This document shows positions 1 through 64,000 of a DNA stretch of 64,000 bases, piece by piece (position 1 is the stretch's first letter; each line of letters begins with the position of its first letter). The stretch is from positions 2,486-66,485 of the forward strand of contig JAGVXB010000033.1 in the NCBI GenBank assembly GCA_018303995.1, written 5' to 3'. This DNA comes from Candidatus Pacearchaeota archaeon. GTDB lineage: Archaea > Nanobdellota > Nanobdellia > Pacearchaeales > GW2011-AR1. The notes below the pieces were generated by a model. That model had not been told where the DNA came from. It saw only the letters and a program-made list of their open reading frames with translations, and did no database searches. A program made the position numbers and the translations under genes.

Positions 1-2489
1 ACAAAAAAAGCAGCCTCATTATCCGGAAGGTCAGGCGAATCAACCATCTTAGCAACACGCGAGCCCTGTTTTCCACGTCGTAAATATATGCGCACTTTAG
101 CAGCATGTCCAACAATATGTCCTCCGACATGTGTCGTCGGATCACCAAACATCATAGCAGGATTGGCCATTACCTGATTTGTAACGTAAACTGCAAAACC
201 ACGTTGTTCAGCCAGTCTAGTTAAAGTATGTAAATATTTATTCAATTTCTGCTGTCTATCTGCAAGTTGCCCTCGACCAGTAAACTCAGCTCTAAAATGA
301 GCAGTCAACGAATCAACAATTAAAAGTTTTATCGGCTCTCCATCTTTTATAAGCTCTGCAACTTTATCAAGTAATAAAATCTGATGGTCTGCATTAAATG
401 CGCGAGCAACCATTATATTCTTCAACACCTTATCGGCAGAAGCACCTAATCCTTCTGCAATTTGCTTTATTCTTTGAGGAGAAAAAGTTCCTTCAGTGTC
501 TATAAAAACAGCTTTTCCATTTACTCCGCCTTGTTCGACGGGCAATTGTGCATTTACAGCGAGGGCAAAACCAAGCTGTGAATTATGCATCATAGTAGGC
601 ATATTTCCTCCAACAAAAGAATGTCCTTCTGGAACAACAAAATCATAAACAAAATCATCGTAATCAACAAAATCAATCGATTCAATCACATCCCAACTAA
701 AAAGTTGTATTTCAGAAATTAATTCTAAAGCTAAACAAATATTATCTATTCTTGTCTTCAATTCATTAATAATCAAATTCTTTAAAAGTTGAATCTTATT
801 TTGAGGGATATCTCTCGAATAATAATTTTGCATTGTCTTTTTCTTTACACCCAAGTTATTGGATAAGCTATTAAAAGCAAATGGAAATTTAGGATAGATT
901 TTCTTTAATAATTCAATAGAAAATTCTTCATATTCTAAAATATTAATCATACGAATAAATTCTTCTTTTTGTTCCATAAAAATATTTTCTATTCCTATTA
1001 AAGTTTTTTCATTAATAACATCTGCTTTTGAACTATTAACAAGATTCTTATAAGCAGTTTCAGAGTTATTTCTTTTTCCAACCATTTTTCTTAAACTTCC
1101 TCGATTACCTCCAAGGCTCTCTCTATAAAGTTGAGAAATAAAAGAAACAATCCTTCTAGGATAACCATAAACACTATTTTTGACATTACAATCAAATTTT
1201 TTCAATTTCATTTTTATATCTCTAAGTTTTATCCTATCTTCCCCACAAATTCTTACAACTTTAAATTTCTCATTTTTAATTCCAGCAGTTCTATCCCTAA
1301 CAGAAGAACTGATTCCTAACCTTAATAAAAGATAAGTCAATTGAGTGGCTAGTTTATTACTTTTAGTAGTAGCAGAAATATCATAATCTGAAACTTCTGC
1401 ATCTCCATCAAAATATCCTCCTAAAAAGGAAGAAACAACCCCTTTATTAGAAAGAAATATTCCTTCAGGGACAAACTTAGTGGAAGAATTAGACCTATCC
1501 AATCCATCCATTATTACTCGAGTATTATTTCTGAATAAAATAATGTACGCAGGAAGCCTATTCTCGACCAATCTTTTCCTTACAGTAGGTACATAACCAA
1601 ATTTCTTAAAGATATAATCACAAACCCAATCCTTAATATTTTCTTCAGTTATAGTAATAGAAAATGGATTATGAGTTCCTTCTGCAACAAATAACCCAAG
1701 AAAATAAGCGTCATCTTCATCATAAACTTCCTCAGTAGTTAAATTAATTTCTCTAGGGCATGCAATTAAATCTCCTTTTTCAAGTAAATGAGTCTTCCTC
1801 CAGTTAACTCCATTATGAAAGCTTAATAACTGATGATTTCCAGTAATCTTCAAAACTCTTCCCCTCTTAGTTTTAACAATAAATATTTTCTTAATTTTTT
1901 CCCTATATAAATTACTAGCATCAACTACTTTCAAATTCCCATCTGCCCATGCTAAAACTTTTACTGTAGAAACAGGAATAACTAAACCCTCTTCAAATTG
2001 CTGTTCACCATTAAACATCTTATATTTATTATAAGTTTCTTCAATTGTTTCAACATGCATCCTAGTATCATTAAAATATGAAATCATTGTGTCTTTACTA
2101 ACACATTTGCCCGATCCGAAAGCACCATACGCTTCGGTCATCGCCCCGATCTCAACACCTCGTCCCCCAAGAAGAGCATCTAAATTCTTGCTTCCAGTAG
2201 TAATATATCCAATAGATTCCCTTTTTTTAGCAAATTCCGAACCATCCATGAATCCAAGTTTCATCATCGAACGTGCAGCCTGAATAGCCTTACGTGCAAC
2301 AGCTTCTCCAATTCCAGCAAGCTCAGAAAGTGCAGGCGGAGACATCACGGCAATGCCCATCAAATCATAAACTCCAGCAGCCTCAAGTTTAGAAGCAATT
2401 CCAGGACCTATTCCAGGAATATCAGTAACCTTAAGCTCTTCTCCAACTTCCTCTTTTCCCTCTTCTTTCTCGCCCTTTTCTTTAGCCAT
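1..2489 (-). CDS. radA: DNA repair/recombination protein RadA, interrupted by an intein; 3' end runs off the left window edge
   Basis: The ORF track omits it because there is no stop codon in the window. Reverse translation from ATG 2489-2487 gives MAKEKGEKEEGKEEVGEELKVTDIPGIGPGIASKLEAAGVYDL (HhH domain), then ...AYGAFGSGK (Walker A). The intein follows. The C-extein SQLGFALAVNAQLPVEQGGVNGKAVFIDTEGTF...LLIVDSLTAHFRAEF...VYVTNQV...GGHIVGHAAKVRIYLRRGKQGSRVAKMVDSPDLPDNEAAFF is colinear with archaeal RadA. Confidence 0.9.
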   Translation of the reverse strand, partial: MAKEKGEKEEGKEEVGEELKVTDIPGIGPGIASKLEAAGVYDLMGIAVMSPPALSELAGIGEAVARKAIQAARSMMKLGFMDGSEFAKKRESIGYITTGSKNLDALLGGRGVEIGAMTEAYGAFGSGKCVSKDTMISYFNDTRMHVETIEETYNKYKMFNGEQQFEEGLVIPVSTVKVLAWADGNLKVVDASNLYREKIKKIFIVKTKRGRVLKITGNHQLLSFHNGVNWRKTHLLEKGDLIACPREINLTTEEVYDEDDAYFLGLFVAEGTHNPFSITITEENIKDWVCDYIFKKFGYVPTVRKRLVENRLPAYIILFRNNTRVIMDGLDRSNSSTKFVPEGIFLSNKGVVSSFLGGYFDGDAEVSDYDISATTKSNKLATQLTYLLLRLGISSSVRDRTAGIKNEKFKVVRICGEDRIKLRDIKMKLKKFDCNVKNSVYGYPRRIVSFISQLYRESLGGNRGSLRKMVGKRNNSETAYKNLVNSSKADVINEKTLIGIENIFMEQKEEFIRMINILEYEEFSIELLKKIYPKFPFAFNSLSNNLGVKKKTMQNYYSRDIPQNKIQLLKNLIINELKTRIDNICLALELISEIQLFSWDVIESIDFVDYDDFVYDFVVPEGHSFVGGNMPTMMHNSQLGFALAVNAQLPVEQGGVNGKAVFIDTEGTFSPQRIKQIAEGLGASADKVLKNIMVARAFNADHQILLLDKVAELIKDGEPIKLLIVDSLTAHFRAEFTGRGQLADRQQKLNKYLHTLTRLAEQRGFAVYVTNQVMANPAMMFGDPTTHVGGHIVGHAAKVRIYLRRGKQGSRVAKMVDSPDLPDNEAAFF
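582..2105 (-). mobile_element. Intein (508 codons) in the RadA P-loop with a LAGLIDADG homing-endonuclease domain
   Basis: It is in frame (1524 nt). It starts with Cys (CVSKDTM...) directly after GSGK and ends ...VYDFVVPEGHSFVGGNMPTMMHN, followed by Ser. Block B is KITGNHQLL. The two LAGLIDADG-like motifs are DAYFLGLFVAEGT and SSFLGGYFDGDAEV. Confidence 0.85.
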
Positions 2490-2564
2490 AAATCAAATCA
2501 CCCTAAGCAGTATATAAAGATTTTAGCACTCAAGAATAAACATATAATAAATCTAATCACACAA

Positions 2565-3011
2565 TCAAAAAACAAACCAAAGCATAACCACATCAGCAAC
2601 TACAAAACAGTAAAACAAAATATTCTCGAATGCTCCCCCACTTCTAACGCTTCCTTTAGAAACATATCTCAATGGCCAGAAAGGCTTTATCCCTTCAACA
2701 GTCCATGAATCAACAATTAAATGAGTCCCGTAAGCTAAAAAGAATGGAAATGCAGTAATTGGAAAAAACCATGCAAGCAAAAATGTAATTATAAAACAAA
2801 AAGTAAAGCTATGAAATAACCCCCTCTTCCTCACACGAGTCGTTCCAGTAATTTTAATACCTCTAAAAGAAACAAATCTATCTATATTAGGTAACAAAGC
2901 AGCAACAATAAATACAATTACATAAGTCCAAACATGCACAACACGAGGTAAAAAAAACAACATAAAAAAAACTCCTATTGCGAGGTGAGTCTTATTTAAC
3001 ATACAAATCAA
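2565..3011 (-). CDS. Membrane-bound metal-dependent hydrolase-like protein (YdjM/DUF457 type)
   Basis: 148 aa and polytopic. The motifs THLAIG, LPNIDR, LFHSFTF and GTHLIVDSWTVEGIKPFWPL match my recollection of this family. Confidence 0.6.
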   Translation of the reverse strand: MICMLNKTHLAIGVFFMLFFLPRVVHVWTYVIVFIVAALLPNIDRFVSFRGIKITGTTRVRKRGLFHSFTFCFIITFLLAWFFPITAFPFFLAYGTHLIVDSWTVEGIKPFWPLRYVSKGSVRSGGAFENILFYCFVVADVVMLWFVF

Positions 3012-3182
3012 AGATAAATCTAAATTTTAAACCTATCTCTACGCTAAATCAAATCCCTAACGCTAGATAATTTATCATAAATTACTATGGCTACCAAAAC
3101 AACCACCTTGCCCACAACAAAACACACTCCATCACAACCTAACCCCAAAATTAAATAAATTAATATTATCAGTATTCCTATT

Positions 3183-4091
3183 CTAAACCTTGGCTTCAAG
3201 CTCTTTAACTAAATTCTCAACCACAAAATCCTCAATCCCTCTAACGGAAAACTCAAGGCTATTGCTAAATGAATTCATTCTAAAACTCCCCGTAAATACT
3301 TTCTCCTCTCCAATAAGTTCGGCACGCTTAGTATTCAGAACATCTAAAGAAAATAGCCCAGCATCATCAACGCCAAGTATTTTTTTAATATTCTCTCCAA
3401 ACAAAACAGAACGCATTGTAGCAGTTCCATCATCTAAAACCACATTAAGTAAAACCCCTTTCTCTCCTTCATTCTTTTTAGAATCAAAAAATCTAGGTTC
3501 AAAAGTCTGAACAACGAAAGCCCTAACCTTTACAGCCGCTCCTTCAACAGCTTCTCCAAAATTACCAGAAACCAAAGCGGCTGCCTCCTTAACAGAATCA
3601 AGCTTAGTATCACTTATTTTTATATCTGAAAACGCAGACAAATGCATCTCATCATTTTTAACACTCGCACCGCGAATCTCTATAACACTTCCCTGCATCA
3701 AAGTTCCGTTCTCAACAAGAGCAACATGATTAGAATCCCATAAAACAACTCTAACATTCGAAGTCTCATCTCCAAGCATAAAACTAGCAAATTTCCCACT
3801 ACGCCCGTTCTTAGAAAACTCCTTCACAGGATAAAGCCGAGTAATCTTCCCAACAACATTAGCTCTTCTAAGTCCATTAGACAACTCCTTAATTTTAACA
3901 ACCTCATTTTCAAAACTAATTCCAAGTTCAGCAGCTACAATCTGCGCAGCTCCCTCTCGTGAAATCAATCCAGACAACTTAGACTTTTTAGCCTCAACCT
4001 TCCCTTCAATTTCAGAAGAAGGCAATCCAGAGTACCGAGCAATTTTCTCAACAAGAGTAGAATAATTATCCATTAGAACACAACAAAACAC
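3183..4091 (-). CDS. Replication protein A-like ssDNA-binding protein (OB folds)
   Basis: The helical N-terminus is followed by OB-fold-like segments (ANVVGKITRLYPVKEF...GKFASFMLGDETSNVRVVLWD...GSVIEIRGASVKN). The likely true start is MDNYSTL at 4073. Confidence 0.65.
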   Translation of the reverse strand: MFCCVLMDNYSTLVEKIARYSGLPSSEIEGKVEAKKSKLSGLISREGAAQIVAAELGISFENEVVKIKELSNGLRRANVVGKITRLYPVKEFSKNGRSGKFASFMLGDETSNVRVVLWDSNHVALVENGTLMQGSVIEIRGASVKNDEMHLSAFSDIKISDTKLDSVKEAAALVSGNFGEAVEGAAVKVRAFVVQTFEPRFFDSKKNEGEKGVLLNVVLDDGTATMRSVLFGENIKKILGVDDAGLFSLDVLNTKRAELIGEEKVFTGSFRMNSFSNSLEFSVRGIEDFVVENLVKELEAKV

Positions 4092-4143
4092 AGGTTTAAA
4101 AGAATACCGCTAATCAAGAATAAGAATCAATATTTAGAATAAA

Positions 4144-4446
4144 TTATTCACAAGGAATATTCCAAGGAGAACTTGGTGCATTAGAAGAAACAGCACATGT
4201 TTCTTTAGAACATATTTTATTAGTATTGGTATTTGAACAATTACTCACTCCAGTTACCAAAGCTCTTTCCTTTTCTCCATTATTTCTTGTAAAAGTAAAA
4301 TATTCTCCAACAGTTGCAGGACAAGTACAGACTTTCTGAGGAGCCAAATCAACCTGTTCAGAAACCTTAAAATCATAATAAATACCAAATACGGCAACAA
4401 GAATAATAACTAATAAAATAATAGAATCCAAATCAACTCTTTTCAT
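4144..4446 (-). CDS. Small N-terminally anchored or secreted Cys-rich protein
   Basis: MKRVDLDSIILLVIILVAVFGIYY is a hydrophobic anchor. The ectodomain has 7 Cys. Confidence 0.4.
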   Translation of the reverse strand: MKRVDLDSIILLVIILVAVFGIYYDFKVSEQVDLAPQKVCTCPATVGEYFTFTRNNGEKERALVTGVSNCSNTNTNKICSKETCAVSSNAPSSPWNIPCE

Positions 4447-4538
4447 ACAAACGTAAAGAAAAAGATATTTATATATCTTTTGAAAAAGTCAAAAATCTCA
4501 AAACAAACCTTTAAAAAACTCCTTTCACAGAAAAAACC

Positions 4539-4814
4539 ATGGCAAGCACAATAATCGTAATGATCAAGATAATGCCTGAATCTGTAAGCACTAATCTTAA
4601 ACAGATAGAAGAACAAGTAAAAATTAAAATGGAACGTGAAGGTGGAAGAAGCATCACATTCGAAGAAAAAGAAATAGCCTTCGGATTAAAATCAATAACT
4701 CTAAAGATGGCATTTCCAGAAGAAAAAGGTACAGACCTAATAGAAAAACTAATTCATGAAGTCCCTGAAATATCTTCAGTAACAATAGAAGACTACCGAA
4801 GAGCCTTCGGATAA
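4539..4814 (+). CDS. Translation elongation factor aEF-1 beta
   Basis: 91 aa. The pattern IVMIKIMPESV...EEKEIAFGLKSITLKMAFPEEKG...VTIEDYRRAFG is typical of aEF-1beta in size and sequence. Confidence 0.85.
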   Translation: MASTIIVMIKIMPESVSTNLKQIEEQVKIKMEREGGRSITFEEKEIAFGLKSITLKMAFPEEKGTDLIEKLIHEVPEISSVTIEDYRRAFG

Positions 4815-4815
4815 A

Positions 4816-5049
4816 ATGAAAAGTAACAAAAAATTAATAGATTTCTTCTCTCCATCAGAAGACTTCTTTAAAATGATATTTGAAGATGAAAAAGGTAGAA
4901 AATATAAACCTTTAGAATTAACTAATCTAGGTAATAAAAGAATGTTATTTGTAGCATATCAAGATTCTAATGAAAATGGACACATCGAGCTAGAAAGAGC
5001 GCTAGAACATAATCATATAAGGGAGTATTCAAGATTAAGAATAGTCTAA
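4816..5049 (+). CDS. Hypothetical protein
   Basis: 77-aa ORF lying 1 nt after the EF-1beta stop and 1 nt before the next start, so it is tightly coupled to both. No motif recognised. Confidence 0.4.
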   Translation: MKSNKKLIDFFSPSEDFFKMIFEDEKGRKYKPLELTNLGNKRMLFVAYQDSNENGHIELERALEHNHIREYSRLRIV

Positions 5050-5050
5050 A

Positions 5051-5653
5051 ATGACATTAACAAAAGAACAAATTTCTGAATTAAAAAAGCAATTACACAG
5101 CCAGATAAGTAAAATGCCAGAAAACGAAAGAAAAGAAGCAGAAGCTCAAATAGAAAACCTATCCGACGAAGCAATAGAAAGCATGCTAGAACAACAAAAA
5201 GGCTCCCAAAAACAAATATTCAGAGAAATAATTTCAGGCAACATTCCAAGTAAAAAAGTAGATGAAAATCCGAGTGCAATAGCAGTTCTAGAAATAAAAC
5301 CCATATCAAAGGGACATACAATAATAATTCCAAAAGAAAAGATGACAAACATAGATAAAATTCCAACAGAAATCGCCATATTAATAGACAAAGTATCAAA
5401 AAATATCGTAGAAAAGTTAAAAGCCAAAAACATAAAAGTAGCCCCAGAATTAAAATTCGGAGAAGTCATAATAAACCTAATCCCGATTTATGATAAAGAA
5501 CTTTCATTAGAAAGCGAAAGGTCAAATCCATCAGAAGAAGAACTAGAGAGTTTAGAAAAAGAGTTAAAAAAAGAGAAAAAACAAGAAATTAAGCAAGAAG
5601 AACCAGTAAAAGAAAAAGAGCCAATCAAAAAATTCCCAAAAAGAATACCTTAA
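5051..5653 (+). CDS. HIT-fold-like protein lacking the histidine triad, with coiled-coil N-terminus and KE-rich tail
   Basis: The core IFREIISGNIPSKKVDENPSAIAVLEIKPISKGHTIIIPKE resembles the HIT family. Where HxHxHxx is expected the sequence reads GEVIINLIPIY. Confidence 0.5.
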   Translation: MTLTKEQISELKKQLHSQISKMPENERKEAEAQIENLSDEAIESMLEQQKGSQKQIFREIISGNIPSKKVDENPSAIAVLEIKPISKGHTIIIPKEKMTNIDKIPTEIAILIDKVSKNIVEKLKAKNIKVAPELKFGEVIINLIPIYDKELSLESERSNPSEEELESLEKELKKEKKQEIKQEEPVKEKEPIKKFPKRIP

Positions 5654-6513
5654 AACACAGCCATATAAAAAAAGAAAAGCAAAGCCAATAAAAACGAAGG
5701 TGCAAATGGAATCCCATTCTTAATCAAAACCTTCTTCCCATGACGTCTAAGAAGTAAAATCTGTTCATAAGTCAGTCCAGCAAAATTCTTTCTTATTGTC
5801 TTCCCATTAACAACAACATCCTGTTCAATCCAATCTCCTTCAGTAAGCTCGCCAGGAGAAACAAGTTTAATCATACAAGATTTCTCAACCGCCTTAACAT
5901 AAACAAATAAAAACGGCATCAAAAAAATAGAAATAGAAAACGCAAAACTACTATAAAATCCGGCAAAAGGAAAAAACAGATAAAATAAAATAGCAAGTAA
6001 AAGAGATAAAATAAAATAAACCTTAATCTTATTAAAATGTTCAAAAAATGACTTCCTAAATGACGAATAATTCCGCCCAACCAAGAAAAGACTGTAAATC
6101 AAAGTGTAAACCACCCCAAAAGCAAACAAAAGTAAAACAAACCCCAATCCATAATAAATATAATCATAAAACGAGTAATAAGGAAATATTCCCCCTATTC
6201 CGAAAAGAAGCTTAGCATCTCCCCCAGCAAATACTTTAGAATAATAAAACAAATAACCCAAACCAGTAAATAGAACAATTCCAATTAAACCGTAAACAAA
6301 AAACATCAAATCATCAGAATATATCGAATAAAAAGCCCTATAAGCAAGAACAAAACCAATAAGAGAAAATGTAACCCAATTAGCAATTTCCCTAGTCCTC
6401 AAGTCTTGAACAACTGCAAAAAACACGGCAAAGAAAGCCAAAAAATACATAAACAAATATTCACTCATAACAATACTAAAAAGAGTATCTTTATAGACAT
6501 TCCTGTCATCCAC
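5650..6513 (-). CDS. Type IV prepilin/preflagellin peptidase (A24 family, FlaK/PibD/EppA-like)
   Basis: Polytopic, 287 aa. The two Asp motifs are AVVQDLRTREI and FAGGDAKLLFGIG. Confidence 0.75.
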   Translation of the reverse strand: MDDRNVYKDTLFSIVMSEYLFMYFLAFFAVFFAVVQDLRTREIANWVTFSLIGFVLAYRAFYSIYSDDLMFFVYGLIGIVLFTGLGYLFYYSKVFAGGDAKLLFGIGGIFPYYSFYDYIYYGLGFVLLLFAFGVVYTLIYSLFLVGRNYSSFRKSFFEHFNKIKVYFILSLLLAILFYLFFPFAGFYSSFAFSISIFLMPFLFVYVKAVEKSCMIKLVSPGELTEGDWIEQDVVVNGKTIRKNFAGLTYEQILLLRRHGKKVLIKNGIPFAPSFLLALLFFFYMAVF

Positions 6514-6543
6514 GTCGCAATATCCTCAGGAATGTCTATTAGA

Positions 6544-6569
6544 TAATCCTGAAAAATTCATCAGGATTA
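6544..6569. repeat. 9-bp perfect inverted repeat (TAATCCTGA / TCAGGATTA, 8-nt spacer) in a divergent intergenic region
   Basis: Read directly from the sequence. It lies between the peptidase gene (-) and the AI-2E gene (+). Confidence 0.5.
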
Positions 6570-6600
6570 GCTTTATTAATATTAGTTATCACATAATAAA

Positions 6601-7578
6601 ATGAGAAAAGAAGAGATACATCGCTACTTGCCAATAATTATCTTATTGGTATTAGTAACTATCTCTATATTTATAATAAAATCTTACATCGTAGCATTGA
6701 TAGGTGCATTCATTCTCGCATACATTTTATACCCAATTCATAAAAAACTAGAAAAAAAGATTCCAAGCTCACTTTCAGCATTAATAACTCTAATTGGAGC
6801 CATAGCAATAATATTGCTTCCAATTATCTTAGTAATAAAAGAAATAGTGCAACAAATATCTCTAGCAATCCAAAGCGGAGCAATATCTGAACTAGTGACA
6901 AAAATAGAGTCTTTAGAAATAATAAAAAAATACGGACTCAATTTAACAGACTTAACAAATAAATTTGCAGATGTAGGTATAAAAACTCTATCAGAAATAA
7001 CAATTTCAGTAGCCTCATCTATAGTCTCCATACTCATAATGGGTTTCACTATTTACTATTTACTCTTAAACTGGCCAATAATGAAAACTAAAATAAAAAA
7101 ATATATTCCTCTTAGTAACAAAGACAAATTAGTATCTGACATGGCATCCACAACTAAAAAAATAGTTCACGGCACGTTAATAATTGCAATAATAGAATCA
7201 ATAATTGCAGGAATAGGCTTCAAATTAGCTGGAATAGATTTCTATCTAATCCTAGCAACTTTAATAGGACTATTCGCATTCATTCCAGGAGGTCCAGGAA
7301 TAGTCTGGATACCCGCACTAATCATTAAAGCTCTTCAAGGAAATTATTTCCAAGCAGGAATAATATTAGCATTCGGCCTATTTATCTCATTATATCTAGA
7401 TGTAATATTAAGAACGAGAATTGCAGGAAAAGATTCAAGAGTTCATCCAGTAATAGTCCTTCTAGGAATATTAGGAGGAACCCCAATAATGGGAATAGCA
7501 GGAATAGTAGTAGGCCCACTTATACTAAGCTACACCTTAGAAATCCTAGAAGAAGTTTTGAGTGAACACCAAAACTAG
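6601..7578 (+). CDS. AI-2E family transporter (PerM/UPF0118)
   Basis: 325 aa with about 8 TM segments. The C-terminal half (GTLIIAIIESIIAGIGF...IPGGPGIVWIP...) is typical of the family. Confidence 0.75.
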   Translation: MRKEEIHRYLPIIILLVLVTISIFIIKSYIVALIGAFILAYILYPIHKKLEKKIPSSLSALITLIGAIAIILLPIILVIKEIVQQISLAIQSGAISELVTKIESLEIIKKYGLNLTDLTNKFADVGIKTLSEITISVASSIVSILIMGFTIYYLLLNWPIMKTKIKKYIPLSNKDKLVSDMASTTKKIVHGTLIIAIIESIIAGIGFKLAGIDFYLILATLIGLFAFIPGGPGIVWIPALIIKALQGNYFQAGIILAFGLFISLYLDVILRTRIAGKDSRVHPVIVLLGILGGTPIMGIAGIVVGPLILSYTLEILEEVLSEHQN

Positions 7579-7721
7579 CAAGCAGAACCATCAGCATTAT
7601 TCTTAATTTCCCTTGTCCTAAACTGCCCGCCTCTCTTATACTTATTATGCCCTCTCTGTTTCTTCTTATCATTCTTACTCTTGCGCTTACCACCAAAATA
7701 ACCATACGAATCGTCAGACAT
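7575..7721 (-). CDS. Candidate small, very basic protein (48 aa), not in the ORF track
   Basis: The sequence is MSDDSYGYFGGKRKSKNDKKKQRGHNKYKRGGQFRTREIKNNADGSAC. A TTTTATAT box lies about 20 nt upstream of the ATG, which is leaderless-promoter geometry. Its stop overlaps the convergent AI-2E stop (CTAG). Confidence 0.3.
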   Translation of the reverse strand: MSDDSYGYFGGKRKSKNDKKKQRGHNKYKRGGQFRTREIKNNADGSAC

Positions 7722-7818
7722 AAAGAAACAAAAGAAAAGAGATATAAAAAACATACCAAAAAGCTTAAATAGTGAATTTCTTTTAAATTAGTAAATAAAC
7801 TACTAAAATCAAAGAAAA

Positions 7819-8523
7819 ATGCAATTAAGCAAAAAAGAAAACAATGTATATGAAGAATTAAAAAAATTAAACTTAGAAGTCTTTACAATAAAGGACTTGA
7901 AATTAATCTTTAAGTTAGATTCAATCAAAGCATATAATATAATCAAAGCCCTTAAACGAAAAGGAGCAATCAAAAAAGAAAAAAGTATCTTTACCCTTAA
8001 AGGCACAGACCAATTCACAGTTGGAACATCTGCTCACTATCCATCTTACATCTCTCTATGGAGCGCATTAAACTATTATGGATGGAGCGATCAGACTCCT
8101 AAGAAAATTTTAATAATATCAACAAAATATGCAAAAGAAACCCGACAGTTCAAATATATAACTCTTAAAAACAAGAGATTTTTCGGTTATAATAAAATTG
8201 GAAATATAATAATTGCAGAAAAAGAAAAAGCAATAATAGATTCCATACTTTTTCCTAAATACGCTGGAGGAATAAAAGAAATATGCTCTTGTCTCAAAGA
8301 AGCATTTAACGAACTAAATAAAGAAAAATTGATAGATTATGCTCTAAAAATAGATAGTAAGGCTGTAATAAGAAGACTTGGTTTCCTATTAGAAACAAAT
8401 AATTATAAAAAAACAGCTGAATTAAAGAAAAATCTTGGTAAAGGCTATGAAAAACTTGACCCCTCATTAAAAAAGAAGAATAAACTAAATAAAGACTGGC
8501 TACTTGACATTAACACATCATGA
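7819..8523 (+). CDS. AbiEi-like antitoxin / transcriptional regulator (COG5340-type)
   Basis: 234 aa with an N-terminal wHTH (FTIKDLKLIF...AYNIIKALKRKGAIKKE). It overlaps the downstream AbiEii-like gene by 4 nt (ATGA). Confidence 0.65.
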   Translation: MQLSKKENNVYEELKKLNLEVFTIKDLKLIFKLDSIKAYNIIKALKRKGAIKKEKSIFTLKGTDQFTVGTSAHYPSYISLWSALNYYGWSDQTPKKILIISTKYAKETRQFKYITLKNKRFFGYNKIGNIIIAEKEKAIIDSILFPKYAGGIKEICSCLKEAFNELNKEKLIDYALKIDSKAVIRRLGFLLETNNYKKTAELKKNLGKGYEKLDPSLKKKNKLNKDWLLDINTS

Positions 8524-9266
8524 TAACAAGAGAAGAACTATCTGAAGCAAGTGAAAAAAGAAAAATCGGTTTATACTATGCTGAAAAAGAATATCTTCAG
8601 TATATTTTTCTCAACGCAATATCAAAATACTCAGACAAATTCTCATTTAAAGGAGGGACCTGTTTGAGAATTTGTTATGGTTTAGACAGAGCATCAGAAG
8701 ACCTTGACTTTAGCTCAACAACAAACATAAAAGAAACAAAAGAAATAGTAAATAAATGTTCAAAAGAATTTGAACACCTAAATATTAATCATCAAAAAAT
8801 AATAGAAAAAGAGCACAAAGACAATATTAGATTTGAGATTAGATTTGAAGGCCCTTTATTTTCAGGAAATCCCTCATCTACAAATACGCTGAAAATAGAC
8901 TTTAATAAACAAAAAACAATATATAAAACCGCAAAAGTAATTCAAAAAGTTTTCTCTGATGTTCCTATGTTTGTTATAATGGCGACAGATGAAAAAGAGA
9001 TTTTAGCTGAAAAAATAAGGACTCTTGCAAACAGAAAACAATCACGAGACCTCTACGATATTTGGATGCTAATCAGCAAAGGAGTAACTGCCGATAAAAA
9101 ACTTATAAATCAGAAATTAAAAGAAGAGAACAGTAACATCAAAAATATCACAATACCATCAAAAGAAGAATATGAATTAGATTTAAAGAACTTAGTCACA
9201 ACACTCCCGCCATATGAACAGGTAAAAACGGAAGTAATGAAGTTTATAGAATCTTTAAAATTATAA
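8520..9266 (+). CDS. AbiEii/AbiGii-family nucleotidyltransferase toxin (DUF1814)
   Basis: It carries the signature FKGGTCLRICYGLDRASEDLDFS, and later RDLYDIW. Confidence 0.8.
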   Translation: MITREELSEASEKRKIGLYYAEKEYLQYIFLNAISKYSDKFSFKGGTCLRICYGLDRASEDLDFSSTTNIKETKEIVNKCSKEFEHLNINHQKIIEKEHKDNIRFEIRFEGPLFSGNPSSTNTLKIDFNKQKTIYKTAKVIQKVFSDVPMFVIMATDEKEILAEKIRTLANRKQSRDLYDIWMLISKGVTADKKLINQKLKEENSNIKNITIPSKEEYELDLKNLVTTLPPYEQVKTEVMKFIESLKL

Positions 9267-9269
9267 TCG

Positions 9270-9468
9270 AAAGGGGGGTGGCAATTTGCCCCCATCCTTC
9301 AGCAAAACCTTCATCGCGCCTCCTCATATCTTTTAAGTATCCTTTAGGATCTCTCGAATCTGTAAGCACTTCAACTAGGTCAACGGCTACAAACCACCAT
9401 TCTTCATTAAACCAAGTTCTTCTTATCTTTTTATGTCAAAGTGTATCTTGATAGAACACTTTGAGCAT
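9270..9468 (-). pseudogene. Decayed BRO-N / DinD-like (phage antirepressor-type) gene fragment
   Basis: The reverse strand reads MLKVFYQDTL*. After a frame change at the A-run it reads KRTWFNEEWWFVAVDLVEVLTDSRDPKGYLKDMRRRDEGFAEGWGQIATPL. This resembles the ...W(Y/F)FS(V/A)VDV(I/V)xVLTDSxxPRxYW... core of DinD/BRO-N proteins. It has an in-frame stop, a frameshift and a truncated C-terminus. Confidence 0.5.
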
Positions 9469-9587
9469 TCAAAAATTTTAAACAAAACTCAAAAATTTTT
9501 TTATCTTGGAATATAATTAATGACTTGTCTTTGTTGGCTTCTTCATCCATCCCAATCAGCTAATTACTTAGTTTATATAATTTACAA

Positions 9588-9896
9588 CTAACTACAAACA
9601 ACTTCAGAACAATCATAATTACAATCTAAATTAAGAGAACTATTCTTACAATAAACATTCTTACCATCGACCTTAAATGGTTCGCAACAAAAAGTTCTAG
9701 AATCTTCGCCACGACAAGCAATCTCACAAGCCTGTTTAACAACATTATTTCTAGAAGTCTTCAAAACAGGCTCAGTTCCCTCTTTAAATAACCCAAACCC
9801 CTTCGTAATAAACACAACCAACCCAATAAGCACAACAATCCCTATAATTATCCATATAATTGTAGAAATCGCCATTTCCATTCCTTTTCTATTCAT
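9588..9896 (-). CDS. Pilin-like protein with class III signal peptide; Cys-rich ectodomain
   Basis: MNRKG|MEMAISTIIWIIIGIVVLIGLVVF. There are 10 Cys in the last ~60 residues. Confidence 0.55.
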   Translation of the reverse strand: MNRKGMEMAISTIIWIIIGIVVLIGLVVFITKGFGLFKEGTEPVLKTSRNNVVKQACEIACRGEDSRTFCCEPFKVDGKNVYCKNSSLNLDCNYDCSEVVCS

Positions 9897-9989
9897 ATAA
9901 AAACAAATTCAAAAGAGTTATTAAATGTAATCTAAAAAGCTAATTAAATCTATCCATAAAAACAACTCTAATTTATACCAATAATCCTA

Positions 9990-10532
9990 TTATCCATCTT
10001 CAGAAAGAATTGTTCCACCAGGCAAATCAGACAACGCAGTATCACTAACAGGAGGCGTCGTTTCAGTAGAAGGTGCTCCACCATCAATTATCACCTTACA
10101 ACTCACTTGTTTACCTGCCTTATAAGCAAGTATCTTTTCCTGTTTTGCTACTGAAACTAAACCCGCATCACTACAAGCATCAAACAAGAGATTCGCTTCA
10201 TCGCATTGCAAACCAGGGGCAGACGTATCAATATCATCTTTTTTAAGTGAGTCCATTATTGTCGGATGCCTGCAATTCACAAGTTCATTTCCAATCAGCC
10301 TATATTTACAAAAGTCAATATTAAAACCAACAGGAATATACACACTACCACAAGCCTTCGCAAGATTCTGCATCTCTCCCGTTTTATATTTTAAAAATCC
10401 AAATACGCCTTCACTAAAATTAATAACCCCTGACCCAACCAAACCGAGAAAAACAAGCGCAACCGCTGCAAGAACTATAAACCACATAATACCCTCAGCC
10501 CCCTTCTTACCCTTGACCACAATCACCATCAC
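9990..10532 (-). CDS. Pilin-like protein with class III signal peptide
   Basis: The N-terminus is ...VKGKKG|AEGIMWFIVLAAVALVFLGLV. The ectodomain has 6 Cys and a T/P/S-rich tail. Confidence 0.5.
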   Translation of the reverse strand: MMVIVVKGKKGAEGIMWFIVLAAVALVFLGLVGSGVINFSEGVFGFLKYKTGEMQNLAKACGSVYIPVGFNIDFCKYRLIGNELVNCRHPTIMDSLKKDDIDTSAPGLQCDEANLLFDACSDAGLVSVAKQEKILAYKAGKQVSCKVIIDGGAPSTETTPPVSDTALSDLPGGTILSEDG

Positions 10533-10576
10533 AACCTATAAGATAAGTTATTTATAAATCTTCTTCTATAATTAAT

Positions 10577-11047
10577 TTATACTAAATTAACTGAAATAAC
10601 TCTCTCTTTATCAAAAATAACTATCATAGAATAATTATACTTAACCTCATTTACTCCATAAAGACCATTTTCAAAAACATCATTAACAGTAAGAACATAA
10701 TTAATATTATCAAAACTAAGAGTATACTCTCCGTGAGCAAACCTAGCATAAATATTAGTACTCAGCCCTGAAAATCTCTCTCGATTGGCAATATCTTTAA
10801 CAGATTTATTAAAAGATTCTTCGAAATTATTTTTATCAGAAAGCTTTATAGCTTCAGCAACAATCTCACGAACATTCTTTTCAATAAGTTTATGCTCTGC
10901 CAAAGCTTTGCTTGTCATAGCTCTTATCTCCGCTTTGCTCTTACCCAAATCTTTTCCGAAAGTCCACATAACAAACAAAGCATTAATTACAATCATTAAA
11001 CTTAAAAGAACTATTAAAGCAGTCCCTAAATGTCCTCTACGATTCAT
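10577..11047 (-). CDS. Pilin-like protein with class III signal peptide
   Basis: MNRRG|HLGTALIVLLSLMIVINALFVMW. It overlaps the upstream gene by 4 nt. Confidence 0.55.
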   Translation of the reverse strand: MNRRGHLGTALIVLLSLMIVINALFVMWTFGKDLGKSKAEIRAMTSKALAEHKLIEKNVREIVAEAIKLSDKNNFEESFNKSVKDIANRERFSGLSTNIYARFAHGEYTLSFDNINYVLTVNDVFENGLYGVNEVKYNYSMIVIFDKERVISVNLV

Positions 11048-11538
11048 GTATTGCTCCTTTTTACAAAAATATCAATGCGATTACAAATTCTCTTCACAGA
11101 TTTTTCATCATTATAATCAACTATTTTATTAAATGCATCATAATCAGATATATCTCCATTCATATCAATATAATTATCCACGGCACCAGCCCACGATATT
11201 ATTTTAATCGAACCATCGTCATCTAGAGTATAAGACAAAATAAAAATACTTCCTCGGCCATATTCTTCAACAAAATGTTCTCTCAAAGATACCTTTAATT
11301 TTTCACCAAAATCTGCATCATCACAAAATCTATCAATAAGTGTTCCAACCTGAACAACTTCATCATTAAACACGAGATAAGTGTTCATAAAATCCTCAGG
11401 CATATTTTCGCTTATTTCATGATTCTTAGCAATAGCTCCTGCAACAATCACAAAAAGCAACATTACAATAAACATAATCACCATGCCAATTGGACTCGCA
11501 ATTGCCTGTTCCAAACTAAATTCTGCTTTTCGGTTCAT
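11044..11538 (-). CDS. Pilin-like protein with class III signal peptide
   Basis: MNRKA|EFSLEQAIASPIGMVIMFIVMLLFVIVAGAIA. It overlaps the upstream gene by 4 nt. Confidence 0.5.
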   Translation of the reverse strand: MNRKAEFSLEQAIASPIGMVIMFIVMLLFVIVAGAIAKNHEISENMPEDFMNTYLVFNDEVVQVGTLIDRFCDDADFGEKLKVSLREHFVEEYGRGSIFILSYTLDDDGSIKIISWAGAVDNYIDMNGDISDYDAFNKIVDYNDEKSVKRICNRIDIFVKRSNT

Positions 11539-11996
11539 ACTGCAACCCTCTTCACATTTTGACTGCTTCCAACTAAAAACTCATATCCTTCAGAATCAAT
11601 AGGATGACTTGCACACAAAGGCATCTCTCTATTCTTAAATCTGGCATAAAGTCCGCACCTCATTTTAAAATCTGCAACCCCAACAACAAATTCTTTGTTG
11701 TTTTTATCTTTCACATAAACAATATGTTTTCCATCCTCAATAACTGACTTGCTAATTCCACACTTTTGAAAAAAAATGTCTTCATTTAAATTGCTTAAAT
11801 CTAATTTTTCTCTTTCAAAACATTCACGCACGCTCTTCAATAAAGCCCTTGCTTCTCCTTCTCTATAATCATACCCTTTTCCAAAAAACGCGACAAGCCC
11901 TCCAACTATTCCAACAACAAGAATAACAACAAACATTGAAAAAAACACAATATATAAAATACCCACTCCAGTAACTTCTCCTCGCCTACAATTCAT
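11535..11996 (-). CDS. Pilin-like protein with class III signal peptide
   Basis: MNCRRG|EVTGVGILYIVFFSMFVVILVVGIVGGLVAF. It overlaps the upstream gene by 11 nt. Confidence 0.55.
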   Translation of the reverse strand: MNCRRGEVTGVGILYIVFFSMFVVILVVGIVGGLVAFFGKGYDYREGEARALLKSVRECFEREKLDLSNLNEDIFFQKCGISKSVIEDGKHIVYVKDKNNKEFVVGVADFKMRCGLYARFKNREMPLCASHPIDSEGYEFLVGSSQNVKRVAV

Positions 11997-12414
11997 TGCG
12001 TTGCTTCTCCTTTATTTTAAATATAAATTGCGTAGTTTCTGGACTTCCAGAAGGATTTTTTACTTCCCAATCAACAATATCTACATCATTAAAAAACCCA
12101 AAACTAGTTCCAGTGTCTTTTCTGGTGCTTACAGTAATTTGATTATTCACATTATTAACATAAATAATATCCTTAACAGGCTTACCATTTTTAATAGCAA
12201 TCATCGCAAGTTTAGTAATATCTATCTTAAACTCCATTCCAGGCTTTGCATTATTTATTAAATTAATAATTTCTTTAGAATAAAAATCCTCATAAAAAGC
12301 ACTTCCTCGACCATAAGAATTAACATACATAAAAAGCCCAATAAAAACAGAAATGCATATAGCAGTATATATCAAATTATACATCATAACATCTACATCG
12401 CCTCTTCTTTCCAT
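11986..12414 (-). CDS. Pilin-like protein with class III signal peptide
   Basis: MERRG|DVDVMMYNLIYTAICISVFIGLFMYV. Confidence 0.5.
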   Translation of the reverse strand: MERRGDVDVMMYNLIYTAICISVFIGLFMYVNSYGRGSAFYEDFYSKEIINLINNAKPGMEFKIDITKLAMIAIKNGKPVKDIIYVNNVNNQITVSTRKDTGTSFGFFNDVDIVDWEVKNPSGSPETTQFIFKIKEKQRNEL

Positions 12415-12450
12415 AATTAAACTAATAATTCAACAGATATAAAGATAACG

Positions 12451-13104
12451 TCACATTCCTGGAAGACTTATCCCATATGTTTTATCATCTTTGATATTAC
12501 AGTTCTCATCTCTTATACGCGATAAAAATTTACCGCCTTCACTTAAAGCAGTCAAAACATCATTCTTTCCACTTATTGCTGTTTGTTTCTGATCACCATA
12601 ATCATGATAAATTGAAATTTCTCCTAGTTTTTTATCCACAAGAAATCCCATTAACTTATTAATTTCAGGAATGCAATGACTTGTAATCAAACCATCAACA
12701 TTTTCAGGATCATAAGGAGAATAATTAAGCCTGCTAGAGACACTAACCTTCCTATCAATATCTTTACAATAACCAGTATCTTGACACTTAGAAACATCCC
12801 CCTGACAAATACACAAACAATTCTTATCAAAACATCTCTGAGGTTTTTCATCTGGAGGCACTTCTTTATTCCATGCGACCAAAACCCAGCCTTGAACACC
12901 TCTTAAGGCAAAAGTATTGCTCTGTCCATCAGCAAGATTCTCAATCCTCCCATTCAAATTATCTAAAAATATTCTCGCATTTCTAGCATCCTGATCCATA
13001 AAAAACAAAATCAATTTTACAGCTATAAAAATAAGTCCAACTGCAACAATTATCCCAACAATCAACGAAGTTAAAGCTTTTGCATCGCCTTTTCTAAATT
13101 TCAT
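12451..13104 (-). CDS. Pilin-like protein with class III signal peptide; Cys-rich ectodomain
   Basis: MKFRKG|DAKALTSLIVGIIVAVGLIFIAV. It contains the Cys cluster CFDKNCLCICQGDVSKCQDTGYC. Confidence 0.55.
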   Translation of the reverse strand: MKFRKGDAKALTSLIVGIIVAVGLIFIAVKLILFFMDQDARNARIFLDNLNGRIENLADGQSNTFALRGVQGWVLVAWNKEVPPDEKPQRCFDKNCLCICQGDVSKCQDTGYCKDIDRKVSVSSRLNYSPYDPENVDGLITSHCIPEINKLMGFLVDKKLGEISIYHDYGDQKQTAISGKNDVLTALSEGGKFLSRIRDENCNIKDDKTYGISLPGM

Positions 13105-14291
13105 AAATTACCTTCAATGCCTCCAGAACAAAGCTTATTTACTTCTCCAACATCCCATTTAACAGGTTTAATCAAACTACATCCAAGTTTAGAATCAGTC
13201 TCATTTTTTCCATATTCCTTACATGAAAGAAGTGAAACCTCCTGATTTTCTTCCTGAACTCCAGCAGCAGTATATCCTGCGATTGCCGAAGCACCAACAC
13301 CAACAAGAATAGCTGAAATAACTCCAACCCAACCACTTTTTACTATGCCTGCGCCAGCACCAGTGACTAAAGTCCCTCCTACAATAGCAGTTCCAGTCAA
13401 CCCTGCCGCAGTCCATCCCAACTCTCCAGGAGGTATGTCCGTCTTAATTTGCATAAATATCATCGCAATCTGATCCGTCTTAACAGAATCTTTAACGCCA
13501 GACAACGTTTTTTCCAATTCAATACGATTACTATCTACAAAACTCCTTATGCGCCCATTTGTAAATACTTCTGAATAAGTTTGACTACCACCATCAGGAA
13601 CAAATTCGGTAGAAAGATACCTGCTAAAATCAAGTCTTGAAAGAACATTTATATTTTTTTCATCAACTAACTTTTCATTCGCCTCAATCAATTTATCAGA
13701 TAACGCAACTCTAGAACAAACAATACATTTTGGTTCTATTTTCTTTATTACTTGTTCTAATCCAAGCCCGAAAAATTCCGAAATATCTCCCAATACGATT
13801 GAAGTCACTCCCCCCTCGCCTCTGAAAACATCTAACTTTCCTTCTCCAGTCATAACCCAGCAGTCATACATTGCATTTGCGTATTCTCTTTCAATAATTT
13901 TCCTAGTTTCTTTCTGATCCCCAATGTCATCATTTATCTTAACTTTAATATCTACAACATTCTCTTCCCCTGCAAATTGTTTACAATCACTTTTTTTAGA
14001 CAATCCAATAGCAGCACCAGAACCAGTAAAAAACTCCTTAGCCTTCTGAGTAACTGACTTGTCTAAAGTTATGCAAATCTTCTTAGTAAAACAGTTCAAA
14101 GGCGCTCCTCCCTGGACTATTCCAGGAAGAGTAGCTTTAGAGATAATAGAAAGTTTACACAAATCTCTTTCAGTCACATCTTTAGTCCCAAAAATACTCC
14201 AAAGAAACATTACAACAATAGCAAAACTAAGAAGAATAAGTATTAAAAGAGCTATCTGTCCTGCAGTAAATCCTCTCTTATCCATAAACAA
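13101..14291 (-). CDS. Large pilin-like/class III signal peptide protein with a C-terminal Gly-rich hydrophobic segment
   Basis: (MF)MDKRG|FTAGQIALLILILLSFAIVVMFLW. The late segment GWTAAGLTGTAIVGGTLVTGAGAGIVKSGWVGVISAILVGVGASAIAGY is hydrophobic and Gly-rich. Confidence 0.5.
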   Translation of the reverse strand: MFMDKRGFTAGQIALLILILLSFAIVVMFLWSIFGTKDVTERDLCKLSIISKATLPGIVQGGAPLNCFTKKICITLDKSVTQKAKEFFTGSGAAIGLSKKSDCKQFAGEENVVDIKVKINDDIGDQKETRKIIEREYANAMYDCWVMTGEGKLDVFRGEGGVTSIVLGDISEFFGLGLEQVIKKIEPKCIVCSRVALSDKLIEANEKLVDEKNINVLSRLDFSRYLSTEFVPDGGSQTYSEVFTNGRIRSFVDSNRIELEKTLSGVKDSVKTDQIAMIFMQIKTDIPPGELGWTAAGLTGTAIVGGTLVTGAGAGIVKSGWVGVISAILVGVGASAIAGYTAAGVQEENQEVSLLSCKEYGKNETDSKLGCSLIKPVKWDVGEVNKLCSGGIEGNL

Positions 14292-14320
14292 AACACTAAA
14301 ACCAACTTTATAATCTTAAC

Positions 14321-14437
14321 TTAACGCAATCCAAATCTCTTAAAAAGAAAATAAATAGAAGCCCCTGCAAGTATCAGAAACATAATCCACAATACAAGTT
14401 TTGTAATGCTCTCAAATGCAAAACCTTTTTTATTCAT
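14321..14437 (-). CDS. 38-aa minimal pilin-like ORF (Flp-like candidate), not in the ORF track
   Basis: MNKKG|FAFESITKLVLWIMFLILAGASIYFLFKRFGLR. Its ATG lies 1 nt after the stop of the upstream gene. Confidence 0.45.
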   Translation of the reverse strand: MNKKGFAFESITKLVLWIMFLILAGASIYFLFKRFGLR

Positions 14438-14438
14438 T

Positions 14439-15758
14439 TTATTGAACATTTGCCTCCTTACTATCTTCAAATTTAAAACTTGAATAATAATTGTCTAAAA
14501 CCTTATATGTAAATTCACTGCGAAGTGAATCATTCAAAACACTATTAAATTCTTTACCATCAATTTTTTTTAATAATTCGTTCCAACCATCAATTTTTTT
14601 ACCATTAATATAAACGCCTTCGACTGATTTATCTGAATCAAAAGTAACGGAGTTTTGCCAAAACAAGCCATCATCAGGTCTAGTTAAAAGTACAAAACCT
14701 TCGTTGAAATTTTTATTATTTAACTCCTTATAAATGCTATCAAGATATTTTACCTGTACATACAAATTAAGATCTCTATTTGAATTAATAATTGAATTTA
14801 ATTGGTCGCCACGGCTAAACCTCCAATTTTTAACACCGTTGTCTTCTTTAGAATATTTCAATATTTCAATCTTATTCCTTTCAAGAAAACTGTGCGCACT
14901 ACGTCTCAAAAATACAAATTTAATCTCTTCGGGTTCTTTAGTAATTTTTATATCATCATCTACATAATTCTTAACACCAAAACAAGACTCATTTTTCCAT
15001 TTCTCAACAGCCACTCCATAAACCGGCTCGCTCAAATCAACAAAAATATATTGACCAACTTTGCGAACAGTATACAATTTCTTACCCATTCCTTTCTTAT
15101 TCTCATCTAAATTCAACTCCAAAAACCTCTCACAATTTCCATCTTCAAGAATACTATCTCTCCAACTAATTGCTTGAACAAATTTATCTTTATACTTATT
15201 GTATTCCTGAAATGCTAAAACATAAAATGAATAATCTACTTTAACTATATCTGAAATTTTATCATTATAATAAATGGGTTCATTATAAAGATCTTTTACT
15301 TTGAATCTTTTTTTAATATGACTAGCTATTTTGAGATTATATCGATTCAGATTATCATATCCAAAATCGCCAATTTCGACGACCCAATATCTCCAATCAT
15401 TCACACTAATACTCAAAGCTTTGGGTCTCCTTTCAGAATATAGATAAAAATCTTCGATAGATTTCTTAAACAAAGCAGGCTCAAACTCATATTTTCCCAT
15501 CGGAAATAACTCGCCGTTTTTTTTAGAATTAATATCTCTCCACTCCTCACCAGTATAATACTGCAATTGATCATCTTTAAGATTCACTCCTACTATCGAA
15601 GTCCCATCGGAAATAGGCTCTCCAAAATCATCAGGAAAAAATCCAAAAAAAGAATAAATACTCTTAAACATAGGAATCTGCGATGAAAAATACAAAGCAA
15701 TAAGTAAACCTGCTAAAATGGCGGCAACAACCCAATAATGCAAACCATTCCTATTCAT
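14439..15758 (-). CDS. Large (439 aa) pilin-like/class III signal peptide protein
   Basis: The track ORF starts at 15773 (MEIWEMNRNG). I prefer ATG 15758 because it forms an ATGA overlap with the upstream mini-ORF. That start gives MNRNG|LHYWVVAAILAGLLIALYF. Confidence 0.5.
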   Translation of the reverse strand: MNRNGLHYWVVAAILAGLLIALYFSSQIPMFKSIYSFFGFFPDDFGEPISDGTSIVGVNLKDDQLQYYTGEEWRDINSKKNGELFPMGKYEFEPALFKKSIEDFYLYSERRPKALSISVNDWRYWVVEIGDFGYDNLNRYNLKIASHIKKRFKVKDLYNEPIYYNDKISDIVKVDYSFYVLAFQEYNKYKDKFVQAISWRDSILEDGNCERFLELNLDENKKGMGKKLYTVRKVGQYIFVDLSEPVYGVAVEKWKNESCFGVKNYVDDDIKITKEPEEIKFVFLRRSAHSFLERNKIEILKYSKEDNGVKNWRFSRGDQLNSIINSNRDLNLYVQVKYLDSIYKELNNKNFNEGFVLLTRPDDGLFWQNSVTFDSDKSVEGVYINGKKIDGWNELLKKIDGKEFNSVLNDSLRSEFTYKVLDNYYSSFKFEDSKEANVQ

Positions 15759-15877
15759 CTCCCAAATCTCCACAAATTCTTAAAAAATTCAAGCATACCA
15801 CTTCCCTTTTCCTTGGCAAGAATAATCAAAGCAACCAACAAAATCAAAGCTCCTATAACCATTATCCAGTCTGCCAT
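15755..15877 (-). CDS. 40-aa single-TM ORF, first gene of the pilin-like operon, not in the ORF track
   Basis: MADWIMVIGALILLVALIILAKEKGSGMLEFFKNLWRFGR. Its TGA overlaps the next ATG. Confidence 0.35.
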   Translation of the reverse strand: MADWIMVIGALILLVALIILAKEKGSGMLEFFKNLWRFGR

Positions 15878-15940
15878 ATGACTAATTTCAATTTGACCCT
15901 TTTTCCCCATCAACAACAAAACAAATACATCAATATAAAT

Positions 15941-16396
15941 CTAATCCTTTCTAATATACTTCCCCATTATTATTCCTTTTCCCCAATCATTATGCATTTT
16001 CTCTCCAGTTTTGTGATATCCAAGCTTCTCATAAAACTCAACAGCAGAAAGAACAGCAACAAGCCAGACATTTGAAAAACCCTTCAATACAGCATCCCTT
16101 TCTAAAGCACCCACAAATTCCCTCCCCAGTCCTTTTCCTTGATATTCTGGAAGTATAAAACAAGCCATTATTTCGTCATTGCGCAATGTAGCAGTTCCAG
16201 TAATTTTCTCATTATCAGTAGAGACATAAATTATTTTGTGTTCTAAATCCTCACAAAATCTTTCAGCCGTATAATAAGAAGCACTCGAATCTATTTGTTC
16301 ACGAGTATAGTTATGATTATCTCTCTCAATAATAGCCCTTCGTATTAAAGGATGTATTTCAATAATATCAGGCATTCTGAATTTTCTTATAGCCAT
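15941..16396 (-). CDS. GNAT family N-acetyltransferase
   Basis: The acetyl-CoA motif is LPEYQGKGLGREFVGALE...FYEKLGY. Confidence 0.8.
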   Translation of the reverse strand: MAIRKFRMPDIIEIHPLIRRAIIERDNHNYTREQIDSSASYYTAERFCEDLEHKIIYVSTDNEKITGTATLRNDEIMACFILPEYQGKGLGREFVGALERDAVLKGFSNVWLVAVLSAVEFYEKLGYHKTGEKMHNDWGKGIIMGKYIRKD

Positions 16397-16511
16397 TGTT
16401 CACAAAAATCAATAATACCATCTATATATAAACAATTGCAAAATCAGACAAACTTGAAATAAAGAAACATACAATTTAATAATATAAGAAACCGTAATTT
16501 TCATAAGAGGC

Positions 16512-18668
16512 ATGATGGTAACAACTGAAGAAATTCTAAAAAAATACTCCCGTAAAATAGAATCTGAAATAGGTATAAAAAAATCAACAGAAATCTATTC
16601 TCAAGACTACGAACAATTCAAACAAGACATGCTCCCAGATATGTCCAGATACAAAAGATGGACAGATTCTCTAGGAAATGCAATAAAAATAAAACTATCG
16701 GCTAAAGAAAATGCAAAAATCCAACGCCATTTAGATATAGCCCATTTAGACATAACTGCATCTCAGTCAGCATCCTTGGCACTAATAGCAATGCTTCTAA
16801 CTTTATTCGTAACTTTCACATTAGTTCTAAGCATAAATCTTCTAGGAGAATCATTTCCAATAATGCTCACATTTTTAGGATTTATCTTAAGCGGTTTTGT
16901 ATATTACTACGTTTACTCCATGCCAGACAGATTAGCAAACATATGGAGATTAAAAGCATCCTCCCAAATGATTCCAGCCATCTTATACATTGTTATCTAC
17001 ATGAAACACACTTCAAATTTAGAAAGAGCCGTCCAATTTGCCTCAGAACATCTTGAAATTCCTTTAGCACTAGATTTCAAAAAAGTTTTATATGATGTAG
17101 AAACAGGAAAATACCAAACAGTAAAACAATCTTTAGACGCCTATCTAGAAACATGGCGTGATTACTCCCCTGAGTTCATAGAATCATTTCACTTAATAGA
17201 ATCCAGCCTATACGAACCATCAGACACTCAAAGAATTAACACGTTAGAAAGAGCCTTACAAATAATTCTAGACGGCGTTTACGACAAAATGCTTACATAT
17301 TCGAGAGAGATTCGCTCACCTTTAACAAACATCTACATGCTTGGAATTATATTACCAACATTAGCTCTAGCCCTTTTGCCTCTAGCCAGCGTAGTCATAG
17401 CAAACGGCTTAAAATGGTATCATCTTATTATAATCTTTAATTTGATTATCCCATTAGGGGTTTACTTCATGACTTCTGAAATACTATTCAAACGTCCAGG
17501 AGGCTACGGAGAAAACTCAAACATTAAAAAAAATCCCCAATACTATAATTTCATTTCAAAAAAGCCATGGGCAATCGCAGGCTTAATTTGTATCCCTATA
17601 TTTATCATAGGACTATTGCCATTTTTATTTCAAAGTGATTTTATCACAAATCTCTTAAATCTAAAAAATGATTATACATTCGGCGAGTTAGGCCTATCTT
17701 TTTTTGAAGAACAACTTCTATTTGATTTCAAAAAAGTAGGAAGCAGTACAATAGGTCCATTCGGATTAGCAGGAATAATACTAAGTTTATTCATCCCTCT
17801 TTCAATAGCATTATTCTTCAGCTTAGCATACAAACTCAAAACAAAAGAAATAATAAAATCACGAAAAGAAACTAAAGAATTAGAACATGAATTCACAAGC
17901 ACTCTATTCCAATTAGGAAATCGTTTAGGCGACGGAGTTCCAGCAGAAAGAGTATTTTCAAAAGTAGCAGAATCAACTCAAGGCCAGAAAACTCAAAGTT
18001 TCTTTCAATTAGTAAATCAAAACATCCAACAATTAGGTATGCCTTTAGATGATGCAATATTCAATTCTCAAAGAGGAGCAATAATTTACTATCCATCTGC
18101 ACTCATCTCCACAAGCATGCGCATTTTAATAGAATCAGTAAAAAAAGGATTAAAAATAGCCGCAAGAGCAATGATGTCAATTTCAGACTATGTAAAAAAC
18201 ATTCAAAAAATAAATGACAGGTTAAGAGATTTATTAGCAGAAGTAGTTTCAGACATGCGCTCAAACATGGTATTTCTAGCCCCATTATTATCAGGAATAA
18301 TAGTAGGATTAACGTCAATGATTGCACTAATACTCAACAAACTAAAGAGTCTATCAAACTTAACTGGTGAAGGAGGTGCAGAAATCCCTGGATTAGGTTC
18401 AATGGGAAACATAATAGATTTATTTGATATTACTGGGATAGTCCCCCCTTATTTTGTCCAAATATCAATAGGAATCTACTTAATAGAAATAATTTTCATC
18501 TTAACAGGAACTTTAGTAACTGTAGACTCAGGAAAAGACGAATTACAAGAAAAATATGAATTATCTAGAAACCTAAAAAGAGGCTTAACATTATATCTCA
18601 TCACAACTCTCTTAAGCACAATCATGTTAACAGGCTTAGCAGCCGTAGCCCTTTCAGGATTAGGTTAA
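16512..18668 (+). CDS. FlaJ/PilC/TadC-like polytopic platform protein (two T2SS-F-like domains)
   Basis: 718 aa. Two soluble helical domains (about residues 150-270 and 450-560, e.g. ELEHEFTSTLFQLGNRLGDGVPAERVF...GMPLDDAIF) are each followed by TM clusters. It sits next to the secretion ATPase. Confidence 0.6.
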   Translation: MMVTTEEILKKYSRKIESEIGIKKSTEIYSQDYEQFKQDMLPDMSRYKRWTDSLGNAIKIKLSAKENAKIQRHLDIAHLDITASQSASLALIAMLLTLFVTFTLVLSINLLGESFPIMLTFLGFILSGFVYYYVYSMPDRLANIWRLKASSQMIPAILYIVIYMKHTSNLERAVQFASEHLEIPLALDFKKVLYDVETGKYQTVKQSLDAYLETWRDYSPEFIESFHLIESSLYEPSDTQRINTLERALQIILDGVYDKMLTYSREIRSPLTNIYMLGIILPTLALALLPLASVVIANGLKWYHLIIIFNLIIPLGVYFMTSEILFKRPGGYGENSNIKKNPQYYNFISKKPWAIAGLICIPIFIIGLLPFLFQSDFITNLLNLKNDYTFGELGLSFFEEQLLFDFKKVGSSTIGPFGLAGIILSLFIPLSIALFFSLAYKLKTKEIIKSRKETKELEHEFTSTLFQLGNRLGDGVPAERVFSKVAESTQGQKTQSFFQLVNQNIQQLGMPLDDAIFNSQRGAIIYYPSALISTSMRILIESVKKGLKIAARAMMSISDYVKNIQKINDRLRDLLAEVVSDMRSNMVFLAPLLSGIIVGLTSMIALILNKLKSLSNLTGEGGAEIPGLGSMGNIIDLFDITGIVPPYFVQISIGIYLIEIIFILTGTLVTVDSGKDELQEKYELSRNLKRGLTLYLITTLLSTIMLTGLAAVALSGLG

Positions 18669-19072
18669 GAATTGATTATTCCAAATAGTTCTTCAGGTTT
18701 TATTATTTTAATACCTCTAAATTCTTTTAATATTAGCAAATGCCTTAAGTCATAAGTTATAATAAATTCAGAGTTAGATACCACAGCACACTCCAAAATC
18801 TTATTATCATCAGAATCCTCTTTTATTACCTCTATTTTCTCAATTGGTTGAACGAGCTTAGCAAACATCATCACAAAAGGAATAATTTCCTGAATTTCTA
18901 AGTAAGAATAATCAAAATCTCTCATAAGAATTCCACTAAATTCATCAATTATCTCTTTACTAACAAAAAGAGGGTCGTTTCTTTCTATAAGTTTAACAAG
19001 TAATTTATTAGCAACACTATAATCCCATTGCGTAGCAGAAATAAGAAAATTTGTATCTAATGTAATCCTCAT
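18665..19072 (-). CDS. vapC: PIN-domain toxin (VapC-like)
   Basis: MRITLDTNFLISA...DDNKILECAV...IITYDLRHL has the acidic PIN residues. It overlaps the upstream antitoxin gene by 4 nt. Confidence 0.75.
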   Translation of the reverse strand: MRITLDTNFLISATQWDYSVANKLLVKLIERNDPLFVSKEIIDEFSGILMRDFDYSYLEIQEIIPFVMMFAKLVQPIEKIEVIKEDSDDNKILECAVVSNSEFIITYDLRHLLILKEFRGIKIIKPEELFGIINS

Positions 19073-19350
19073 AAGTTTTTAATTTTAGATTTTCTGTATG
19101 CATGAACAAGATCATCTACATCACTCTCTTTTATTCCTAATTTTTCAGCCCTTTTCGCACCATTAGCAGCTATTTTTTGCAAGTTTCTTATTAACTCTTC
19201 TTTAGAAGGCACTTCTATTTTCTTTAGGACTATGGAGTCTCCACTACTTAAGACTACAAAAACACTTCCTTCATCAGCATTTACTTCTTCCCTTACTTTT
19301 TGAGGAATTACAATCTGTCCTTTTGAAGACATTCTAACAGTTTCAACCAT
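19069..19350 (-). CDS. vapB: AbrB/SpoVT-type antitoxin (VapB-like)
   Basis: MSSKGQIVIPQKVREEVNADEGSVFVV is a swapped-hairpin AbrB motif. Confidence 0.8.
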   Translation of the reverse strand: MVETVRMSSKGQIVIPQKVREEVNADEGSVFVVLSSGDSIVLKKIEVPSKEELIRNLQKIAANGAKRAEKLGIKESDVDDLVHAYRKSKIKNL

Positions 19351-19411
19351 GTAAGAAAGTAAGATATGCTTACTTATAAATCTTTCGAATTAATAAAAAT
19401 AAAATCAAACC

Positions 19412-19723
19412 CTAAAACTTCATCTGAGGAGTCTGAGGTTCTATATTAGCAATTCTTCCATCTAAAACTCCAATTATGACTTCTTCTTCAGCATATCCAT
19501 TTACATAAGCTTCTCTAAGTGAAGGATGAAGTTCATTAACATCAACTTTTCTCCCATAAAAAGTTTCAGGAAAAGATTCCTTTCGTCCAAATGGTCCATA
19601 TTTAGGCAAATCAGTAGAATTATTCCTATCAAAACCGCAATAAGCAATTCCTGCTAATCCAATTAAACCTGCAAAAACAAGTCCTAAATTTCTTTTATTT
19701 TTCATACTAAATCTTCCTAACAT
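19412..19723 (-). CDS. Small N-terminally anchored protein
   Basis: MKNKRNLGLVFAGLIGLAGIAYCGF. It overlaps the 3' end of the ATPase gene by 17 nt. Confidence 0.4.
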   Translation of the reverse strand: MLGRFSMKNKRNLGLVFAGLIGLAGIAYCGFDRNNSTDLPKYGPFGRKESFPETFYGRKVDVNELHPSLREAYVNGYAEEEVIIGVLDGRIANIEPQTPQMKF

Positions 19724-21965
19724 TATTCATCAACCAGCTTCTCCATTCCGGAAAAACGCGATCAGAAACAGGCAAACCAATTTCATGAGTAATTTTTTCA
19801 CTTATGCGATGAAACATATCATTCGATAAAGCATTGAACTTCGCTTCCATTAAAGAAGGCATCTGCAACTTTCGAGCAACATCAACAATCTCCTGCTTAA
19901 TCTTGGCGCGTAATAAAATATTATCCCAAACGGCATCCCAATTTCCAGCCCATCCTTTAACACTTCCAGCAATTGCCTTCACAATCTCAGAATCTCCATT
20001 CATCAAATCTTCCGTAGGTTCAAGCTCATCTTTCTCAACATTATATTTAATCAAATCAACAAATCCCTTTTCCTCTTCAGGGTCTTTAAGCCAATGCTTT
20101 CTAACTTCAGTCAATTGAGTAACTCTCTTCTTATAATGCATCCCATCTGGAGTCCTAATCGGATTAGCAACAACTACAATATCAGTTGCCTTAAAACTCG
20201 TTACAGGAACTCCTAAATCATTTACAACCCTATCAAAAACACCATAAGGAGAAGCTCCGTGAATAGTCCCAGCAACTAAATTAGCCAAAGCACCAACTCT
20301 CATCGCTTCATAAAGTGCCTTAGCTTCACTTGATCTAACTTCTCCAACAATTAAAGCAGAATCTCCCAAACGAAGTGAAGCACGTATACCTTCAGAAGCC
20401 TCAACTTCAGTAGTCGCCTCAAGCAATGCGCTTCGAACTTTCATTCTCTGAATATTATAACCAAGTTTTCGCAAAGAATCCACACTTAACTCTAAAGTAT
20501 CCTCTACCACCAACATTCTAACAGAAGGAATTACTTCAAGCATAACGCTCCCCAAAAGTGAAGTCTTTCCTGAAGAGCGAGTCCCCGCAATTAACATAGT
20601 CCTATTCCCATCAACAATAAAACTCATAAGCCCAGCAGTAAAAGAATTAATCATTTTATTCTCAATAAAGAGAGGAAGAGTCCATGGCTCTTCTCTATGC
20701 CTACGTAAAGCATAAGCAATTCCCGTCGGAGAAAGAGGGCGCTGTATAGCAGCAACCCTTGCCCGTATATTTCCAAAAAATATGTCCGTATCTAATATAG
20801 GATTAGCCTCGTCCAAAGGACGACCGCTCTGCAAACGAAGTTTAGAAGCCCATGAATCAGCATCTTCATAAGAAGGCAAAATGTTAGTAACACAATCTCC
20901 ATATTTAGCATGCCTAACAAAAACATAATTCTGTCCTATCGGCGAATTCAAAAAAATATCTTGTAATTTATCATCAAAAAGCAAAACCTCAACTAATCCA
21001 AAACCAATAGTCTGTCTGACAAGAATTCTAGCAAGACTATTTAGCTCTCGGTAATTTAAAGGAATATTTTTATTCACAGACAACTCGGAAAGTAAGTCGC
21101 GCGCAACATTAAAAAAAAGCGAGCGTACTTTCTCAGAATCAACAAACTCCTCAGATTTAGGTTGATACTCTAACAAAACGCCCTTTCCAAGATTAAGTAA
21201 AAGATGATGTTCTTCGCTCAAAGCATATTCCGGAGGCATAATGTGATAAAGATATTTTGCATCTCCCTGAACTTTCAATATCATCACAGAAACACTTTCA
21301 AAACCAGACTTCAGTTCATACTGGTCCATAATCTCCGCATCTTGAGGCATCTGAGCAACAAGACGGGTAAGTGTAAAATTAGGCAAAATGTCAGGCCTAA
21401 AAATAGAATAATAAACCTTGCGATCTCCAATAGCATACGTATCAACAACATCAATTAAAGAAGATATTAGTCTAGTCTTTAACAATAACTCTCTAAACCT
21501 ATCAAGAACTCCAAGATAAGCATCAAAATGTCTCGAGTCTTTTAAATTTCTATTATATACTCCAATTCTTTTAATAACCTCAAGATAACAAGCAACAGGA
21601 TCCTGCCTCAAAAGACTAAGCAAATAACTCAACTCACGAGGCGCAAATTCTAGATTAATAAAAAGATTAAGTTTATCGGGCGCAAGAATTCTTTCTTGTT
21701 TAAGCAAAAAAGTATATAACTGAGATATCTCCAAAAGAATAGAAACTTGCTCAAAAGGATAATTATAATTTCTCTGTTGCACAAAAACTATTCTCGAAAC
21801 CTCAGGATTATCAGTCAAAGCATCAACGGCACGAGCCATAGTCTCTGCAGAATCTGCAATAGACGGAACGCTAGAAGCACCTAAATAATTAATATATAAA
21901 ATAGTTTCCCCCTCCTTACGCTGTATTTCTGTGGAATACGCCGGAGCATTAAGTTTAAACACCAT
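19707..21965 (-). CDS. Type II/IV secretion system ATPase (FlaI/PilB/TadA-like) with a long N-terminal region
   Basis: The motifs are Walker A LIAGTRSSGKTS (Lys about residue 467), Asp box VVEDTLEL, Walker B ALIVGEVRSSEA and His box AGTIHGASP. Confidence 0.85.
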   Translation of the reverse strand: MVFKLNAPAYSTEIQRKEGETILYINYLGASSVPSIADSAETMARAVDALTDNPEVSRIVFVQQRNYNYPFEQVSILLEISQLYTFLLKQERILAPDKLNLFINLEFAPRELSYLLSLLRQDPVACYLEVIKRIGVYNRNLKDSRHFDAYLGVLDRFRELLLKTRLISSLIDVVDTYAIGDRKVYYSIFRPDILPNFTLTRLVAQMPQDAEIMDQYELKSGFESVSVMILKVQGDAKYLYHIMPPEYALSEEHHLLLNLGKGVLLEYQPKSEEFVDSEKVRSLFFNVARDLLSELSVNKNIPLNYRELNSLARILVRQTIGFGLVEVLLFDDKLQDIFLNSPIGQNYVFVRHAKYGDCVTNILPSYEDADSWASKLRLQSGRPLDEANPILDTDIFFGNIRARVAAIQRPLSPTGIAYALRRHREEPWTLPLFIENKMINSFTAGLMSFIVDGNRTMLIAGTRSSGKTSLLGSVMLEVIPSVRMLVVEDTLELSVDSLRKLGYNIQRMKVRSALLEATTEVEASEGIRASLRLGDSALIVGEVRSSEAKALYEAMRVGALANLVAGTIHGASPYGVFDRVVNDLGVPVTSFKATDIVVVANPIRTPDGMHYKKRVTQLTEVRKHWLKDPEEEKGFVDLIKYNVEKDELEPTEDLMNGDSEIVKAIAGSVKGWAGNWDAVWDNILLRAKIKQEIVDVARKLQMPSLMEAKFNALSNDMFHRISEKITHEIGLPVSDRVFPEWRSWLMNNVRKI

Positions 21966-22038
21966 AAATAATCAAAATAATCATTCGTTAAATAGTTATC
22001 CATAATTCTTTTTAGATAATTTTAAGAATTATCCATTA

Positions 22039-22080
22039 GAGAATTCTGAACTAAAAACTATTAGACAAATCAGAATTCTC
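22039..22080. repeat. 11-bp perfect inverted repeat GAGAATTCTGA ... TCAGAATTCTC (20-nt spacer)
   Basis: Read directly from the sequence. It sits between the stop of 22082-22288 (-) and the ATPase start. Confidence 0.5.
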
Positions 22081-22081
22081 T

Positions 22082-22288
22082 TTATTGCTCCTTAAATCTC
22101 GCAAGATACAACCATGTACTTAAAATACCTGCTAAAAAGAAGAAAAAAGCAGTTAAATTAGCCTTATTATTAGCAACATCTGATATCAAATAACCTGTAA
22201 AACTTTGAAAAGAGAAAACAGCAGATGCTATAAAAAACGAAAAAATCAAAACGATTAGGATAATTCGAGTAACAAACATCAAAAACAC
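22082..22288 (-). CDS. Small 2-TM membrane protein
   Basis: 68 aa with two hydrophobic helices. Confidence 0.35.
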   Translation of the reverse strand: MFLMFVTRIILIVLIFSFFIASAVFSFQSFTGYLISDVANNKANLTAFFFFLAGILSTWLYLARFKEQ

Positions 22289-22333
22289 AACAAAAGAGAG
22301 TTTAAATAAATTAAGGTTATGTAAAATAAATTA

Positions 22334-22378
22334 TGTATAACTGACTTGATCAATTTATCTTTTAGGTCAGTTATACAG
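22334..22378. repeat. 12-bp perfect inverted repeat TGTATAACTGAC ... GTCAGTTATACA (21-nt spacer)
   Basis: Read directly from the sequence, in a divergent intergenic region. A third half-site-like copy, AAGTCAGTT, lies near 22411. Confidence 0.5.
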
Positions 22379-22464
22379 ATAGAGAAGTGAAAATATTATG
22401 TCTCAAAATTAAGTCAGTTCCCTATATCACAAACAGTTTTAAACTACAAATCACTTAAAATAAT

Positions 22465-22788
22465 ATGGTTCAGGAGTATCAGCAGTCGGAAGGGCAATAT
22501 TATACAGACATTAACGGTCGCTTAAAAGATATGGAAGAAAAGCAAAGACTGCTCAGAGATAGAATATTATTAATAGGAAAAAATGTTATTGAGGACCGTG
22601 AATCAATAATGAATGAGTTGCAAGAATTAAAAAAAAGCTTGTCTAAAACAGCAGAGGAAAACATTAAAATACAGGATTTCCTAAAGAAAGTTGCAGATCA
22701 ATTATCTGAATCTGCAAGAAAAGAGGAACTACTAATGCTACAACGCCAAATCGAACTATTTATGACTGCGCATGGGAGGGGAAAGTAA
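22465..22788 (+). CDS. Coiled-coil protein
   Basis: 107 aa with a heptad-like, charged sequence. Its stop overlaps the next ATG by 1 nt (TAATG). Confidence 0.45.
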   Translation: MVQEYQQSEGQYYTDINGRLKDMEEKQRLLRDRILLIGKNVIEDRESIMNELQELKKSLSKTAEENIKIQDFLKKVADQLSESARKEELLMLQRQIELFMTAHGRGK

Positions 22789-23420
22789 TGGGAATTTTAG
22801 AAGAAATTCAGCGAATGCAACAATCAGGCTTATCAGAAGAAGAAATAATTTCAAAACTTCAAGAGCAAGGAAATCCTTATCGAGATATATCTGAAGCAAT
22901 GGCGCAAAGTAAAATAAAACAAGCAGTCGAAGACCGCAGCAGTATCCCAGAACCTCCAACCCCTAGTGATTCTCAAACCCAAGGAATGCAACAATCAATA
23001 ATACAACCCCCACAACAAGAAGCACCTCAACAAGAATACTTTCCAGAACAACAAGAATTTCAAAACCAAGGAGCTGAATATGTGCAACAAGGATACGATT
23101 CTGGACAGTCTTCTAGCTTAAGCAGCGACACAATAATGGAAATTTCAGAACAGATAGTGTCTGAAAAAATGACAGATATTAGAAAAAAAATGGAAAAAAT
23201 ATCTATATTCAAAACAGAACTTGAAACAAAAACAGAATCAATAGAAGAACGCCTTAAGCGAATAGAAAAAATAATTGACACGTTACAGACTTCAGTTCTC
23301 AGAAAAGTAGGAGACTATGTCACAAACGTCGAAGACTTAAAGCATGAAATGATTGAAACTCAAAAAACATTTGCAAAAGTTCTAGGTTCAAAGCATCACG
23401 AAAAAGAACATAAAAAATAA
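22788..23420 (+). CDS. Protein with a helical N-domain, Q/P-rich linker and C-terminal coiled coil
   Basis: The N-terminus is MGILEEIQRMQQSGLSEEEIISKLQEQGNPYRDISEAMAQSKIKQ. A QQ/PQ-rich low-complexity region follows, then a coiled coil. Confidence 0.45.
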   Translation: MGILEEIQRMQQSGLSEEEIISKLQEQGNPYRDISEAMAQSKIKQAVEDRSSIPEPPTPSDSQTQGMQQSIIQPPQQEAPQQEYFPEQQEFQNQGAEYVQQGYDSGQSSSLSSDTIMEISEQIVSEKMTDIRKKMEKISIFKTELETKTESIEERLKRIEKIIDTLQTSVLRKVGDYVTNVEDLKHEMIETQKTFAKVLGSKHHEKEHKK

Positions 23421-23438
23421 TTTATTCTTTATTTGATA

Positions 23439-23984
23439 TTATTTCTTAGCCGGAGTAATTCCACCAGTCTTCCACAAAAACCAAGTAACAAAAATAGCAA
23501 CGCCAATCAGTAAAAAGAAACCTTTGACTTGTGGAGAATATAACCAACTAAAAAAATAAACTAATGTAGGATTCCCATTAGAAACCTGCGAACTAGTTGC
23601 CGTAGGCAGATAGGGACTCACAGAATTAGAAAATACCTTTATTCCAGAAACTAAAAAAATTAAAATTAAAATGACAACAAAAACCCACCCCATACTCTTA
23701 CTTACTATAGATTTTCCAGAATCCCCCATAAATCCAACAAGAGCCATAATCAAAAATAACGCAATAAGCAAAACAGCAAACCAAGGAATAACATTCAATA
23801 CAAGTTGCTTAATACTAGAAGCCGTTATGAATATTGTCGCAATAACAAAAGAAAGAAAAATATTCATATACATATTTTTCCCAATTAATTCAGTCTTATG
23901 CAACAAAGCAACCATTATTACAAACACAACTAAAAATACCATCACGGGCGCAAAATAAACAAATGAAGAAACGTCGGCTGCCAT
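23439..23984 (-). CDS. Polytopic membrane protein, paralog family member 3
   Basis: It shares the N-terminal pattern (hydrophobic helix, then ALLHKTELIGKNMYMN) with the next two genes. Confidence 0.5.
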   Translation of the reverse strand: MAADVSSFVYFAPVMVFLVVFVIMVALLHKTELIGKNMYMNIFLSFVIATIFITASSIKQLVLNVIPWFAVLLIALFLIMALVGFMGDSGKSIVSKSMGWVFVVILILIFLVSGIKVFSNSVSPYLPTATSSQVSNGNPTLVYFFSWLYSPQVKGFFLLIGVAIFVTWFLWKTGGITPAKK

Positions 23985-23986
23985 GA

Positions 23987-24607
23987 TTAACTGCGAATTG
24001 CCTTTATTTCCCCAGCATATACCTTATTTTCTGCAGATCTCGCATCTGCACCTTTAGGCTCTCTAAAGAATTGCAAAAGAATCACAAATAAAACAGCAAT
24101 CCAAGCTATAGAAACCCAATTCTGTTGCCACCAGAAGGAACCAAACCAAGCAAAACTATTCAAAACAGTAATCACTATAATCAAACCCACGACAATCCCT
24201 CCCCAGAAGAATGTAGGCATCCATTCGTGAATATTCCCTTGAGACATAAAAAGCCCTGCTAGAATCAAAACAACAACAATAACTACAATACCTATTCCCA
24301 AACCAGGAAGAAGCAAACCAAAGAAATCTGAAACTACTTGCAACCTCATAGCCATCAATGCAGCAGAAGCAGCAATTATAGAATTAACTCCTTTATTTCC
24401 TCCAAGAACCTTAGTCGAAGTCAAAATACCAAATATAACTGAAAAAATAAGAAGTGCTGGAAGTAAAAAATCAAACACTCCAGAAGTCTCCCATTGAGCA
24501 TATAAATCATATAAAGAAAAGAACTGCATGAAAGCACCTAACATAACCATGTTAAAGAAATACAAACTTTCTTTAAATATGTTTCGCCGGGAGTTATTAC
24601 AGTACAA
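23987..24607 (-). CDS. Polytopic membrane protein, paralog family member 2
   Basis: LLPALLIFSVIFGILTSTKVLGGNKGVNSIIAA. The true start is probably an internal Met (MQFF...). Confidence 0.5.
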   Translation of the reverse strand: MYCNNSRRNIFKESLYFFNMVMLGAFMQFFSLYDLYAQWETSGVFDFLLPALLIFSVIFGILTSTKVLGGNKGVNSIIAASAALMAMRLQVVSDFFGLLLPGLGIGIVVIVVVLILAGLFMSQGNIHEWMPTFFWGGIVVGLIIVITVLNSFAWFGSFWWQQNWVSIAWIAVLFVILLQFFREPKGADARSAENKVYAGEIKAIRS

Positions 24608-24709
24608 AGCTAAAAAATATCAAAAAAACAATATATCAAAATCCACACCCTCTGATTTAAATTTTCCAGAAACCACGATATAATTCAATTTTTTCTTCAA
24701 GTTTATTAA

Positions 24710-25246
24710 TTACTTATCTTTACCTTTACTCTCGGAATCCTTACCGCCACCGAACCAAACAATCAAAAATACGCCAATAATAATCAATATAAAAACAACA
24801 TTTGTAACCAAACTAGAACTATCAGCTCCAGTAAATTTCTCTACAATATAATCCCATGCTCCAGTAAACACAAGTCCTGCAATGACAACTGCGATAAAAG
24901 ACATCCACATTATTATTTTCTTAAATGTATCGTCTAACTTAAATTCTTTATCCTCTTTATGAAACACCGCAACTAAAATTAAAAACACAAGTATCAAAAC
25001 TACAGAAACAGCCAAAAAAGGAAGAAGCTGGTTAATTATTCCAACAGCACGAGCAAAAGTAATTGTTATCAGCCCAAACACAATCCCTACCAAAGCATCT
25101 ATTTGTTTCTTATCTTTTCCAAGAATTGCAGATTTCTGCAATATAGCAAAAACAACAGTAAATATCAAAATAAACGGCAACACCGCCTCGGATATAATCG
25201 GACTAGATAATATTGTTTCTACCATTACTGTATAAAAACAAAACAC
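24710..25246 (-). CDS. Polytopic membrane protein, paralog family member 1
   Basis: VLPFILIFTVVFAILQKSAILGKDKKQIDALVG. The likely start is MVETIL at 25225. Confidence 0.5.
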   Translation of the reverse strand: MFCFYTVMVETILSSPIISEAVLPFILIFTVVFAILQKSAILGKDKKQIDALVGIVFGLITITFARAVGIINQLLPFLAVSVVLILVFLILVAVFHKEDKEFKLDDTFKKIIMWMSFIAVVIAGLVFTGAWDYIVEKFTGADSSSLVTNVVFILIIIGVFLIVWFGGGKDSESKGKDK

Positions 25247-25267
25247 TTATTTAAATCTTGTCTAAAA

Positions 25268-25621
25268 CTAAAAACTATCAAATCCAGAAGTCATCATCGA
25301 ACTTCCACTAGAAGAGCCAGAAGAACTAGGCGCGTTAGAAGAACTCGATGTACTAGAAGGCATATCAACACCATCAGACTTAGATGGCAAAGAACCACCA
25401 GTAACTACAAAAACATCTCCAATTGCCTTGACAAACTGATGTGGAATGATTACTCCTCTAGCGCCTCCAAGAGTGCTTGTAAATCCTCCACTAACTCTAA
25501 TCTTCCATCCATCTACTTTGTTATCCATCAAATTAACATCGTCAACTTGACCAAAGTACTCACCTTCAGCAGTATAAACGTGTTTATTCATCACTTCGGA
25601 TATTTTTTTTATCTTAAGCAT
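25268..25621 (-). CDS. PRC-barrel domain protein with Ser-rich tail
   Basis: VMNKHVYTAEGEYFGQVDDVNLMDNKVDGWKIRV...GVIIPHQFVKAIGDVFVV is PRC-barrel-like. Confidence 0.7.
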   Translation of the reverse strand: MLKIKKISEVMNKHVYTAEGEYFGQVDDVNLMDNKVDGWKIRVSGGFTSTLGGARGVIIPHQFVKAIGDVFVVTGGSLPSKSDGVDMPSSTSSSSNAPSSSGSSSGSSMMTSGFDSF

Positions 25622-25741
25622 GTTATCAAAATGAGTTATAGTCTATTTATACTTTACGTTTACTAAATAGACATATTGCAGTAGTATAAACAGCAACAAT
25701 AAATTTATATGTAGGTCTGTTTATTATGACTTGGAGCAAAA

Positions 25742-26386
25742 ATGAAAGATAAAGAAATAATCCAAATAATTCTTGCAATAGCAACTCTCGGCATAGTCTA
25801 TGGGTTCAATGAAATAGCCGAAATGAACTTAAATGCCCTTTCAGCAATCATAGGATTCTCTGCAATAATTATCGGAATAAATATTTTATCTAAAAAAATT
25901 GTAGCTTCAAGATTAGATGCAGACGTTGAACATGAAATATGGCAAGTAAAAAGATTTGGCTTTCACCCTGGAGATAACTTCAAAAAAAGTATTTCTGCAG
26001 GAATATTAATTCCTTTATTTGTAACTCTAGTGACTTTAGGTTCAATCGCCCCCATGACTGTAATGACTTATGAAACTCGCGCATTAAAAAGAAGAGCAGC
26101 AAAAAGATTTGGACCTTATAGTTTCACAGAAATGACTGACTTTCACAATGCACTAGTCGGAGCAATAGGAATTATAAGTTGTTTACTAATAACATTCTTA
26201 ACTTATTGGATTCCTGGAGATTCATGGAGTGCAATAGGAAAGATGGCAACATTCTATGCATTTTATAACCTGCTCCCAATATCCAAACTAGATGGTTCTC
26301 AGATTTTCTTTGGTTCAAGAGTCTTATGGTCGGTATTGGCAGTAATAACCTTAATATTCATGTCGTATGCTATCTTCTTAGTGTAA
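25742..26386 (+). CDS. Site-2-protease (M50)-like membrane protein without an intact HExxH
   Basis: The C-terminal NLLPISKLDGSQIF matches the NxxPxxxLDG motif. The position expected for HExxH reads NILSK. Confidence 0.4.
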   Translation: MKDKEIIQIILAIATLGIVYGFNEIAEMNLNALSAIIGFSAIIIGINILSKKIVASRLDADVEHEIWQVKRFGFHPGDNFKKSISAGILIPLFVTLVTLGSIAPMTVMTYETRALKRRAAKRFGPYSFTEMTDFHNALVGAIGIISCLLITFLTYWIPGDSWSAIGKMATFYAFYNLLPISKLDGSQIFFGSRVLWSVLAVITLIFMSYAIFLV

Positions 26387-26388
26387 AC

Positions 26389-27936
26389 ATGGAAGAACTA
26401 AAAAATATTTCTCCAAGAGAGTATCAAAAATCAATAGTAGAGACAGCAAAAGAAAATAACACATTAGTAATTTTACCAACAGGCATAGGAAAAACATTAA
26501 TTGCATTAATGCTTTCAATAGATAGAATAAAAAAATTCCCTGGAAAGAAAATACTTATCCTCGCACCGACAAAACCATTAGTAGAACAACACCTAGAATC
26601 TTTCAAAAAACAACTCCCAGAGCTATTTGCAGAACTAGACATATTCACAGGCACAGTAAACTCAAAAAAACGAAAAGAAATATGGCGTTCAGCAGAAATA
26701 ATTTTTTCAACACCCCAATGTATAGCCAACGATGTACGTAAAGGACTGTATAATTTAGAAGACGTTTCTCTTTTAGTAATAGATGAAGCCCATAGATGCC
26801 TAAAAAATTATGATTATAATTATGTCGCCAACGCATATAAAGAACAGTCAAAAAATCAAAGAATTCTCGGACTCACAGCATCTCCAGGCTCAGACAAAGA
26901 AAGAGTAACTCAAATATGTAAAAATCTAGACATAGAAAAATTAGAAATACGCTCAAGAGATTCAGTAGACGTAAAACCATACTTGCAAGAAAGAACTTTT
27001 GAAAAACATGAAGTTCCATTTCCAAACGAATTTGTAGAAATAAGAACACTATTAAAAAAAATATTTGACTCTAAAATAGAACAACTAAAAAGCAGAAATC
27101 TACTATTTGAACCGGCAAATAAAATAACATTACTAAAACTTCAAAATCGTCTGGCCAGCCAAGTCTCTCCAGGCAATTTCAATGCAATGATTGGAATGTC
27201 CTTATGTGCTCAAGCAATTAAAATATCTCACGCATCAGAATTATTAGAGACACAAACTCTTTCGGGACTGAATGAATACCTAAAAGGCTTGCAAAAACAA
27301 GCAATAGAGAAAAAAAGTAGAGGCGTTCAAACACTAGTCAATTCAGCAGAATTCAGAGCATCAATAATTTCATTAAATAAACTAATAGAACAAAAAATAG
27401 AACACCCAAAAATAGATGAACTCAAAACATTAATAGAGAACGAATTCAAAAATAACAAAAATTCTAAAATTATGATTTTTGCACAATTCAGAGAAACAGC
27501 AAGCGTAATCGCAAAAAATCTAAATACAATCCCAGGAGTAAATGCCAAAACTTTCATAGGTCAGGCAAAAAAACAACAATCAGGCGTAAGCACGGGTTTA
27601 TCTCAAAAAGAACAAAAAAATGTAATAGACCAATTCAAATCAGGAGAAGTCAATATATTATGCGCAACATCCATAGGAGAAGAAGGCCTAGACATCCCAG
27701 AAGTTAACGCAGTATACTTCTACGAACCAATACCTTCGGAAATCAGAAAAATACAGCGTGCAGGCAGAACCGCAAGATTAATGAAAGGAAAATTAGCAAT
27801 TCTAATAACGAAAGGCACAAGAGACGAAGCCCATCATTACGCTTCAATAGCCCGAGAGAAAAAAATGCACAAAACTATAGAATCAGTAAATAAAGACCTC
27901 CAAGATAAAAATAGAACCTTGGATAAATTCAAATGA
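26389..27936 (+). CDS. hef: Hef/FANCM-like DEAH helicase (helicase part only)
   Basis: The start is moved from the track's 26326 to MEELKNISPREYQ at 26389. Motifs are LPTGIGKT, LVIDEAHR, LGLTASPG and QRAGRTAR. Confidence 0.85.
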   Translation: MEELKNISPREYQKSIVETAKENNTLVILPTGIGKTLIALMLSIDRIKKFPGKKILILAPTKPLVEQHLESFKKQLPELFAELDIFTGTVNSKKRKEIWRSAEIIFSTPQCIANDVRKGLYNLEDVSLLVIDEAHRCLKNYDYNYVANAYKEQSKNQRILGLTASPGSDKERVTQICKNLDIEKLEIRSRDSVDVKPYLQERTFEKHEVPFPNEFVEIRTLLKKIFDSKIEQLKSRNLLFEPANKITLLKLQNRLASQVSPGNFNAMIGMSLCAQAIKISHASELLETQTLSGLNEYLKGLQKQAIEKKSRGVQTLVNSAEFRASIISLNKLIEQKIEHPKIDELKTLIENEFKNNKNSKIMIFAQFRETASVIAKNLNTIPGVNAKTFIGQAKKQQSGVSTGLSQKEQKNVIDQFKSGEVNILCATSIGEEGLDIPEVNAVYFYEPIPSEIRKIQRAGRTARLMKGKLAILITKGTRDEAHHYASIAREKKMHKTIESVNKDLQDKNRTLDKFK

Positions 27937-28598
27937 CATTTTTCAACATCTTTTCAAACAAAAAAATAAAAGAAAAAGAAAGAGCAAAAATAATAGTAGA
28001 CAATAGAGAGAAAAACTCTCTAGTAATAAGCGAATTAATAAAAAGAAATCAAGTAGTAGAATTCGCCCAGCTTCCAGTAGCCGACTATATAATAAACAAC
28101 ATCGCAATAGAAAGAAAAACAATCAATGACTTAAAAAGCTCAATAATAAATAAAAGAATATTTTCACAATTAAACGAATTAAAACAATATCCAAATCATT
28201 TACTAATATTAGAAGGTTTAGAAAATACAGGGTTATACAAAGGACAAATCCATGAGAATGCATTTCGAGGTTTCTTATTAAGCGTAGCTCTAAACTTCAA
28301 AACCCCTATAATATACACACTTAATGAAGAAGATACTGCAAAATACCTAAGCATCTTAGCGACAAAAAAGAATAAAAAAACAGAACCAATTAGAGCATCA
28401 AAAACACTCTCGTCAGACAAAGAACAATTACAGTTCATTTTAGAAGGTTTCCCTGAAATAGGCCCGGCAACAACAAATAAATTAATGAAAGAGTTTGAAA
28501 ATCTAAAAAGTATAGCAAACTCAAGCAAAGAACAATTAGAAAAAATAATAGGAAAAAAAGCAGAAAAAATATACAATTTATTTAACCTGAAATTTTAA
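27933..28598 (+). CDS. ERCC4/XPF-type nuclease with C-terminal HhH2 (nuclease part of Hef)
   Basis: IIVDNREKNS...ADYII...IAIERKTINDL is ERCC4-type and FPEIGPATTNKLMKEF is an HhH. It overlaps the helicase ORF by 4 nt (ATGA). Confidence 0.8.
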   Translation: MTFFNIFSNKKIKEKERAKIIVDNREKNSLVISELIKRNQVVEFAQLPVADYIINNIAIERKTINDLKSSIINKRIFSQLNELKQYPNHLLILEGLENTGLYKGQIHENAFRGFLLSVALNFKTPIIYTLNEEDTAKYLSILATKKNKKTEPIRASKTLSSDKEQLQFILEGFPEIGPATTNKLMKEFENLKSIANSSKEQLEKIIGKKAEKIYNLFNLKF

Positions 28599-28615
28599 AT
28601 CAAAGGAATACAGTT

Positions 28616-28876
28616 CTAGGAAGACTCTTTGAAGTAATATCTTGCCAATTCGTCAACATCGACTCGATAGGGCTTATTTATAGATCCCAAACGCCTAGCA
28701 AAATCATTTCTAAAATCTTCAACCCTACAAATTAAATCTTTATCATACTTTTTCAAAGTTTTAATAACTTCACAAACTAAATCTTTATCTTCTCCAAAAA
28801 AATGTACTTCTTTAGGCTTAAAATCCAAAAAGCCTTTGATAACTTCCTGAGCTATAATCTCTCCTAAGTTCATCAA
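28616..28876 (-). CDS. Hypothetical protein
   Basis: 86-aa ORF with coding-like composition. No motif recognised. Confidence 0.35.
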   Translation of the reverse strand: MMNLGEIIAQEVIKGFLDFKPKEVHFFGEDKDLVCEVIKTLKKYDKDLICRVEDFRNDFARRLGSINKPYRVDVDELARYYFKESS

Positions 28877-28987
28877 AATAAAATAAACAAAATCTTATTT
28901 TTAAATAAATATAAATCAAATTATCCGATAACCTAACACGATAATGTTATAAACTAAACAATTCTTTAAACATTATATTTTATTTTA

Positions 28988-29308
28988 TCAAGAAATAACT
29001 TTAACACTAAAAGCTCTCACTCGTAAATCTTCAGGAAAACGCTCAATCACTCCGGAAACAACAACATTCAATCCAATATAATTTTTAGAACATTCGCAAA
29101 AAACAAGAATATCTCCAACTATCAAAAGCTTCCCAGAACCAAATTTCCTTTCTTCATCAACAATTCCTTTAATTGAAATAACTTCTCCAACAACCAATCC
29201 ATCGAGCGTTTCAACAAAAACAGGTTCTTTCAACAAAAGCGCAACCAGCAAACCCAACCCAATAATAGCAGTAATAAACGCAATTTTTAGCATAAAATAC
29301 CATATCAC
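28988..29308 (-). CDS. Membrane-anchored OB-fold-like protein
   Basis: An N-terminal TM helix is followed by the beta-rich VVGEVISIKGIVDEERKFGSGKLLIVGD...VVVSGVIERF. Confidence 0.35.
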   Translation of the reverse strand: MIWYFMLKIAFITAIIGLGLLVALLLKEPVFVETLDGLVVGEVISIKGIVDEERKFGSGKLLIVGDILVFCECSKNYIGLNVVVSGVIERFPEDLRVRAFSVKVIS

Positions 29309-29341
29309 AATCTTTAAATTAACCTTTCGCCAGTCAAAAAC

Positions 29342-30472
29342 ATGAACACAGAAGAAAAATTAGAGTTAATAAAAAGAAATACTGAAGAAATAATTGGAGA
29401 AGACGAACTCAAACAATTACTTGAAGCAGGAGAAAAATTAAAACACTACCAAGGTTTTGAAATTTCAGGTAAACCTCACTTAGGACACGGATTAGTCTGC
29501 ATGTCAAAAGTAAAGGACTTCCGTGACGCAGGAATAGAGGTTTCTATTTTTTTAGCCGATTGGCACACATGGATAAATAATAAACTCGGTGGAAAAATGG
29601 AAGTAATTCAAAAAATAGGAGTTCCTTTCTTCAAAGAAGCTCTAATTGCAGCATATAAGTGCGTTGGAGGAAACCCAAAAGACTTAAAATTCGTTCTAGG
29701 AAGCGAATTATACCATAACAATGACAAGTATTGGGAAACAGTTGTAGATGTTTCTAAAAATACAAATCTTGCCAGGATTCAAAGAAGTATAACTATAGCA
29801 GGCAGAAAAGAAGGAGAAGCCGTTAGTTTTGCATTAATGATTTATCCAGTAATGCAAGTAGCAGACATTTTCAATCAAAAGATTAATATTGCTCATGCAG
29901 GAAAAGATCAAAGAAAAGCGCAAGTTATTGCTCGAGAGGTCGCTCTTCAATTAAAAGAACCTTTAAAAAACAAAAAAGGGGAGTCAATTAAACCAATAGC
30001 AATTCACGGACACCTCATATTAGGTTTGCAAAAACCTTCAATTTGGCCAGTTCCTAAAGAAAAATTACAAGATTTATGGGCTGAATTAAAAATGTCAAAA
30101 TCAATCCCATCATCAGCAGTGTATATGACAGACACAGAAGAAGAAGTAAAAAAGAAAATCTCACAAGCATTCTGTCCGGAAGGCGAAACCGAATTTAATC
30201 CATTGTTAGACTGGGCTAAATATATAGTATTTATTAGCGATAAATCAAAACTAGAAATAAAGAGACCAACAAAATTTGGAGGAAATAAAACCTACAAATC
30301 ATTTGCCGAGCTAGAAAAAGATTTTGCAGAAAAGAAACTTCACCCAATGGATCTGAAATCAGCAATGGCTGAAAAAATTAACGAAATACTCAAACCAGCA
30401 AGAGAACACTTCGCACAACTAAAAATAAAGAAAATTAAAGAAGAAATGGACAAACTTTTAATTACGAGATAA
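29342..30472 (+). CDS. tyrS: Tyrosyl-tRNA synthetase
   Basis: The HIGH motif is GKPHLGH and the KMSKS motif is LKMSKS. IKRNTEEII, AGKDQRKAQVIAREV, IKRPTKFGG and KLHPMDLKSAMAEKINEILKP are colinear with archaeal TyrRS. Confidence 0.88.
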   Translation: MNTEEKLELIKRNTEEIIGEDELKQLLEAGEKLKHYQGFEISGKPHLGHGLVCMSKVKDFRDAGIEVSIFLADWHTWINNKLGGKMEVIQKIGVPFFKEALIAAYKCVGGNPKDLKFVLGSELYHNNDKYWETVVDVSKNTNLARIQRSITIAGRKEGEAVSFALMIYPVMQVADIFNQKINIAHAGKDQRKAQVIAREVALQLKEPLKNKKGESIKPIAIHGHLILGLQKPSIWPVPKEKLQDLWAELKMSKSIPSSAVYMTDTEEEVKKKISQAFCPEGETEFNPLLDWAKYIVFISDKSKLEIKRPTKFGGNKTYKSFAELEKDFAEKKLHPMDLKSAMAEKINEILKPAREHFAQLKIKKIKEEMDKLLITR

Positions 30473-30509
30473 TTTATAAATCCAACATACAATAAATAAC
30501 GATAAAAAC

Positions 30510-31793
30510 ATGATAAAAAAGAGAGTTTTATTCTTAGGAATTTTTATCTTAATAGGATTAGTATATTTAGTAACCGCCTTAGCAGGTGACGGAGTAATCA
30601 TAGTGTCTCCAACTTCAGGAACAAACTTCACAACCCTGTCAGCAGTACTATTTAACGTATCATTCACAAATGGAACTGATATCACAAACCCTGAAAATGC
30701 AACATTCTTTATCAACTTAAGCGGAGTATGGTCTCAAATAGGAAGCACAGCAATTGCAGGAGGATGCAACGTAACTGCAACAACTTCATCCTGCTATGCA
30801 AACATAACAAACACGACAATTCCAGATGGAATATATAGCATCAATACAACAATTTACAATTCAACAAATTCAGCAACAATATCAATTATACACACAGGAA
30901 ACTTAAGCAACATAATCTATATAGACAACACTGCACCAATAGTTTTCACCACAAATATATCTAATCCAACTGCGGGAGGAAATTATTCCCAAAATCTTAT
31001 ACTCAACGTATCTGCAATAGATTCTACAATAGGAGTGCAAACAGTACTATTTAACATAACTAATTCTAGTGGACATCAAAACGCAAGTTTAATAGGGGTA
31101 AAAGAAGGTTCAGCTTCAAGTTATATAATAACGACCAACACAACCCATTATCCAGATGGATACTACAATATAACTATTCATGCAAATGATACTGTAAATA
31201 ACTTAAACAATAGCGCACGTGTTACTAGATTTATAGTTGACAACACTGCTCCAACGATAACCCATAGTTGCGACGATTATTCCGTAATAGAAGATGAGGA
31301 AATAACTTGCACATGCAACGCTACTGATGCCTTGTCTGGAATAAACCTTTCATATGGAACAAATGGAGTATCTTTTACTGCGCATCCTTCTACATCAAGT
31401 ACGGGAAATAATAAACAAACAACTTGTACTTCACAAGATAAAGCAAGCAATCTCAGAACGTCGACCATTTACTACAATGTTACCAATGCGTCTAGTTCTA
31501 GTAGTACTACTTCAACTTCAACGAGTACTTCAACTTCAACGAGTACTTCAACAAACACAAATTCTTCAAATAGCACGACGTCAAACATCACAAACCAAAA
31601 TGCAAGCAATGGTACAAATAATACATTGCAAGGAAATCAAGGAAATTCAGGAACCCCTAAAGAAGAATTAAAAATAAATCCTTGGATACTTGGAGGAAGC
31701 ATCTTAATTATGGGATTAGGAACAACAATTTACTTTCTGATTAAAAAATACAAAATAAAATTTAATAACTTTAAAATAACAAAGTTTAAATAG
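30510..31793 (+). CDS. Surface protein: signal peptide, N-x-S/T-rich Ig-like repeats, S/T linker, C-terminal TM anchor
   Basis: The signal peptide is MIKKRVLFLGIFILIGLVYLV, there are dozens of N-x-S/T sequons, the linker is TSTSTSTSTSTSTSTN, and the C-terminus is WILGGSILIMGLGTTIYFLIKKYK. Confidence 0.6.
   Translation: MIKKRVLFLGIFILIGLVYLVTALAGDGVIIVSPTSGTNFTTLSAVLFNVSFTNGTDITNPENATFFINLSGVWSQIGSTAIAGGCNVTATTSSCYANITNTTIPDGIYSINTTIYNSTNSATISIIHTGNLSNIIYIDNTAPIVFTTNISNPTAGGNYSQNLILNVSAIDSTIGVQTVLFNITNSSGHQNASLIGVKEGSASSYIITTNTTHYPDGYYNITIHANDTVNNLNNSARVTRFIVDNTAPTITHSCDDYSVIEDEEITCTCNATDALSGINLSYGTNGVSFTAHPSTSSTGNNKQTTCTSQDKASNLRTSTIYYNVTNASSSSSTTSTSTSTSTSTSTSTNTNSSNSTTSNITNQNASNGTNNTLQGNQGNSGTPKEELKINPWILGGSILIMGLGTTIYFLIKKYKIKFNNFKITKFK
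30690..30748. repeat. 59-nt stretch identical to 31997-32055
   Basis: CCTGAAAATGCAACATTCTTTATCAACTTAAGCGGAGTATGGTCTCAAATAGGAAGCAC occurs in both paralogs, while the flanking sequence is diverged. Confidence 0.85.
31508..31552. repeat. 18-nt tandem repeat x2.5 (TACTTCAACTTCAACGAG) encoding the (ST)n linker
   Basis: Read directly from the sequence. Confidence 0.85.
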
Positions 31794-31813
31794 TAAATAA
31801 TTTATTCTGTCCT

Positions 31814-33391
31814 ATGCAAAAAAAGAGTTTGGTAATTGTCAGTCTTCTAATTATATCAGTACTCTTGGCTTGGATTGTAATGGCAGCATCAGGAGATGGA
31901 GTAAAAATAACTTCTCCAGTAATTGGAACAAACCTTACATCAGTCACATCATTTATATTCAATGTTAGCTTTCTAAACTCGACAGACATCCAAAATCCTG
32001 AAAATGCAACATTCTTTATCAACTTAAGCGGAGTATGGTCTCAAATAGGAAGCACTTCCGCAGCAGGAGGATGTAACGTAACTGAAACAACTTCCTCATG
32101 CTATGCAAATATAACAAATACAACAATCCCCGATGGAGTTTACACCGTTAATGCAACGATTCGTAACGCAACAAGTGCAATTTCAGTAATAAACGCAACA
32201 AACTTAACAACATTACTAACAATAGATGGTACAAAACCTCAAGCATTCGCACAAAACTTCACAGGATCTGTCATTCCATACGGAAACCTTTCTTCGTTAA
32301 TCGGTGGTCTATATTACATAAACGCAAGCCTTGTTGATCTTACAGCTGGAATAAACACAGTTTTATTCAACATAACTAGATCAACTGGAGTACAAAATGC
32401 AAGTTTAGTAGGAACAAGAGAAGGTACAACAAATTATTACAGCGTAGCGCTAAACACCACTCATTACGCTGATGGAACTTACAACATAACAATCTTTGTC
32501 AATGACAGTGCAGGAAACCTAAATAGTTCAGCAAGAGCAATATCGTACTTCGATGATACAAAACCTCAAGCATTCGCACAAAACTTCACAGGATCTGTTG
32601 CATCATATGCAAATCTTTCTTCATCAGTTAGTGAAATTCATATAAATGCAAGTCTCATAGATATCACCGCCGGAATAGGCACAGTTCTATTTAACATAAC
32701 TAATTCAACCGGAGAACAAAATGCAAGCTTAGTAGGAACAAGAGAAGGCACAACAAATTATTACAGCGCGGCACTAAACACCACACACTTCCCTGATGGA
32801 ACTTACAACCTTACTATATTTGTTAATGACAGTGCAGGAAATTTAAATAGTTCAGCAAAAATCTCATCAATAATACTTGACAGCACAGCACCTTCCGTAA
32901 CTATATCTTGCACTCCAAGCACAGCAACTGAAGGAGGAACAGTAACTTGTACATGTAGTGTTTCAGACGCAACATCTGGAGTGAACACATCATATGGAAC
33001 AAACGGTGCTGCATTCACTGCAAACCCATCAACAACAAACACAGGAACACACACACAATCATGCACAGGAAAAGATAAAGCAGGAAACTCAAAAACAAGT
33101 TCAACAACATTTAATGTAGAAGGAGCATCAAGATCCAGTAGTAGAAGCAGTAGTGGAAGCGGGTCTGTAAGTCCTCCATCATCGACCTCAAGTGGCTCTA
33201 GCTCAACACCTCCTTCAACAACAAATTCAACAGAATCAGGAACCGGAGCAAACACAGGCACAGGAGCATCTGGAGAATCACAAGGAACAAACGAAACGCC
33301 TAAAACATCAAACAGTAAATGGATTTGGGCATTAGTAGCCTTAGTCATAATAGTTGCAATAGTTATAGTTGTAATGAAGAGAAGAAAGTAA
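31814..33391 (+). CDS. Surface protein paralog with a duplicated ~109-aa module
   Basis: It has the same architecture as 30510-31793. A perfect 41-nt repeat occurs at 32231-32271 and 32558-32598 (period 327 nt; TKPQAFAQNFTGSV ... LFNIT.STG.QNASLVGTREGTTNYYS). The C-terminus is WIWALVALVIIVAIVIVVMKRRK. Confidence 0.6.
   Translation: MQKKSLVIVSLLIISVLLAWIVMAASGDGVKITSPVIGTNLTSVTSFIFNVSFLNSTDIQNPENATFFINLSGVWSQIGSTSAAGGCNVTETTSSCYANITNTTIPDGVYTVNATIRNATSAISVINATNLTTLLTIDGTKPQAFAQNFTGSVIPYGNLSSLIGGLYYINASLVDLTAGINTVLFNITRSTGVQNASLVGTREGTTNYYSVALNTTHYADGTYNITIFVNDSAGNLNSSARAISYFDDTKPQAFAQNFTGSVASYANLSSSVSEIHINASLIDITAGIGTVLFNITNSTGEQNASLVGTREGTTNYYSAALNTTHFPDGTYNLTIFVNDSAGNLNSSAKISSIILDSTAPSVTISCTPSTATEGGTVTCTCSVSDATSGVNTSYGTNGAAFTANPSTTNTGTHTQSCTGKDKAGNSKTSSTTFNVEGASRSSSRSSSGSGSVSPPSSTSSGSSSTPPSTTNSTESGTGANTGTGASGESQGTNETPKTSNSKWIWALVALVIIVAIVIVVMKRRK
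31997..32055. repeat. 59-nt stretch identical to 30690-30748
   Basis: See 30690-30748. Confidence 0.85.
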
Positions 33392-33399
33392 TTTTTTTA

Positions 33400-34323
33400 T
33401 TATCTAGTCTTAAACTCTAATACATCTCTGTCTTTTAATATATGATTCATTCCCACGCGTTGATTAGCAAACTTCCCGCTCGGCCCAGTAAGTTTTGTCT
33501 CAACAATAATTTTTGAAAATCCTTTATATATAGATTCAGCAACATCAAAAACAGTACCCCCCACAGAAAGAACAACCGGCTGACTAGACGGACTCTTTCC
33601 AGGCTCCTTCATATAAACTCTAATTATATTCATCGCCTCAAATATCCGACGTTTAAGCAAATTAATCCCTTCCCCAGTCAATGCAGATACCAATACAAAA
33701 TCACTTCTCTTAGATTTTAACTGAGCCTCAAGCCTCCTTAACGCGTCATAACCTAATAAATCAGTCTTATTTATTAAAAGAAGCCTTTTACCACGGCAAC
33801 GCTCCAAAACCTTTTCAAACAAACTAATATCCTCAAGCTTTTCAGCAACAATTAAAATTAAATCCGCCGTATGTAATATGCTCATATCAAAATCCTTTCC
33901 GAGCACCGCAGGCAAATCAACTATTTGTGCGTAAACTCCTTCATAATACATAGTACCAATATTTGGCTCATGCGTCGTAAATGGCGAAGAAGATACTACA
34001 GGAGAAGCATTAGTAAGCCTGCTCAATAATAAAGATTTCCCAGAATTAGTCAATCCAACTAAAATAACTTGAAACCCCTCCTTTCGTATTCCCTTCTTTC
34101 CCTTTCCTACCGAAGAATTTTTTTCTGCTTTTTCCATAAATTTCTTAAGGCGCGTTTTAAGTTCAGCCACCATTTTCTCAGTACTTTTATGCTTCTTAGA
34201 CATCTGAATCATTTCCTTTAGCCCCTCAATCTTGTCCTCGAGCGTCTGCGCAGACAAATATTTCTTCTCCGCAGTAAAATACTCATGCCCTTGATTTGTG
34301 CTACCCATTTCTACTCCAAGCAT
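33400..34323 (-). CDS. DRG/Obg-family GTP-binding protein with C-terminal TGS domain
   Basis: G1 is VGLTNSGKS and G4 is INKTD. The TGS-like C-terminus is IIRVYMKEPGK...VLSVGGTVFDVAESIYKGF. The likely start is MGSTNQ. Confidence 0.7.
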   Translation of the reverse strand: MLGVEMGSTNQGHEYFTAEKKYLSAQTLEDKIEGLKEMIQMSKKHKSTEKMVAELKTRLKKFMEKAEKNSSVGKGKKGIRKEGFQVILVGLTNSGKSLLLSRLTNASPVVSSSPFTTHEPNIGTMYYEGVYAQIVDLPAVLGKDFDMSILHTADLILIVAEKLEDISLFEKVLERCRGKRLLLINKTDLLGYDALRRLEAQLKSKRSDFVLVSALTGEGINLLKRRIFEAMNIIRVYMKEPGKSPSSQPVVLSVGGTVFDVAESIYKGFSKIIVETKLTGPSGKFANQRVGMNHILKDRDVLEFKTR

Positions 34324-34366
34324 TTATATCCATTAAATAAAAAAGAAGAAGGCATATAAAAGGATA

Positions 34367-35578
34367 ATGTTATTAAGAATCATGAATTTCAAAAAAATAA
34401 AACTAAAAAACGGAATAACTGTCTTGTTTGAAAAAAGAGATCTTCCGATAGTTTGTTACAGCGTATCCAATCCGTTCGGAGGAGCCCATGAAACTTCAGA
34501 CATAAAGGGCGTAGCACATCTATTCGAACACCTGCTATTCAAAGGAACAAAAACCCGCACAGACGAACAAATCTCCAGCGAAGTGGAAAAAAGAGGAGGA
34601 ATAATAAACGCATTTACTGCACAAGAAGTAACAACATACTGGTTTAAACTACCCTCAGAACATCTAGAAGTTGGAATGGATTTAATTCACGATATTCTAA
34701 AAAACCCAATATTTGATAAAGAGAAAATAGAAAGTGAAAAGAAAGTAGTCTTGGAAGAAATAAAAATATATCACGACGACCCTGAAAGAAGAGTTTGTGA
34801 CTTAACAGAGTCTGCGCTATACGAAAAACCGTTCGGAGAAGGAATAACAGGTTCTGAAAAAACAGTAAAATCTCTAACAAGAGAAAAAATAGTTGAAATT
34901 TTCCAAGAAAAATACTCTCCAGAGAACTTCATAGTCACAGTAGTAGGCAACGCAAACATAGACTTAATATGTAAAAAACTAGAAAAAGATTTCAAACCAT
35001 TAAAAAAGAAATACATACCAATAGCAATAAAGCAAAAAAACCAAGACATAGTGGAAGAAAGAGAAGGAATAAACCAAGCAAAAATAGTCTTGGCAATGCA
35101 CGCCCCTTTAGACACCAAAAGTCAATATGCACTAGAAATTCTAAACATATATCTAGCAAGTGGGATGTCTTCTAAACTATCAATAGAAATCAGAGAGCGT
35201 AGAGGCTTAGCATACACAGTATATGGAAGAATAGAAAGAGAAAAGAATTATAGCTACTACAGCATTTTTGCAGGCACAACAAAACAAGACTTAGAAAAAG
35301 TAAAATCTTTAATAATAAAAGGCTTCAAAGACATGGAAAATATGACCGAACAAGACTTAAAAGAATCTAAAGAACGTTTAATAGGGCTAAGAAAAATAGC
35401 ATCTGAAGAAAGTATAAATGTCATGCACGCCTTAATATTCCAAGAAATATCAACAAGCAAAGCAGAAGACCATTATAAATACGAAGAAAGAATCAAAGCA
35501 GTCTCCCTCGAAGAAGTAAAAGCAATAGCAAAAGAATTAATAAAAAACTATAGCACCGCAATAGTCTGCCCTAAGTAA
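34367..35578 (+). CDS. M16 (pitrilysin/insulinase) family zinc peptidase
   Basis: The inverted zinc motif is HLFEHLLFKGT, and the size is typical. Confidence 0.8.
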   Translation: MLLRIMNFKKIKLKNGITVLFEKRDLPIVCYSVSNPFGGAHETSDIKGVAHLFEHLLFKGTKTRTDEQISSEVEKRGGIINAFTAQEVTTYWFKLPSEHLEVGMDLIHDILKNPIFDKEKIESEKKVVLEEIKIYHDDPERRVCDLTESALYEKPFGEGITGSEKTVKSLTREKIVEIFQEKYSPENFIVTVVGNANIDLICKKLEKDFKPLKKKYIPIAIKQKNQDIVEEREGINQAKIVLAMHAPLDTKSQYALEILNIYLASGMSSKLSIEIRERRGLAYTVYGRIEREKNYSYYSIFAGTTKQDLEKVKSLIIKGFKDMENMTEQDLKESKERLIGLRKIASEESINVMHALIFQEISTSKAEDHYKYEERIKAVSLEEVKAIAKELIKNYSTAIVCPK

Positions 35579-35583
35579 TCAAA

Positions 35584-36141
35584 ATGGTCGAAGAAAAAAT
35601 AAGGGCATTTCTTGCAGTAGAAATTTCAGACAAAGCAATTAAAGAAATAACAAATTTACAAGAGGCATTAACTAAAAAGTTAAAATTTATTGGAAAAACA
35701 ATTGAACCTGAAAATTTACATGTAACCCTAAAGTTTTTCGGCGAAATAACTCAAAAAGAAATAGACGAAATATTGAAAAAAGTTGAATTTCCAGAAATAA
35801 AAGCTAAACTAGGAAAAGTGGGTGCATTCACATACAACAATCAACCAAGAATAATTTGGGTTAAAATAGAAGGCAATTTAACAAAAATACAAAAAATAAT
35901 TGACAAACAATTAGAACCATTATTCAAATTAGAAGAAAGATTTATGTCTCACCTAACTATCGCCAGAGTAAAATATGTCAAAGACACAAAATACGCTTTA
36001 GAATATATAAAAAACCTCAAGCTTCCAAAAACAGAATTTGAAATAAAGAGCATAAAACTTCTATCTTCTAAATTAACTCCTATCGGCCCAGTTTATACAA
36101 CTTTGAAAGAATATAAAAGCACAAATTCAATTAAATTATAG
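35584..36141 (+). CDS. thpR: RNA 2',3'-cyclic phosphodiesterase (ThpR/LigT, 2H family)
   Basis: The two H-x-T motifs are LHVTLKF and SHLTIAR. Confidence 0.8.
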   Translation: MVEEKIRAFLAVEISDKAIKEITNLQEALTKKLKFIGKTIEPENLHVTLKFFGEITQKEIDEILKKVEFPEIKAKLGKVGAFTYNNQPRIIWVKIEGNLTKIQKIIDKQLEPLFKLEERFMSHLTIARVKYVKDTKYALEYIKNLKLPKTEFEIKSIKLLSSKLTPIGPVYTTLKEYKSTNSIKL

Positions 36142-36192
36142 ATTCTAATACATGAATCAAAACCTAAAAATAAAAATAATATATCTGATAAA

Positions 36193-36648
36193 ATGAAACC
36201 AATATGTGCTACAAAAGAAAATCTCAATTTTATTATATCAGGCATATCTGAAATATGTCAATTAGAAAAAGAGCCAATTGGCCCAATAAAATTATTATCT
36301 AAAAGTATAATAAATGCAATTAAAAGAAAAGAGATAATTATTTCTATTAAGAATAACATGCCCATAGGTTTTATTTGGGGAACATTTACAAAAAAAGTCC
36401 CTTATGGAATAAATTTCGGTAATGAAAAAGAAACTTTTTGTTGGGTGAGCTGGACTTATGTTATAAAATCAGAAAGAAATAAGGGAATTGGTTCTTTTCT
36501 TTATAATGAACTTGAAAAAGAATGTAAAAAAAGAAAAGTCAAACAAATCAAATTAGATATCTTTACAATAAATAAAAATTCAAAAATATTTCATTTAAAA
36601 TTAGGTTATAAACCACAATTAACAATCTATAGAAAACACATAAAATAG
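36193..36648 (+). CDS. GNAT family N-acetyltransferase
   Basis: ERNKGIGSFLYNELEKEC...FHLKLGY. Confidence 0.6.
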   Translation: MKPICATKENLNFIISGISEICQLEKEPIGPIKLLSKSIINAIKRKEIIISIKNNMPIGFIWGTFTKKVPYGINFGNEKETFCWVSWTYVIKSERNKGIGSFLYNELEKECKKRKVKQIKLDIFTINKNSKIFHLKLGYKPQLTIYRKHIK

Positions 36649-36700
36649 ATAAATCTTAGAAAATCATTAATAGAAAACCTAAAATAGATAAATCTCTTCC

Positions 36701-37912
36701 ATGTTTATGCTTGACATAGTCATAGCCCTCCTTACAGGCATCGCAATAGGCACATTCACAGGCATAACTCCCGGAATCCACATAAACACAGTCACCGCAA
36801 TTCTCCTAGCAAACATAGCCGTCTTCTCAAGTATCTCGCCATTAGCATTAGTCGCGTTCGTAGTAGCATTAGCAATCGCACATACAATTCTTGACTTCAT
36901 ACCCTCAATATTAACAGGTGCAACAGACGAAGAATCTTTTCTCTCAGTCTTACCAGGACACGAAATGCTCAAAGAAGGAAAAGGAAAAGAAGCGATACTA
37001 ATGGTTTTAATCGGTGCAGTCACAGCAATCCCGTTAATCCTAGCAATCACTCCAATATTCATAAAAATAGTTCCAAAAATATTTAACGGCATAAAAACAA
37101 TAATCCCATTCATTCTTATTTTCATATCCCTATACACAATAACTAGAGAAAGAAAGGTTTGGACAGCACTAGTAGTCTTCATATCAACAGGACTCTTAGG
37201 TTTCGCAACCCTAAATCTGCCAGTAAAAGAACCCCTTCTCCCACTTTTAGCAGGCCTATTCGGAGGCTCAGGCCTAATAATCGAAATATCTCAAAAAATA
37301 AAAATACCAAAACAAGAAAAGATAAACATTAAACAAATAAATATTCCAAAAAAAGAATATCTCAAATCAATGGCAGGCTCAGTTCTCTCAGCACCCCTCT
37401 GCTCTTTCCTTCCAGCAATAGGCTCGGGCCAAGCAGCAACTATCTCTTCTGAAATCATTCCTCAATCAAGAAAAGGATTCCTAATGATGCTCGGCACAAT
37501 AAACATAATAGTAATGGTCTTGAGTTTCGCAACACTCCAAACAATAGGAAAAACAAGAACGGGAGCATCAGTGGCAGTAAAACAAATTCTAAACACATTG
37601 AGCACAAATAACCTCTGGACAATTATATTCATCGCAATATTAACAATAATAATCGCATCAGCAGTAGCAATAGCATTAACCAACCTATTCATAAAACTAT
37701 TAGAAAAAATAAATTACAAAACAATATCAATTGTAATGTTCGCACTACTAACAATCTCAGTAATTATATTATCAAACCCCTTAGGCATAGTTGTATTCAT
37801 AACCTCGACCGCTTGGGGTATCTTCACAATCTTATCAAATGTAAAAAGAATCAACATGATGGGAGTCCTATTGCTTCCAACGATAATTATTTATCTGACT
37901 AATCAAATTTAA
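36701..37912 (+). CDS. Polytopic membrane protein (DUF112/TctA-like, tentative)
   Basis: 403 aa with about 10 TM segments. The N-terminus is GIAIGTFTGITPGIHINT. Confidence 0.4.
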   Translation: MFMLDIVIALLTGIAIGTFTGITPGIHINTVTAILLANIAVFSSISPLALVAFVVALAIAHTILDFIPSILTGATDEESFLSVLPGHEMLKEGKGKEAILMVLIGAVTAIPLILAITPIFIKIVPKIFNGIKTIIPFILIFISLYTITRERKVWTALVVFISTGLLGFATLNLPVKEPLLPLLAGLFGGSGLIIEISQKIKIPKQEKINIKQINIPKKEYLKSMAGSVLSAPLCSFLPAIGSGQAATISSEIIPQSRKGFLMMLGTINIIVMVLSFATLQTIGKTRTGASVAVKQILNTLSTNNLWTIIFIAILTIIIASAVAIALTNLFIKLLEKINYKTISIVMFALLTISVIILSNPLGIVVFITSTAWGIFTILSNVKRINMMGVLLLPTIIIYLTNQI

Positions 37913-40900
37913 AAAACCAATTTAGCTTGCTTCTCTTTCTCTCTCCCAAAAATACTCCAAATGTCTCCTTGAACAATCTCCAAATTCTCTAAAAGATAAG
38001 GAGAAACCTTATACGTCCTAGCCAAATTCAAAGCCGCCTCCATATACTTAACTATACTTCCTTCTGAAATTGTAAATATTATCTTCCCTCCGCATTTAGT
38101 ACACTTCCCTGCAAGTGGCGGACGTCTAAACTTCTCATTACAACCAACACACCTAAAGACTTGCTGAGAAAACTTTCTTAAGTTACCTCTAATATCTCTA
38201 ATAAAATGCCTCTCTATAATAAGCCGAGCAACATCGCTAGTATCAACAGCCCTTATCTTAGAACACAAATCCATTTGTTCAGCAACTTTATCATGCATCG
38301 TCGGAAGCGTTTTGTAAGCAGAATTCAAAACAGCACGATTAAAATTATCTACATCATGAGTAAATCCTAAATTTGTAAAGGGATCTTTCCCACTTTTCAA
38401 ACGATGAGCAATTCTCTCTATTTGAACTTCAGAAGAATGTTTTCTCTGCTCGGCTAACTCGTAAAGCTCAATAGGATATTTACCGCACACAGTATCTAAA
38501 ATCTGATCGTCAACTTCTCCTGCATTAATCTTCACGTTCAAAACCAAAGGCGCGTCTTGAGTCCCTCCCCTATGAGATGGCAAAAACTTTCTAGAAAAAT
38601 TAAGAAGCATATCCATCAAAAGAATAACTGCAGCCTCGTCGCCATCGGCGTCACGTCTCATAGCTGCATGCATATAAGGAGAAGCAAAAAATGCCTGAGT
38701 CTTAGAAAACCCAATCAAACGACCAACAGTAGCAGTACAAATATGTGGGGCAATGCAAGCAAATAAACAACCTATCAAAGAATTCTTATCAACAGAATTA
38801 AAATATTTATCAAGCTTATACAGTTTCTCAAGTTCATCATCAACAAACCTAGTTATATTAAAGAAAACATCGTCTGCCTTCTCATCAAGTGTTTCAGGAC
38901 ATGCAGGTAAAACAATATCATGCGGAAACAACTCTAAAATCTGATTATCATTTGTCAAAGGCGCACCTAAATAATCTTTTTCATATCCTAATTCGATCAA
39001 CTTCTCGACAGAAGTCCCTATTTCTTTAGGCTTGAAATACATTAAAGGCATTTCAGTCATATCATATCTAATTGTCCCATCTTTATTCACGTGTAAATTA
39101 TACTTAGCACGCAAAAGCCCTTTAGCAAGCTGTTCACAACTATGGTCTTGACTCATTGTGCCACGAACTCCTTTAATAACGACAGGCAAATCATCTAATC
39201 GAGCACCAATCATTTTCTTAGCCAAATCAAATTGCATCTTCATATCTACACGACGAGTAGAAAACCCCTGAATATTCTCAGGATGCTCCGAACAAGGTCC
39301 ATCAGAATATTTCTCACAAGCCCTGCAATAATTTCTCTTCTTACACAAAGTCAAACAAATAGGACATCTAGGATAAGGACTATCATCTCCACACAGCCCG
39401 CAAAAGAAATTTGGAAAATCCGATTGCACAGAACCATATTCCACAGCCGCCTGAACACTCCTCAATCGACCGCCCTCCTCACTTACGGGAAAAAGAACAT
39501 GGGGACTCCCGGTTAATTTTCGTAACTTAGCTTTTTCAGGCCTTCCCATTCTAGCACCTATAAAATCTCCAGCCTTATCTTTAACCGCAAAAGAACAAAG
39601 AGAATTAACAACCGTCAAAACATCTCCATCAGCAGGAACCTTCTTAACTAAAACATCAAAAGAGTTATCCAAATTCTCAAAAGAATTAATTCCTAAATTA
39701 TACAAAAGTGCTTTACTATCTGAAGAGTTTAAAATAACACTCTCTAAATGAACCGCATGCGGACAACCAATAATCTCCAGCGCTCTTTTACCTACTGCAA
39801 ATCTCTCCCTATCAGACTTAGAATAAGGTAAAACAAATCGTTTATCTTCTGAAATTCCCCCATGCGCAATCCAATCAACAAGCCCCAAAAATCCAGAATA
39901 ATTAATCTGAGTCCAATAATAAATATAAGCTGGATAAAGAGGAATAGAATATTTCTCCGACAGTATCAAAGCATCTTCAAAAGAAACATTACAACTATCT
40001 AAAACAGAACCCCCTGCTTTCTCCAACTGAAGATTCCACCACTCCTCAACATACCCAGGTTTCAACAAAGCATAATTCCTATTAATAACATCATCCAAGG
40101 AAAACAGAAGATCTCCTAAATAAATTATTTCTTCTACAGAATTCTTAATCTTGTGTGCATCTTCCATAGTAATTGGCTTCACAACAGAACCATCTTTCAA
40201 TTTTACAATAGGCCCTTCTATATTTTCAACCATTGAAAGCGCACATCCCTTAGTAGGCTTCTCAATCTTTAACTGCGTCCCAACTGCTAAAAAATTCCTA
40301 GAAACTGCCATAGTTGCAGGACTCACAGAGGTAGCAGAAAATCCGGAATTGCGAGACCGGCCATAACGGAAACGAAATCCTCCAGAACGACCAGGATGAG
40401 AATAAATAGGTCTTCCAGCAACAATATCTTTCATATAAGTTGGAACCCCATCTCCTGCCCCAGTGCCTTTAATTTTTTTCTTCTGAATTACATCTACATA
40501 TTCTTGCAAGAAATCAAATCCTGTAGACTTAAACCCATTAGCCTTAGCTGCCTTCAATAAACGAAATCCTTTAGCCGCCTTCTGAGCAAGACATTCTGAA
40601 AAAACAAGACACATCCCCCCTCTAATTTGATTGGTCTCAACTCTAGGTAAATCTTTATGATTATAAACTTCTCTCTGCTCTGTCGGCTCTCCTGAAATCT
40701 GAATAGGTAAATTCTTAGCTAAAAAAGTAATCTCCTCCTCACTAGGTAAATATTGTAAATTAGTAACTCTCTCATGATAATCGTAATTCTCCGTAACATA
40801 ACGTTTAACTTCTTCTTCCGTAGGATCGTATTTAGCATAATTGAAAATCTCTCTCAAATAATCAATAACCATCAAGGCAACACAACCTGCCGTAGTTCCG

Positions 40901-41358
40901 GCGCTACGTATGGGCCCAGAAAAATAAGCTACCAAATAATCCTTGCCATCAAGAGTCTTTCCAACTTTTAAATCAGTATAACCTTCTATGGGAGAAGAAA
41001 CTACTCCAAGCGTAAAATAAGAAAAAGCAACACGTATCCCTGCATCAATAGCCTGAATCAAATCCTTAAATTTACAATATTTTTCGCGTGCAATGTCTTC
41101 CGCAATTCCCAAACAAACAGACATAGTAAGTTGCCCATATTGTTTCTCGAGCTCAAGAATCCTATTAATTATATGAACATCTTGCAACTGCGGATATACC
41201 ACAGATATTAAACCAACAGCTTTTTCAGCAAGAGATATCGCAATAGGCGTTTCAACCTTGGAAACAGGGTCAAGCCCCTTAGCACGAGCAACTTCAGCAA
41301 CGGCATACGCCTTTTTCACTTCATCATTAATATGCTGGAAGTATTGTTCAGAGTTCAT
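37909..41358 (-). CDS. DNA polymerase II (PolD) large subunit DP2
   Basis: 1149 aa, with Zn-finger clusters (CGLCG...CPIC...CRAC, CVGCN...CTKCGG) and conserved blocks such as GRPEKA and DGDEAA. The sequence is contiguous, so no intein is present. Confidence 0.9.
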   Translation of the reverse strand: MNSEQYFQHINDEVKKAYAVAEVARAKGLDPVSKVETPIAISLAEKAVGLISVVYPQLQDVHIINRILELEKQYGQLTMSVCLGIAEDIAREKYCKFKDLIQAIDAGIRVAFSYFTLGVVSSPIEGYTDLKVGKTLDGKDYLVAYFSGPIRSAGTTAGCVALMVIDYLREIFNYAKYDPTEEEVKRYVTENYDYHERVTNLQYLPSEEEITFLAKNLPIQISGEPTEQREVYNHKDLPRVETNQIRGGMCLVFSECLAQKAAKGFRLLKAAKANGFKSTGFDFLQEYVDVIQKKKIKGTGAGDGVPTYMKDIVAGRPIYSHPGRSGGFRFRYGRSRNSGFSATSVSPATMAVSRNFLAVGTQLKIEKPTKGCALSMVENIEGPIVKLKDGSVVKPITMEDAHKIKNSVEEIIYLGDLLFSLDDVINRNYALLKPGYVEEWWNLQLEKAGGSVLDSCNVSFEDALILSEKYSIPLYPAYIYYWTQINYSGFLGLVDWIAHGGISEDKRFVLPYSKSDRERFAVGKRALEIIGCPHAVHLESVILNSSDSKALLYNLGINSFENLDNSFDVLVKKVPADGDVLTVVNSLCSFAVKDKAGDFIGARMGRPEKAKLRKLTGSPHVLFPVSEEGGRLRSVQAAVEYGSVQSDFPNFFCGLCGDDSPYPRCPICLTLCKKRNYCRACEKYSDGPCSEHPENIQGFSTRRVDMKMQFDLAKKMIGARLDDLPVVIKGVRGTMSQDHSCEQLAKGLLRAKYNLHVNKDGTIRYDMTEMPLMYFKPKEIGTSVEKLIELGYEKDYLGAPLTNDNQILELFPHDIVLPACPETLDEKADDVFFNITRFVDDELEKLYKLDKYFNSVDKNSLIGCLFACIAPHICTATVGRLIGFSKTQAFFASPYMHAAMRRDADGDEAAVILLMDMLLNFSRKFLPSHRGGTQDAPLVLNVKINAGEVDDQILDTVCGKYPIELYELAEQRKHSSEVQIERIAHRLKSGKDPFTNLGFTHDVDNFNRAVLNSAYKTLPTMHDKVAEQMDLCSKIRAVDTSDVARLIIERHFIRDIRGNLRKFSQQVFRCVGCNEKFRRPPLAGKCTKCGGKIIFTISEGSIVKYMEAALNLARTYKVSPYLLENLEIVQGDIWSIFGREKEKQAKLVF

Positions 41359-41777
41359 TTAATCCCCTCAAAAATATTATAATCTGATTTAATTAAATCA
41401 ATAATAGGAGGCATTAAATTTTCAGGCAATTCCTCTTTGCTAAACCAATTCCAACACTCACACTTTTCAGGCTCCATTATTTTAGCTTCGCCTCCAATAT
41501 ACTCAGCATTCATAAAAAGAGTAATGTAATGTTTTCCTTCATTAGGGTAAGTATTATTTGCAACAAATATAGGACCAGTAACTTTTCCAACATCAAGTCC
41601 TGTCTCTTCTTTTATTTCTCTTCGAATAGCCTCTTCCAACCCTTCATTAAACTCAAGGTGCCCTCCTGCAAAAGCCCATACGCCCGGAGCATGTTTTCCT
41701 TTTCTTTTATGAAACAAAACTTTTCCATCTTTTTGAATAACGGCTGCGATACCAACCCTTACAATATTTTCATTCAT
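41355..41777 (-). CDS. NUDIX hydrolase
   Basis: The Nudix box is GGHLEFNEGLEEAIRREIKEETGL. It overlaps both PolD genes by 4 nt. Confidence 0.85.
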   Translation of the reverse strand: MNENIVRVGIAAVIQKDGKVLFHKRKGKHAPGVWAFAGGHLEFNEGLEEAIRREIKEETGLDVGKVTGPIFVANNTYPNEGKHYITLFMNAEYIGGEAKIMEPEKCECWNWFSKEELPENLMPPIIDLIKSDYNIFEGIK

Positions 41778-43375
41778 TTCACTCCAACCCCATCATCCCC
41801 AACTTCCTCTTCCTCACTCAAAGAACTAAAATCAAGAACCTTTAACTCATGAGTCTTTATATTAAATATCGGAACTTTACAAGGATCTGGAATATTCCCT
41901 ATTTTTTCTTCGAACTCTGTCTGAGCCTGCCAACAATTTCCAGTCAATATTAAAGTTCCATTATATCTCTCAATATCCAATCTATGAACTTCCCCAGTAC
42001 ACATTATATCTGGAACTTCAGAAATAACTAAAGGATCTCGATCAATATTGGGCACATAGACTATAGAAGCAGAAGCTCCATGACTCGGAGCAAAATGTCT
42101 CCTCTTCAACATATGCTTAACTGCTTTAGCAGGAGTTTTATGAGCCTTAATTAAACGTAACTCTTCAATATTATTAATAAATGTATGAATACTAGCCCCA
42201 TGATACATCTGAACCTTAAACTCTTTCCCTTTCTCAATTAACTTAACTAAACAAGGATTAGGAACTAAAACTAAATTAGGAACTTCATACATCGCCCCAG
42301 CATAAGTCTTATCCAATATTGGCTGAGGTTCAGGAACTCTAGAAGCATCGTGCTGTCCAGGGCACAAAAACATAGTTATCCTAGAAGGAACTCTCTTAAG
42401 ATAACTAGCAAGAGAATCATACTGCCCTTTCAATGTTTTAATCTCCAACAAACGTTCTTGTCCTGGAAAAACCCCTACACCATCGACAGTATCCCCAACG
42501 ATAAAAAGATATTTTATCTTATTAGCCAACTCATCTTCACTATTAAGCCATTCTATAAATCTATCAAATTCAGTCTTCAAAAACTTTAAACTCCCTACAT
42601 GAATATCTGATATAAAAGCCAATCCGCAGTCTTCATCAAACTTAGTCTTTTGTAAAACAAAAGAATCAGGAAAAAATATTTCGTGGCCCATTATCAATTC
42701 GTTGCTTCCAGCACAACGAACAGCAACAGTCTCATCAAGCTGCAACTCTTCAGCCATCTTAAAACAACTACTCCCTAACTTAAACACCACATTAGTCTTT
42801 CCAGTCATATCTTCAAAAACAACAATCAAATTTTTCTTTTTAGTGTACCTTTTCTCACTAACCATACCTATAATAGCAAATTTCTGTCGAGTATTAGAAA
42901 TCTTATTTATAGAAATCAAATTATCCAAATCCGAGCGTCTCAAAAGAATATTCTGAATCTCTTTATAACGAGCCCTAAAATGTCCTACAAAATCAGCAAC
43001 TTCTATTTTTTTTTCACTTGTAGTATTTGCATAATGAACTGTGTAATCTGGCCTAGACTTAATTTCTTCTTTCTTACTATTTTTTTTAATCTCTCCAACA
43101 CCTTCGTTAATATTAATCTGAATCCCTAATTGAATAAATATATTCAAAACTTTAGACTGAATCCCTTCATTTAGACCATCAACAACATTTTTTGAAAAAA
43201 CCATATTCTTCGTAAGAGAAGTTCGCGTAATCATCTTCTGTCCGGAAGCATACTCTAAGCTATCAAGCATCTTTCTTATTACTAAAGGATCATTTATACT
43301 ACTGAGAGCATCAAATATTTCTTTATCAAGCAACAATCCTTTCTCTTTTAATATCTGAAGAAGATCTAAATTCAT
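41774..43375 (-). CDS. DNA polymerase II (PolD) small subunit DP1 (exonuclease)
   Basis: The OB-like middle region is followed by calcineurin-type motifs FISDIHVGS, GDTVDGVG, PGQHD and GEVH. Confidence 0.88.
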   Translation of the reverse strand: MNLDLLQILKEKGLLLDKEIFDALSSINDPLVIRKMLDSLEYASGQKMITRTSLTKNMVFSKNVVDGLNEGIQSKVLNIFIQLGIQININEGVGEIKKNSKKEEIKSRPDYTVHYANTTSEKKIEVADFVGHFRARYKEIQNILLRRSDLDNLISINKISNTRQKFAIIGMVSEKRYTKKKNLIVVFEDMTGKTNVVFKLGSSCFKMAEELQLDETVAVRCAGSNELIMGHEIFFPDSFVLQKTKFDEDCGLAFISDIHVGSLKFLKTEFDRFIEWLNSEDELANKIKYLFIVGDTVDGVGVFPGQERLLEIKTLKGQYDSLASYLKRVPSRITMFLCPGQHDASRVPEPQPILDKTYAGAMYEVPNLVLVPNPCLVKLIEKGKEFKVQMYHGASIHTFINNIEELRLIKAHKTPAKAVKHMLKRRHFAPSHGASASIVYVPNIDRDPLVISEVPDIMCTGEVHRLDIERYNGTLILTGNCWQAQTEFEEKIGNIPDPCKVPIFNIKTHELKVLDFSSLSEEEEVGDDGVGVK

Positions 43376-43377
43376 TT

Positions 43378-44589
43378 CTATATGTTTAAAGCAGTTTCCA
43401 AAATCTCCTTCGCTTTTGGTTGCAAATTCTCAGGTACCATCAGCTTAATTTCTCTAGTTCTTCCCATTCTTCCCCTACTGACAACATCAACATTAATCAA
43501 TCCAAGCATATCAAACTCTGCAATTATATCTGAAACTCGACGTTGAGTCAAAACTTCAACCTTAGTCTTCTGACAAAATTCCTGATATTTATTATAAACC
43601 TGTCCTGTAAATATTTCATTCTTATCTTCTTTATTTGTCAAATTTAATATACTATAAAGAATCAACTGATGTTGCCTCGGCTCATTCTCTATAATATCTA
43701 ACATCTTATCTTTCTCAATCTTCTGATTTGCCTTATCAATAAATTCCATAGTCAATTTTTTAGAATGTTCTCTTTCTGCAAGCTCAGCAGCAACACGCAA
43801 CAAATCAAGAGCTCTCCTAGCATCTCCATGTTCACGAGCAGCAAAAGCAGCACATTTAGCAAAAACACCCTCATCTAAAACACCCTCAACAAAAGCACCC
43901 TCAGCACGTTCACGCAAAATATCTTGCAACTGCAACGCATTATAAGGCGGAAAAACAATTTCTTCCTCTCCAAGTGAACTTCTAACTCTTGGGTCAATAT
44001 TATCCATAAAAGTAAGATTATTGCTTATTCCAACCAAACTAATTTGAGCATTTTTCAACTCAGAGTTTAATCTAGTCAGATTATACAAAAAACTATCAGA
44101 TATCTTCTTAACTGCTTGATCTACTTCATCCATAACAATCAATATAAGTTGTTTCTTTCTTTCAATAATCTCAATAAACTTAGAATAAACCGCATCTGTC
44201 GGCAATCCAGTAGCAGGAACACTCTCTCCAAGAGAAGATATAATCTCCGCAAGAATTCTATACTCAGTATCTGCAACTTTCTTAAGTTTACAATTAATAT
44301 AAATAACTCTTAAATTATCTCCACCAGCGTCAGTAACTCTCTTTAAAATCTCTTTAGTAACATACTGTACAGAAAGAGTCTTGCCGCTCCCAGTTTTTCC
44401 ATAGAGGAATAAATTACTAACCCTCTCTCCTTTCAAAGCCGGAGCAAGTATAGAAGCAACGGCCTCTATTTGAGAATTTCTATGAGGAATTGTTTCAGGA
44501 GTATAATTTATCTGTAAAACTGATTTATTCTTGAATATACTACCCCCAGCATACGAATTAAATATATTATCTAAAGCCGAACCCATCAT
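43378..44589 (-). CDS. cdc6: Orc1/Cdc6 replication initiator
   Basis: Walker A is YGKTGSGKT, Walker B is VMDEVD, sensor 2 is GDARRALDLLR, and there is a C-terminal wH domain. Confidence 0.92.
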   Translation of the reverse strand: MMGSALDNIFNSYAGGSIFKNKSVLQINYTPETIPHRNSQIEAVASILAPALKGERVSNLFLYGKTGSGKTLSVQYVTKEILKRVTDAGGDNLRVIYINCKLKKVADTEYRILAEIISSLGESVPATGLPTDAVYSKFIEIIERKKQLILIVMDEVDQAVKKISDSFLYNLTRLNSELKNAQISLVGISNNLTFMDNIDPRVRSSLGEEEIVFPPYNALQLQDILRERAEGAFVEGVLDEGVFAKCAAFAAREHGDARRALDLLRVAAELAEREHSKKLTMEFIDKANQKIEKDKMLDIIENEPRQHQLILYSILNLTNKEDKNEIFTGQVYNKYQEFCQKTKVEVLTQRRVSDIIAEFDMLGLINVDVVSRGRMGRTREIKLMVPENLQPKAKEILETALNI

Positions 44590-44634
44590 AACCTCTTCAC
44601 ATCTCAGAAAATAGATTTATTTAAACATATCGCC

Positions 44635-44645
44635 ACTCCAACCCC
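44635..44645. promoter_or_regulatory. Left ORB-like half (ACTCCAACCCC), inverted relative to 45066-45073
   Basis: ACTCCAAC is the exact reverse complement of GTTGGAGT at 45066-45073. Both abut C/G runs. A TTTCCAATGCAAAAACC element is at 44728-44744. Confidence 0.35.
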
Positions 44646-45038
44646 TACTTCCTATGAAAAAATCAAGTCATTACGACGACATAAGTAAAATTAACTAATA
44701 AAACGAACCACCACACAGACACCATCATTTCCAATGCAAAAACCACATCTAACTAACAATATAATTAAAATAATGTAATAATAAATAAATGTAATAATAA
44801 TATATTCTATAATATATATAATACAACACCTATTTTATATTAATACATATCACAATATCTATAATATAACATATATTTTATAATATTATATTTATTAATA
44901 TATATAACACAATATACATCTTACATTAATATATATAACAATACATACAATATAATATATATAATATATAATATAAATATTTAAAAAAGAAAAATTAAAA
45001 AAACAAAAACAAAAATCCTTTTTAAACCTAACTCTCAT

Positions 45039-45073
45039 CTCCATACGAACTCAAGGGGACAGGGTGTTGGAGT
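45039..45073. promoter_or_regulatory. Right ORB-like element CTCCATACGAACTCAAGGGGACAGGGTGTTGGAGT
   Basis: The TCCA-N3-GAA-N6-GGGG layout resembles archaeal origin recognition boxes. Confidence 0.4.
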
Positions 45074-45179
45074 TCGTTTAATTAATTATTTATAAAAATT
45101 AAGTTGATAATATATGGACTGTATAGAACAAGTATCACTGAATAATAATCTTTAAATACTTAACATAATATCAGTTGAC

Positions 45180-45440
45180 ATGAATATCAATAAAAAACCA
45201 TTAAGAGAATTTATAGGAAAACCTGTAGTCACAAAAGAAGGTAAAAGATTAGGATTGGTAAAAGATATTACATTCGAAACACGCACCGGCGAACTCATTC
45301 AATTATTAATTAAAGATCAAACTCCTTATTTAAAGAGCTTAAATGTAGAAACAAATACATCTAAAGAATCAGTAATCCCTTATAACTCAATTATTGCAGT
45401 CGCAGACTTTATAGTTGTCTCAGAAGAAGATTTAATTTAA
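45180..45440 (+). CDS. PRC-barrel domain protein (86 aa)
   Basis: FIGKPVVTKEGKRLGLVKDITFETRTGELIQLLI...VIPYNSIIAVADFIVV. Confidence 0.7.
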   Translation: MNINKKPLREFIGKPVVTKEGKRLGLVKDITFETRTGELIQLLIKDQTPYLKSLNVETNTSKESVIPYNSIIAVADFIVVSEEDLI

Positions 45441-45481
45441 ACCACAGCAATCTTTAAAAAGCATTCTAAATACATCACAAT

Positions 45482-45919
45482 ATGAAAGTCATAGGATTTA
45501 ATCTTGAAGAAATTAGTGCTAAAAAACCTAATGAATTTAAACGTTCTAATATAAGTACAGATGTTACATTTAACGAAGTAGATAAATCTAAACTAGATGT
45601 TTTAAAAGACAATGAAACAATCAAAGCAAGTTTCAAATTTCAAGTAAGTTACAAAGATGCTGACAACAAAAACGAACTAAAAAATGAAGTTACAATAACA
45701 GGCTCATTATTATTAATGGTAACTAAAGACGAATCAAAAGAATTTATTAAAGCTTGGAAAAACAAAAAACTACCTGAAGATAAAATGCTCGGATTATATA
45801 ATTTCATCTTAAGAAAATGTTCCGTTCGTGCATTACAATTAGAAGAAGAATTGGGCCTTCAACCACATATCCCTTTCCCACAAGTAAAAGCGCAACAACA
45901 ATCTCAAAAAACAAATTAA
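45482..45919 (+). CDS. Hypothetical protein
   Basis: 145-aa ORF with coding-like composition. No motif confidently recognised. Confidence 0.45.
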   Translation: MKVIGFNLEEISAKKPNEFKRSNISTDVTFNEVDKSKLDVLKDNETIKASFKFQVSYKDADNKNELKNEVTITGSLLLMVTKDESKEFIKAWKNKKLPEDKMLGLYNFILRKCSVRALQLEEELGLQPHIPFPQVKAQQQSQKTN

Positions 45920-46647
45920 TATTTAATCTTCCTTAGCTTTCCAAAATCCAACACTTTCAAATTTGAACTAACAACCTTAACTTCAAAATTCATTAAATCA
46001 AATTCCCATGCAAATCTCAAATCAAACTCGCGAGCATCAGTTCCTTCAATAAGAGGAAAAAAACTAGGTACAATTATAACTTCTTTTTTCTTTTTTCCAG
46101 TCTCCTTATACACCCCAACTAAAAAACACTTATATTTCTCTTTCTTAACGCCTTCGTACAAAGTCACAGCAGGATGTCCATGCCCAAGCACCCAATAATT
46201 AACATTATCAGAATATAATTCATCAAACTTCTTATCTCCATGAGCAAAAGCAACACTATTCCAAATAAAAAAGTCTACGGCAACAATACCAAGCTTATTC
46301 AAAACAGGAAATAATACCACATCATGATTCCCCTCAATAATAACTAATTTACTACATCTGGTCCTAACATATTCTATAAATTTAACAATCAAATTCCATT
46401 CATCTTGTAAAATAAATCCAAACTCATGTTTAATATCTCCAAGCATAATTATATTTTCAACAAACCCTCCAACACCACTAATAATCAAATCAAAATCAGA
46501 AACACATTTATCATAAAGCTTTACAGGAATCATAACTCCAGAAGCCCTCATTGCACCCTCATATCCCAAATGAAGATCCCCAATTACAAGCGTTCTTTCA
46601 CCATTTTCCTCAAGCAACAAACATTTTCCAATATAATCTATTTTCAT
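45916..46647 (-). CDS. Metallophosphoesterase (MPE, Lhr-associated type)
   Basis: The motifs are VIGDLHLG, GDIKHEF, EGNHD and GHGHPA. It overlaps the Lhr gene by 4 nt. Confidence 0.8.
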   Translation of the reverse strand: MKIDYIGKCLLLEENGERTLVIGDLHLGYEGAMRASGVMIPVKLYDKCVSDFDLIISGVGGFVENIIMLGDIKHEFGFILQDEWNLIVKFIEYVRTRCSKLVIIEGNHDVVLFPVLNKLGIVAVDFFIWNSVAFAHGDKKFDELYSDNVNYWVLGHGHPAVTLYEGVKKEKYKCFLVGVYKETGKKKKEVIIVPSFFPLIEGTDAREFDLRFAWEFDLMNFEVKVVSSNLKVLDFGKLRKIKY

Positions 46648-49229
46648 CTTCCCTCAATAACTTTCAAATGCAATTCATGCATCCTCTTCAAAAAGTTAAT
46701 TCTATCTTCTACTTTAACAAAATCTGAATGGCTCTGAGTCAATAAAATCAATCCAAATGGAGAAACTAAAGGAGTTTTAATAATTGAAATTTCAATCTCT
46801 TTCTTCTCAATTTTCTTCAAAACCTCTTCAGCATGGTTAATATCCATCAAATCATTCAAAACTTCTCGTCTAGCCTCGCGCAATATAGGAAAATCTTTGC
46901 TCAATTCATTAACAGCACTCAATAGAAAATGAGAATGCATTTGCTGTTTTCCAACACTCTTACTACGACCCTTATAATTTCTAAGTATCATCAAACTTCT
47001 CGCAGCACAATGCCTAAATCTTCTTCGTAAAACATCTGTCTTATCTATTGCCTCATCAAGAATCTTCCTTAAATTAAGGCTAGTCACTCCTTTCAATATC
47101 TTATTTACATCAAGATTCTCTCCAGAAATAAAAAACCCATTATCATTTATTCCAACTTCTATATCTCTATGTTTCAATTGAGCCGCAACATAAGCATATG
47201 CTCTAGACAAAGCATCATTAACGCGCCGTCCGTAAAGTGAATGAAAGAGTAAATATTCTTTTTCTTGCTTAAATTGTTCAACAATTAATTTCTTATTTGT
47301 AGGAATGTCAGAAAAATCTCTCTGTTCAAGGCAATATCTATATATCTGCCCTGCAGTCTCACTAGAACAATAAACATAATCTTTTATGAATTTAACACAC
47401 TCCAAAGAATTACTCAATCTTTCAGCAATAAGTCCTCTAAACTTCCCAATAGCACAAGCAACATCATAACTTAAAGGCAACTGCTCAGAAAACCAAGAAG
47501 GAATAGTCGGCTGTCTAGAAACATTTGCAATAACATACGCCTTCATACCTTTACTATGAATAAACTGATACTTAGCTCCGCCTAAAACAAAAACATCTCC
47601 CTTCTTCATCTTCTCCAAAAAAGCCTCATCAATACTCCCGACGGTAGACCCCTTCGCTTCCCCTGAACCAACAACAACAGAAATAAATCCTTCCTCGGGA
47701 ATCGTCCCAATATTTGTCAAATAAATAAGACGAGCGAGCTTTCCCCTCTTTCCAACTTGTTTAGTTGAAGTATCATACCATATTTTAGCATAAACATTTC
47801 TATGTTCCAAATCATAATCTCCACACAAATAACTAATAACGCTCATAAAATCCTCCTTACTTAATGTATAATAACAATAACTATTTCTTATCAACTTCAA
47901 CATCTCGTCAATATCCCAAATTCTAGAGATGGCCATTCCGTAAATATGTTGTGCAAGTACATCTAAAGCATTAACTGGAATATCTACTCTATCAATTATC
48001 TTCTCTTTCATATTTTTCATCAATATAGCACACTCCATTAAATCATCCCTATCCATTACTACAAATCTTCCTTTCGGATTAGCATGTAATTGATGTCCTG
48101 CGCGACCAATTCTCTGAAGAGCTCTCGAAACACTTTTAGGAGAACGGAGTAATACAACTAAATCTATAGAACCAATGTCAATTCCTAACTCGAGGCTAGT
48201 ACTAGAAACTGCAACTTTCAAATCTCCCTTACGTAATCTCTCCTCAATCATAAATCTCTGATCCTTACTCATAGAACTATGATGTGCTCCAATCAACCCA
48301 GAATACTTTCCAGGAAAATGATCATCAAGATAATGGATTATTCTTTCAGTAGCATTCCTAGTATTAGTAAATATCAATGTAGTCTTATGGTTCTGAATTA
48401 ATTCATCGAGAATATGATACAACCTCTTCTGATCTTCGGCACCATCCATAGTAAGCAAATCTACTCCCGGACTAATCAATCCAATATCAATATCTTTCAC
48501 AAGTTCAACTTTAGCAATTAAGCAATCGCGATTAGTTCCAACTAAAAACTTAGCTATCTCTTCAATTGGAGCAATAGTAGCACTCAACCCAATTCGAACT
48601 GGCGTTATTACACTAAACTCTTGAAGTCTCTCAAGCATCAAGCTAAGAAAAACCCCTCTCTTATTTGCAAGAGCGTGAATCTCATCAACAACAACAAACT
48701 CCAGCGCACGTAAATTTTCAGAAAACTTAGGCGCAGTAAGTACAATAGCTAAACTTTCAGGAGTAGTCACAAAAATATGAGGTACCTTACGAGTCATCTT
48801 CGCCCTCTCAGAGACACTAGTATCTCCCGTACGAAGCCCCACACGAATAGTCTGCATCTTCAAGCCCTTCGCAGTAGCCAGCTCAGTAATCTCGGCAAGT
48901 GGCTTCTCAAGATTAACAAATATATCTCCACTCAATGCTCTTAATGGACTCACATAAACAGCATACATCTTATCCTCAAGCTCGTTCCGCAATGCAATCC
49001 CTACTAAATAATTCAAAATGCTCAAAAAAGCAGTAAGCGTCTTAGTCCCTCCAGTAGGCGCAGAAATCAAAATATTTCTGCGTTCATGTATAGGAGCAAC
49101 CCCATAAAGCTGCGTTAGTGAAAAATCTCTAAACTTTCCAAAAAACCATTCAGCAACAATAGGATGTAGCATTCTCTTTACTTCCGCACTTCCACGTGCC
49201 TCAATAAATTCTATTTTATTTTCTTTCAT
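46644..49229 (-). CDS. lhr: Lhr-like (Lhr-Core) ATP-dependent helicase
   Basis: The motifs are APTGGTKT, VVDEIHAL, SATI and QRIGRAGH, followed by a long C-terminal Lhr-type WH/domain-4 region. 861 aa. Confidence 0.88.
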   Translation of the reverse strand: MKENKIEFIEARGSAEVKRMLHPIVAEWFFGKFRDFSLTQLYGVAPIHERRNILISAPTGGTKTLTAFLSILNYLVGIALRNELEDKMYAVYVSPLRALSGDIFVNLEKPLAEITELATAKGLKMQTIRVGLRTGDTSVSERAKMTRKVPHIFVTTPESLAIVLTAPKFSENLRALEFVVVDEIHALANKRGVFLSLMLERLQEFSVITPVRIGLSATIAPIEEIAKFLVGTNRDCLIAKVELVKDIDIGLISPGVDLLTMDGAEDQKRLYHILDELIQNHKTTLIFTNTRNATERIIHYLDDHFPGKYSGLIGAHHSSMSKDQRFMIEERLRKGDLKVAVSSTSLELGIDIGSIDLVVLLRSPKSVSRALQRIGRAGHQLHANPKGRFVVMDRDDLMECAILMKNMKEKIIDRVDIPVNALDVLAQHIYGMAISRIWDIDEMLKLIRNSYCYYTLSKEDFMSVISYLCGDYDLEHRNVYAKIWYDTSTKQVGKRGKLARLIYLTNIGTIPEEGFISVVVGSGEAKGSTVGSIDEAFLEKMKKGDVFVLGGAKYQFIHSKGMKAYVIANVSRQPTIPSWFSEQLPLSYDVACAIGKFRGLIAERLSNSLECVKFIKDYVYCSSETAGQIYRYCLEQRDFSDIPTNKKLIVEQFKQEKEYLLFHSLYGRRVNDALSRAYAYVAAQLKHRDIEVGINDNGFFISGENLDVNKILKGVTSLNLRKILDEAIDKTDVLRRRFRHCAARSLMILRNYKGRSKSVGKQQMHSHFLLSAVNELSKDFPILREARREVLNDLMDINHAEEVLKKIEKKEIEISIIKTPLVSPFGLILLTQSHSDFVKVEDRINFLKRMHELHLKVIEGR

Positions 49230-49345
49230 AGAGTATTTTCAAAGTAGAACCAACATATAAAAACCTCTTTATTACCAAAAAATCAAACTAATCTAATACC
49301 TAAACAACAGCATTATTTTCTTTACTCTATAAACATATCTAAAAA

Positions 49346-49618
49346 TCAGACTGAATTAACTTTTATATAATAGCCTCTAACTCTACCGGTGAGACTTCTC
49401 TTAACTCCTACTTCAAATCTTCTTTCTCCAACATTTCGAGCCATCAATCTTTCAATCATAATTTCTTTAGCTCTATTTGCGCATAAAACTTCTTGAGCCA
49501 GGTCAGGCCTAATATCAACAATAACTCTAGCAATATCTGACTGTTGCTGAACGGCCAAGCTAAGGTCTTCACAAGAATAAAACTCATAGCTTACATTTCT
49601 TCTCTTAGCATAACTCAT
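49346..49618 (-). CDS. Hypothetical protein (short form, 90 aa)
   Basis: The track ORF extends to 49891, but its N-terminal 91 aa are antisense to the better-looking + gene. I start at MSYAKRRNVSYEF. Confidence 0.4.
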   Translation of the reverse strand: MSYAKRRNVSYEFYSCEDLSLAVQQQSDIARVIVDIRPDLAQEVLCANRAKEIMIERLMARNVGERRFEVGVKRSLTGRVRGYYIKVNSV

Positions 49619-49718
49619 AAAAAAACCACTTTTTAAAGGTATAAATATCTTTCTATTTTTCAATCTATATTCAAGCCCCCTACTTAAACTATAAAAACAT
49701 TGCCAAACACAAAATCCT

Positions 49719-49988
49719 ATGCCTTCAATATCAAAAAAGAAACGCAATAAAATTTCAGAACAAATTCTTTCATATTTATATAACACTTCTCCAGAAGCTA
49801 GCTTCACTGTCAAAATAGCAGAAGAAATAATCAGAGATGAAGAGTTTACCAAATCCCTTTTAGAAGAACTAGAAAAAAGCAAACTAGTCACAAAAGTAAC
49901 AAAAGGACCAAATGGCCAAGATTATCAGAGATGGGAGCGTTGGCGCATGTCCAATGCAGCCTTCGAGGCTTATAAGAACCTGCGTTAA
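49719..49988 (+). CDS. Small winged-helix-like DNA-binding protein
   Basis: ISEQILSYLYNTSPEASFTVKIAEEIIRDEEFTKSLLEELEKSKLVTKV has a wHTH-like pattern. Confidence 0.45.
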   Translation: MPSISKKKRNKISEQILSYLYNTSPEASFTVKIAEEIIRDEEFTKSLLEELEKSKLVTKVTKGPNGQDYQRWERWRMSNAAFEAYKNLR

Positions 49989-50629
49989 TCTATTCTAATC
50001 CCTGCCCTCAAATCTTGATTTTGTTTCATCTTCCTTAAAATCTCATATGTTCTCCCAACTCCTTCATGCCCTGCTAAGTTAAGCTCTCCAAAAATTCTTT
50101 CTACTTTTCTCTGTCCATTCAAATTTTGCTCTTTAAATTGAGAGACATCTATTTTTTGAATATAATCTCTAGCGCTTCTAGAAATAACCATTGCGAGAAA
50201 AGGATCAATTGCCTGCATTAACAAAAATTCTCCTAATGCTGAGCCATTAACATAGCTATGAGGCCATATCTTCTTCTCAAATGTAGAAATCCAATGTCCC
50301 TTACAAGCAATCCTGGCGACATCATCAAGCCCTCTTTCATGCCCTTCCAAGCCCCCCAACACCCTCTTCAAAAGCCCATATATCATTCCAGCTCTTACTC
50401 TATATTCTCTTAAAGAATAAACCTCCAGTTCTTTTTTAATATCTTTTACTTTTTCAATATCAGTTGCTCTTCTCCTCAAAGATTCAGATCTCATCGAATA
50501 GAATTTTTCTTTTAATGGAGCAAGCACTCTAAAATAATCATTAACACTTTCTCTTTCATATTCAGGTCCCAAATCTCTCATCAAACAAATCTCTGCATCT
50601 TTATTTCCCGTGAGCTTAGGGATTTCCAT
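49985..50629 (-). CDS. Hypothetical protein
   Basis: 214 aa. No motif recognised. Its stop overlaps the convergent gene's stop within TTAA. Confidence 0.45.
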   Translation of the reverse strand: MEIPKLTGNKDAEICLMRDLGPEYERESVNDYFRVLAPLKEKFYSMRSESLRRRATDIEKVKDIKKELEVYSLREYRVRAGMIYGLLKRVLGGLEGHERGLDDVARIACKGHWISTFEKKIWPHSYVNGSALGEFLLMQAIDPFLAMVISRSARDYIQKIDVSQFKEQNLNGQRKVERIFGELNLAGHEGVGRTYEILRKMKQNQDLRAGIRID

Positions 50630-50689
50630 AATTCTCTTTCAAAACACCACAATATAAATCTTTATATTCCAACCAATTATAAAAATACC

Positions 50690-51349
50690 ATGTCCGACCC
50701 TCTAAAAGAAGCATTTACAAAAGTAAGGCAAGATATTGAATACCTATACCAAGAATTAGCCGACATCAAACAATCATTATACGAACTCAAAGAACAACAA
50801 TCAAACCAACCAACAAACCAACACATAACTCCAACACAAGAAACAAGCATTCCAACACAGTATTTGCCTCAATACGGCCCAATCTCTGGAAATAATGCCT
50901 TTTCCATAGGAAATAAAGGGGTTCCAACAAACCAACCAACAAACCAACCAACAAACCAACACCCCCTTATTTCCACTCCAACACAACCAATAAGTTCGTT
51001 TAATGACAAAATAAGCAACCTCCACAGAGTTTCAGAACTTCTAGGAACTCTCGACGATTTAAAAAAAGAAGTTCGTTTAAAATTCAAGAAACTCACAGAA
51101 CAAGAAATGGTTGTTTACAGCTCAATCTACAGCTTAGAAGATCAAGGATTCATGGTAGATTATTCTCTTTTAGCTCAAAAAACAAATCTCAGCGAAATTT
51201 CTATACGAGATTACATAAGAAAAATCATTCAAAAACAAATTCCTTTAATAAAATCAAAAGAATCGAATAAAAAAGTGCTTCTTTCAATCCCGCAGGATCT
51301 AAAAAGAATCGCTCCTCTCAACATAATCCTTCAATTAAGAAATATCTAG
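50690..51349 (+). CDS. Coiled-coil / low-complexity linker / C-terminal wHTH protein
   Basis: The N-terminal coiled coil is followed by PTNQ repeats. The C-terminus is LTEQEMVVYSSIYSLEDQGFMVDYSLLAQKTNLSEISIRDYIRKI. Confidence 0.5.
   Translation: MSDPLKEAFTKVRQDIEYLYQELADIKQSLYELKEQQSNQPTNQHITPTQETSIPTQYLPQYGPISGNNAFSIGNKGVPTNQPTNQPTNQHPLISTPTQPISSFNDKISNLHRVSELLGTLDDLKKEVRLKFKKLTEQEMVVYSSIYSLEDQGFMVDYSLLAQKTNLSEISIRDYIRKIIQKQIPLIKSKESNKKVLLSIPQDLKRIAPLNIILQLRNI
50924..50959. repeat. 12-nt tandem repeat x3 (CCAACAAACCAA) encoding (PTNQ)n
   Basis: Read directly from the sequence. A further unit is at 50810-50821. Confidence 0.85.
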
Positions 51350-51687
51350 CTCGCTACACCGAATACAAATAGTGTTCTCACTAATTCTCTTAAAAAGCCG
51401 TAAATGTCTCAAAATCAAGCTCTTTAAGGCTTAATCTCTCTTTTTACAACTCCCCTCTCTTTGACTCAATCAGACTATATGCTCTCCACACGGCATAAAG
51501 CCCTCACTTTTCACTCATTTTTACATCATTTTAGACATCTTTTTTTGAATCTGCATCTCTTAATCATTTTAATCCATTTTTCTCTCACTTTTTGTCTCAA
51601 ATTATCATATCTTTAGGTAATTTCTTATATTTTTTGTTTTCTTTAACTCTCACTTTTGCGTATTTCTCTAGTTTGTTACGAACTTCT

Positions 51688-52200
51688 TCACTCACAAACA
51701 CTCTTCTCATTCTTCTGTTTTATTGCATTTATTTGGCCTCTAATTGTGGCTCTCTCTTTACCCAAAAGACGAGCTATATCTTCATAACTCAGCTTTAATT
51801 CCGTATTCATAAGTGTAAAAACTATAAGTCTTTCATTACTACTTAATCCTCTCAAAATATCATGAAAATTGCCTGTTTGAACAGCTGTTTGAACAGGTTC
51901 TTGAACACCATAAACAGCAGGCTGTTCATCTAAAACGGCCGTTTTTTCAAACACCTGTTTATGTTCAACAGCTAAATTGGTTAAAGAAACTGCTTCTTTA
52001 ACTCCATCAATATCATCTTTTATCGACGCCAATTCTCTTTTTAGTTCAGAAATCAAATCAAACAGCTGTTTATCATTAGCATTTAGGTGTTTAACCCACT
52101 TTCCAACGCCTTCAAAGTCTTTTCGCACTTCAGAAAAACCCTTTCTCGTCTCGCTTTCAAGTTTATCTATTTTCTTTGAAGACTTAAACAACCCAAACAT
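51688..52200 (-). CDS. Coiled-coil / linker / C-terminal HTH protein
   Basis: It has the same architecture as 50690-51349. The C-terminus is LSSNERLIVFTLMNTELKLSYEDIARLLGKERATIRGQINAIKQK. Confidence 0.55.
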   Translation of the reverse strand: MFGLFKSSKKIDKLESETRKGFSEVRKDFEGVGKWVKHLNANDKQLFDLISELKRELASIKDDIDGVKEAVSLTNLAVEHKQVFEKTAVLDEQPAVYGVQEPVQTAVQTGNFHDILRGLSSNERLIVFTLMNTELKLSYEDIARLLGKERATIRGQINAIKQKNEKSVCE

Positions 52201-52306
52201 ATTAATTTATAGACGTAAAGAGTATATAAATCTTGCTGTTTTTTGTGCCCACTAGTAGCAAAAACAAACACCTTTAAACAACCAATAAACACCCCATATG
52301 TCAAAA

Positions 52307-52325
52307 CAAACAGCTGTTTAAACAC
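52307..52325. repeat. 19-nt perfect direct repeat CAAACAGCTGTTTAAACAC (copy 1)
   Basis: Identical to 52800-52818. Confidence 0.85.
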
Positions 52326-52494
52326 TTATCAACAGCTGTTCAAGTTTTTTAACATTTAAACACCCCTTTATAAAAACTCAAAGAAACATCAAAAAACCTC
52401 GCAAAAACAACCAAAACTCATCAAAAAAGGTAAAAATATTTAAACAGCTGTTTCCTTTAATGAACATCTTTTAAAAGAGATGAAAGGAGGTCAA

Positions 52495-52670
52495 ATGGCA
52501 AAAACAACAGCTTGGTTGGTAACGATTATAGGTCTTCTTTTATTGTTAAAGGTAATGGGAGTACGGTAATGGGAGTACTTGCAGTAATCACAGATTATAA
52601 TGATTGGTTAATCGCTATTGCAGTGCTCGTAATAGGCATCACAAAGCTTATGAGAAACTACAAGAAATAA
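52495..52670 (+). pseudogene. Small 2-TM membrane protein gene disrupted by a 14-nt tandem duplication
   Basis: A GGAGG lies 5 nt upstream of the ATG. As read, the gene gives 24 aa (MAKTTAWLVTIIGLLLLLKVMGVR*) and then 33 aa (MGVLAVITDYNDWLIAIAVLVIGITKLMRNYKK*). Removing one copy of GGTAATGGGAGTAC restores one 53-aa ORF. Confidence 0.55.
52551..52578. repeat. Perfect 14-nt tandem duplication GGTAATGGGAGTAC x2
   Basis: Read directly from the sequence. Confidence 0.9.
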
Positions 52671-52746
52671 ACCTTGTTTTTCTAATTTTATTTTTCTTTT
52701 TTACTTTATTTTTCACATATTTATCAAAAAACTTGCCTCTATAAGG

Positions 52747-52776
52747 GCGAGCGCCGAAGGCGCGAGTTGCGCCGAC
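52747..52776. repeat. GC-rich hairpin-containing element, copy A (GCGAGCGCCGAAGGCGCGAGTTGCGCCGAC)
   Basis: The hairpin is GCGCC-GAA-GGCGC. The element is similar to 54399-54427. Confidence 0.6.
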
Positions 52777-52799
52777 AAACACAAACGCCCTAAAAAATG

Positions 52800-52818
52800 C
52801 AAACAGCTGTTTAAACAC
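52800..52818. repeat. 19-nt perfect direct repeat CAAACAGCTGTTTAAACAC (copy 2)
   Basis: Identical to 52307-52325. Confidence 0.85.
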
Positions 52819-52925
52819 CCCCGCAGCGTCGATAAAACGCCCGTTTAAAACACCATCAAACACTCCAACAATCAATCAAACCAACAATCAAAAAAGTATA
52901 AAAACTCCTAAAACAAACAAGTAAT

Positions 52926-53234
52926 ATGAAACAAATCTTCTCAGAGTTCAAAGAATTTCTAAAAGAATACAAAATAATAGGGCTTGCTGTAGCTTTTATA
53001 ATTGGTGTAGCTGCAACAGCATTAGTCAAATCATTTGTCGACAACATAATAATGCCCATAATTACCCCATTCATTCCAGGAGGCCAATGGCAAACTGCAA
53101 CATGGACAATAGGCCCAATAGTTCTAAGCTGGGGTGCATTCTTAGGATCAGCAATTAATTTCATAATTATCGCATTGGTAGTCTTCGCAATAGCAAAAGC
53201 AATTTTAAGAGAAGAAAAAGTATCTAAAAAGTAA
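52926..53234 (+). CDS. mscL: Large-conductance mechanosensitive channel MscL
   Basis: FKEFLKEYKIIGLAVAFIIGVAATALVKSFVDNIIMPII plus a second TM helix. 102 aa. Confidence 0.85.
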   Translation: MKQIFSEFKEFLKEYKIIGLAVAFIIGVAATALVKSFVDNIIMPIITPFIPGGQWQTATWTIGPIVLSWGAFLGSAINFIIIALVVFAIAKAILREEKVSKK

Positions 53235-53274
53235 ATGCATAACTACTTAAACTCCAAGCACCTAGTAATAAAGT

Positions 53275-53439
53275 ATGGTTTCATTAGTCTTAACATTATC
53301 TGCAATCATGGCTATAATCGTAGGCCTCTTAGTTTTAATCTGGCCAAAGTTCCTCAGGGTAGCGGTAGGCCTTTACCTTCTAATCTTTGGAATCCTTCAA
53401 CTATTAAACATTAACCTAGACCTTTCACCATTGGGTTAA
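53275..53439 (+). CDS. Small 2-TM protein (DUF3096-like, 54 aa), not in the ORF track
   Basis: MVSLVLTLSAIMAIIVGLLVLIWPKFLRVAVGLYLLIFGILQLLNINLDLSPLG. Confidence 0.5.
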   Translation: MVSLVLTLSAIMAIIVGLLVLIWPKFLRVAVGLYLLIFGILQLLNINLDLSPLG

Positions 53440-53479
53440 AATCAACAAATCTTTCTAGCAAAAGCTAAATCTTTCAGCA
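53440..53479. repeat. Degenerate copies of the 3'-flank element (AATCAACAAATCTTTCTAGCA, GCTAAATCTTTCAGCA)
   Basis: Similar to the 27-mers at 54299 and 55339. It starts directly after a stop codon. Confidence 0.45.
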
Positions 53480-53563
53480 AGAATCAGACCAATTTTTAGT
53501 CGATTTATAAACCTTTATCAAGCTTTTTATAGTCGTGAAACCTATCATTTAAGGAGGTAAATC

Positions 53564-53713
53564 ATGGCAAAAAAGGATCAAGCAATGAAGGCCCCAGTTG
53601 AAGCAGTAAAACCAACAATAAATGTTGCACCTGCTACAACTCAAATGTCTTCAGCACCTAAAACAACTGTTCAGGAAAACCCTGCTTCAGTCGTTGCAAA
53701 CAAGAAGAAGTGA
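53564..53713 (+). CDS. Candidate 49-aa protein, not in the ORF track
   Basis: AAGGAGGT lies 5 nt upstream of the ATG. The sequence is MAKKDQAMKAPVEAVKPTINVAPATTQMSSAPKTTVQENPASVVANKKK. Confidence 0.4.
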   Translation: MAKKDQAMKAPVEAVKPTINVAPATTQMSSAPKTTVQENPASVVANKKK

Positions 53714-53793
53714 TCAATATCACAAATTCTTAATTTTATTTTTTTATTTTTATTAAACGAAAGAATTATTAACCTAAAAACATTCAACAAATC

Positions 53794-54027
53794 ATGGAAC
53801 AAAAACAACAAATTACTCTCGAAAGTCTCTATCATAGAATCATCTTGCTTGAAAAAGCTCTAAAATCTAAAGGGATAACTATAGAAAAAGAAGAATCCCA
53901 AATGGATGATGAAGGAGAATTAACTGATGAATTTAAAGAGAGACTAGAAAAAGCCAGAAAAACCCCTATTTCAGAATACGTTAGTCATGAAGAAGTAAAA
54001 AGAAGAATTCTTGCAAAGAAAAAATGA
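53794..54027 (+). CDS. Putative antitoxin of the RelE/ParE-type module
   Basis: 77 aa, acidic. It overlaps the toxin gene by 4 nt. Confidence 0.5.
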   Translation: MEQKQQITLESLYHRIILLEKALKSKGITIEKEESQMDDEGELTDEFKERLEKARKTPISEYVSHEEVKRRILAKKK

Positions 54028-54290
54028 GCTATCAATTGAAGTGGTCAAATTTAGCTTTAGAATCATTAGAAAAATTACCTTTCGAAATTGCAGAAAGAAT
54101 CCTTAAAAAACTCGATCAAGTAAAAGAAAATCCAAAACATTTTATTGAGGGCTTAGTTGGATTAGATTTCAAGAAAGTAAGGGTAGGAGATTACAGGGTT
54201 TTGGTTGATCTTTTAGAAAATGAAAAAATAATTGCTATTAGGGATTTAGGACATAGAAAAAACATCTATAAAAAATACAAAACGGATTAA
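54024..54290 (+). CDS. RelE/ParE-family toxin
   Basis: ESLEKLPFEIAERILKKLDQVKENP...KVRVGDYRVLVDL...IIAIRDLGHRKNIYK. Confidence 0.75.
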   Translation: MSYQLKWSNLALESLEKLPFEIAERILKKLDQVKENPKHFIEGLVGLDFKKVRVGDYRVLVDLLENEKIIAIRDLGHRKNIYKKYKTD

Positions 54291-54298
54291 ATCAAACT

Positions 54299-54325
54299 TT
54301 CAATTAACGCTTAAATCTTCCAGCA
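54299..54325. repeat. 27-nt direct repeat TTCAATTAACGCTTAAATCTTCCAGCA (copy 1)
   Basis: 26 of 27 nt are identical to 55339-55365. It starts 8 nt after the relE stop. Confidence 0.85.
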
Positions 54326-54398
54326 TAACCATAAAATTCGTTTAATCCTTCAGAAATAAGGTTGCATTCCAATACCAAAAACACTTGCTTCAGTTAGT

Positions 54399-54427
54399 GT
54401 GAGGCCGAAGGCCGAACGTGCGCCGAC
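54399..54427. repeat. GC-rich hairpin-containing element, copy B (GTGAGGCCGAAGGCCGAACGTGCGCCGAC)
   Basis: The hairpin is GGCC-GAA-GGCC. It shares the TGCGCCGAC tail with copy A. Confidence 0.6.
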
Positions 54428-54468
54428 CATCTCGAAAGTCTTAAAAACCTATTAAAATCGTCAAATTA

Positions 54469-54876
54469 ATGTCAAAACCTAGAAGACTTGGATTAGATAG
54501 TTATTTTGAAGAATGTGGTTCTTCTATACATCCTTGCGTGAATTTTCAAAGCAACAGACTTAGAACTCCAAGAGGGATAGCTTTTTTACTTATTGAGGGT
54601 TTAGCAGATTATTTAGGAGGAGGAAGTTATTACCTTTCTGAATCTTCCAGTAAATGGGATAACGTTCATGCAGAAATTTATGAAGACGATCCTAAAAGAA
54701 GAGGGCAAGCAGTTCTCGAGTTTAGAGGTCAAATAGATTTTGATAAAAATATTGTTAATCATACAATGATAGTGGGTCAAAATAATCCAAAGGGCATCAA
54801 CTCTAAAGATCTTGCCTATCTTTTAACCAAATCTCTAAAAGGTAAAAAATTATTTCCAAAAATCTCTTCAGAATAA
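54469..54876 (+). CDS. Hypothetical protein
   Basis: 135-aa ORF. No motif recognised. Confidence 0.45.
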   Translation: MSKPRRLGLDSYFEECGSSIHPCVNFQSNRLRTPRGIAFLLIEGLADYLGGGSYYLSESSSKWDNVHAEIYEDDPKRRGQAVLEFRGQIDFDKNIVNHTMIVGQNNPKGINSKDLAYLLTKSLKGKKLFPKISSE

Positions 54877-55002
54877 GCATTTTTATATTAAATCACCAAA
54901 CGTTCGTACAACCTTTATTAAGAGAACTCGGTGGTGCTTTAAAGCGAACTTATTCTCCAAAATCACAACAATCTTTAAATAATTGACAAAATCTTCATCT
55001 TT

Positions 55003-55335
55003 ATGGTATTAGATGATAAGGGTCACGGCGGCTATCACGAAATAAGAGGCAGTCCTATTTTACCAGGCATGCTTGATGCACCTACGGAGCCAACTACAGA
55101 TTACTTTATAGGGAGATTTGCAAGAGATAATAAATATCACTTACTAGGACAACGCCCCCACGGAAGATCTGATTTATTTTCAGCGGCATCAGAATCTCGT
55201 GGAGATCATGGTCTTGTAGCTTTGCCTCTAGGAAAAGAGAAATTAAGAGACTTGGTACAAGGAGATGTTTTAAGAGTAGATCCTCATACCTCTGGGGTAA
55301 ATTCCTATAAAATTGTTTATTTGGGTCATAATTAA
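55003..55335 (+). CDS. Hypothetical protein
   Basis: 110-aa ORF, Gly/His/Arg-rich. No motif recognised. Confidence 0.45.
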   Translation: MVLDDKGHGGYHEIRGSPILPGMLDAPTEPTTDYFIGRFARDNKYHLLGQRPHGRSDLFSAASESRGDHGLVALPLGKEKLRDLVQGDVLRVDPHTSGVNSYKIVYLGHN

Positions 55336-55338
55336 ACG

Positions 55339-55365
55339 TTCAATCAACGCTTAAATCTTCCAGCA
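55339..55365. repeat. 27-nt direct repeat TTCAATCAACGCTTAAATCTTCCAGCA (copy 2)
   Basis: It starts 3 nt after the stop of 55003-55335. Confidence 0.85.
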
Positions 55366-55453
55366 CGAGAGAGAAGGGCAAACGAGTTCGGTTTATTCTT
55401 GCTTGAACATTCAGGCGTAAGCTGAAACTTTCAGCATTGAGGATAAGTTCGTT

Positions 55454-56323
55454 TTATTTTGTGCTTTCTATTCTTTCCCAAATTTCTTCACGCCTTTTCT
55501 TTTTTACATTTATATCCCAGTAAATTACACTCCATAAATACAACCTTGCTATGAAAAGTTCAATTAACCATACAAAATTATTTAGATTTTTCACATATTT
55601 GAAAAGTCTCCAGAAATTAATGCTTTCCTGATTAAATGAACGTATTTTTACATTCAATAATTTTGCAATTTGGTTATATCCCCCAACACTTCTTTTTTTC
55701 TGTTTTATCCAATCTTTAAAATTTTTAGGATATGTGATATAAGCAATTGCTTTTGGTTCATAAGCAATTCTATATCCTTTTTTATAAATTAAATAAGAAA
55801 TATATCCATCCTCAGATAAAAGTTCTTCAGGTAATTTAGGCATTAATTTCTTTCTTATTGCAAATAAATACCCTGAGCAGAATAGGAATTTATTTTTTAT
55901 TGAATTTTCTTGTCTTTGTTCATGAGCAACATCTGCCAAAACGTGCCCCCAGAATCCAAATCTATTACTCTTTGAATCAATTGAAATAGGCCTTCCACTC
56001 ACTGCCCCAATTTTATCATTTTTAAAATGATATATCAGTTCTCTTACACTTTTATCGTTGATAGAAATATCTCCGTCTGTCCAAACTAATATTTCTCCTC
56101 TTGCTTTTTTTACTACGAGATTCATTGCAGCAGGTTTTCCTTTTCCAAAATCTTTAACAATCTTGACTTTTTTTGAGGCTTTTTTAGCAACATCTAATGT
56201 TTCATTATCTGGAGCTACAACAATCAACTCATCTTCTTTAGACAACTGAGGTAAAATTGCAATTACAGCCTTTCCTATAGTCTTAGGTTCTTTAAATGAA
56301 GTAATTATTACTGTGGTTTTCAT
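55454..56323 (-). CDS. Family 2 glycosyltransferase
   Basis: TVIITSFKEP...VVAPDNET...LVWTDGDISI is a GT-A DxD-type layout. Confidence 0.78.
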   Translation of the reverse strand: MKTTVIITSFKEPKTIGKAVIAILPQLSKEDELIVVAPDNETLDVAKKASKKVKIVKDFGKGKPAAMNLVVKKARGEILVWTDGDISINDKSVRELIYHFKNDKIGAVSGRPISIDSKSNRFGFWGHVLADVAHEQRQENSIKNKFLFCSGYLFAIRKKLMPKLPEELLSEDGYISYLIYKKGYRIAYEPKAIAYITYPKNFKDWIKQKKRSVGGYNQIAKLLNVKIRSFNQESINFWRLFKYVKNLNNFVWLIELFIARLYLWSVIYWDINVKKKRREEIWERIESTK

Positions 56324-56433
56324 GAAGATAAATATAAATGCTCCTTTTTATTACTATAGTATTCTAAAAACAGTTACCCCTTTTAAGAAAGGACAATGCA
56401 AATATTTAAATAGTCTATATTTTAATAAAACTC

Positions 56434-56817
56434 ATGGGTAAAAAATCAGATCTTTTAGCAGACGGAATGGCGATAGGAATGGGATTAGTTGCTTCTACTC
56501 TCTTAACTGCAGTTGTATATATGGGCACATTTGGGGCATATTTTAATCGCAAAATTTTAGAAGGCAACGTAGAAAAAGAATTGAGAGACGGCCCTAATTA
56601 CACTCTTTTAATAAAGGAATCTGAAACTGGAAAATCATACGGCATAAATATAAGAGATTATTCAGAGAAACCACTTAGTGCTCTAGAAGCTCTTATTGAA
56701 CCAAATGATCAAGTCAGGATTACCTTTTGCAATGATTTCTTTGACCAAGCTTATTTAGGTAAAGATGGAGTAGGTACTGCTCCAACTAGAGCTGTAACTG
56801 TTGTGAAAAAGCAATAA
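56434..56817 (+). CDS. N-terminally anchored hypothetical protein
   Basis: 127 aa with a hydrophobic N-terminal segment. Confidence 0.4.
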   Translation: MGKKSDLLADGMAIGMGLVASTLLTAVVYMGTFGAYFNRKILEGNVEKELRDGPNYTLLIKESETGKSYGINIRDYSEKPLSALEALIEPNDQVRITFCNDFFDQAYLGKDGVGTAPTRAVTVVKKQ

Positions 56818-56824
56818 ATCTCCT

Positions 56825-57991
56825 CTAAATCTTATTATTCAACAAATTATCTAAAGGATTTGAGATTTTTCTCTCTAATATTAATTTTTGAATTTTATTA
56901 ATGCATTCCTCAGGAGTCTTTTTTATTTCAGACTCAAAAAATCTGAGCACCACCCAACCCTTATTCTTTAGATATTTATCTTTAAATTTGTCTGTTTGAA
57001 TCTTTTTCTTTTGCGTATTATTCAAATTGTTTGAATCATATATCTTAGGATTAGCATGCCAATAATCTCCATCACATTCTATAGCAATTTTATGAGTGGG
57101 GATAACAAAATCACATACAAATTTATCCTCAATTGAATATTGGGCAACAAACTTAATTTCCTTATTAATCATTAAACTAGCCATTATTCTCTCTATTTCA
57201 GTATCTTTAAATGGCATTTCACGATTTACTAATCTTCTTATTATTGATTTTCTACTAGCTATAGACATCTCATTTTTTCTAATTTTCGCTTTATCAATTC
57301 CATAAACTTCTTCCCATTTTTTACCATACATGGAATGTTCTTTTCCTTTAAGACTTGCTATATTCTCAAAATTTGGTCTTTTTTTGATATCCAATTTATT
57401 CATCAATTTTATAATAATCAATCGATCAATTCTTAATTTTTTAGCTATCTTTTCTTGTGTTAACTTTTCTTCCCAATATAGGTAAGTTATAATTTCTTTT
57501 AGTTGTTTTCCATATTTTATTTCTATTTCTCTAAATTTATTTTCTCTTTTTCTTCTATAAGCCTCTTTAACTTTCTCTGCCATCAAATTTAGTCTCTCAT
57601 CTTTTTCTTTAGTCAGTCCTTTTTGCCAAGGCTCATATTTGGTAGCTCTAATTTTATTTGCTTCAGATCTTTCGCGTCTACGAATGTTAAATTTATTAAA
57701 GTAATGTTCTATAGTCGTCTTACCAACTTTTAGAATATTTGATATTTCTCTCATAGATTTGTTTTCTTTAAAATAAAAATTTTCTAATAGTTCTTTATTT
57801 ATTTCTTTATCATTTTTCTTTCTAGATATGCAATAAAAATCATATTTTTTCTTAAGTTTTAATTTTAATGCCATATATGCAACCCCTCCATTGCCTCGAT
57901 TTAGAGATTTTGCGATTTCGTTGTTTAGCTTATTAGAATAATTGTCTTTAATAAAGTTAATCTCTTGTTGCGTCCATTTTCTCATCAACAA
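56825..57991 (-). CDS. PD-(D/E)xK (Vsr/DUF559-like) endonuclease-domain protein with repeated N-terminal HTH modules
   Basis: The C-terminus is FVCDFVIPTHKIAIECDGDYWHANP...GWVVLRFFESEI. The N-terminal half has at least two similar HTH modules (SMREISNILKVGKTTIEHYFNKFNIRRR; TQEKIAKKLRIDRLIIIKLMNKLDIKKR) and a NUMOD3-like GKEHSMYGKKW. Confidence 0.6.
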   Translation of the reverse strand: MLMRKWTQQEINFIKDNYSNKLNNEIAKSLNRGNGGVAYMALKLKLKKKYDFYCISRKKNDKEINKELLENFYFKENKSMREISNILKVGKTTIEHYFNKFNIRRRERSEANKIRATKYEPWQKGLTKEKDERLNLMAEKVKEAYRRKRENKFREIEIKYGKQLKEIITYLYWEEKLTQEKIAKKLRIDRLIIIKLMNKLDIKKRPNFENIASLKGKEHSMYGKKWEEVYGIDKAKIRKNEMSIASRKSIIRRLVNREMPFKDTEIERIMASLMINKEIKFVAQYSIEDKFVCDFVIPTHKIAIECDGDYWHANPKIYDSNNLNNTQKKKIQTDKFKDKYLKNKGWVVLRFFESEIKKTPEECINKIQKLILERKISNPLDNLLNNKI

Positions 57992-58018
57992 CTATTAGGA
58001 CACCTTATATATAAATTT

Positions 58019-58834
58019 TTACTTAAGATTATCCAAAGGATTAGAAATCTTCTTCAATTCTTCGCCTGAGATGTGAGTATACAATTCTGTCGTCGCAATC
58101 GATGCATGCCCAAGCAAAGTCTGAATTTTTCTTAGGTCAACACCTGCTTCAAGTAAGTGCGTCGCAAAACTATGCCTGAGGGTATGTGGTGTTACTTTCT
58201 TCTGTATATCTGCTCTTTGTCTTAGACTTTTCACTATTTTTTGAATATTTCTAGTAGTTAAAGGCTCATCTTGAGAGAACAAATATTTTGAGTTTTCTTT
58301 TCTTTTCAAATATTCTTTTAATTCGCCGGCAAGATTTGAAGAGAGCATAAACATTCTGTCCTTTGAACCTTTTCCTTCTCTCACCCACCCAGTATTTTCA
58401 GAAAAATTGATATCAGAAGGCTTAATATTAACAAGCTCAGAAACTCTCAAACCAGAAGAATAAAGCAAAGATAAAATTAATCTAGACTTTCTAGTTTCAG
58501 CAGAATTAATTAATCTGGAAACTTCTTCCTTTGTTAAAACTTCTGGAAGTTTCCTGTCTTTCTTAGGAACTCTTATTTCCCCAACTTCCTTCTTTAATAT
58601 TTCTGTAAAAAAGAATTTTAACGAAGCTGCAGCAAGCATTACAGTATTTTTAGATTTAGTATCAAACATAGAGGCCAAGTATGTGCGCACATCTTCCTGA
58701 TTGACTTCATCAACCGATTTATTTGTTGCTTTTAAAAATTTATCCACAAAAAAAAAGTAATTTCTCACAGTCAATGGAGAAAACCCTCTTAACTTCAATT
58801 CAGTCTGTAATTTGCCTAAAGCGTCAATCACCAT
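58019..58834 (-). CDS. xerA: Tyrosine recombinase XerA-like
   Basis: The N-terminal SAM-like domain (LRGFSPLTVRNY) is followed by the catalytic HTLRHSFATHLLEAGVDLRKIQTLLGHASIATTELYTH. Confidence 0.88.
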   Translation of the reverse strand: MVIDALGKLQTELKLRGFSPLTVRNYFFFVDKFLKATNKSVDEVNQEDVRTYLASMFDTKSKNTVMLAAASLKFFFTEILKKEVGEIRVPKKDRKLPEVLTKEEVSRLINSAETRKSRLILSLLYSSGLRVSELVNIKPSDINFSENTGWVREGKGSKDRMFMLSSNLAGELKEYLKRKENSKYLFSQDEPLTTRNIQKIVKSLRQRADIQKKVTPHTLRHSFATHLLEAGVDLRKIQTLLGHASIATTELYTHISGEELKKISNPLDNLK

Positions 58835-58881
58835 CTTAAAAGTAAAACAGTACTTCTCTTTAAAAGGTTTTGTAACTTAAA

Positions 58882-59412
58882 TTATTTAAGGTTAAATCTA
58901 TGAAAAACCTTAGGGTTATGTTGCCCTTCAGAAGTATCCCAAACAACCAGCTGAATCTCTTTAACAATAAATTTTCCAAATATTTTATTAATATTTATCG
59001 CCTCATCATATGGTTTTGATAAAGCAACGAGAGACGCATGAGGAATATAATTTTCATCTTCAAATTTTTTATTAATGCTAGGCAATCCAATTGTACAAAG
59101 TTTTTTATGTAGTTTTATTAATTCAGGAGAATCTATTTTGGCATAAAAAACGTTCGGAAATTTGCCAACCCCTTTAATAACAACTTCAAAATTTCTTTGG
59201 TTAACTATTATTTTAGAGATTTTATTAATAATTAATTCGATTTCTTGTTCAGAAGGCAAGGTATCTCTAAGCTCAATAGCTTTAACGGTGCAATGGAAAA
59301 ATCCTTCTTTTCTCCAATCATAAACAAACTTTTCAGGTATCTCAATTTTCTTAACGACTTCAACAATATTCTTAGGAACGAAGAAGTTAATCGTAATTGA
59401 GTATTTGGGCAT
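58882..59412 (-). CDS. 2H phosphoesterase superfamily protein (LigT-like paralog)
   Basis: The two H-x-[TS] motifs are FFHCTVKA and IPHASLVA. Confidence 0.5.
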   Translation of the reverse strand: MPKYSITINFFVPKNIVEVVKKIEIPEKFVYDWRKEGFFHCTVKAIELRDTLPSEQEIELIINKISKIIVNQRNFEVVIKGVGKFPNVFYAKIDSPELIKLHKKLCTIGLPSINKKFEDENYIPHASLVALSKPYDEAININKIFGKFIVKEIQLVVWDTSEGQHNPKVFHRFNLK

Positions 59413-59459
59413 CCCTAAATGAAATTTAATAGATATAAATAAGTTTACAACTGCCAGAA

Positions 59460-59768
59460 TTATTCAAACTTACTCATATTCTTCGCTAGCTTTGTAAATG
59501 GAAAAGGCCTTACATTAGTTACAAATGTCATATATTTTTGAAACAGATACCATTGAGTATTCCATATCTCACTCAATTCAGCAAGTTCCTTCAAACGTTT
59601 AGCTGTGAACAGAGAATATACAAAGTTAATGACTATAAATACTCCAATTAAATATCTCCATAACGCTAAGATAATTCCTGTAACTATACATACAACAATC
59701 CTCATCAATGTTTCTTTTCTTTGACTAAAGTTCTTAACATGTTTATCTTTTGATTTTACCATATCCAT
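59460..59768 (-). CDS. Small 2-TM membrane protein (DUF4389-like, tentative)
   Basis: RIVVCIVTGIILALWRYLIGVFIVINFVYSLFT...VRPFPF. Confidence 0.35.
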   Translation of the reverse strand: MDMVKSKDKHVKNFSQRKETLMRIVVCIVTGIILALWRYLIGVFIVINFVYSLFTAKRLKELAELSEIWNTQWYLFQKYMTFVTNVRPFPFTKLAKNMSKFE

Positions 59769-59769
59769 G

Positions 59770-60387
59770 TTACTTAGAAAACTTACTTTTTAAAGAATTG
59801 CTATCTTTAGAATCCTCTCGTCTTTTCAGCATTAACCATCCGAGATACATCATCATTCCGGTTTGATAAATGAGAACTGTAGATATCATCGTTGAAGTAG
59901 CTGAAATACTTTTCAAAGATCCAGAGATAGTAGCATATCCTCCACCGTCAGCCCGTAATACAATATCTGAATATTGCTCTTCAATCCTCACTACATCTTT
60001 ATTATCTCCAAATAATCCAGTCAGAGTAATAATTGCAACGATAATCAACAACATCCCCACTACTACTGCCAGTCCTATCTCTATGATTTTCATTTTTTTA
60101 TTATTCCTAAAAGAGAATAATGCAAATGCAGAAACCATTATTATTATTCCAACCATCGACCCTACAAGCGTAGAATAAATGCCTACTCCCGGATCAAAAT
60201 CAAAGTTTCTATGCATTCCAAAAAATTGGCTTGTTGAAATTATTGCTGCGAAGAAATAGGCTAAAGTGCATAAAAATAACCATAAGACTCCTCCTCTTGT
60301 ATTTTTGAACCCCCAATCTTTCAATATGACTAAAACTCCAATTCCAAAAATCAGTCCTGGAAAAATAAAGCTTCCAAACACCACCAT
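59770..60387 (-). CDS. Polytopic membrane protein
   Basis: 205 aa with 5-6 TM segments. Confidence 0.45.
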   Translation of the reverse strand: MVVFGSFIFPGLIFGIGVLVILKDWGFKNTRGGVLWLFLCTLAYFFAAIISTSQFFGMHRNFDFDPGVGIYSTLVGSMVGIIIMVSAFALFSFRNNKKMKIIEIGLAVVVGMLLIIVAIITLTGLFGDNKDVVRIEEQYSDIVLRADGGGYATISGSLKSISATSTMISTVLIYQTGMMMYLGWLMLKRREDSKDSNSLKSKFSK

Positions 60388-60498
60388 AGAGATTAATCCA
60401 ACAAAAACAGATATTATAGAGATAAATAACCCTCAAAGAAATAATTTCCAAAGATTATCTATCTTCATACTACTAAAGGCACTAAGAGGTTTAATAAT

Positions 60499-60918
60499 CT
60501 AACGATAAGACTTCTGTCTCTTTGCACGAGCTTTCGAGTCTCCAGGTTTACGTTGTTCCTTACGACGAATGTCAGCAACAAGCATATGCCTGTCATACTT
60601 CAAGTAAGCTTCTTTCAATTCAGGTCTTTTTGCTAATGCAACCAAGGCTCTAGCAATAGCTAGTCTGGCTGCCTGAATTTGAGATTCTTTTCCCCCACCA
60701 TTCACCTGAATATAAAAGTCGTAATTTGGTTTTCCAACAACTTCTTCATAAATTCTTATTGGCTCTAGTAATGCCAATCTGTGAAACATCTTTAAATTTT
60801 GGAGCAATACTTTATTATAACTCACTAATCCATTTCCTTCAAGCACTCTTATTTTTGCCACAGATGTCTTTCGTTTCCCAGATGCTCTTATTTTAGTGGC
60901 TAATTTATCATTCATCAT
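60499..60918 (-). CDS. rps9: 30S ribosomal protein S9
   Basis: GGGKESQIQAARLAIARAL...RRKEQRKPG...RAKRQKSYR. Confidence 0.92.
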   Translation of the reverse strand: MMNDKLATKIRASGKRKTSVAKIRVLEGNGLVSYNKVLLQNLKMFHRLALLEPIRIYEEVVGKPNYDFYIQVNGGGKESQIQAARLAIARALVALAKRPELKEAYLKYDRHMLVADIRRKEQRKPGDSKARAKRQKSYR

Positions 60919-61322
60919 CTTAACTCCTCACTAACTTCAGCAAGACTCATTGTTTTCATTCCCTTTGCATGGAACATTTGCTCTTTTTTAGATTCTACAA
61001 ATTCTTTAGGTAAGCCTTCATAACATTTAATTTTCTTTAGTGCAGCGGCTCCACGTCCTTCTTTATAAGAAAGCATTCCTCTGATTGTCCTTTTCATAAT
61101 CCTTGCAGACTGAGTAGGGAAATAAGGTCCCTTTTGGGAAGAACCTCCTTTAGCACGCACTTCTTTATAATTTTCAAGAATGATTTTTCTATTCCCGGAT
61201 ATTACTAACTTTTCACAATTAACTACTGCAACTTCTTTTCCGAGCAATGCTTGTTTAGCTGCATAGCTTGCAAGGCGTCCAAGAATCGCGTTTGTCCCGT
61301 CTAAAACTAAAAGAGTACTCAT
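60915..61322 (-). CDS. rpl13: 50S ribosomal protein L13
   Basis: LVLDGTNAILGRLASYAAKQALLGKEVAVVNCEKLVISG. Confidence 0.92.
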   Translation of the reverse strand: MSTLLVLDGTNAILGRLASYAAKQALLGKEVAVVNCEKLVISGNRKIILENYKEVRAKGGSSQKGPYFPTQSARIMKRTIRGMLSYKEGRGAAALKKIKCYEGLPKEFVESKKEQMFHAKGMKTMSLAEVSEELR

Positions 61323-61687
61323 CTTAATAATTTTACTCCTTCAGCATTTGGATTTTTCTTAATTTCATCAATAATTTTAACTATCTCACCCCTATTATGT
61401 TTTATTTTATTTGCGGCAGAAGTTGAAAAATAAAGGGCGCATACTTTTAACTTTTTTGTTAAATTTCCTTCACCCAATACTTTTCCAGGAACAATCAAAA
61501 CATCTCCATTAGAGGATTCTTTTTCAATTCTATCAATATTTACTGCAGAATATTTTCTCCTCGGTCCTGAAATTATTTGTGCAACTTTTTGCCATTTCTC
61601 AGAATTCTTTGCTAAAAATAAAGTATCCACTATATAACCGTCCTTTTTTCTAGGAATTCTTTTATTAATCGATGTTTTACTTATCAT
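61319..61687 (-). CDS. rpl18e: 50S ribosomal protein L18e
   Basis: ISGPRRKYSAVNIDRI...VLIVPGKVLGEGNL...FSTSAANKI. Confidence 0.85.
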   Translation of the reverse strand: MISKTSINKRIPRKKDGYIVDTLFLAKNSEKWQKVAQIISGPRRKYSAVNIDRIEKESSNGDVLIVPGKVLGEGNLTKKLKVCALYFSTSAANKIKHNRGEIVKIIDEIKKNPNAEGVKLLR

Positions 61688-61688
61688 T

Positions 61689-62402
61689 TTACTTTAAAGA
61701 TTCTTCAAAAGCCTCAATATTCTTCTGAAGAGTTTCAATTGCTTTAGAAAATATTTTTTCAGAGTCTAGCATTCCAAATGATTCTACAAACAATAAAAAT
61801 TCAGAGCTATCAGAAATGGACTCTTTATCCAAAGTCTTTATTTCATCAGTCTGAGCGTCATTAAGATCACATACCCATTTATTCCCTTTTTTCTCAGGTT
61901 TTATTACTCCGAATGAGTTTTGAACAATAGAATCAATTTTAACATTACCTGATTTAACTTCAAATAAATGTCTATAATAAATTAATCCTGGAACGTGTTT
62001 TGTATGTTGCAAACCGGTTCCAACAAGAGCAGTAGCTACAATTTCAATCTCTTGATCTTTTTCAAGGATTGTCAATGGAATATTATCGTAGACTATTTTC
62101 AAGTCTCCTTTAAAGTCCCCTGAATAGACTGTTCCAGGACCAGTTTTCTTTAACGAAAGAGTTCCACTAGATTTGCTAGTTATCTTGCCATCATTCTTTA
62201 AAGGAATTAAACCTATTCTATGAGCAAGAACTTCATCATATAATGCAGAATCGTTCTTAAATATTTCAACATCTTCAATTGCTAAAGTGGGAATTTCTTC
62301 GACACTTCTGCGAACAGCATTAAGTAAAGAATAATTCAAATCAGTTCTAATAACTAATTTTTCAGGTGTTTTAATTATGACTTCCATAGTGTTTATGTGC
62401 AA
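61689..62402 (-). CDS. rpoD: DNA-directed RNA polymerase subunit D (Rpo3)
   Basis: LLNAVRRSVEEIPTLAIEDVEIFKNDSALYDEVLAHRIGLIPL. It is also in the conserved operon position. The likely start is MEVIIKT. Confidence 0.88.
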   Translation of the reverse strand: MHINTMEVIIKTPEKLVIRTDLNYSLLNAVRRSVEEIPTLAIEDVEIFKNDSALYDEVLAHRIGLIPLKNDGKITSKSSGTLSLKKTGPGTVYSGDFKGDLKIVYDNIPLTILEKDQEIEIVATALVGTGLQHTKHVPGLIYYRHLFEVKSGNVKIDSIVQNSFGVIKPEKKGNKWVCDLNDAQTDEIKTLDKESISDSSEFLLFVESFGMLDSEKIFSKAIETLQKNIEAFEESLK

Positions 62403-62411
62403 AAAAGGGTT

Positions 62412-62918
62412 TTAAACTCTTCTGCCGCGCTTTCCTCCCTTTTTCTTAGGACCGCCACGAGGTACTCTATTGGTATCAAGAACTCCTAATATTCTGAAAC
62501 CTTCTTTGCTAAGAGTTTTAACTGCTGCATGAGCACCTGGACCAATTCCCGGAGAACTAGTCTGGCCTCGCATTCTAATATAAAGTGCAGTTATTCCAGC
62601 ATCTCTAGCAAATTCTGCAGCCCTTTTAGCGACGAACATCGCAGTAGTTGGGTTAGCTTTCAAACGACTGTGTTTAGTAATCATTCCCCCACTAATACGA
62701 GTAATAGTGCTTCCTGAAAGGTCTGTAATGTGAACGATGGTGTTATTATAAGAACCAAACACATAAGCGATTCCTGGAATAATATCTGCCCTTTCTTCTT
62801 TCTCAATTTCTTCAGGTTCAACTACTTCCATCTTAGGGATATCTTTCTCTTCTTCTTTCTTTATAGGCATTCCTTCCTTTAATTCTTCCATTTTATCTTC
62901 AGATTTTATTTTACTCAT
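62412..62918 (-). CDS. rps11: 30S ribosomal protein S11 with a ~45-aa KE-rich N-terminal extension
   Basis: GIAYVFGSYNNTIVHITDLSGSTI...GPGAHAAVKTLSKEGFRILGVLDTNRVPRGGPKKKGGKRGRR. Confidence 0.92.
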   Translation of the reverse strand: MSKIKSEDKMEELKEGMPIKKEEEKDIPKMEVVEPEEIEKEERADIIPGIAYVFGSYNNTIVHITDLSGSTITRISGGMITKHSRLKANPTTAMFVAKRAAEFARDAGITALYIRMRGQTSSPGIGPGAHAAVKTLSKEGFRILGVLDTNRVPRGGPKKKGGKRGRRV

Positions 62919-63379
62919 GCAGTCTCCTTAATGGTTTTATTTTTCAGAACAATATTTCCTTCAGAATTTACAAAAACAATGTAGCTTGGAACATCAACAA
63001 CTCTTCCGTCAACAGATATCTTTTTATGAACTACGAGTTGTCTTGCTTGTTTAGCGCTATTTGCTAAACCCTTTTTCCATACGAGAGTAGTTAATCTTCT
63101 CTTAAGCAAATCTTCTTTATTTAGTGCCAAAACATCAGCAATAGTTTTTACAGACAATCCGATGTTCCTAAGTTTGGCAAAAAATTTGTTTTGCTCTTCT
63201 AAATCGGAGGTAATAAGAAATTTAGCGCGATTTCTAAAATATTTTATCTTTGCTTCTGCTTTCCAAATTTCTCTTTTGCTTTTTAATCCATATTCTTCAA
63301 CAAGTTTATTCTCATCGCCAATACGGATTTTATCATATAATTTATGAGGTCGCGAAAACTTATTTGATTTACGAATCAT
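62915..63379 (-). CDS. rps4: 30S ribosomal protein S4
   Basis: YGLKSKREIWKAEAKIKYFR plus an S4 domain (RRLTTLVWKKGLANSAKQARQLVVHKKISVDGRVV). Confidence 0.9.
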   Translation of the reverse strand: MIRKSNKFSRPHKLYDKIRIGDENKLVEEYGLKSKREIWKAEAKIKYFRNRAKFLITSDLEEQNKFFAKLRNIGLSVKTIADVLALNKEDLLKRRLTTLVWKKGLANSAKQARQLVVHKKISVDGRVVDVPSYIVFVNSEGNIVLKNKTIKETA

Positions 63380-63903
63380 TTTTTATTAGTATCTCCTTTT
63401 TTCTTAACTCCTACAGCAACACCAGTGGTTCTGAAGTGGCTTCTAGTACGTTGCCCTCTAACCGGCTGTTTCAAGGCGTGACGCATTCCCTTATAACTTT
63501 TTATTTGTCTCATACGTTTAATATCAAAATCTTTAACCATGTCAAGTTCATTTGTAAGTACATGTTTAGATTCTCCGGTGTCATAATCTCTTTGACGATT
63601 TTTAAGGTAATCATATAGTTGAGGCTTCTGTAAAAATGCTTCTATAGATTCGATTTGTTCTTTTGATAATTGCGAAATTTTAATTTTTTTGTCTATTTTA
63701 AGAATTCTGCAAATGGCATTTGAAACCCCCCAGGAGATTCCTTTAATATATGTCAATCCAATATAAGTTTGTTTATTTCCAGGAACATCTTTACTATAAA
63801 TACGGACTAATGAATCTAAATATTCTTCTTCCTTTTGCTGCTGTCGCTTAAAGTCTTTAGATTCTTTTGTCTCCTTTACTGGTTTTTCTTTTGTTTCTGC
63901 CAT
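63376..63903 (-). CDS. rps13: 30S ribosomal protein S13 with a KE-rich N-terminal extension
   Basis: LVRIYSKDVPGNKQTYIGLTYIKGISWGVSNAIC...YKGMRHALKQPVRGQRTRSHFR. Confidence 0.92.
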   Translation of the reverse strand: MAETKEKPVKETKESKDFKRQQQKEEEYLDSLVRIYSKDVPGNKQTYIGLTYIKGISWGVSNAICRILKIDKKIKISQLSKEQIESIEAFLQKPQLYDYLKNRQRDYDTGESKHVLTNELDMVKDFDIKRMRQIKSYKGMRHALKQPVRGQRTRSHFRTTGVAVGVKKKGDTNKK

Positions 63904-63904
63904 T

Positions 63905-64000
63905 TTATCTCGCGAATAATCTTTGTCGAGGGTTTTCAGTTAGTTCTTCAACTATCCTCTTCTCAATGGCCTTCTTTGGATCTGGAGCGCTTTTAACGCG
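63905..64000 (-). CDS. 3' end (31 codons) of an unidentified gene continuing beyond the right edge
   Basis: The reverse strand reads RVKSAPDPKKAIEKRIVEELTENPRQRLFAR*. The stop lies 1 nt before the S13 ATG. Confidence 0.3.
   Translation of the reverse strand, partial: RVKSAPDPKKAIEKRIVEELTENPRQRLFAR

Follow-up and report, generated by a model that had tools for sequence, protein, structure and literature searches.

The locus described here lies in a 64 kb window (the whole stretch of DNA that was analysed) of a Candidatus Pacearchaeota (DPANN) metagenome-assembled genome, that of a very small, symbiotic archaeon, and raises the question of which type IV filament system it encodes and what such a filament would be used for. 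Judged from its sequence, it is a genuine, strongly conserved cluster for a pilus-like surface filament, with the full type IV filament kit: an ATPase, a two-domain T2SSF platform, an A24 peptidase and many class III signal peptide (SPIII) proteins. Motors of this type have been described before from across the DPANN archaea; the novelty is modest and resides in the cognate pilin set, which was earlier reported as unannotated. The locus probably encodes the Pacearchaeota form of a type IV filament machine that is found DPANN-wide and is not an archaellum; its likeliest job would be to attach the cell to a host or a surface.

Core machinery and gene order

The core and accessory genes, with the evidence for each, are:

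5650..6513, minus strand: A24 prepilin (class III signal) peptidase, FlaK/PibD-like (PF01478, FlaK alignment)
16512..18668, plus strand: platform protein, 718 aa, polytopic, two divergent T2SSF (GspF/PilC/TadC) domains (family profiles, AF2/Foldseek)
19707..21965, minus strand: assembly ATPase, 752 aa, FlaI/GspE/CpaF (VirB11-like) family (Pfam T2SSE, PDB profile matches)
22465..22788, plus strand: coiled-coil protein, 107 aa (divergent from the ATPase gene; adjacent in 70 of 82 loci)
22788..23420, plus strand: coiled-coil protein, 210 aa (in 68 of 82 loci)
23439..23984, minus strand: polytopic membrane protein, 181 aa, about 5 TM segments (in 63 of 82 loci)
23987..24607, minus strand: polytopic membrane protein, 206 aa, paralogue of the 181-aa protein (in 63 of 82 loci)

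All genes named in a preliminary description of this DNA are present, at or near the positions it gave, and the ATPase motifs that it listed are confirmed, with the Walker A motif GTRSSGKT at residues 461–468 (Lys 467), VVEDTLEL at 486–493, LIVGEVRSSEA at 538–548 and GTIHGASP at 566–573. The ATPase matches Pfam T2SSE with 51.5 bits (cut-off 24.9), and its nearest relative of solved structure is A. fulgidus GspE (PDB 2OAP; E 5.8e-27, 97 bits, query residues 207–600), followed by CpaF (E 5e-24, 87.5 bits), with FlaI (4II7) also matched (E 8.6e-16). The N-terminal extension of about 200 aa, for which a profile found no relative in the PDB, had been regarded as atypical, a view that does not hold: all close homologues, and distant DPANN relatives too, share the ∼750-aa length and the extension, and a preprint describes such extensions as usual in archaeal filament ATPases other than those of the archaellum (bioRxiv 10.64898/2026.04.22.720090).

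The platform has about 9 hydrophobic segments and by itself scores 15.5 bits against Pfam T2SSF, under the cut-off of 25.2. Across its family, however, T2SSF is matched by 21 of 63 members (best E 3.2e-10; two members above cut-off), in the N-terminal half, the C-terminal half or both. The top Foldseek match of the AF2 model (pLDDT 79, pTM 0.77) is a PilC model (3jc8), and the cytoplasmic domains of EpsF and OutF are matched with probability 0.99–1.0 and TM 0.64–0.71. The duplicated T2SSF domain proposed previously is therefore borne out by family members and the structure model, with the window protein itself sub-threshold. The peptidase, as first described, is of the A24 type (Pfam Peptidase_A24, PF01478, 39 bits; cut-off 26.5), and its alignment to FlaK (PDB 3S0X, E 3.8e-6) covers both catalytic motifs, VQD (D37) and GGD (D99), so that the two catalytic Asp residues are in place. 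For all three core enzymes, homology is thus directly supported.

Synteny was assessed in 82 loci with ATPases that are 56–87% identical. The order ATPase, platform, p01 to p11 (the pilin-like genes), peptidase is seen again in dozens of related genomes, and the platform gene adjoins the ATPase in 67 of the 82 loci. In about 18 relatives the peptidase gene immediately follows the last pilin gene; in the window genome, inserted genes shift it 3 kb from the array. Related clusters that still have the pilin array hold 5–10 genes positive in the SPIII scan. Distant DPANN relatives, with platforms 25–34% identical, are built alike: the ATPase measures ∼750 aa and the platform ∼700 aa, and the SPIII array comprises small and very large proteins, one with a VWA domain. 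Two of the checks proposed for the locus, synteny of the gene set in relatives and retention of G/A at position −1 in orthologues, came out in its favor.

The four genes flanking the ATPase probably belong to the filament system, because they co-occur with the ATPase even in distant DPANN relatives. Homologues of the 107-aa protein adjoin the ATPase gene in three of these (L084, L088 and L089; E 1.1e-8 to 3.7e-5), and this protein fits the published description of DPANN pilus-locus coiled-coil proteins (Hamm et al. 2024; PMC11291902). The 210-aa protein, which consists of a helical N-terminal domain, a Q/P-rich linker and a C-terminal coiled coil, has homologues at the same position in L088 (E 6e-7) and L089 (E 7e-11), and a weak match in L084. 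The 181-aa membrane protein has no match in Pfam; L088 and L089 carry homologues of it in the corresponding place, and the 206-aa protein cross-hits the same family there.

The pilin-like array

Eleven consecutive minus-strand genes each encode a short basic leader ending in G/A (marked by a slash), followed by a hydrophobic helix:

15755..15910, minus strand: p01, 51 aa, MGKKG/QIEIS... (leader conserved in 29 loci)
14439..15758, minus strand: p02, 439 aa, MNRNG/LHYWV... (SPIII-like N-terminus)
14321..14437, minus strand: p03, 38-aa mini-protein, MNKKG/FAFES... (leader kept in the window's clade)
13101..14291, minus strand: p04, 394/396 aa, MDKRG/FTAGQ... (detected in 39 loci)
12451..13104, minus strand: p05, 217 aa, MKFRKG/DAKAL..., 8 Cys (28 loci)
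11986..12414, minus strand: p06, 142 aa, MERRG/DVDVM... (36 loci)
11535..11996, minus strand: p07, 153 aa, MNCRRG/EVTGV..., 4 Cys (33 loci)
11044..11538, minus strand: p08, 164 aa, MNRKA/EFSLE..., acidic ectodomain (7 closest loci only)
10577..11047, minus strand: p09, 156 aa, MNRRG/HLGTA... (14 loci)
9990..10532, minus strand: p10, 180 aa, …KGKKG/AEGIMW..., 6 Cys (leader scan)
9588..9896, minus strand: p11, 102 aa, MNRKG/MEMAIS..., 8 Cys (34 loci)

The preliminary description placed eleven genes at 9588–15877 and counted ten candidate substrates. The number of genes, their strand and their abutting or overlapping arrangement stand, but the first gene reaches 15910/15919, the start at 15877 having missed the conserved leader MGKKG/Q of p01, and the candidate substrates number eleven. 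Junctions within the array measure −4, −4, −11, −4, −4, +1, +29, +36, +44 and +93 nt, with a 4-nt overlap between p01 and p02; this overlapping or abutting layout of the genes implies co-translation. All eleven genes pass the leader-plus-helix scan, and the same scan, applied to all six reading frames of the 64 kb outside the array, gave only seven other matches, mostly spurious, with essentially no class-III-like N-terminus among the other real window genes. The leader motif is retained in orthologues of 10 of the 11 families, the exception being p03 (mature form about 33 aa), which may or may not be cleaved by the peptidase, because the basic leader is absent from orthologues in more distant Pacearchaeota.

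None of the eleven proteins matches a pilin family in Pfam or NCBIfam, and p01 and p02 have no match in Pfam. The array proteins are 24–66% identical where the ATPase and platform are 82–85% identical, a fast divergence that is as expected for proteins predicted to be exposed and host-facing. Among the fastest-diverging members is p02, just 28–36% identical in genomes with ATPases 68–85% identical; it is also an adhesin candidate. Ten Cys are invariant in a 55-sequence alignment of p04, which is consistent with an extracellular disulfide-bonded domain; its AF2 model (pLDDT 74) has an N-terminal helix at residues 8–32 and an alpha/beta ectodomain, for which Foldseek found no structural match in PDB or BFVD, pilins included. 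The Gly-rich hydrophobic segment near the C-terminus of p04 is unusual for a pilin. The mixed pilin set and Cys-rich ectodomains had been put forward as oddities of this locus, yet these features are family-wide, and pilin sets that are both large and mixed also occur in the Epd cluster of Methanococcus maripaludis and at 'system 2' loci (bioRxiv 10.64898/2026.04.22.720090).

Candidates for the major pilin are p11 with its relative p10, and possibly p01, a 'headless' protein with a mature form of about 46 aa made up of a helix and a short basic tail. The best candidate is p11, whose orthologues carry the classic motif KRGQ/GLSTNAIILI. Its gene comes immediately after the platform gene in some loci and occurs in tandem triplets in L088 and L089. 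The N-terminus of p10 is like that of p11, and their orthologue sets cross-hit.

Proposed mechanism and alternative explanations

From these data we infer a pathway in which eleven membrane-inserted precursors, with basic leaders of 5–11 residues ending in [KR][KR]-G/A, would be trimmed by the FlaK/PibD-like A24 aspartyl peptidase. A hexameric ATPase, with its family-specific N-terminal domain of ∼200 aa, would then power the two-domain T2SSF platform, which may raise the trimmed N-terminal helices from the membrane and pack them into a surface filament. The shaft would probably be built from one or a few small proteins, namely the major-pilin candidates above, whilst the larger Cys-rich set of p02 and p04–p09, conserved and ordered, may form a minor-pilin priming, tip or adhesin complex. 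The two cytoplasmic coiled-coil proteins and two small polytopic membrane proteins probably serve as an accessory scaffold. A role in host contact is plausible. Cluster 2 DPANN, Pacearchaeota included, have been reported to conserve pilus-like loci that also encode coiled-coil proteins, with products found by proteomics in Ca. Nanohaloarchaeum antarcticus (Hamm et al. 2024; PMC11291902). Pacearchaeota have also been found enriched in the >2.5 μm size fraction, pointing to tight host attachment (bioRxiv 10.1101/2020.05.14.094862).

The same machine might instead act mainly as a competence-like pilus for uptake of DNA or nutrients by an organism without nucleotide biosynthesis, with adhesion secondary. 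Type IV-like pili are required for natural transformation in some archaea. DNA import via pili has also been proposed for DPANN (PMC9563170), but no ComEC-like, DprA or nuclease gene is present within or beside the locus, either here or in the related loci that were inspected, and the many large, fast-evolving, Cys-rich ectodomains, together with the VWA-domain SPIII protein of a relative, suit variable targets better than DNA. The sequence is compatible with either use, but this explanation is unlikely. Somewhat less likely again is a short pseudopilus or envelope-anchored array that displays or secretes surface proteins without a long filament, as in the Sulfolobus bindosome or type II secretion. 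The heterogeneous substrates, several with large ectodomains, and the lack of an obvious abundant major pilin would agree with this, the extra C-terminal hydrophobic segment could retain p04 in the membrane, and the ATPase weakly matches the NCBIfam bindosome ATPase BasE. That score is, however, 62 bits, far under the cut-off of 1000; no substrate-binding-protein family of Pfam or NCBIfam is matched among the eleven SPIII proteins, and the system does include small p11-like proteins whose N-terminus is of the classic pilin kind, amplified in tandem in relatives.

A divergent archaellum serving motility is highly improbable. The peptidase is FlaK-like and the ATPase aligns to FlaI, both in PDB 4II7 and as a partial match to the NCBIfam equivalog NF058587, but the latter reaches 113.6 bits against a cut-off of 550, and the N-terminal extension is absent from minimal archaellum ATPases (bioRxiv 10.64898/2026.04.22.720090). 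Among the scanned pilin-like and neighboring genes there is no match to archaellin (PF01917), ArlH/KaiC, ArlF/G, ArlX or ArlCDE, in agreement with the initial view that this is not an archaellum; the rest of the window ORFs appear by eye to be housekeeping-like, and related loci have no archaellum-specific gene.

Comparison with known systems

Among the closest known systems are the cluster 2 DPANN loci of Hamm et al. (2024; PMC11291902), which likewise pair a CpaF-type ATPase with a TadC-type platform and have coiled-coil proteins (CCPs) next to them. Lineages named there are Pacearchaeota, Woesearchaeota, Nanoarchaeota, Aenigmarchaeota and Nanohaloarchaeota; the platform family was found in genomes labelled with four of these five, with no Nanoarchaeota label among those looked up. 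The CCPs NAR1_03220 and NAR1_01690 are likened to the window coiled-coil proteins by description only. The paper covers two loci and shows filament proteins for one only; relative to the part of its text that was available, the SPIII array of 8–11 genes and the pair of small membrane proteins are additions here.

Amongst characterized archaeal pili, 'system 2' (Makarova clade 2: Haloferax PilB3-PilC3 with PilA1-6; A. fulgidus GspE, PDB 2OAP) resembles the window locus in that one gene encodes the platform, the N-terminus of the ATPase is extended, and several SPIII pilins occur together with large adhesin-like proteins and additional membrane proteins (bioRxiv 10.64898/2026.04.22.720090); its afGspE is the top solved-structure relative of the window ATPase. 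It differs in that the window array has no match to a Pfam PilA-type N-terminal pilin family and the window-type locus ancestrally includes the peptidase in the operon. The M. maripaludis Epd pilus ('system 1', clade 1) likewise has a multi-gene cluster with many pilin-like proteins, some of them very short and 'headless' (cf. p01, p03), and with a peptidase of its own, but its platform is split over two genes, as opposed to the single 718-aa gene here, and the window peptidase is FlaK-like and not clearly of the EppA-type 9-TM form. With the bacterial Tad/Flp pilus (CpaF/TadA, TadB/C, TadV, Flp) the locus shares the CpaF structure match and short pilins, and public annotations label the partners CpaF and TadB/C. 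However, the ATPase matches NCBIfam TadA (TIGR03819) partially, at 122 bits under the equivalog cut-off of 373; p01, p03 and p11 have no Flp/Fap Pfam match, no TadZ or secretin is present among the scanned genes, and the organism is a single-membrane archaeon. The 'Tad/Epd-type' label given previously is thus doubtful, with a fused single-gene platform in place of the system 1 split pair and GspE scoring above CpaF. The type IV pili of Saccharibacteria (CPR) are of the bacterial T4aP type (PilB/PilT/PilC) and have only the superfamily in common with the Pacearchaeota system, but they offer a functional analogue, belonging to ultrasmall obligate episymbionts whose pili have been shown to bind the host (PMC9894109, PMC12206443).

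Core components of the filament locus

The locus encodes the components that characterize the superfamily of type IV filaments (TFF), namely a T2SSE/VirB11 ATPase, a platform protein with T2SSF domains, an A24 peptidase and substrates with class III signal peptides (SPIII). These genes, and four accessory genes beyond the ATPase, are arranged as follows.

5650–6513, minus strand: A24 prepilin peptidase
9588–15919, minus strand: eleven consecutive prepilin-like genes, p01 (first) to p11 (last)
16512–18668, plus strand: platform protein, 718 aa
19707–21965, minus strand: ATPase, 752 aa
22465–22788: coiled-coil protein, 107 aa, beyond the ATPase
22788–23420: coiled-coil protein, beyond the ATPase
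23439–23984: small polytopic membrane protein, paralogue of the 23987–24607 product
23987–24607: small polytopic membrane protein, paralogue of the 23439–23984 product

The ATPase matched the Pfam T2SSE family (PF00437) with 51.5 bits against a cut-off of 24.9, and its Walker A, Asp box, Walker B and His box lie within residues 461–573. The motifs quoted in the preliminary description were all found where it had placed them, with the Walker A lysine at residue 467. The nearest relatives with solved structures in the PDB are A. fulgidus GspE (E = 5.8e-27), CpaF (E = 5e-24) and FlaI (E = 8.6e-16), and a profile of the N-terminal 290 residues found no relative there. Three ATPase homologues from Pacearchaeota (P0021, P0031 and P0107) are ~1260 aa long and carry intein and LAGLIDADG domains (PF14890, PF14528); unlike such copies, the ATPase of the window has no intein. 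A 103-aa ORF (19412–19723), overlapping the 3′ end of the ATPase gene by 17 nt, encodes one N-terminal hydrophobic segment (…GIAYCG…). No homologue of this ORF was found in the 82 related loci compared; it could encode a small membrane protein restricted to the lineage or a lipoprotein, or be no gene.

The peptidase proposed at 5650–6513 was borne out by its match to PF01478 (39 bits, cut-off 26.5) and by alignment with FlaK (3S0X), in which both catalytic Asp motifs, VQD and GGD, are kept. Near this gene, a 100-aa protein (4144–4446) lacks a basic leader, although it begins with a transmembrane helix and ends in a Cys-rich tail; no homologue of it was found in related loci.

The platform protein is labelled ‘hypothetical’ in databases, and its sequence alone scored 15.5 bits against T2SSF, below the Pfam cut-off of 25.2, so that its assignment comes from its family and its structural model. 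A search of 1.8 billion representative proteins returned 1023 relatives, and T2SSF was matched by 21 of 63 diverse full-length members (best E = 3.2e-10). Among ten T2SSF-positive members that were inspected, the match fell in the N-terminal half, the C-terminal half or both, and two were above the cut-off. The AlphaFold2 model (pLDDT 79, pTM 0.77) had the PilC model of 3jc8 as its top structural match, and it matched EpsF and OutF over their cytoplasmic domains with a probability of 0.99–1.0 and TM-scores of 0.64–0.71. At the level of sequence profiles, 33 close orthologues matched nothing among PDB sequences, and the 63 diverse members matched EpsF alone, at E = 0.42. Alignment of the N-terminal with the C-terminal half by hhalign gave nothing for close orthologues and a weak duplication signal (E = 0.024) for diverse members. 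The earlier reading of this protein as a duplicated T2SS-F domain is nevertheless right, because T2SSF matches occur in both halves across the family and the AlphaFold2 model agrees, something that the single sequence alone cannot show.

The platform is likewise encoded by a single gene in 67 related loci. In the window's clade this gene runs opposite to the genes for the ATPase and the pilins (16512–18668 compared with loci L028–L082), and in more distant Pacearchaeota it is co-directional with them. One distant relative, L086 (25–6863), has two full-length platform paralogues of 740 and 711 aa that flank the ATPase.

The pilin-like gene array

All of the ORFs described previously are present. 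On the minus strand, each of the eleven genes adjoins or overlaps the next, the junctions ranging from −11 to +93 nt. The co-directional array itself stands, with its first gene starting at 15910/15919 and not at 15877 as described before; with the start of p01 moved, there are therefore eleven candidate substrates instead of ten. In each of p01–p11, the N-terminus reads M-x(0-10)-[KR][KR]-G/A, and a hydrophobic stretch free of charged residues comes next. Class III signal peptides were called by a simple pattern scan (basic leader, G/A at −1, hydrophobic helix), with cleavage being predicted, and all eleven ORFs of the array were positive. The rest of the 64 kb gave seven other matches alone, mostly internal starts or wrong-frame ORFs. 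The leader motif, including the G/A at −1, is kept among the orthologues of every family except p03, whose distant orthologues in Pacearchaeota begin directly with the helix; the orthologues of p01, for instance, keep …KKG↓Q.

None of p01–p11 matched a family in Pfam or NCBIfam, no archaeal pilin family in Pfam was found among the array proteins at E ≤ 0.1, and an all-against-all BLAST of the ectodomains detected no paralogy. Several of the proteins contain cysteines (ten in p04, eight each in p05 and p11, six in p10 and four in p07), and the ten of p04 are invariant across 55 homologues. The p04 model consists of a pilin-like N-terminal helix (residues 8–32) and an alpha/beta domain, and a Foldseek search with it found no relative in the PDB or among the viral structures of BFVD.

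Seven genomes, the closest of those compared, show 80–85% identity for the ATPase and platform but 24–66% for the pilin-like proteins. Similarly, in a collection of 5.8 billion proteins the closest non-self homologue of p04 is 52% identical, compared with 93% for the ATPase. The substrates diverge far faster than the motor, a pattern that would be expected of host-recognition proteins.

From its sequence and gene context, p11 is the best candidate for the shaft pilin, because it is short, its orthologues carry KRGQ↓GLSTNAIILI, its gene lies directly after the platform gene in some loci, and distant relatives have p11-like genes as tandem triplets. Two ‘headless’ proteins, p01 (mature length ~46 aa) and p03 (~33 aa), recall the Flp and EpdE pilins, with no sequence match to either.

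Synteny, accessory genes and spread among DPANN archaea

A scan for relatives of the ATPase, using one genome per species, gave 398 loci, of which the best 80 (ATPase 56–87% identical to that of the window) were compared together with two more, 82 in all. The order ATPase, platform, p01…p11, peptidase recurs in these loci. The platform gene adjoins the ATPase in 67 of the 82, and in about 18 the gene immediately after the last pilin gene is that of the peptidase. Where both a platform and a downstream peptidase are present, 5–10 scanner-positive genes lie between them in 18 of 21 loci; in L068, L071 and L079 the peptidase directly follows the platform with no pilin genes between. Leader conservation and synteny were among the points on which the preliminary description had held that its reading could fail, and both outcomes favour it. 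The contigs of L034 and L063 were deposited under Bacillota and Patescibacteria genome bins, which are probably binning errors.

In the window, the peptidase is displaced 3 kb from the array, an AI-2E transporter (6601–7578) and an AbiEi/AbiEii pair separating it from the last pilin gene. This AbiEi/AbiEii pair (7819–9266) is one of two toxin-antitoxin pairs inserted inside the pilus locus, the other being a PIN/MazE-type pair (18665–19350) between platform and ATPase; most relatives have neither. A GNAT acetyltransferase gene (15941–16396), between the platform and p01, is a further local insertion, which the closest relatives alone share (5 loci).

The four genes at 22465–24607 are parts of the locus that the preliminary description missed. 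They adjoin the ATPase in 63–70 of the 82 loci, and two distant DPANN relatives, L088 and L089, have the same four genes in the same order and orientation beside an ATPase of ~750 aa and a platform of ~700 aa (homologues at E-values of 7e-11 to 1e-3). In a third distant relative, L084, the one significant homologue next to the ATPase is that of the 107-aa protein (E = 5e-7); after it come a coiled-coil protein of weak similarity and, on the opposite strand, a membrane protein of 188 aa. Platform identity to the window protein is 34% in L088, 32% in L089 and 25% in L084. Mere genome collinearity was rejected as an explanation, since the same arrangement is found in relatives with 25–34% platform identity. 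Pfam searches of the accessory proteins and their distant homologues returned generic coiled-coil noise alone. Judged by this conserved neighbourhood, the four proteins probably belong to the pilus system.

Homologues of the platform are labelled Woesearchaeota, Aenigmarchaeota, Nanohaloarchaeota and ‘DPANN group’. The distant relatives (L083, L085 and L087 were left out, their contigs being too short) also have downstream SPIII-like arrays that include very large genes, encoding a 445-aa VWA-domain protein and others of 877, 860 and 526 aa. Because the kit, the accessory genes and the SPIII arrays are shared by distant relatives, the system is DPANN-wide and not specific to Pacearchaeota. Very large modular SPIII proteins are encoded in L084 (16718–18055), L088 (13982–16615) and L089 (8963–10273, 13111–14691 and 15534–18116), some of the large proteins having faint CARDB/MopE or TSP3 matches, and they recall the modular adhesin pilins of Gram-positive bacteria.

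The ATPase and p04 each have an identical counterpart among the NCBI proteins of a Candidatus Pacearchaeota metagenome-assembled genome (locus tags J4423_*). The source taxon is a member of the DPANN archaea (kingdom Nanobdellati), and the GC content is ~33%. The other genes of the window are archaeal housekeeping genes, among them PolD DP1/DP2, Orc1/Cdc6, Hef and ribosomal proteins, and the remaining ORFs appeared housekeeping-like by eye; tRNA and Rfam scans of the window were empty. A 525-aa protein (31814–33391) with bacterial Ig-like domains (Big_13, Big_3_3) is likely to be another surface protein. All 2-kb bins of the window (1–64000) have a negative GC skew, the cumulative skew falling steadily to −7.5 with no switch.

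Probable function and comparison with known systems

The metabolisms of Pacearchaeota are among the most reduced of the DPANN archaea, and these archaea appear to be tightly attached to hosts, yet to our knowledge they have so far been credited with no apparatus for attachment. With the ATPase, platform, peptidase and substrates all present, it is quite probable that the locus encodes a functional machine for type IV filaments, most likely serving adhesion or contact with a host; cleavage of the leaders, formation of a filament and the part played by each protein are what we infer from sequence. That its main role is the uptake of DNA or nutrients seems unlikely, and that it serves a bindosome or a pseudopilus-like assembly in the envelope very unlikely. 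An archaellum is scarcely credible here: the ATPase scored 113.6 bits against the ArlI/FlaI equivalog NF058587 (cut-off 550), and no Pfam match to ArlH (KaiC-like), ArlF/G or archaellins (PF01917) was found among the scanned cluster proteins and neighbours. Archaellum membership was rejected on this basis, in agreement with the preliminary description.

Adhesion or host contact could take a more specific form, in which the conserved, ordered and fast-evolving set of Cys-rich SPIII proteins would form a complex that determines host range, at the tip of a filament touching or piercing the envelope of the host, and the accessory genes would mark a DPANN-specific machine distinct from all characterised archaeal pili. 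A candidate member of such a complex is p04, with its Gly-rich hydrophobic hairpin and a fold without known relative. This is speculative and quite improbable, but if true, divergence of the pilin set would track host switching in Pacearchaeota.

Pacearchaeota were found to be unusually host-attached in groundwater, where pili were used as a marker of CPR bacteria because type IV pilus components were thought to be ‘missing in DPANN genomes’ (He et al., 2020; bioRxiv 10.1101/2020.05.14.094862). Cognate pilins were not found in nanoarchaea (Makarova et al., 2016; PMC4858521), and annotated pilins were lacking in DPANN pilus clusters in a 2022 paper (PMC9563170). The window locus shows why such parts were overlooked: its platform carries the label ‘hypothetical’, as does every substrate, and none of them reaches the Pfam thresholds. 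What is new here is a complete kit with an ordered and conserved but rapidly diverging substrate set that annotation pipelines miss. It offers proteomics, cryo-ET and work on host range a list of candidates (one probable shaft pilin, some ten proteins that may be minor pilins or adhesins, and four accessory proteins).

The label ‘Tad/Epd-type’ given previously is doubtful. The ATPase scored 122 bits against the TadA/CpaF equivalog TIGR03819 (cut-off 373), the small proteins p01, p03 and p11 did not match Flp_Fap, and neither TadZ nor a secretin was found among the scanned neighbours; membership of the bacterial Tad systems was rejected accordingly. In Epd (TFF system 1) the platform is split into two genes, whereas the window locus has a single platform gene. 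The top PDB match of the ATPase is A. fulgidus GspE. By description, the closest architectural match is TFF system 2 (Makarova clade 2), which shares with the window locus a single platform gene and an ATPase with an extended N-terminus, and whose description also includes several pilins, large proteins resembling adhesins and additional membrane proteins; subsystem-specific N-terminal extensions are reported for non-archaellum ATPases (Sivabalasarma and Albers, 2026; bioRxiv 10.64898/2026.04.22.720090).

Two conserved type IV pilus-like loci (CpaF, TadC) have been described in cluster 2 DPANN, including Pacearchaeota, with DPANN-specific coiled-coil proteins (CCPs) and with products that proteomics revealed in Ca. 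Nanohaloarchaeum antarcticus (Hamm et al., 2024; PMC11291902). Compared by architecture with these loci, the window locus has in common a CpaF-like ATPase, a TadC-like platform and adjacent coiled-coil proteins. The coiled-coil neighbours fit the CCPs as described in that paper, and one distant homologue has a weak nucleoporin-TPR match of the kind mentioned there. The large and varied substrate set, the Cys-rich ectodomains and the long N-terminal region of the ATPase, previously considered atypical, are instead family traits of a known kind of machine, to which this locus adds a part that is modest but real.

Follow-up and report, generated by a model that had tools for sequence, protein, structure and literature searches.

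We find that eleven successive genes of a tiny groundwater archaeon, a Pacearchaeota-like member of the DPANN, very probably constitute an operon that encodes the subunits of an archaeal type IV filament (T4F) machine. The genes, here called A to K, occupy positions 9588-15910 on the minus strand of the window, the 64,000-nucleotide stretch of DNA that we analyzed. Their products share a common N-terminal tag, M-x(1-8)-[KR][KR]-[GA], which is followed by a hydrophobic helix of 19-25 residues. The best reading is that these are class III signal peptides, carried by one or more major pilins and a conserved set of minor pilins. The first-pass annotation had listed ten successive tagged genes. All ten N-termini are present where it placed them and the run is real, but the count is eleven, since A lies directly upstream of the listed ten.

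Locus and assembly machinery

Genes A to K are co-oriented and tightly, translationally coupled. Four pairs overlap by 4 nt (A/B, D/E, G/H, and H/I), with A, the first gene of the operon, running into the start of B. F and G overlap by 11 nt, B and C are separated by 1 nt, and 93 nt lie between J and K, the latter having a TATA-like box ~27 nt upstream of its ATG. The operon sits between an ATPase/platform gene pair and a peptidase gene.

The peptidase gene (5650-6513, minus strand) encodes a 287-aa A24 aspartic prepilin peptidase of the FlaK/PibD type, as the first-pass annotation had proposed, and is the predicted processing enzyme. It matches Pfam PF01478 (E = 1.2e-9), NCBIfam FlaK (1.4e-10), and the PDB structure of FlaK, 3s0x (3.8e-6), with VQD37 and GGD99 aligning with the two catalytic Asp motifs. 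No other A24 gene was found in the assembly, and in congeners, too, the peptidase gene flanks the operon. The ATPase (19707-21965, minus strand) is a 752-aa secretion/assembly ATPase (T2SSE) of the FlaI/TadA/CpaF type with a long N-terminal extension. It is recognized by Pfam PF00437 (8.2e-14) and by the NCBIfam models TadA (2.3e-35) and FlaI (1e-32), and its PDB matches are afGspE 2oap (5.8e-27), CpaF (5e-24), and FlaI (8.6e-16).

The platform protein (16512-18668, plus strand) is a divergent polytopic membrane protein of the PilC/GspF/TadC type, with 718 aa and approximately nine predicted transmembrane segments. Pfam T2SSF matches it at sub-threshold level only (E = 0.017, residues 467-593), and no internal repeat is detectable. 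Its AF2 model (pLDDT 80.6) has PilC of 3jc8 as the top Foldseek match and aligns with the EpsF cytoplasmic domain at probability 1.00, TM 0.70-0.72, and about 3 A. The platform gene is always next to the ATPase gene in the loci compared and is present in 299 of the 301 sampled genomes of our phylum sample; the system is therefore the lineage's core filament system. Contig C23 of the same genome carries another, separate locus that is Epd-like, in which two T2SSF genes accompany pilins that read KGQISLEY.

The occurrence of the platform-ATPase pair in nearly every genome of a reduced-genome lineage points to a core physiological role, which could also be that of a short pseudopilus or piston, built by the same machinery and processing, instead of a long adhesive pilus. 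Such a T2SS- or competence (Com)-like structure would serve DNA uptake or carry material across the envelope or into the zone of host contact. The priming sets of T2SS, Com, and T4aP comprise a small abundant-type pilin and several minor pilins, and the operon is comparable in having one small abundant-type pilin family and at least five minor pilins. Furthermore, groundwater ultra-small cells have and express pilin and competence genes (PMC9938205). However, we found no DNA-binding or ComEC-like partner within the locus, an outer membrane and secretin are not relevant to archaea, and nothing in the sequences discriminates filament length. We thus regard a pseudopilus as possible, though rather unlikely.

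The N-terminal motif and its conservation

According to the published archaeal rule, class III signal peptides have G, A, or S at -1, a charged residue at -2, and an H-domain after the site (PMC4371748). As read from the translations, the N-termini of A to K fit this rule, the one exception in the motif being B, which has Asn instead of Lys/Arg at -2. All basic leaders are 5-10 residues long, and each protein has an N-terminal hydrophobic segment (19-residue Kyte-Doolittle mean 1.8-3.2). The class III (prepilin peptidase) reading of the first-pass annotation is thus supported by G/A at -1, K/R at -2, the H-domain, and the adjacent A24 peptidase.

Among ~1094 ORF-defined genes of at least 60 aa in the 887-kb assembly, 52 (4.8%) passed a loose version of the motif. 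Under this definition, the cluster contributes a run of eight genes, A and C falling below the length limit and B being excluded by its Asn at -2; in 10,000 shuffles, runs reached at most five. Runs such as that of A to K are not chance products.

Conservation was surveyed in 131 ortholog instances from 20 loci, of which 101 passed the strict motif; in most of the other 30, the motif is present behind a mis-called longer leader. Position -1 is G in 96 and A in 16 cases, and position -2 is K in 73 and R in 38, tallies that include the window's own genes. The G/A site, whose loss from orthologs had been set as a refutation test, is thus retained in most of them. A small number of remote orthologs of C, E, and G begin straight at the helix and have no basic leader. 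Processing may be dispensable in these proteins, or they may be membrane-anchored assembly factors.

These leaderless orthologs would also suit ordinary uncleaved signal anchors, whose basic residues merely follow the positive-inside rule and whose products form a membrane-bound complex and no filament. All of the proteins have a single N-terminal TM-like helix behind K/R, and D has a second, Gly-rich hydrophobic stretch (residues 297-348). To compare the cluster with other N-terminally anchored proteins, we read genome-wide the residue right after the last K/R ahead of the N-terminal hydrophobic segment. In the cluster, 8 of 9 genes have G or A at this position, against 35 of 222 (16%) elsewhere in the genome, a background that includes the genome's other pilins. 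The position stays G or A across orthologs while the flanking residues vary, the leaders are uniform in length, and the peptidase, ATPase, and platform genes flank the operon in conserved synteny. Signal anchors are therefore an improbable explanation.

The subunit repertoire

None of A to K matches Pfam Pilin_N, Class_IIIsignal, or any NCBIfam pilin model, nor any other Pfam or NCBIfam family, and their homologs are labeled solely "hypothetical protein". All are encoded on the minus strand (below, a slash marks the predicted cleavage site). Two are mini-pilin-like. A (15755-15910, MGKKG/QIEISHMADW, ORF and ATG start read) has 51 aa and a mature form of ~46 aa that lacks a globular domain. Orthologs occur in 13 of the 20 related loci and retain the [KR][GA] site together with an acidic residue (around +4 to +6) and a Trp (around +10), and the family is recognized in further orders. 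C (14321-14437, MNKKG/FAFESITKLVLW, with F at +1) has 38 aa, and its mature form of ~33 aa consists of a helix and a basic tail. Seven orthologs have 37-43 aa, two distant ones being among those that lack the leader. At this length, C falls under the usual ORF cut-offs.

The largest member, B (14439-15758, MNRNG/LHYW, 439 aa), has orthologs within the genus only, most with K/R at -2; it too has no Pfam or NCBIfam match. D (13101-14285, MDKRG/FTAGQ, 394 aa) is the most conserved subunit, being present in 49 of 61 relatives, and its alignment has 10 invariant Cys as well as a GGIEGNL conserved at the C terminus. All of its 45 database homologs are unnamed or "hypothetical protein" and without a Pfam domain. 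In its AF2 model (pLDDT 71), a long N-terminal helix (8-32 and 35-52) precedes an alpha/beta domain, a predicted layout that is pilin-like; the model has no PDB fold match (best E = 1.7). E (12451-13104, MKFRKG/DAKAL, 217 aa, 8 Cys) has orthologs that span the order and class, some of the distant ones leaderless. The remaining mid-sized proteins are F (11986-12414, MERRG/DVDVM, 142 aa), G (11535-11996, MNCRRG/EVTGV, 153 aa), H (11044-11538, MNRKA/EFSLE, 164 aa), and I (10577-11047, MNRRG/HLGTA, 156 aa). H has Ala at -1 and its orthologs carry G, while G and A alternate at this position among orthologs of I.

K (9588-9896, MNRKG/MEMAISTIIW, 102 aa) has a small Cys-rich head with 8 Cys and is a candidate major pilin. 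Its family is recognizable class-wide, often in two or three copies. J (9990-10529, MVIVVKGKKG/AEGIM, 179 aa) is a paralog of K with a C-terminal extension, and is split into two genes in two related loci (L014 and L017). Translation of J most likely begins with the ATG at 10529, judging from orthologs that start MVIV. The first-pass annotation described the proteins as unrelated downstream of the helix. This stands for the set in general, but not for J and K, the sole pair related past the helix (hhalign 96%). Their alignment has four invariant Cys, and the helix is the best-conserved part of the family. The best PDB matches of the K/J profile are archaeal flagellin N-termini, although these are not significant (E = 0.26). 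The conserved Cys sets of D, E, J, and K would be consistent with extracellular domains.

The order ATPase, platform, A to K, peptidase is kept in all six congeneric loci. In other orders, there are blocks of 8-14 class III genes that include the D, A, E, and K families and either adjoin the ATPase-platform pair or stand displaced from it. Each of A to K constitutes a distinct orthologous family and keeps the same position in a conserved operon, which bears out the "minor-pilin domains" offered by the first-pass annotation. Its other option, "diverse cargo", is not supported, because the proteins have no enzyme or binding-protein domains and the gene content of the operon shows no turnover among relatives. 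That option corresponds to a bindosome-like display, in which the class III signal is an export tag shared by functionally diverse ectodomains other than pilins, for example those of binding proteins or enzymes. The ectodomains (33 to 434 residues) are indeed mutually unrelated outside the J/K pair, and class III signals occur widely on archaeal substrate-binding proteins (PMC13705601). However, Pfam and NCBIfam searches found no binding-protein, enzyme, or transporter domain in any member, the locus has no ABC transporter, and most members are small (102-217 aa). Families that keep the same order genus-wide and are recognizable class-wide behave as structural subunits and not as swappable cargo, so we consider such a display very unlikely. 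Class I Sec signal peptides, cut behind the hydrophobic region to release soluble secreted products, share a superficially similar n-region and h-region architecture but are scarcely credible here, given hydrophobic segments of TM length (19-25 residues), a helix that is better conserved than the rest of the protein in families such as K/J, and the fact that nothing of A or C would remain after such cleavage.

Relation to known filaments and proposed assembly

Among the systems closest to this locus, the Epd pilus of Methanococcus maripaludis ("system 1" of the archaeal T4F) is likewise encoded by a single multigene operon, of 11 genes, with several class III signal-peptide pilins, an ATPase of the TadA/CpaF/FlaI type, a platform, and a dedicated peptidase (PMC4858521; PMC13705601), and its major pilin, like A and C, has no globular domain. 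In contrast, Epd has two small platform genes where we find one 718-aa gene, its peptidase is the large EppA and not a FlaK/PibD-like enzyme, its substrates have a conserved +1 Gln that only A has here (PMC4371748), and the pilin sets lack sequence similarity. Bacterial Tad/Flp systems also have very short pilins with little beyond the helix and a dedicated A24 peptidase that lacks a methyltransferase domain, and the solved structures closest to the ATPase include CpaF. They differ in that the archaeal locus has no secretin or outer-membrane part, no Flp motif (G/xxxxEY), one fused or divergent platform protein instead of TadB plus TadC, and far more numerous and larger pilin-like genes.

The bacterial T4aP, T2SS, and Com sets combine one shaft subunit with four to six co-transcribed, dissimilar minor (pseudo)pilins, which have only the N-terminal signal and helix in common and sometimes carry large extra domains. 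Here, there are eleven members instead of five or six, Glu is not fixed at +5, the peptidase lacks an N-methylation domain, and folds are unrelated as far as tested (D). In the Sulfolobus bindosome (Bas), a broad-range PibD processes class III signal peptides on substrate-binding proteins and others with differing ectodomains; the present locus differs in its conserved subunit order and in lacking the binding-protein domains and ABC transporter.

We propose that all eleven proteins are synthesized with class III signal peptides, and that their helices would enter the membrane with the C-terminal part outside. The A24 peptidase would then cleave after G/A at the cytoplasmic face, and the ATPase, acting on the PilC-like platform, would lift the mature subunits from the membrane, their N-terminal helices packing into the filament core. 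A single small subunit, or a small number of them, would build the shaft, the candidates being the K/J family or, by likeness to Flp/EpdE-type pilins, the domain-less A and C. B, D, E, F, G, H, and I, which are larger, rich in Cys, and unique in fold, would act as minor pilins of low abundance, priming assembly and making up a tip or adhesive complex.

The mechanism is an ordinary one, and it is the subunit repertoire that has no annotation. A functional analogy is provided by the type IV pili of Saccharibacteria, CPR episymbionts that are also ultrasmall and host-dependent, in which T4P genes are nearly universal and implicated in binding the host (PMC11623550). That system is bacterial (PilA, PilB, PilC, PilD, and PilT), is not homologous at the pilin level, and includes a retraction ATPase, of which we found none in the archaeal locus. 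In an ultrasmall, host-dependent archaeon, a filament of this kind would most plausibly mediate contact with host cells or surfaces.

Eleven genes with class III-type N-termini

Eleven consecutive pilin-like genes lie on the minus strand at 9588-15910, here lettered A to K in order of transcription and defined by ORF listing of positions 9300-16100 together with direct reading of three start regions. Their packing is operon-like (slashes in the N-termini mark predicted cleavage sites). Gene A (15755-15910, 51 aa, MGKKG/Q) overlaps B (14439-15758, 439 aa, MNRNG/L) by 4 nt, and a single nucleotide separates B from C (14321-14437, 38 aa, MNKKG/F). After a gap of 35 nt comes D (13101-14285, 394 aa, MDKRG/F), which overlaps E (12451-13104, 217 aa, MKFRKG/D) by 4 nt. 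A further 36 nt precede F (11986-12414, 142 aa, MERRG/D), which shares 11 nt with G (11535-11996, 153 aa, MNCRRG/E). Overlaps of 4 nt then join G to H (11044-11538, 164 aa, MNRKA/E) and H to I (10577-11047, 156 aa, MNRRG/H). The last two genes, J (9990-10529, 179 aa, MVIVVKGKKG/A) and K (9588-9896, 102 aa, MNRKG/M), are preceded by wider gaps of ~47 and 93 nt. The start of J is most likely the ATG at 10529, one codon after a GTG, because its orthologs begin MVIV. The ATGs of A, J, and K are each preceded, at a distance of ~25-30 nt, by a TATA-like box; this is weak evidence, since the genome is 68% A+T.

The first-pass annotation had listed ten of these N-termini, those of B to K, and had read them as class III (prepilin peptidase) signals. 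All ten are confirmed, and the block grows to eleven with gene A, which lies about 150 nt past the end of the interval then covered (9588-15758). The archaeal class III rule includes a charged residue at -2, usually K or R (PMC4371748). Lys or Arg occupies -2 in 10 of the 11 proteins (B has Asn), and the residue at -1, where G, A, or S is expected ahead of the hydrophobic domain, is Gly in ten and Ala in one. Leaders are short, at 5-10 residues, and their removal would leave the ~20-residue hydrophobic domain in place. Each protein has one hydrophobic N-terminal 19-mer (mean KD 1.8-3.2) starting 1-14 residues past the site; D has a second, weaker, Gly-rich one near residue 310.

The clustering of this signature exceeds chance. 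A loose version of the motif, M-x(0-6)-[KR]-[GA] followed by a hydrophobic 16-mer, occurs in 52 of the ~1094 ORF-defined genes of 60 aa or more in the assembly (4.8%; 886,667 bp, 38 contigs). The block contains a run of eight such genes, against a longest run of five in 10,000 shuffles. Among proteins with an N-terminal hydrophobic segment, Gly or Ala directly follows the last Lys or Arg in 8 of 9 block genes, compared with 35 of 222 elsewhere in the genome (16%; the genome's other pilins are counted in this background). For a genome this small, the share of candidate class III proteins, roughly 35 in ~1000 genes, is high.

Orthologs retain the site. We looked for loss of the G/A position, which would count against a class III signal, in 131 ortholog instances, and the position is kept, so the first-pass reading stands on this point. 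The strict motif is passed by 101 instances; across these and the window genes, -1 is G in 96 and A in 16, and -2 is K in 73, R in 38, and N in one. Positions +1 to +5 vary among orthologs, with D and E frequent. Most of the 30 failing instances have the motif behind an over-long predicted leader, and a few carry Y, F, I, N, or E at -2.

A small number of distant C, E, and G orthologs start straight at the helix, with no basic leader or [KR][GA] site. That a few lineages have lost the leader is a genuine complication for the class III reading: either processing is dispensable there, or the start codons are misassigned. Such leaderless orthologs occur in six loci from related genomes (L014:11039-11659, L017:8498-9169, L021:8711-9202, L022:11352-11864, L025:11005-11106, and L028:9207-9308), with N-termini such as MEVNEMLGFVIAV... 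and METQTLVKLIII... Taken over the whole set, the motif rules and the conservation of the sites support the pilin reading of the N-termini, cleavage itself being predicted.

Predicted filament machinery in the window and the genome

In the textbook mechanism, proteins with class III signals are cleaved by an A24 peptidase and assembled with the drive of an ATPase. Downstream of K, the minus-strand gene at 5650-6513 encodes a 287-aa A24 prepilin peptidase (PF01478, 1.2e-9; FlaK, 1.4e-10) whose D37 (VQDLRTREI) and D99 (AGGDAKL) fall on both catalytic motifs of FlaK (3s0x). The minus-strand gene at 19707-21965 encodes a 752-aa T2SSE ATPase (PF00437, 8.2e-14; TadA, 2.3e-35; FlaI, 1e-32). Its nearest structures are afGspE (2oap), CpaF, and FlaI. 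It belongs to the PilB/FlaI/TadA family of assembly ATPases.

Upstream of A, a plus-strand gene (16512-18668) encodes a 718-aa protein with about nine transmembrane segments. Its match to the platform family T2SSF (PF00482) is sub-threshold (residues 467-593; E = 0.017; 15.5 bits against a cut-off of 25.2), and its profile found no match among PDB sequences. An AlphaFold model built from 15 orthologs (pLDDT 80.6) gave as its top Foldseek match PilC of the T4aP machine model 3jc8, with global E-values of 0.2 or worse, and aligned with the EpsF cytoplasmic domain at probability 1.00, a target-normalised TM of 0.70-0.72, and ~3 A rmsd. On this model we treat the protein as a putative divergent platform of PilC/GspF type. 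Comparison of its halves with hhalign found no internal repeat, so we claim only one GspF-like domain.

Other genes are interspersed. An AbiEi/AbiEii toxin-antitoxin pair (7819-9266; Pfam, 7e-6 and 9e-30) lies between K and the genes for an AI-2E-family transporter (6601-7578) and the peptidase. Between the platform and ATPase genes are a PIN-domain-like gene (18665-19072) and an AbrB-like antitoxin gene (19069-19350), both named from their translations. A 103-aa ORF (19412-19723) has a 17-nt overlap with the ATPase gene at the stop of the latter. It encodes an N-terminal anchor (MKNKRNLGLVFAGLIGLAGIAYCGF...) that lacks a class III site, and none of the 20 related loci has a homolog of the ORF. 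A GNAT acetyltransferase gene (15941-16396) separates A from the platform gene and, of the congeners, only L015 has one at the equivalent place. A role for it in N-terminal acetylation of the subunits is conceivable, purely as speculation.

The genome has four T2SSE ATPases, on contigs C38, C23, C31, and C19, and only one detectable A24 peptidase. The single enzyme probably serves all the type IV filament (T4F) systems of the genome, as PibD does. Three further T4F loci are present in the 0.89-Mb genome. That on C23 (~250-11400) resembles Epd and has two T2SSF platform genes, pilins reading KGQISLEY, and a gene of 260 aa; those on C31 (~9800-19500) and C19 (~6200-8747) have Pilin_N-type pilins reading 'RGVSPVIATVLL'. 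The platforms of these other loci match T2SSF at ~1e-15.

The locus described here differs from Epd, or T4F system 1, which is defined by two platform genes, substrates with Gln at +1, and a large EppA-type peptidase (PMC4371748 and PMC13705601). Here there is one 718-aa platform gene, +1 is Gln in A only, and the peptidase is FlaK-like, with 287 aa.

Relationships and folds of the subunits

The first-pass annotation had described the proteins as apparently unrelated downstream of the helix. Profile-profile comparison, run on the regions of B and D to K that follow the helix, bears this out for every pair but one: J and K are related (96%), and all other pairs fall below 2%. Pfam and NCBIfam scans of A to K returned noise only, with no family match. 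Neither Pilin_N (PF07790) nor Class_IIIsignal (PF04021) matched any of the eleven (E up to 1 for A, B, and D to K; up to 0.1 for C). As positive controls, other pilins of the same genome matched Pilin_N at 1.3e-4 and 7e-3 and Class_IIIsignal at 0.01.

Ten cysteines are invariant in D, and its C-terminal GGIEGNL is conserved. In a pilin fold, a long N-terminal helix packs on a C-terminal domain that is usually rich in beta structure. The predicted model of D (pLDDT 71) opens with a long, kinked helix (residues 8-32 and 35-52) and continues into an alpha/beta domain; Foldseek found no meaningful or pilin match for this model in the PDB (best E = 1.7). Between two well-modelled parts of the Cys-rich ectodomain, residues 297-348 form a conserved Gly/Ala-rich hydrophobic stretch (pLDDT ~30), which may be either a flexible linker or a hairpin that re-enters the membrane.

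In the K/J family, four cysteines are invariant. The family was put together from the genome loci, because a word-index search with K yielded only four homologs. Searched against PDB sequences, its profile placed archaeal flagellin N-termini on top, at non-significant scores. In two congeners, J is divided between two genes (L014:13721-14625 and L017:5765-6645): the first is a K-like pilin gene, and the one downstream of it encodes the C-terminal domain of J with its own Lys-rich N-terminus and helix. K itself is small, set off by its intergenic gap, and often multi-copy in relatives.

Proteins A and C are helix-only, as are the Flp-type and EpdE-type major pilins; they and K are candidates for the shaft subunit. 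The larger subunits are mutually unrelated, Cys-rich, and order-conserved, in which they resemble minor pilins or tip components. The first-pass annotation had proposed diverse cargo or minor-pilin domains on a shared signal. Its cargo alternative would resemble the bindosome, in which substrate-binding proteins carry class III signals. Pfam and NCBIfam found no such domains in A to K, there are no associated ABC transporter genes among the scanned locus ORFs, and the subunits are order-conserved; cargo is thus not supported. Recent tandem duplication as the origin of the set is rejected, as J and K are the sole related post-helix pair. Explanations of the region as CRISPR-like, mobile-element, or Rfam RNA sequence were considered and rejected; the window has no Rfam and no tRNA matches.

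Distribution among relatives and significance for DPANN archaea

We compared 20 kb around the D homolog in 20 relatives. Six congeneric loci have the full order of ATPase, platform, (GNAT), A to K, (AI-2E), and peptidase. The AbrB/PIN and AbiE modules are missing from these places in the congeners, which identifies them as insertions; in the congeneric locus L016, the platform gene directly abuts the ATPase gene. The AbrB-like/PIN-like pair has no homolog in any of the 20 related loci and is thus an insertion specific to the source genome. Recognisable counterparts of A, C, D, E, F, G, and K persist at the level of the family and of the order. In other orders, the ATPase and platform genes always adjoin. 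The pilin block is next to them in four loci (L035, L036, L037, and L043); in L046 to L049 it lies apart, with 8-14 class III genes that include the D, A, E, and K families.

D occurs in 49 of 61 relatives and in 43 of 151 genomes of a class-level sample, among which are almost all genomes of its own family and order. At NCBI its homologs are labelled 'hypothetical protein', under 'Candidatus Pacearchaeota archaeon' or 'Nanoarchaeota archaeon', and a scan of genome contigs with D returned one named relative only. The DNA is found in groundwater and soil metagenomes; among RNA runs, none containing the locus was found. The source organism is accordingly a DPANN archaeon. The platform is unusually conserved, with an identity of 51-83% within the order and of ~40% along the entire protein in 299 of 301 genomes of a phylum-wide sample; the ATPase-platform pair is present in 299 of 301. 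At the same distances, the pilin families have diverged too far to be recognised.

These results support the identification of the A to K locus as a T4F locus whose subunits carry predicted class III signal peptides. The kind of system is already known; its subunit families are unannotated, and it is near-universal in its lineage. Models of Pfam, NCBIfam, and arCOG type fail to detect the subunit genes, and surveys consequently call DPANN filament loci incomplete or scattered.

DPANN archaea are abundant, uncultivated, and dependent on physical contact with a host. To our knowledge, the surface structures that make this contact are largely unknown at the gene level. DPANN genomes are routinely credited with 'type IV pili (FlaIJK)' (PMC8561730), and ultra-small cells from groundwater are reported to bear pili (PMC9938205). 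For one nanoarchaeal clade of ATPases, Makarova et al. 2016 were unable to name the cognate pilins. Sivabalasarma and Albers 2026 (PMC13705601) describe an ordered T4F locus as rare in DPANN, with ATPase and platform genes adjoining and pilins scattered and mostly of system 1 (Epd-like). The present locus is ordered, with pilins that escape arCOG- and Pfam-type models.

We tentatively propose, with somewhat less confidence than doubt, that the operon is the previously unidentified subunit set of a T4F system near-universal in the sampled Pacearchaeota/Woesearchaeota-type DPANN class, and that this system builds a host-contact or exchange organelle of obligate symbionts. The set would comprise at least seven fast-evolving pilin families without detectable similarity to known pilins, among them a pair of mini-pilins that consist of the helix alone and a Cys-rich subunit of 394 aa that matches no known fold. 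If true, two published gaps would be filled: the pilins sought by Makarova et al. 2016 and the ordered locus of Sivabalasarma and Albers 2026. The block can be recognised from the class III signature together with the families D, A, E, and K, and offers a concrete gene set for metaproteomic detection of mature N-termini, for identification of filaments by antibody or cryo-ET, and for better annotation models.

Follow-up and report, generated by a model that had tools for sequence, protein, structure and literature searches.

A conserved array of palindromes and half-sites within and upstream of a winged-helix protein gene in Pacearchaeota-like DPANN archaea

Introduction

Next to nothing is known of how genes are regulated in DPANN archaea, none of which is in cultivation. 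The locus described here raises a simple question, namely why one 10-bp palindrome (AACAGCTGTT) should be crowded six times into less than 1 kb of a Pacearchaeota (DPANN archaeon) contig, partly inside a gene encoding a putative DNA-binding protein. In what follows, ‘the window’ designates the whole stretch of 64 000 nucleotides that was analysed. Searches of the literature for the 10-mer returned only eukaryotic primers and papers on bHLH E-boxes, and searches on DPANN or Pacearchaeota regulators returned nothing on the regulator family considered below.

Material and methods

The comparison set consisted of the loci (±10 kb) of 80 other DPANN species, kept from the 245 GTDB species matched. 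Positions relative to the gene start were counted in the 79 loci where this start could be located, i.e. 78 loci of other species and the window, for a total of about 1.25 Mb. Partition ATPases were searched for in the window and in the 80 loci (±10 kb) as ORFs of at least 100 aa with K[GS]GxGK[ST] in their first 60 residues. Rfam was applied with gathering thresholds to the window and with E-value thresholds to 51300–53600; the mir-31 match obtained was rejected as spurious, being caused by the inverted half-sites. A tRNA scan of the window returned none.

Results

A cluster of palindromes within a larger array of half-sites

Exact copies of AACAGCTGTT occur at 51880, 52061, 52309, 52331, 52443 and 52802, as listed in the initial annotation, with zero copies in the rest of the window and none in the 10 kb beyond it. 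The expected number in the window is 0.03 (dinucleotide shuffles) and 0 of 100 shuffles reach six, so that the clustering is indeed non-random. Four copies (52061, 52309, 52443 and 52802) extend to AAACAGCTGTTT, and the three near-palindromes noticed earlier were located at 51912–51927, 51933–51946 and 51949–51960. The 10-mer is nevertheless only what stands out most in a more extensive array. This array is built on the half-site GG[GC]TGTTTAA, two inverted copies of which give TTAAACAGCTGTTTAA. Half-sites ([GC]TGTTT or AAACA[GC]) reach 21.9 per kb in 51870–52830 versus 1.8 per kb elsewhere in the window, a 12-fold difference. There is also a second palindrome, TTATCGNCGATAA, which occurs together with the first and, like it, is found within coding sequence. 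The genes of the locus are as follows:

49719–49988, plus strand: gene of a small winged-helix protein of 89 aa, present in 72 of the 80 loci, with weak winged-helix matches
50690–51349, plus strand: gene of a second protein with coiled coil and HTH (219 aa), transcribed towards the regulator gene and present in 77 of the 80 loci
51597–52200, minus strand: gene of a coiled-coil and winged-helix protein, 213 aa in relatives (hereafter the regulator gene); here the open frame ends at 51688 (170 aa)
52495–52670, plus strand: gene of a small membrane protein (53 aa in its intact form), disrupted by a tandem duplication of 14 nt at 52551–52578
52926–53234, plus strand: mscL (Pfam MscL, E = 9e-22), with a TATA box at 52896–52903

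The sites and promoter elements are distributed among them as follows:

51880–51889, unstranded: palindrome AACAGCTGTT in coding sequence (VQTAVQT), within a longer symmetric stretch, 51872–51897
51912–51960, unstranded: three degenerate sites in coding sequence, AAACAGCAGGCTGTTC (EQPAVY), AAAACGGCCGTTTT (KTAVL) and AAACACCTGTTT (KQVF)
52020–52031, unstranded: half of the second palindrome, TTATCGACG, in coding sequence; the gene strand reads CGTCGATAA and encodes ASIK
52061–52070, unstranded: palindrome AACAGCTGTT in coding sequence (DKQLFD)
52085–52095, plus strand: half-site AGGTGTTTAAC in coding sequence; the gene strand reads TTAAACACCT and encodes KHL
52223–52230, minus strand: TATA box from which the regulator gene would be transcribed, at about 30 nt from its ATG
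52236–52363, unstranded: upstream array, with half-sites at 52236, 52266, 52287, 52320 and 52358, and palindromes at 52309–52318 and 52331–52340
52437–52452, plus strand: TATA box TATTTAAA of the divergent small membrane-protein gene, its 3′ end overlapped by the palindrome at 52443–52452
52801–52863, unstranded: second module, upstream of mscL, with a palindrome at 52802–52811, half-sites at 52813, 52848 and 52858, and CGTCGATAA at 52827–52835

Two copies of the 10-mer thus lie inside the coding sequence, where they encode the peptides DKQLFD and QTAVQT initially read from them. The CDS then delimited (51688–52200) is a truncated remnant, since the gene spans 51597–52200: its product has 213 aa in homologues and in a 99.7%-identical assembly, whereas the window copy carries a 38-nt deletion near 51706, which shifts the frame so that it stops at 51688. 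The gene of the window is therefore frameshifted, yet all the sites are intact. Likewise, the other four copies do lie upstream of the CDS, but this region is not wholly free of ORFs, as it holds the broken membrane-protein gene, beyond which the sixth copy (52802) is found, upstream of mscL. As the TATA box of the regulator gene lies only about 30 nt before its ATG, the corresponding mRNA should be near-leaderless. The upstream array itself is located 50–150 nt upstream of this TATA box, a position typical of activators.

The array is a conserved feature of the locus

The locus is chromosomal, and the gene block shared across species reaches Lhr, Orc1/Cdc6 and PolD. In 1.19 Mb from the 80 distinct species, 231 copies of the 10-mer were counted versus about 1.2 expected. 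Among the 79 loci with a located start, 216 of 228 copies lie between −1200 and +640 of the regulator ATG, with peaks at −150, +125, +235, +255 to +270 and +305. This distribution, like that of the six window copies, all of which fall in the cluster, is at odds with the possibility, considered at the outset, of a motif dispersed throughout the genome, and the motif does accompany homologous regulators elsewhere, at fixed positions. Indeed, the exact 10-mer occupies the homologous positions +235 and +255 to +270 in 27 and 35 of the 79 loci, respectively. The density of half-sites is about 100 times the background, and this enrichment is limited to −300 to +320.

Upstream of the gene, a dense array occupies −180 to −80 from the ATG, just upstream of the TATA box. 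Half-sites in the same orientation number 6.8 per locus on average in the 320 nt upstream (79 loci), with a helical spacing of 10–12 or 20–22 nt, and GGGTGTTT is found in 68 of 79 loci. A TATA-like box precedes the regulator gene in 77 of 79 loci (median position −30); 36 of the 79 loci have a half-site core inserted between this box and the ATG, and three a full palindrome. The fusion of half-site and divergent TATA box observed in the window (CTGTTTAAATAGTTTTAC, on the regulator strand) is shared by the close relatives L001–L009, and a half-site is fused to TTTAAA in 20 loci. The spacer between the two divergent TATA boxes holds most of the half-sites, and it would be untranscribed if these two boxes are the sole promoters there.

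The family of the 53-aa membrane protein is found on the divergent side in 22 loci, and in other species the divergent cluster includes DUF5654, DUF3096, DUF378 and MscL genes. A half-site lies at most 150 nt upstream of 29% of the small divergent membrane-protein genes versus 4% of control ORFs. The pairing of TTATCGACG with the palindrome also recurs 500–1100 nt upstream of the regulator gene in seven species (loci L001, L002, L003, L008, L014, L057 and L061).

Two scans were made beyond these loci. An unbiased scan of metagenomes for paired palindromes gave 53 low-GC matches, of which 33 carry the regulator gene. In viral contigs, a scan for the 16-bp palindrome gave five single matches, none with the regulator gene; two of these had further scattered 10-mers, and the matches were otherwise compatible with chance.

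Selection on DNA inside the coding sequence

The sites within the gene are maintained through codon choice. KQL[FS] is spelled AAACAGCTGTTT in 67 of 77 sites (expected proportion 0.012); at these KQL sites, CTG is used in 76 of 77 cases (background 0.064) and CAG in 77 of 77 (background 0.36). QTAV is similarly written as CAAACAGCTGTT in 65 of 88 sites (0.047 expected). Where the window carries half of the second palindrome, other species read TTATCGTCGATAA, with Ser encoded by TCG in 52 of 57 and 47 of 54 sites (background 0.07), and the His of the KHL site is CAC in 70 of 74 sites versus a background of 0.30, a block visible in the alignment. The codons of KHL, LSS(I), NKQVF and QTAVQT are fixed in the same way, while neighbouring columns are unconstrained, and hot spots of synonymous codons emerge at N80–F84 and K92–V96. 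Since rare synonymous codons are fixed at the sites, selection acts on the DNA.

Two other sources of synonymous constraint were rejected, namely an overlapping gene (the five alternative frames all contain stops in 79 of 79 loci) and a conserved mRNA structure (RNAalifold −6 kcal/mol, no covariation). The linker of the protein looks strongly conserved because the embedded operator-like sequences are held by synonymous codons, which calls for caution in equating protein conservation with protein function.

The encoded protein and its neighbours

No Pfam or NCBIfam model matches the 213-aa protein above cut-off. In the AlphaFold model, a helix (residues 5–79) is followed by a disordered segment (79–104) and a winged helix (106–199), with a pLDDT of about 80–92 over residues 110–190 and the element order H-H-H-strand-strand-H. 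Foldseek matches of the winged helix include AbfR2, MepR, MarR, CadC and SmtB (E = 1e-4 to 1e-3), the best being 6cmv, the Lrs14-like AbfR2 (E = 1.6e-4), which also gives a weak sequence match (E = 0.066). From this predicted structure, we are confident that the C-terminal domain is a winged helix of Lrs14/MarR type, and the long N-terminal helix is probably a coiled coil used for oligomerization. Residues T152, R154, G155, Q156, I157, N158, I160 and K163 show no variation across the set, and neither does the half-site; the helix that carries these residues aligns with the recognition helix of the matched winged-helix folds.

Conservation at the locus extends to three HTH proteins, and in other species the 89-aa gene directly precedes the 219-aa gene, with which it shares its strand. 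The 219-aa protein gives weak HTH_36 and DnaD_N matches. It had been put forward with the regulator as an obvious binder of the palindromes, but it shares only the architecture of the 213-aa protein, as no homology was detectable (BLASTP E = 0.1). Both the 219-aa and 89-aa proteins are retained as candidate binders of one of the two motifs. Relative conservation was also tried as a means of picking the binder, but the median identities of the three HTH proteins (59, 44 and 56%) are not decisive.

Discussion

A cooperative operator array as the favoured explanation

Taken together, these results lead us to consider it probable, on balance, that the locus carries a composite operator array of about 1 kb, with the six palindromes as its strongest sites and a winged-helix protein encoded there as its binder. 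To judge from sequence and position, the array is tied to the adjacent HTH gene, as the initial annotation had supposed, and the 213-aa protein is the most likely binder. Here we infer the binder, together with the sign of the regulation and the physiological signal involved. Single units occur as repeats of the same orientation on one face of the helix, and the flexible linker of 25 residues would let the DNA-binding domains reach inverted as well as direct repeats, while one of the two other neighbouring HTH proteins probably binds the second palindrome. Cooperative binding would then build a large nucleoprotein complex, covering the region upstream of the regulator TATA box, the transcription start of this gene and the first 320 nt of its coding sequence, as well as the TATA box of the divergent gene. 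The outcome would be autoregulation and co-regulation of the divergent MscL, DUF378, DUF3096 and DUF5654 genes.

Some observations fit less easily with such operators. Almost no other targets exist in the window or in the ±10 kb flanks, and so small a regulon, despite strong conservation, is odd for a regulator. Moreover, at least 15 half-sites over about 600 bp, several of them within coding sequence, exceed the needs of ordinary autoregulation. The intact sites beside a frameshifted regulator gene in the window also count against this explanation, as does the activator-like position of the upstream array, given which regulation might be of either sign.

Alternative explanations

The abundance of sites, greater than simple repression requires, is one reason to consider that the array could be an origin-proximal organizing or centromere-like site, in the style of ParR/parC or ParB/parS, nucleated by the coiled-coil winged-helix protein with autoregulation as a by-product; this protein would bridge the origin region or pass it to a segregation or condensation machine. 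Such a role would agree with the location of sites both within the presumed binder's gene and next to it, with a half-site period of 10–11 bp around a promoter and with the combination of a long coiled coil and a fold common to cooperative nucleoid proteins of Lrs14 type (PMC11841832). There is, besides, a single dense array per 64 kb, at the edge of the gene block conserved in the loci that reach that far, and it lies 6.3–9.4 kb from orc1 in all 39 loci reaching this gene (38 other species and the window). This constant distance may however reflect the mere general synteny of reduced genomes, and the location of sites on promoter elements, recurring before small membrane-protein genes, points to gene regulation. 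A deviant Walker-A gene (ParA, SegA, MinD) is absent within 10 kb in the window and in all 80 loci, which also tells against the partition site suggested initially; we regard a centromere-like function as unlikely. A second, iteron-type origin, at which an initiator-like winged-helix protein would open the DNA by binding direct repeats and repress its own gene through inverted repeats, appears improbable to us. The locus does present direct and inverted repeats of one half-site beside a winged-helix gene, with a phasing of 10–11 or 21–22 bp, and in the window the strand-independent skew takes a step of origin-like polarity no farther than about 1 kb from the array: GC3 passes from −0.55 to about −0.2 and AT3 from +0.3 to about 0, both remaining low for at least 20 kb. 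No skew step occurs at the AT-rich region adjacent to orc1. The same difference is seen again across 53 species, with paired p values of about 1e-7 (GC3) and 8e-11 (AT3). Yet the skew keeps its sign throughout, in the window as on average in the 53 species, and its change across species is gradual over about 3 kb. This change falls where conserved synteny ends and a variable region (a toxin–antitoxin pair and an integrase) is found, which could by itself weaken the equilibrium skew. Furthermore, half of the array lies within coding sequence, no helicase or primase gene is adjacent to it, and it is devoid of an AT-rich unwinding element: the GC content is 0.30 in 52201–52494, close to the 0.33 of the whole window, versus 0.09 in the element adjacent to orc1 (44750–45000). 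The latter, 7 kb from the array, is flanked beside orc1 by an ORB-like inverted repeat, GTGTTGGAGTTCGTTT. Neither GG[GC]TGTTTA nor AACAGCTGTT occurs in 39 orc1-upstream regions (36 kb), which, with the GC content of the array, tells against the iterons proposed in the initial annotation. The array motif was also rejected as an ORB, since it is missing beside orc1 and the inverted repeat there is a different sequence; the 9-mer CACTCCAAC common to the array and the orc1 region results from the C/A-rich composition of the strand. As for the plasmid or viral replication or segregation centre also envisaged, the locus is chromosomal and belongs to a gene block conserved across species. A broader proposal, which we judge quite unlikely, would make the array a chromosomal landmark of Pacearchaeota-like DPANN archaea, where the protein would polymerize on phased half-sites 6–9 kb from orc1 and thereby provide a centromere or loading site, or an Orc1-independent and partially efficient origin; the skew step would then be a boundary of replication direction, and KQVF and QTAVQT would be dictated by the DNA sites. 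If true, this would be a chromosome-organizing or replication element in a lineage with none known.

An action at the RNA level seems very improbable. The self-complementary 12-mers of the coding sequence would have to pair within the mRNA and control its translation or stability, and any two copies of AAACAGCUGUUU can indeed form a 12-bp duplex, four to five copies being present in the first 320 nt of the near-leaderless mRNA. However, most units are non-palindromic half-sites in the spacer between the TATA boxes, where transcription is not expected, and in the RNAalifold structure (−6 kcal/mol, without covariation) the palindromes are not paired to each other. Most remote of all would be a restriction–modification or methylation target acting through CAGCTG as a methylation-sensitive switch. 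CAGCTG is a classical type II target (PvuII), and six of the nine window copies fall in the cluster. Nine copies are nonetheless close to the 7.1 expected (24 of 100 shuffles reach nine), and outside the array the hexamer, flagged at the outset for this very reason, is neither depleted nor enriched. Conservation also spans the AA/TT flanks, most array units (GGTGTTTAA) do not contain CAGCTG, and CAGGTG freely takes its place in several species.

Comparison with known systems

The best structural matches for the C-terminal domain of the DPANN protein are the Lrs14/AbfR proteins of Sulfolobales, with which it would share a winged helix, a long helix, dimerization through a coiled coil and cooperative binding, the order of the two elements being winged helix then long helix in Lrs14/AbfR. 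According to studies listed in PMC11841832, Lrs14 binds its own promoter and autoregulates (Napoli 1999; Bell & Jackson 2000), and Lrs14 proteins are described as largely non-specific binders (PMC11841832). By contrast, the DPANN protein bears no significant sequence similarity to Lrs14, adds an N-terminal helix of 75 residues and a disordered linker of 25 residues, and its presumed sites are highly sequence-specific and reach into its own coding sequence.

The organization of the sites recalls several other systems. In iteron plasmids (Rep of pPS10, F and R6K), one half-site is used as direct and inverted repeats beside a winged-helix gene, and the DPANN half-site is used likewise. Unlike these plasmids, the DPANN locus is chromosomal, lacks an AT-rich unwinding element and has repeats that enter coding sequence, whereas a conventional AT-rich region flanked by an ORB-like inverted repeat is found next to orc1, at a distance of 7 kb. 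The ParR/parC system of R1 combines autoregulation with repeats of about 11-bp period around a promoter, and a parS site of B. subtilis lies inside spo0J. Phased repeats at a promoter, a palindrome in the presumed binder's own gene and proximity to the origin are found here as well, but the search for deviant Walker A motifs gave no partner ATPase within 10 kb, no actin-like gene is apparent nearby, and the fold is a winged helix rather than a ribbon-helix-helix or ParB fold. AraC-type regulators associate a dimerization domain, a flexible linker and a DNA-binding domain. By analogy, a flexible linker would explain direct and inverted half-sites, variable spacing and looping between distant sites; the folds being unrelated, the resemblance is one of architecture only.

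In any case, what this locus brings together is a protein whose fold is defined, a pair of precise DNA motifs, two promoters that have been mapped and, as a candidate regulon, a small group of membrane proteins. Auxiliary operators within coding sequences are well known, as illustrated by lac O2 in lacZ and the internal gal operator (OI) in galE, which cooperate with promoter-proximal copies, and there, as at the DPANN locus, protein-coding and protein-binding constraints overlap. Here, however, the regulator's own gene contains four to seven sites, belonging to two motif types, which are held by synonymous-site selection over about 80 species and coincide with invariant residues of an otherwise disordered linker. 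The DPANN array appears as an unusually clear natural case of overlapping codes, with putative operators written within the gene of their own regulator.

A palindrome clustered around the regulator gene

All six exact copies of the 10-bp palindrome AACAGCTGTT reported in the initial annotation (at 51880, 52061, 52309, 52331, 52443 and 52802) were confirmed, and a search of the whole 64 kb returned none elsewhere; shuffling predicts 0.03 copies, and six were reached in 0 of 100 shuffles. The near-palindromes listed in that annotation were likewise found, and the two copies within coding sequence do read DKQLFD and QTAVQT. Allowing one mismatch added two copies, at 51950 and 53662, within or close to the cluster, and the hexamer CAGCTG is unremarkable in the window (9 observed versus 7.1 expected).

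Genes and sites around the array (window coordinates)
49719..49988, + strand, 89-aa winged-helix protein
50690..51349, + strand, 219-aa coiled-coil HTH protein
51597..52200, − strand, regulator gene (coiled coil and winged helix; 213 aa in relatives, 170-aa open frame here)
52495-52670, + strand, small membrane protein
52802-52835, second module of the array, in front of mscL
52926..53234, + strand, mscL

The comparison set comprised 80 loci from 80 different species, with protein identities of 52-84%. These loci hold 231 copies of the 10-mer in 1.19 Mb, against approximately 1.2 expected. Positions were counted in the 79 loci with a located gene start, namely the window and 78 of the 80. Of the 228 copies there, 216 fall between -1200 and +640 relative to the regulator ATG, with peaks at -150, +125, +235, +255 to +270 and +305. 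Because copies concentrate around this ATG in other species, the palindrome is neither a dispersed repeat nor absent at homologues, the two outcomes that the initial annotation had named as refuting its reading as a protein-bound array. A gene-independent scan of metagenomes for two copies at most 30 nt apart recovered the regulator gene in 33 of 53 low-GC matches, the others being mostly unrelated organisms or tandem repeats.

Extra conserved palindromes beyond the main array were seen in six compared loci, 4-6 kb (L022, L030, L037) or approximately 1.1-1.4 kb (L068, L073, L078) upstream of the regulator gene. One outlying copy sits within the common sequence AACAGCTGTTTGAATAGGTGTTTGCACAAGGATAT and another inside an ORF of approximately 110 aa, translated AKQLFG; these are possibly further targets or paralogous embedded sites.

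Half-sites, second motif and promoters

The actual unit is a half-site, the palindrome being two half-sites in inverted orientation. GG[GC]TGTTTAA dominates the stretch of 320 nt that precedes the regulator gene, where GGGTGTTT was found in 68 of 79 loci and [GC]TGTTT recurs in the same orientation, with a mean of 6.8 per locus. The upstream spacing is 10-12 or 20-22 nt, which places the units on one helix face. Half-site density reaches approximately 100 times background only within -300 to +320; in the window it is 21.9 per kb at 51870-52830, versus 1.8 per kb elsewhere. A second palindrome, TTATCGNCGATAA, recurs near -180 and +170 of the regulator gene and, jointly with the first motif, forms a second module 500-1100 nt upstream.

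In 77 of 79 loci a TATA box precedes the regulator gene, its median position being -30 relative to the ATG, so that the mRNA would be near-leaderless; between TATA and ATG lies a half-site core in 36 loci and a full palindrome in 3. The divergent side carries small membrane-protein genes in every case (DUF5654 in 40 loci, DUF3096 in 35, a 54-aa family including the window gene 52495-52670 in 22, DUF378 in 20 and MscL in 8). A half-site occurs at most 150 nt upstream of 29% of these genes, versus 4% of control ORFs. In the window, the palindrome at 52443-52452 shares bases with the 3' end of the divergent gene's TATA box TATTTAAA, a fusion that recurs in close relatives.

Two local features were also observed. 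A 14-nt tandem duplication of GGTAATGGGAGTAC (two copies, 52551-52578), not found in the 99.7%-identical assembly L206, disrupts the 53-aa gene 52495-52670. On the minus strand at 52741-52790, a GC-rich hairpin followed by U6 (-28 kcal/mol, z = -2.9) stands in the otherwise AT-rich intergenic DNA that separates mscL from the small membrane-protein gene, on a strand without a known gene there.

The regulator protein and selection within its gene

We found 1054 homologues of the regulator protein, nearly all of 205-215 aa; no Pfam or NCBIfam model scored above threshold. In the model of the intact protein, residues 5-79 form a single long helix, residues 79-104 a disordered linker and residues 106-199 a confident winged helix, whose top structural matches are Lrs14-like AbfR2, MepR/MarR and CadC/SmtB. 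The window gene is 38 nt shorter near 51706 than that of L206 (ENA ANAN16 scaffold_245), and the resulting frame shift removes the wing, last helix and basic tail. The deletion may have arisen as a genuine inactivating variant, or it may stem from mixed strains or from misassembly. Six substitutions are packed into the 55 nt preceding it (window 51640-51760 versus L206).

Selection acts on the DNA itself, beyond the protein alone. At K-Q-L sites, the Gln codon is CAG in 77 of 77 cases (background 0.36) and the Leu codon CTG in 76 of 77 (background 0.064); K-Q-L-[F/S] is written as AAACAGCTGTTT in 67 of 77 (0.012 expected), and QTAV as CAAACAGCTGTT in 65 of 88 (0.047 expected). On the per-codon synonymous map, constraint is concentrated in narrow hot spots, and the intervening columns are free of it: K37-H38-L39, coded AAACACCT; L57-S58-S59, coded TTATCGTCG, which is the second palindrome; KQLF; NKQVF; KQTAV; and VQTAVQTG. 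No locus has an open alternative reading frame over the gene, and RNAalifold supported no RNA structure. Since the disordered linker contains three of these hot spots, the residues that look ‘invariant’ in it probably reflect embedded DNA sites.

Apart from both motifs, strong synonymous constraint was also seen in the 3' part of the gene (window approx. 51600-51700; residues 190-198 in relatives), with Val196 coded GTG in 76 of 76 (background 0.15). Other favoured codons are CTA for Leu190, AGT for Ser138 and Ser164, and GAG for Glu149.

Genomic setting

The window comes from the chromosome of a Pacearchaeota-type DPANN archaeon, and the 170-aa regulator product is identical to NCBI J4423_05300 (‘Candidatus Pacearchaeota archaeon’).

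Neighbouring features (window coordinates)
37909-41358, PolD large subunit
41774-43375, PolD small subunit
43378-44589, Orc1/Cdc6
44590-45180, region upstream of orc1 with the AT-rich element, candidate oriC
45180-45440, PRC-barrel protein, next after the candidate oriC
between orc1 and the palindrome cluster, Lrs-type helicase (Lhr) and PdeM-like phosphoesterase
53794-59000, apparent variable region between the array and a ribosomal-protein/RNA-polymerase operon: antitoxin/ParE toxin pair (53794-54290), tyrosine integrase (58019-58834), glycosyltransferase and DUF559 protein

An ORB-like inverted repeat that includes a G-run, AAACGAACCACCAC / GTGTTGGAGTTCGTTT, borders the AT-rich element (250 bp, 9% GC, 43-nt periodic AT-rich repeats) on both sides; this region is a conventional candidate oriC, approximately 7 kb from the palindrome cluster. 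The order regulator, 219-aa coiled-coil HTH, 89-aa winged-helix, Lhr, PdeM, 145-aa gene, AT-rich region, Orc1, PolD is kept in all 39 loci reaching orc1 (38 other species and the window).

Between the 89-aa and 219-aa genes, the window has a 214-aa ORF on the opposite strand (49985-50629), without family match and without counterpart in 80 of 80 other loci, where the two genes adjoin. The low-complexity repeat NQPTNQPTNQ in the linker of the 219-aa protein gives rise to several spurious antisense ORFs (50790-50960).

Nature of the array

The best-supported reading is a cooperative operator array, in which a locally encoded winged-helix protein would occupy the sites and regulate both its own promoter and the divergent membrane-protein genes. 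A coiled coil with a flexible linker would account for the use of inverted as well as direct repeats. The second palindrome implies a second specificity, probably that of either the 219-aa or the 89-aa protein encoded next to the regulator; homology of the 219-aa to the 213-aa protein was not detectable. We infer all three of binder identity, sign of regulation and signal.

The array may, with lower probability, have a landmark role, centromere-like or origin-like: its sites are numerous and run on into coding sequence, other targets are almost lacking, and it keeps a constant place close to orc1. The defining features of such elements were not found where tested: ParA-like genes are absent from the surrounding 10 kb at every locus, and the array motif is missing from the 39 orc1-upstream regions. 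As a side result, a very strong strand-independent third-position skew (GC3 -0.45 to -0.60, AT3 +0.26 to +0.40 over 0-52.3 kb) does not shift across the orc1-adjacent AT-rich element; it falls about three-fold at approximately 52300-53500, within approximately 1 kb of the array, to approximately -0.2 (GC3) and 0 (AT3), and remains low for at least 20 kb (window 1-64000; L207 1-10000). In a set of 53 species, the mean skew differs between the two sides in this same sense (GC3 0.285 versus 0.160, paired p ~1e-7; AT3 p ~8e-11). This step may mark a replication boundary, its polarity being origin-like, but the sign of the skew never reverses; the step falls where conserved synteny ends, and may instead be due to weaker equilibration of a variable region.

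As for the operator array, autoregulatory elements of this kind are already known, and we found no account of this protein family or its motif in the searchable literature. Unusual features here are the use of two motifs, the helical phasing of the half-sites, the conservation in approximately 80 species, and the retention of several sites inside the regulator's own coding sequence through synonymous selection.
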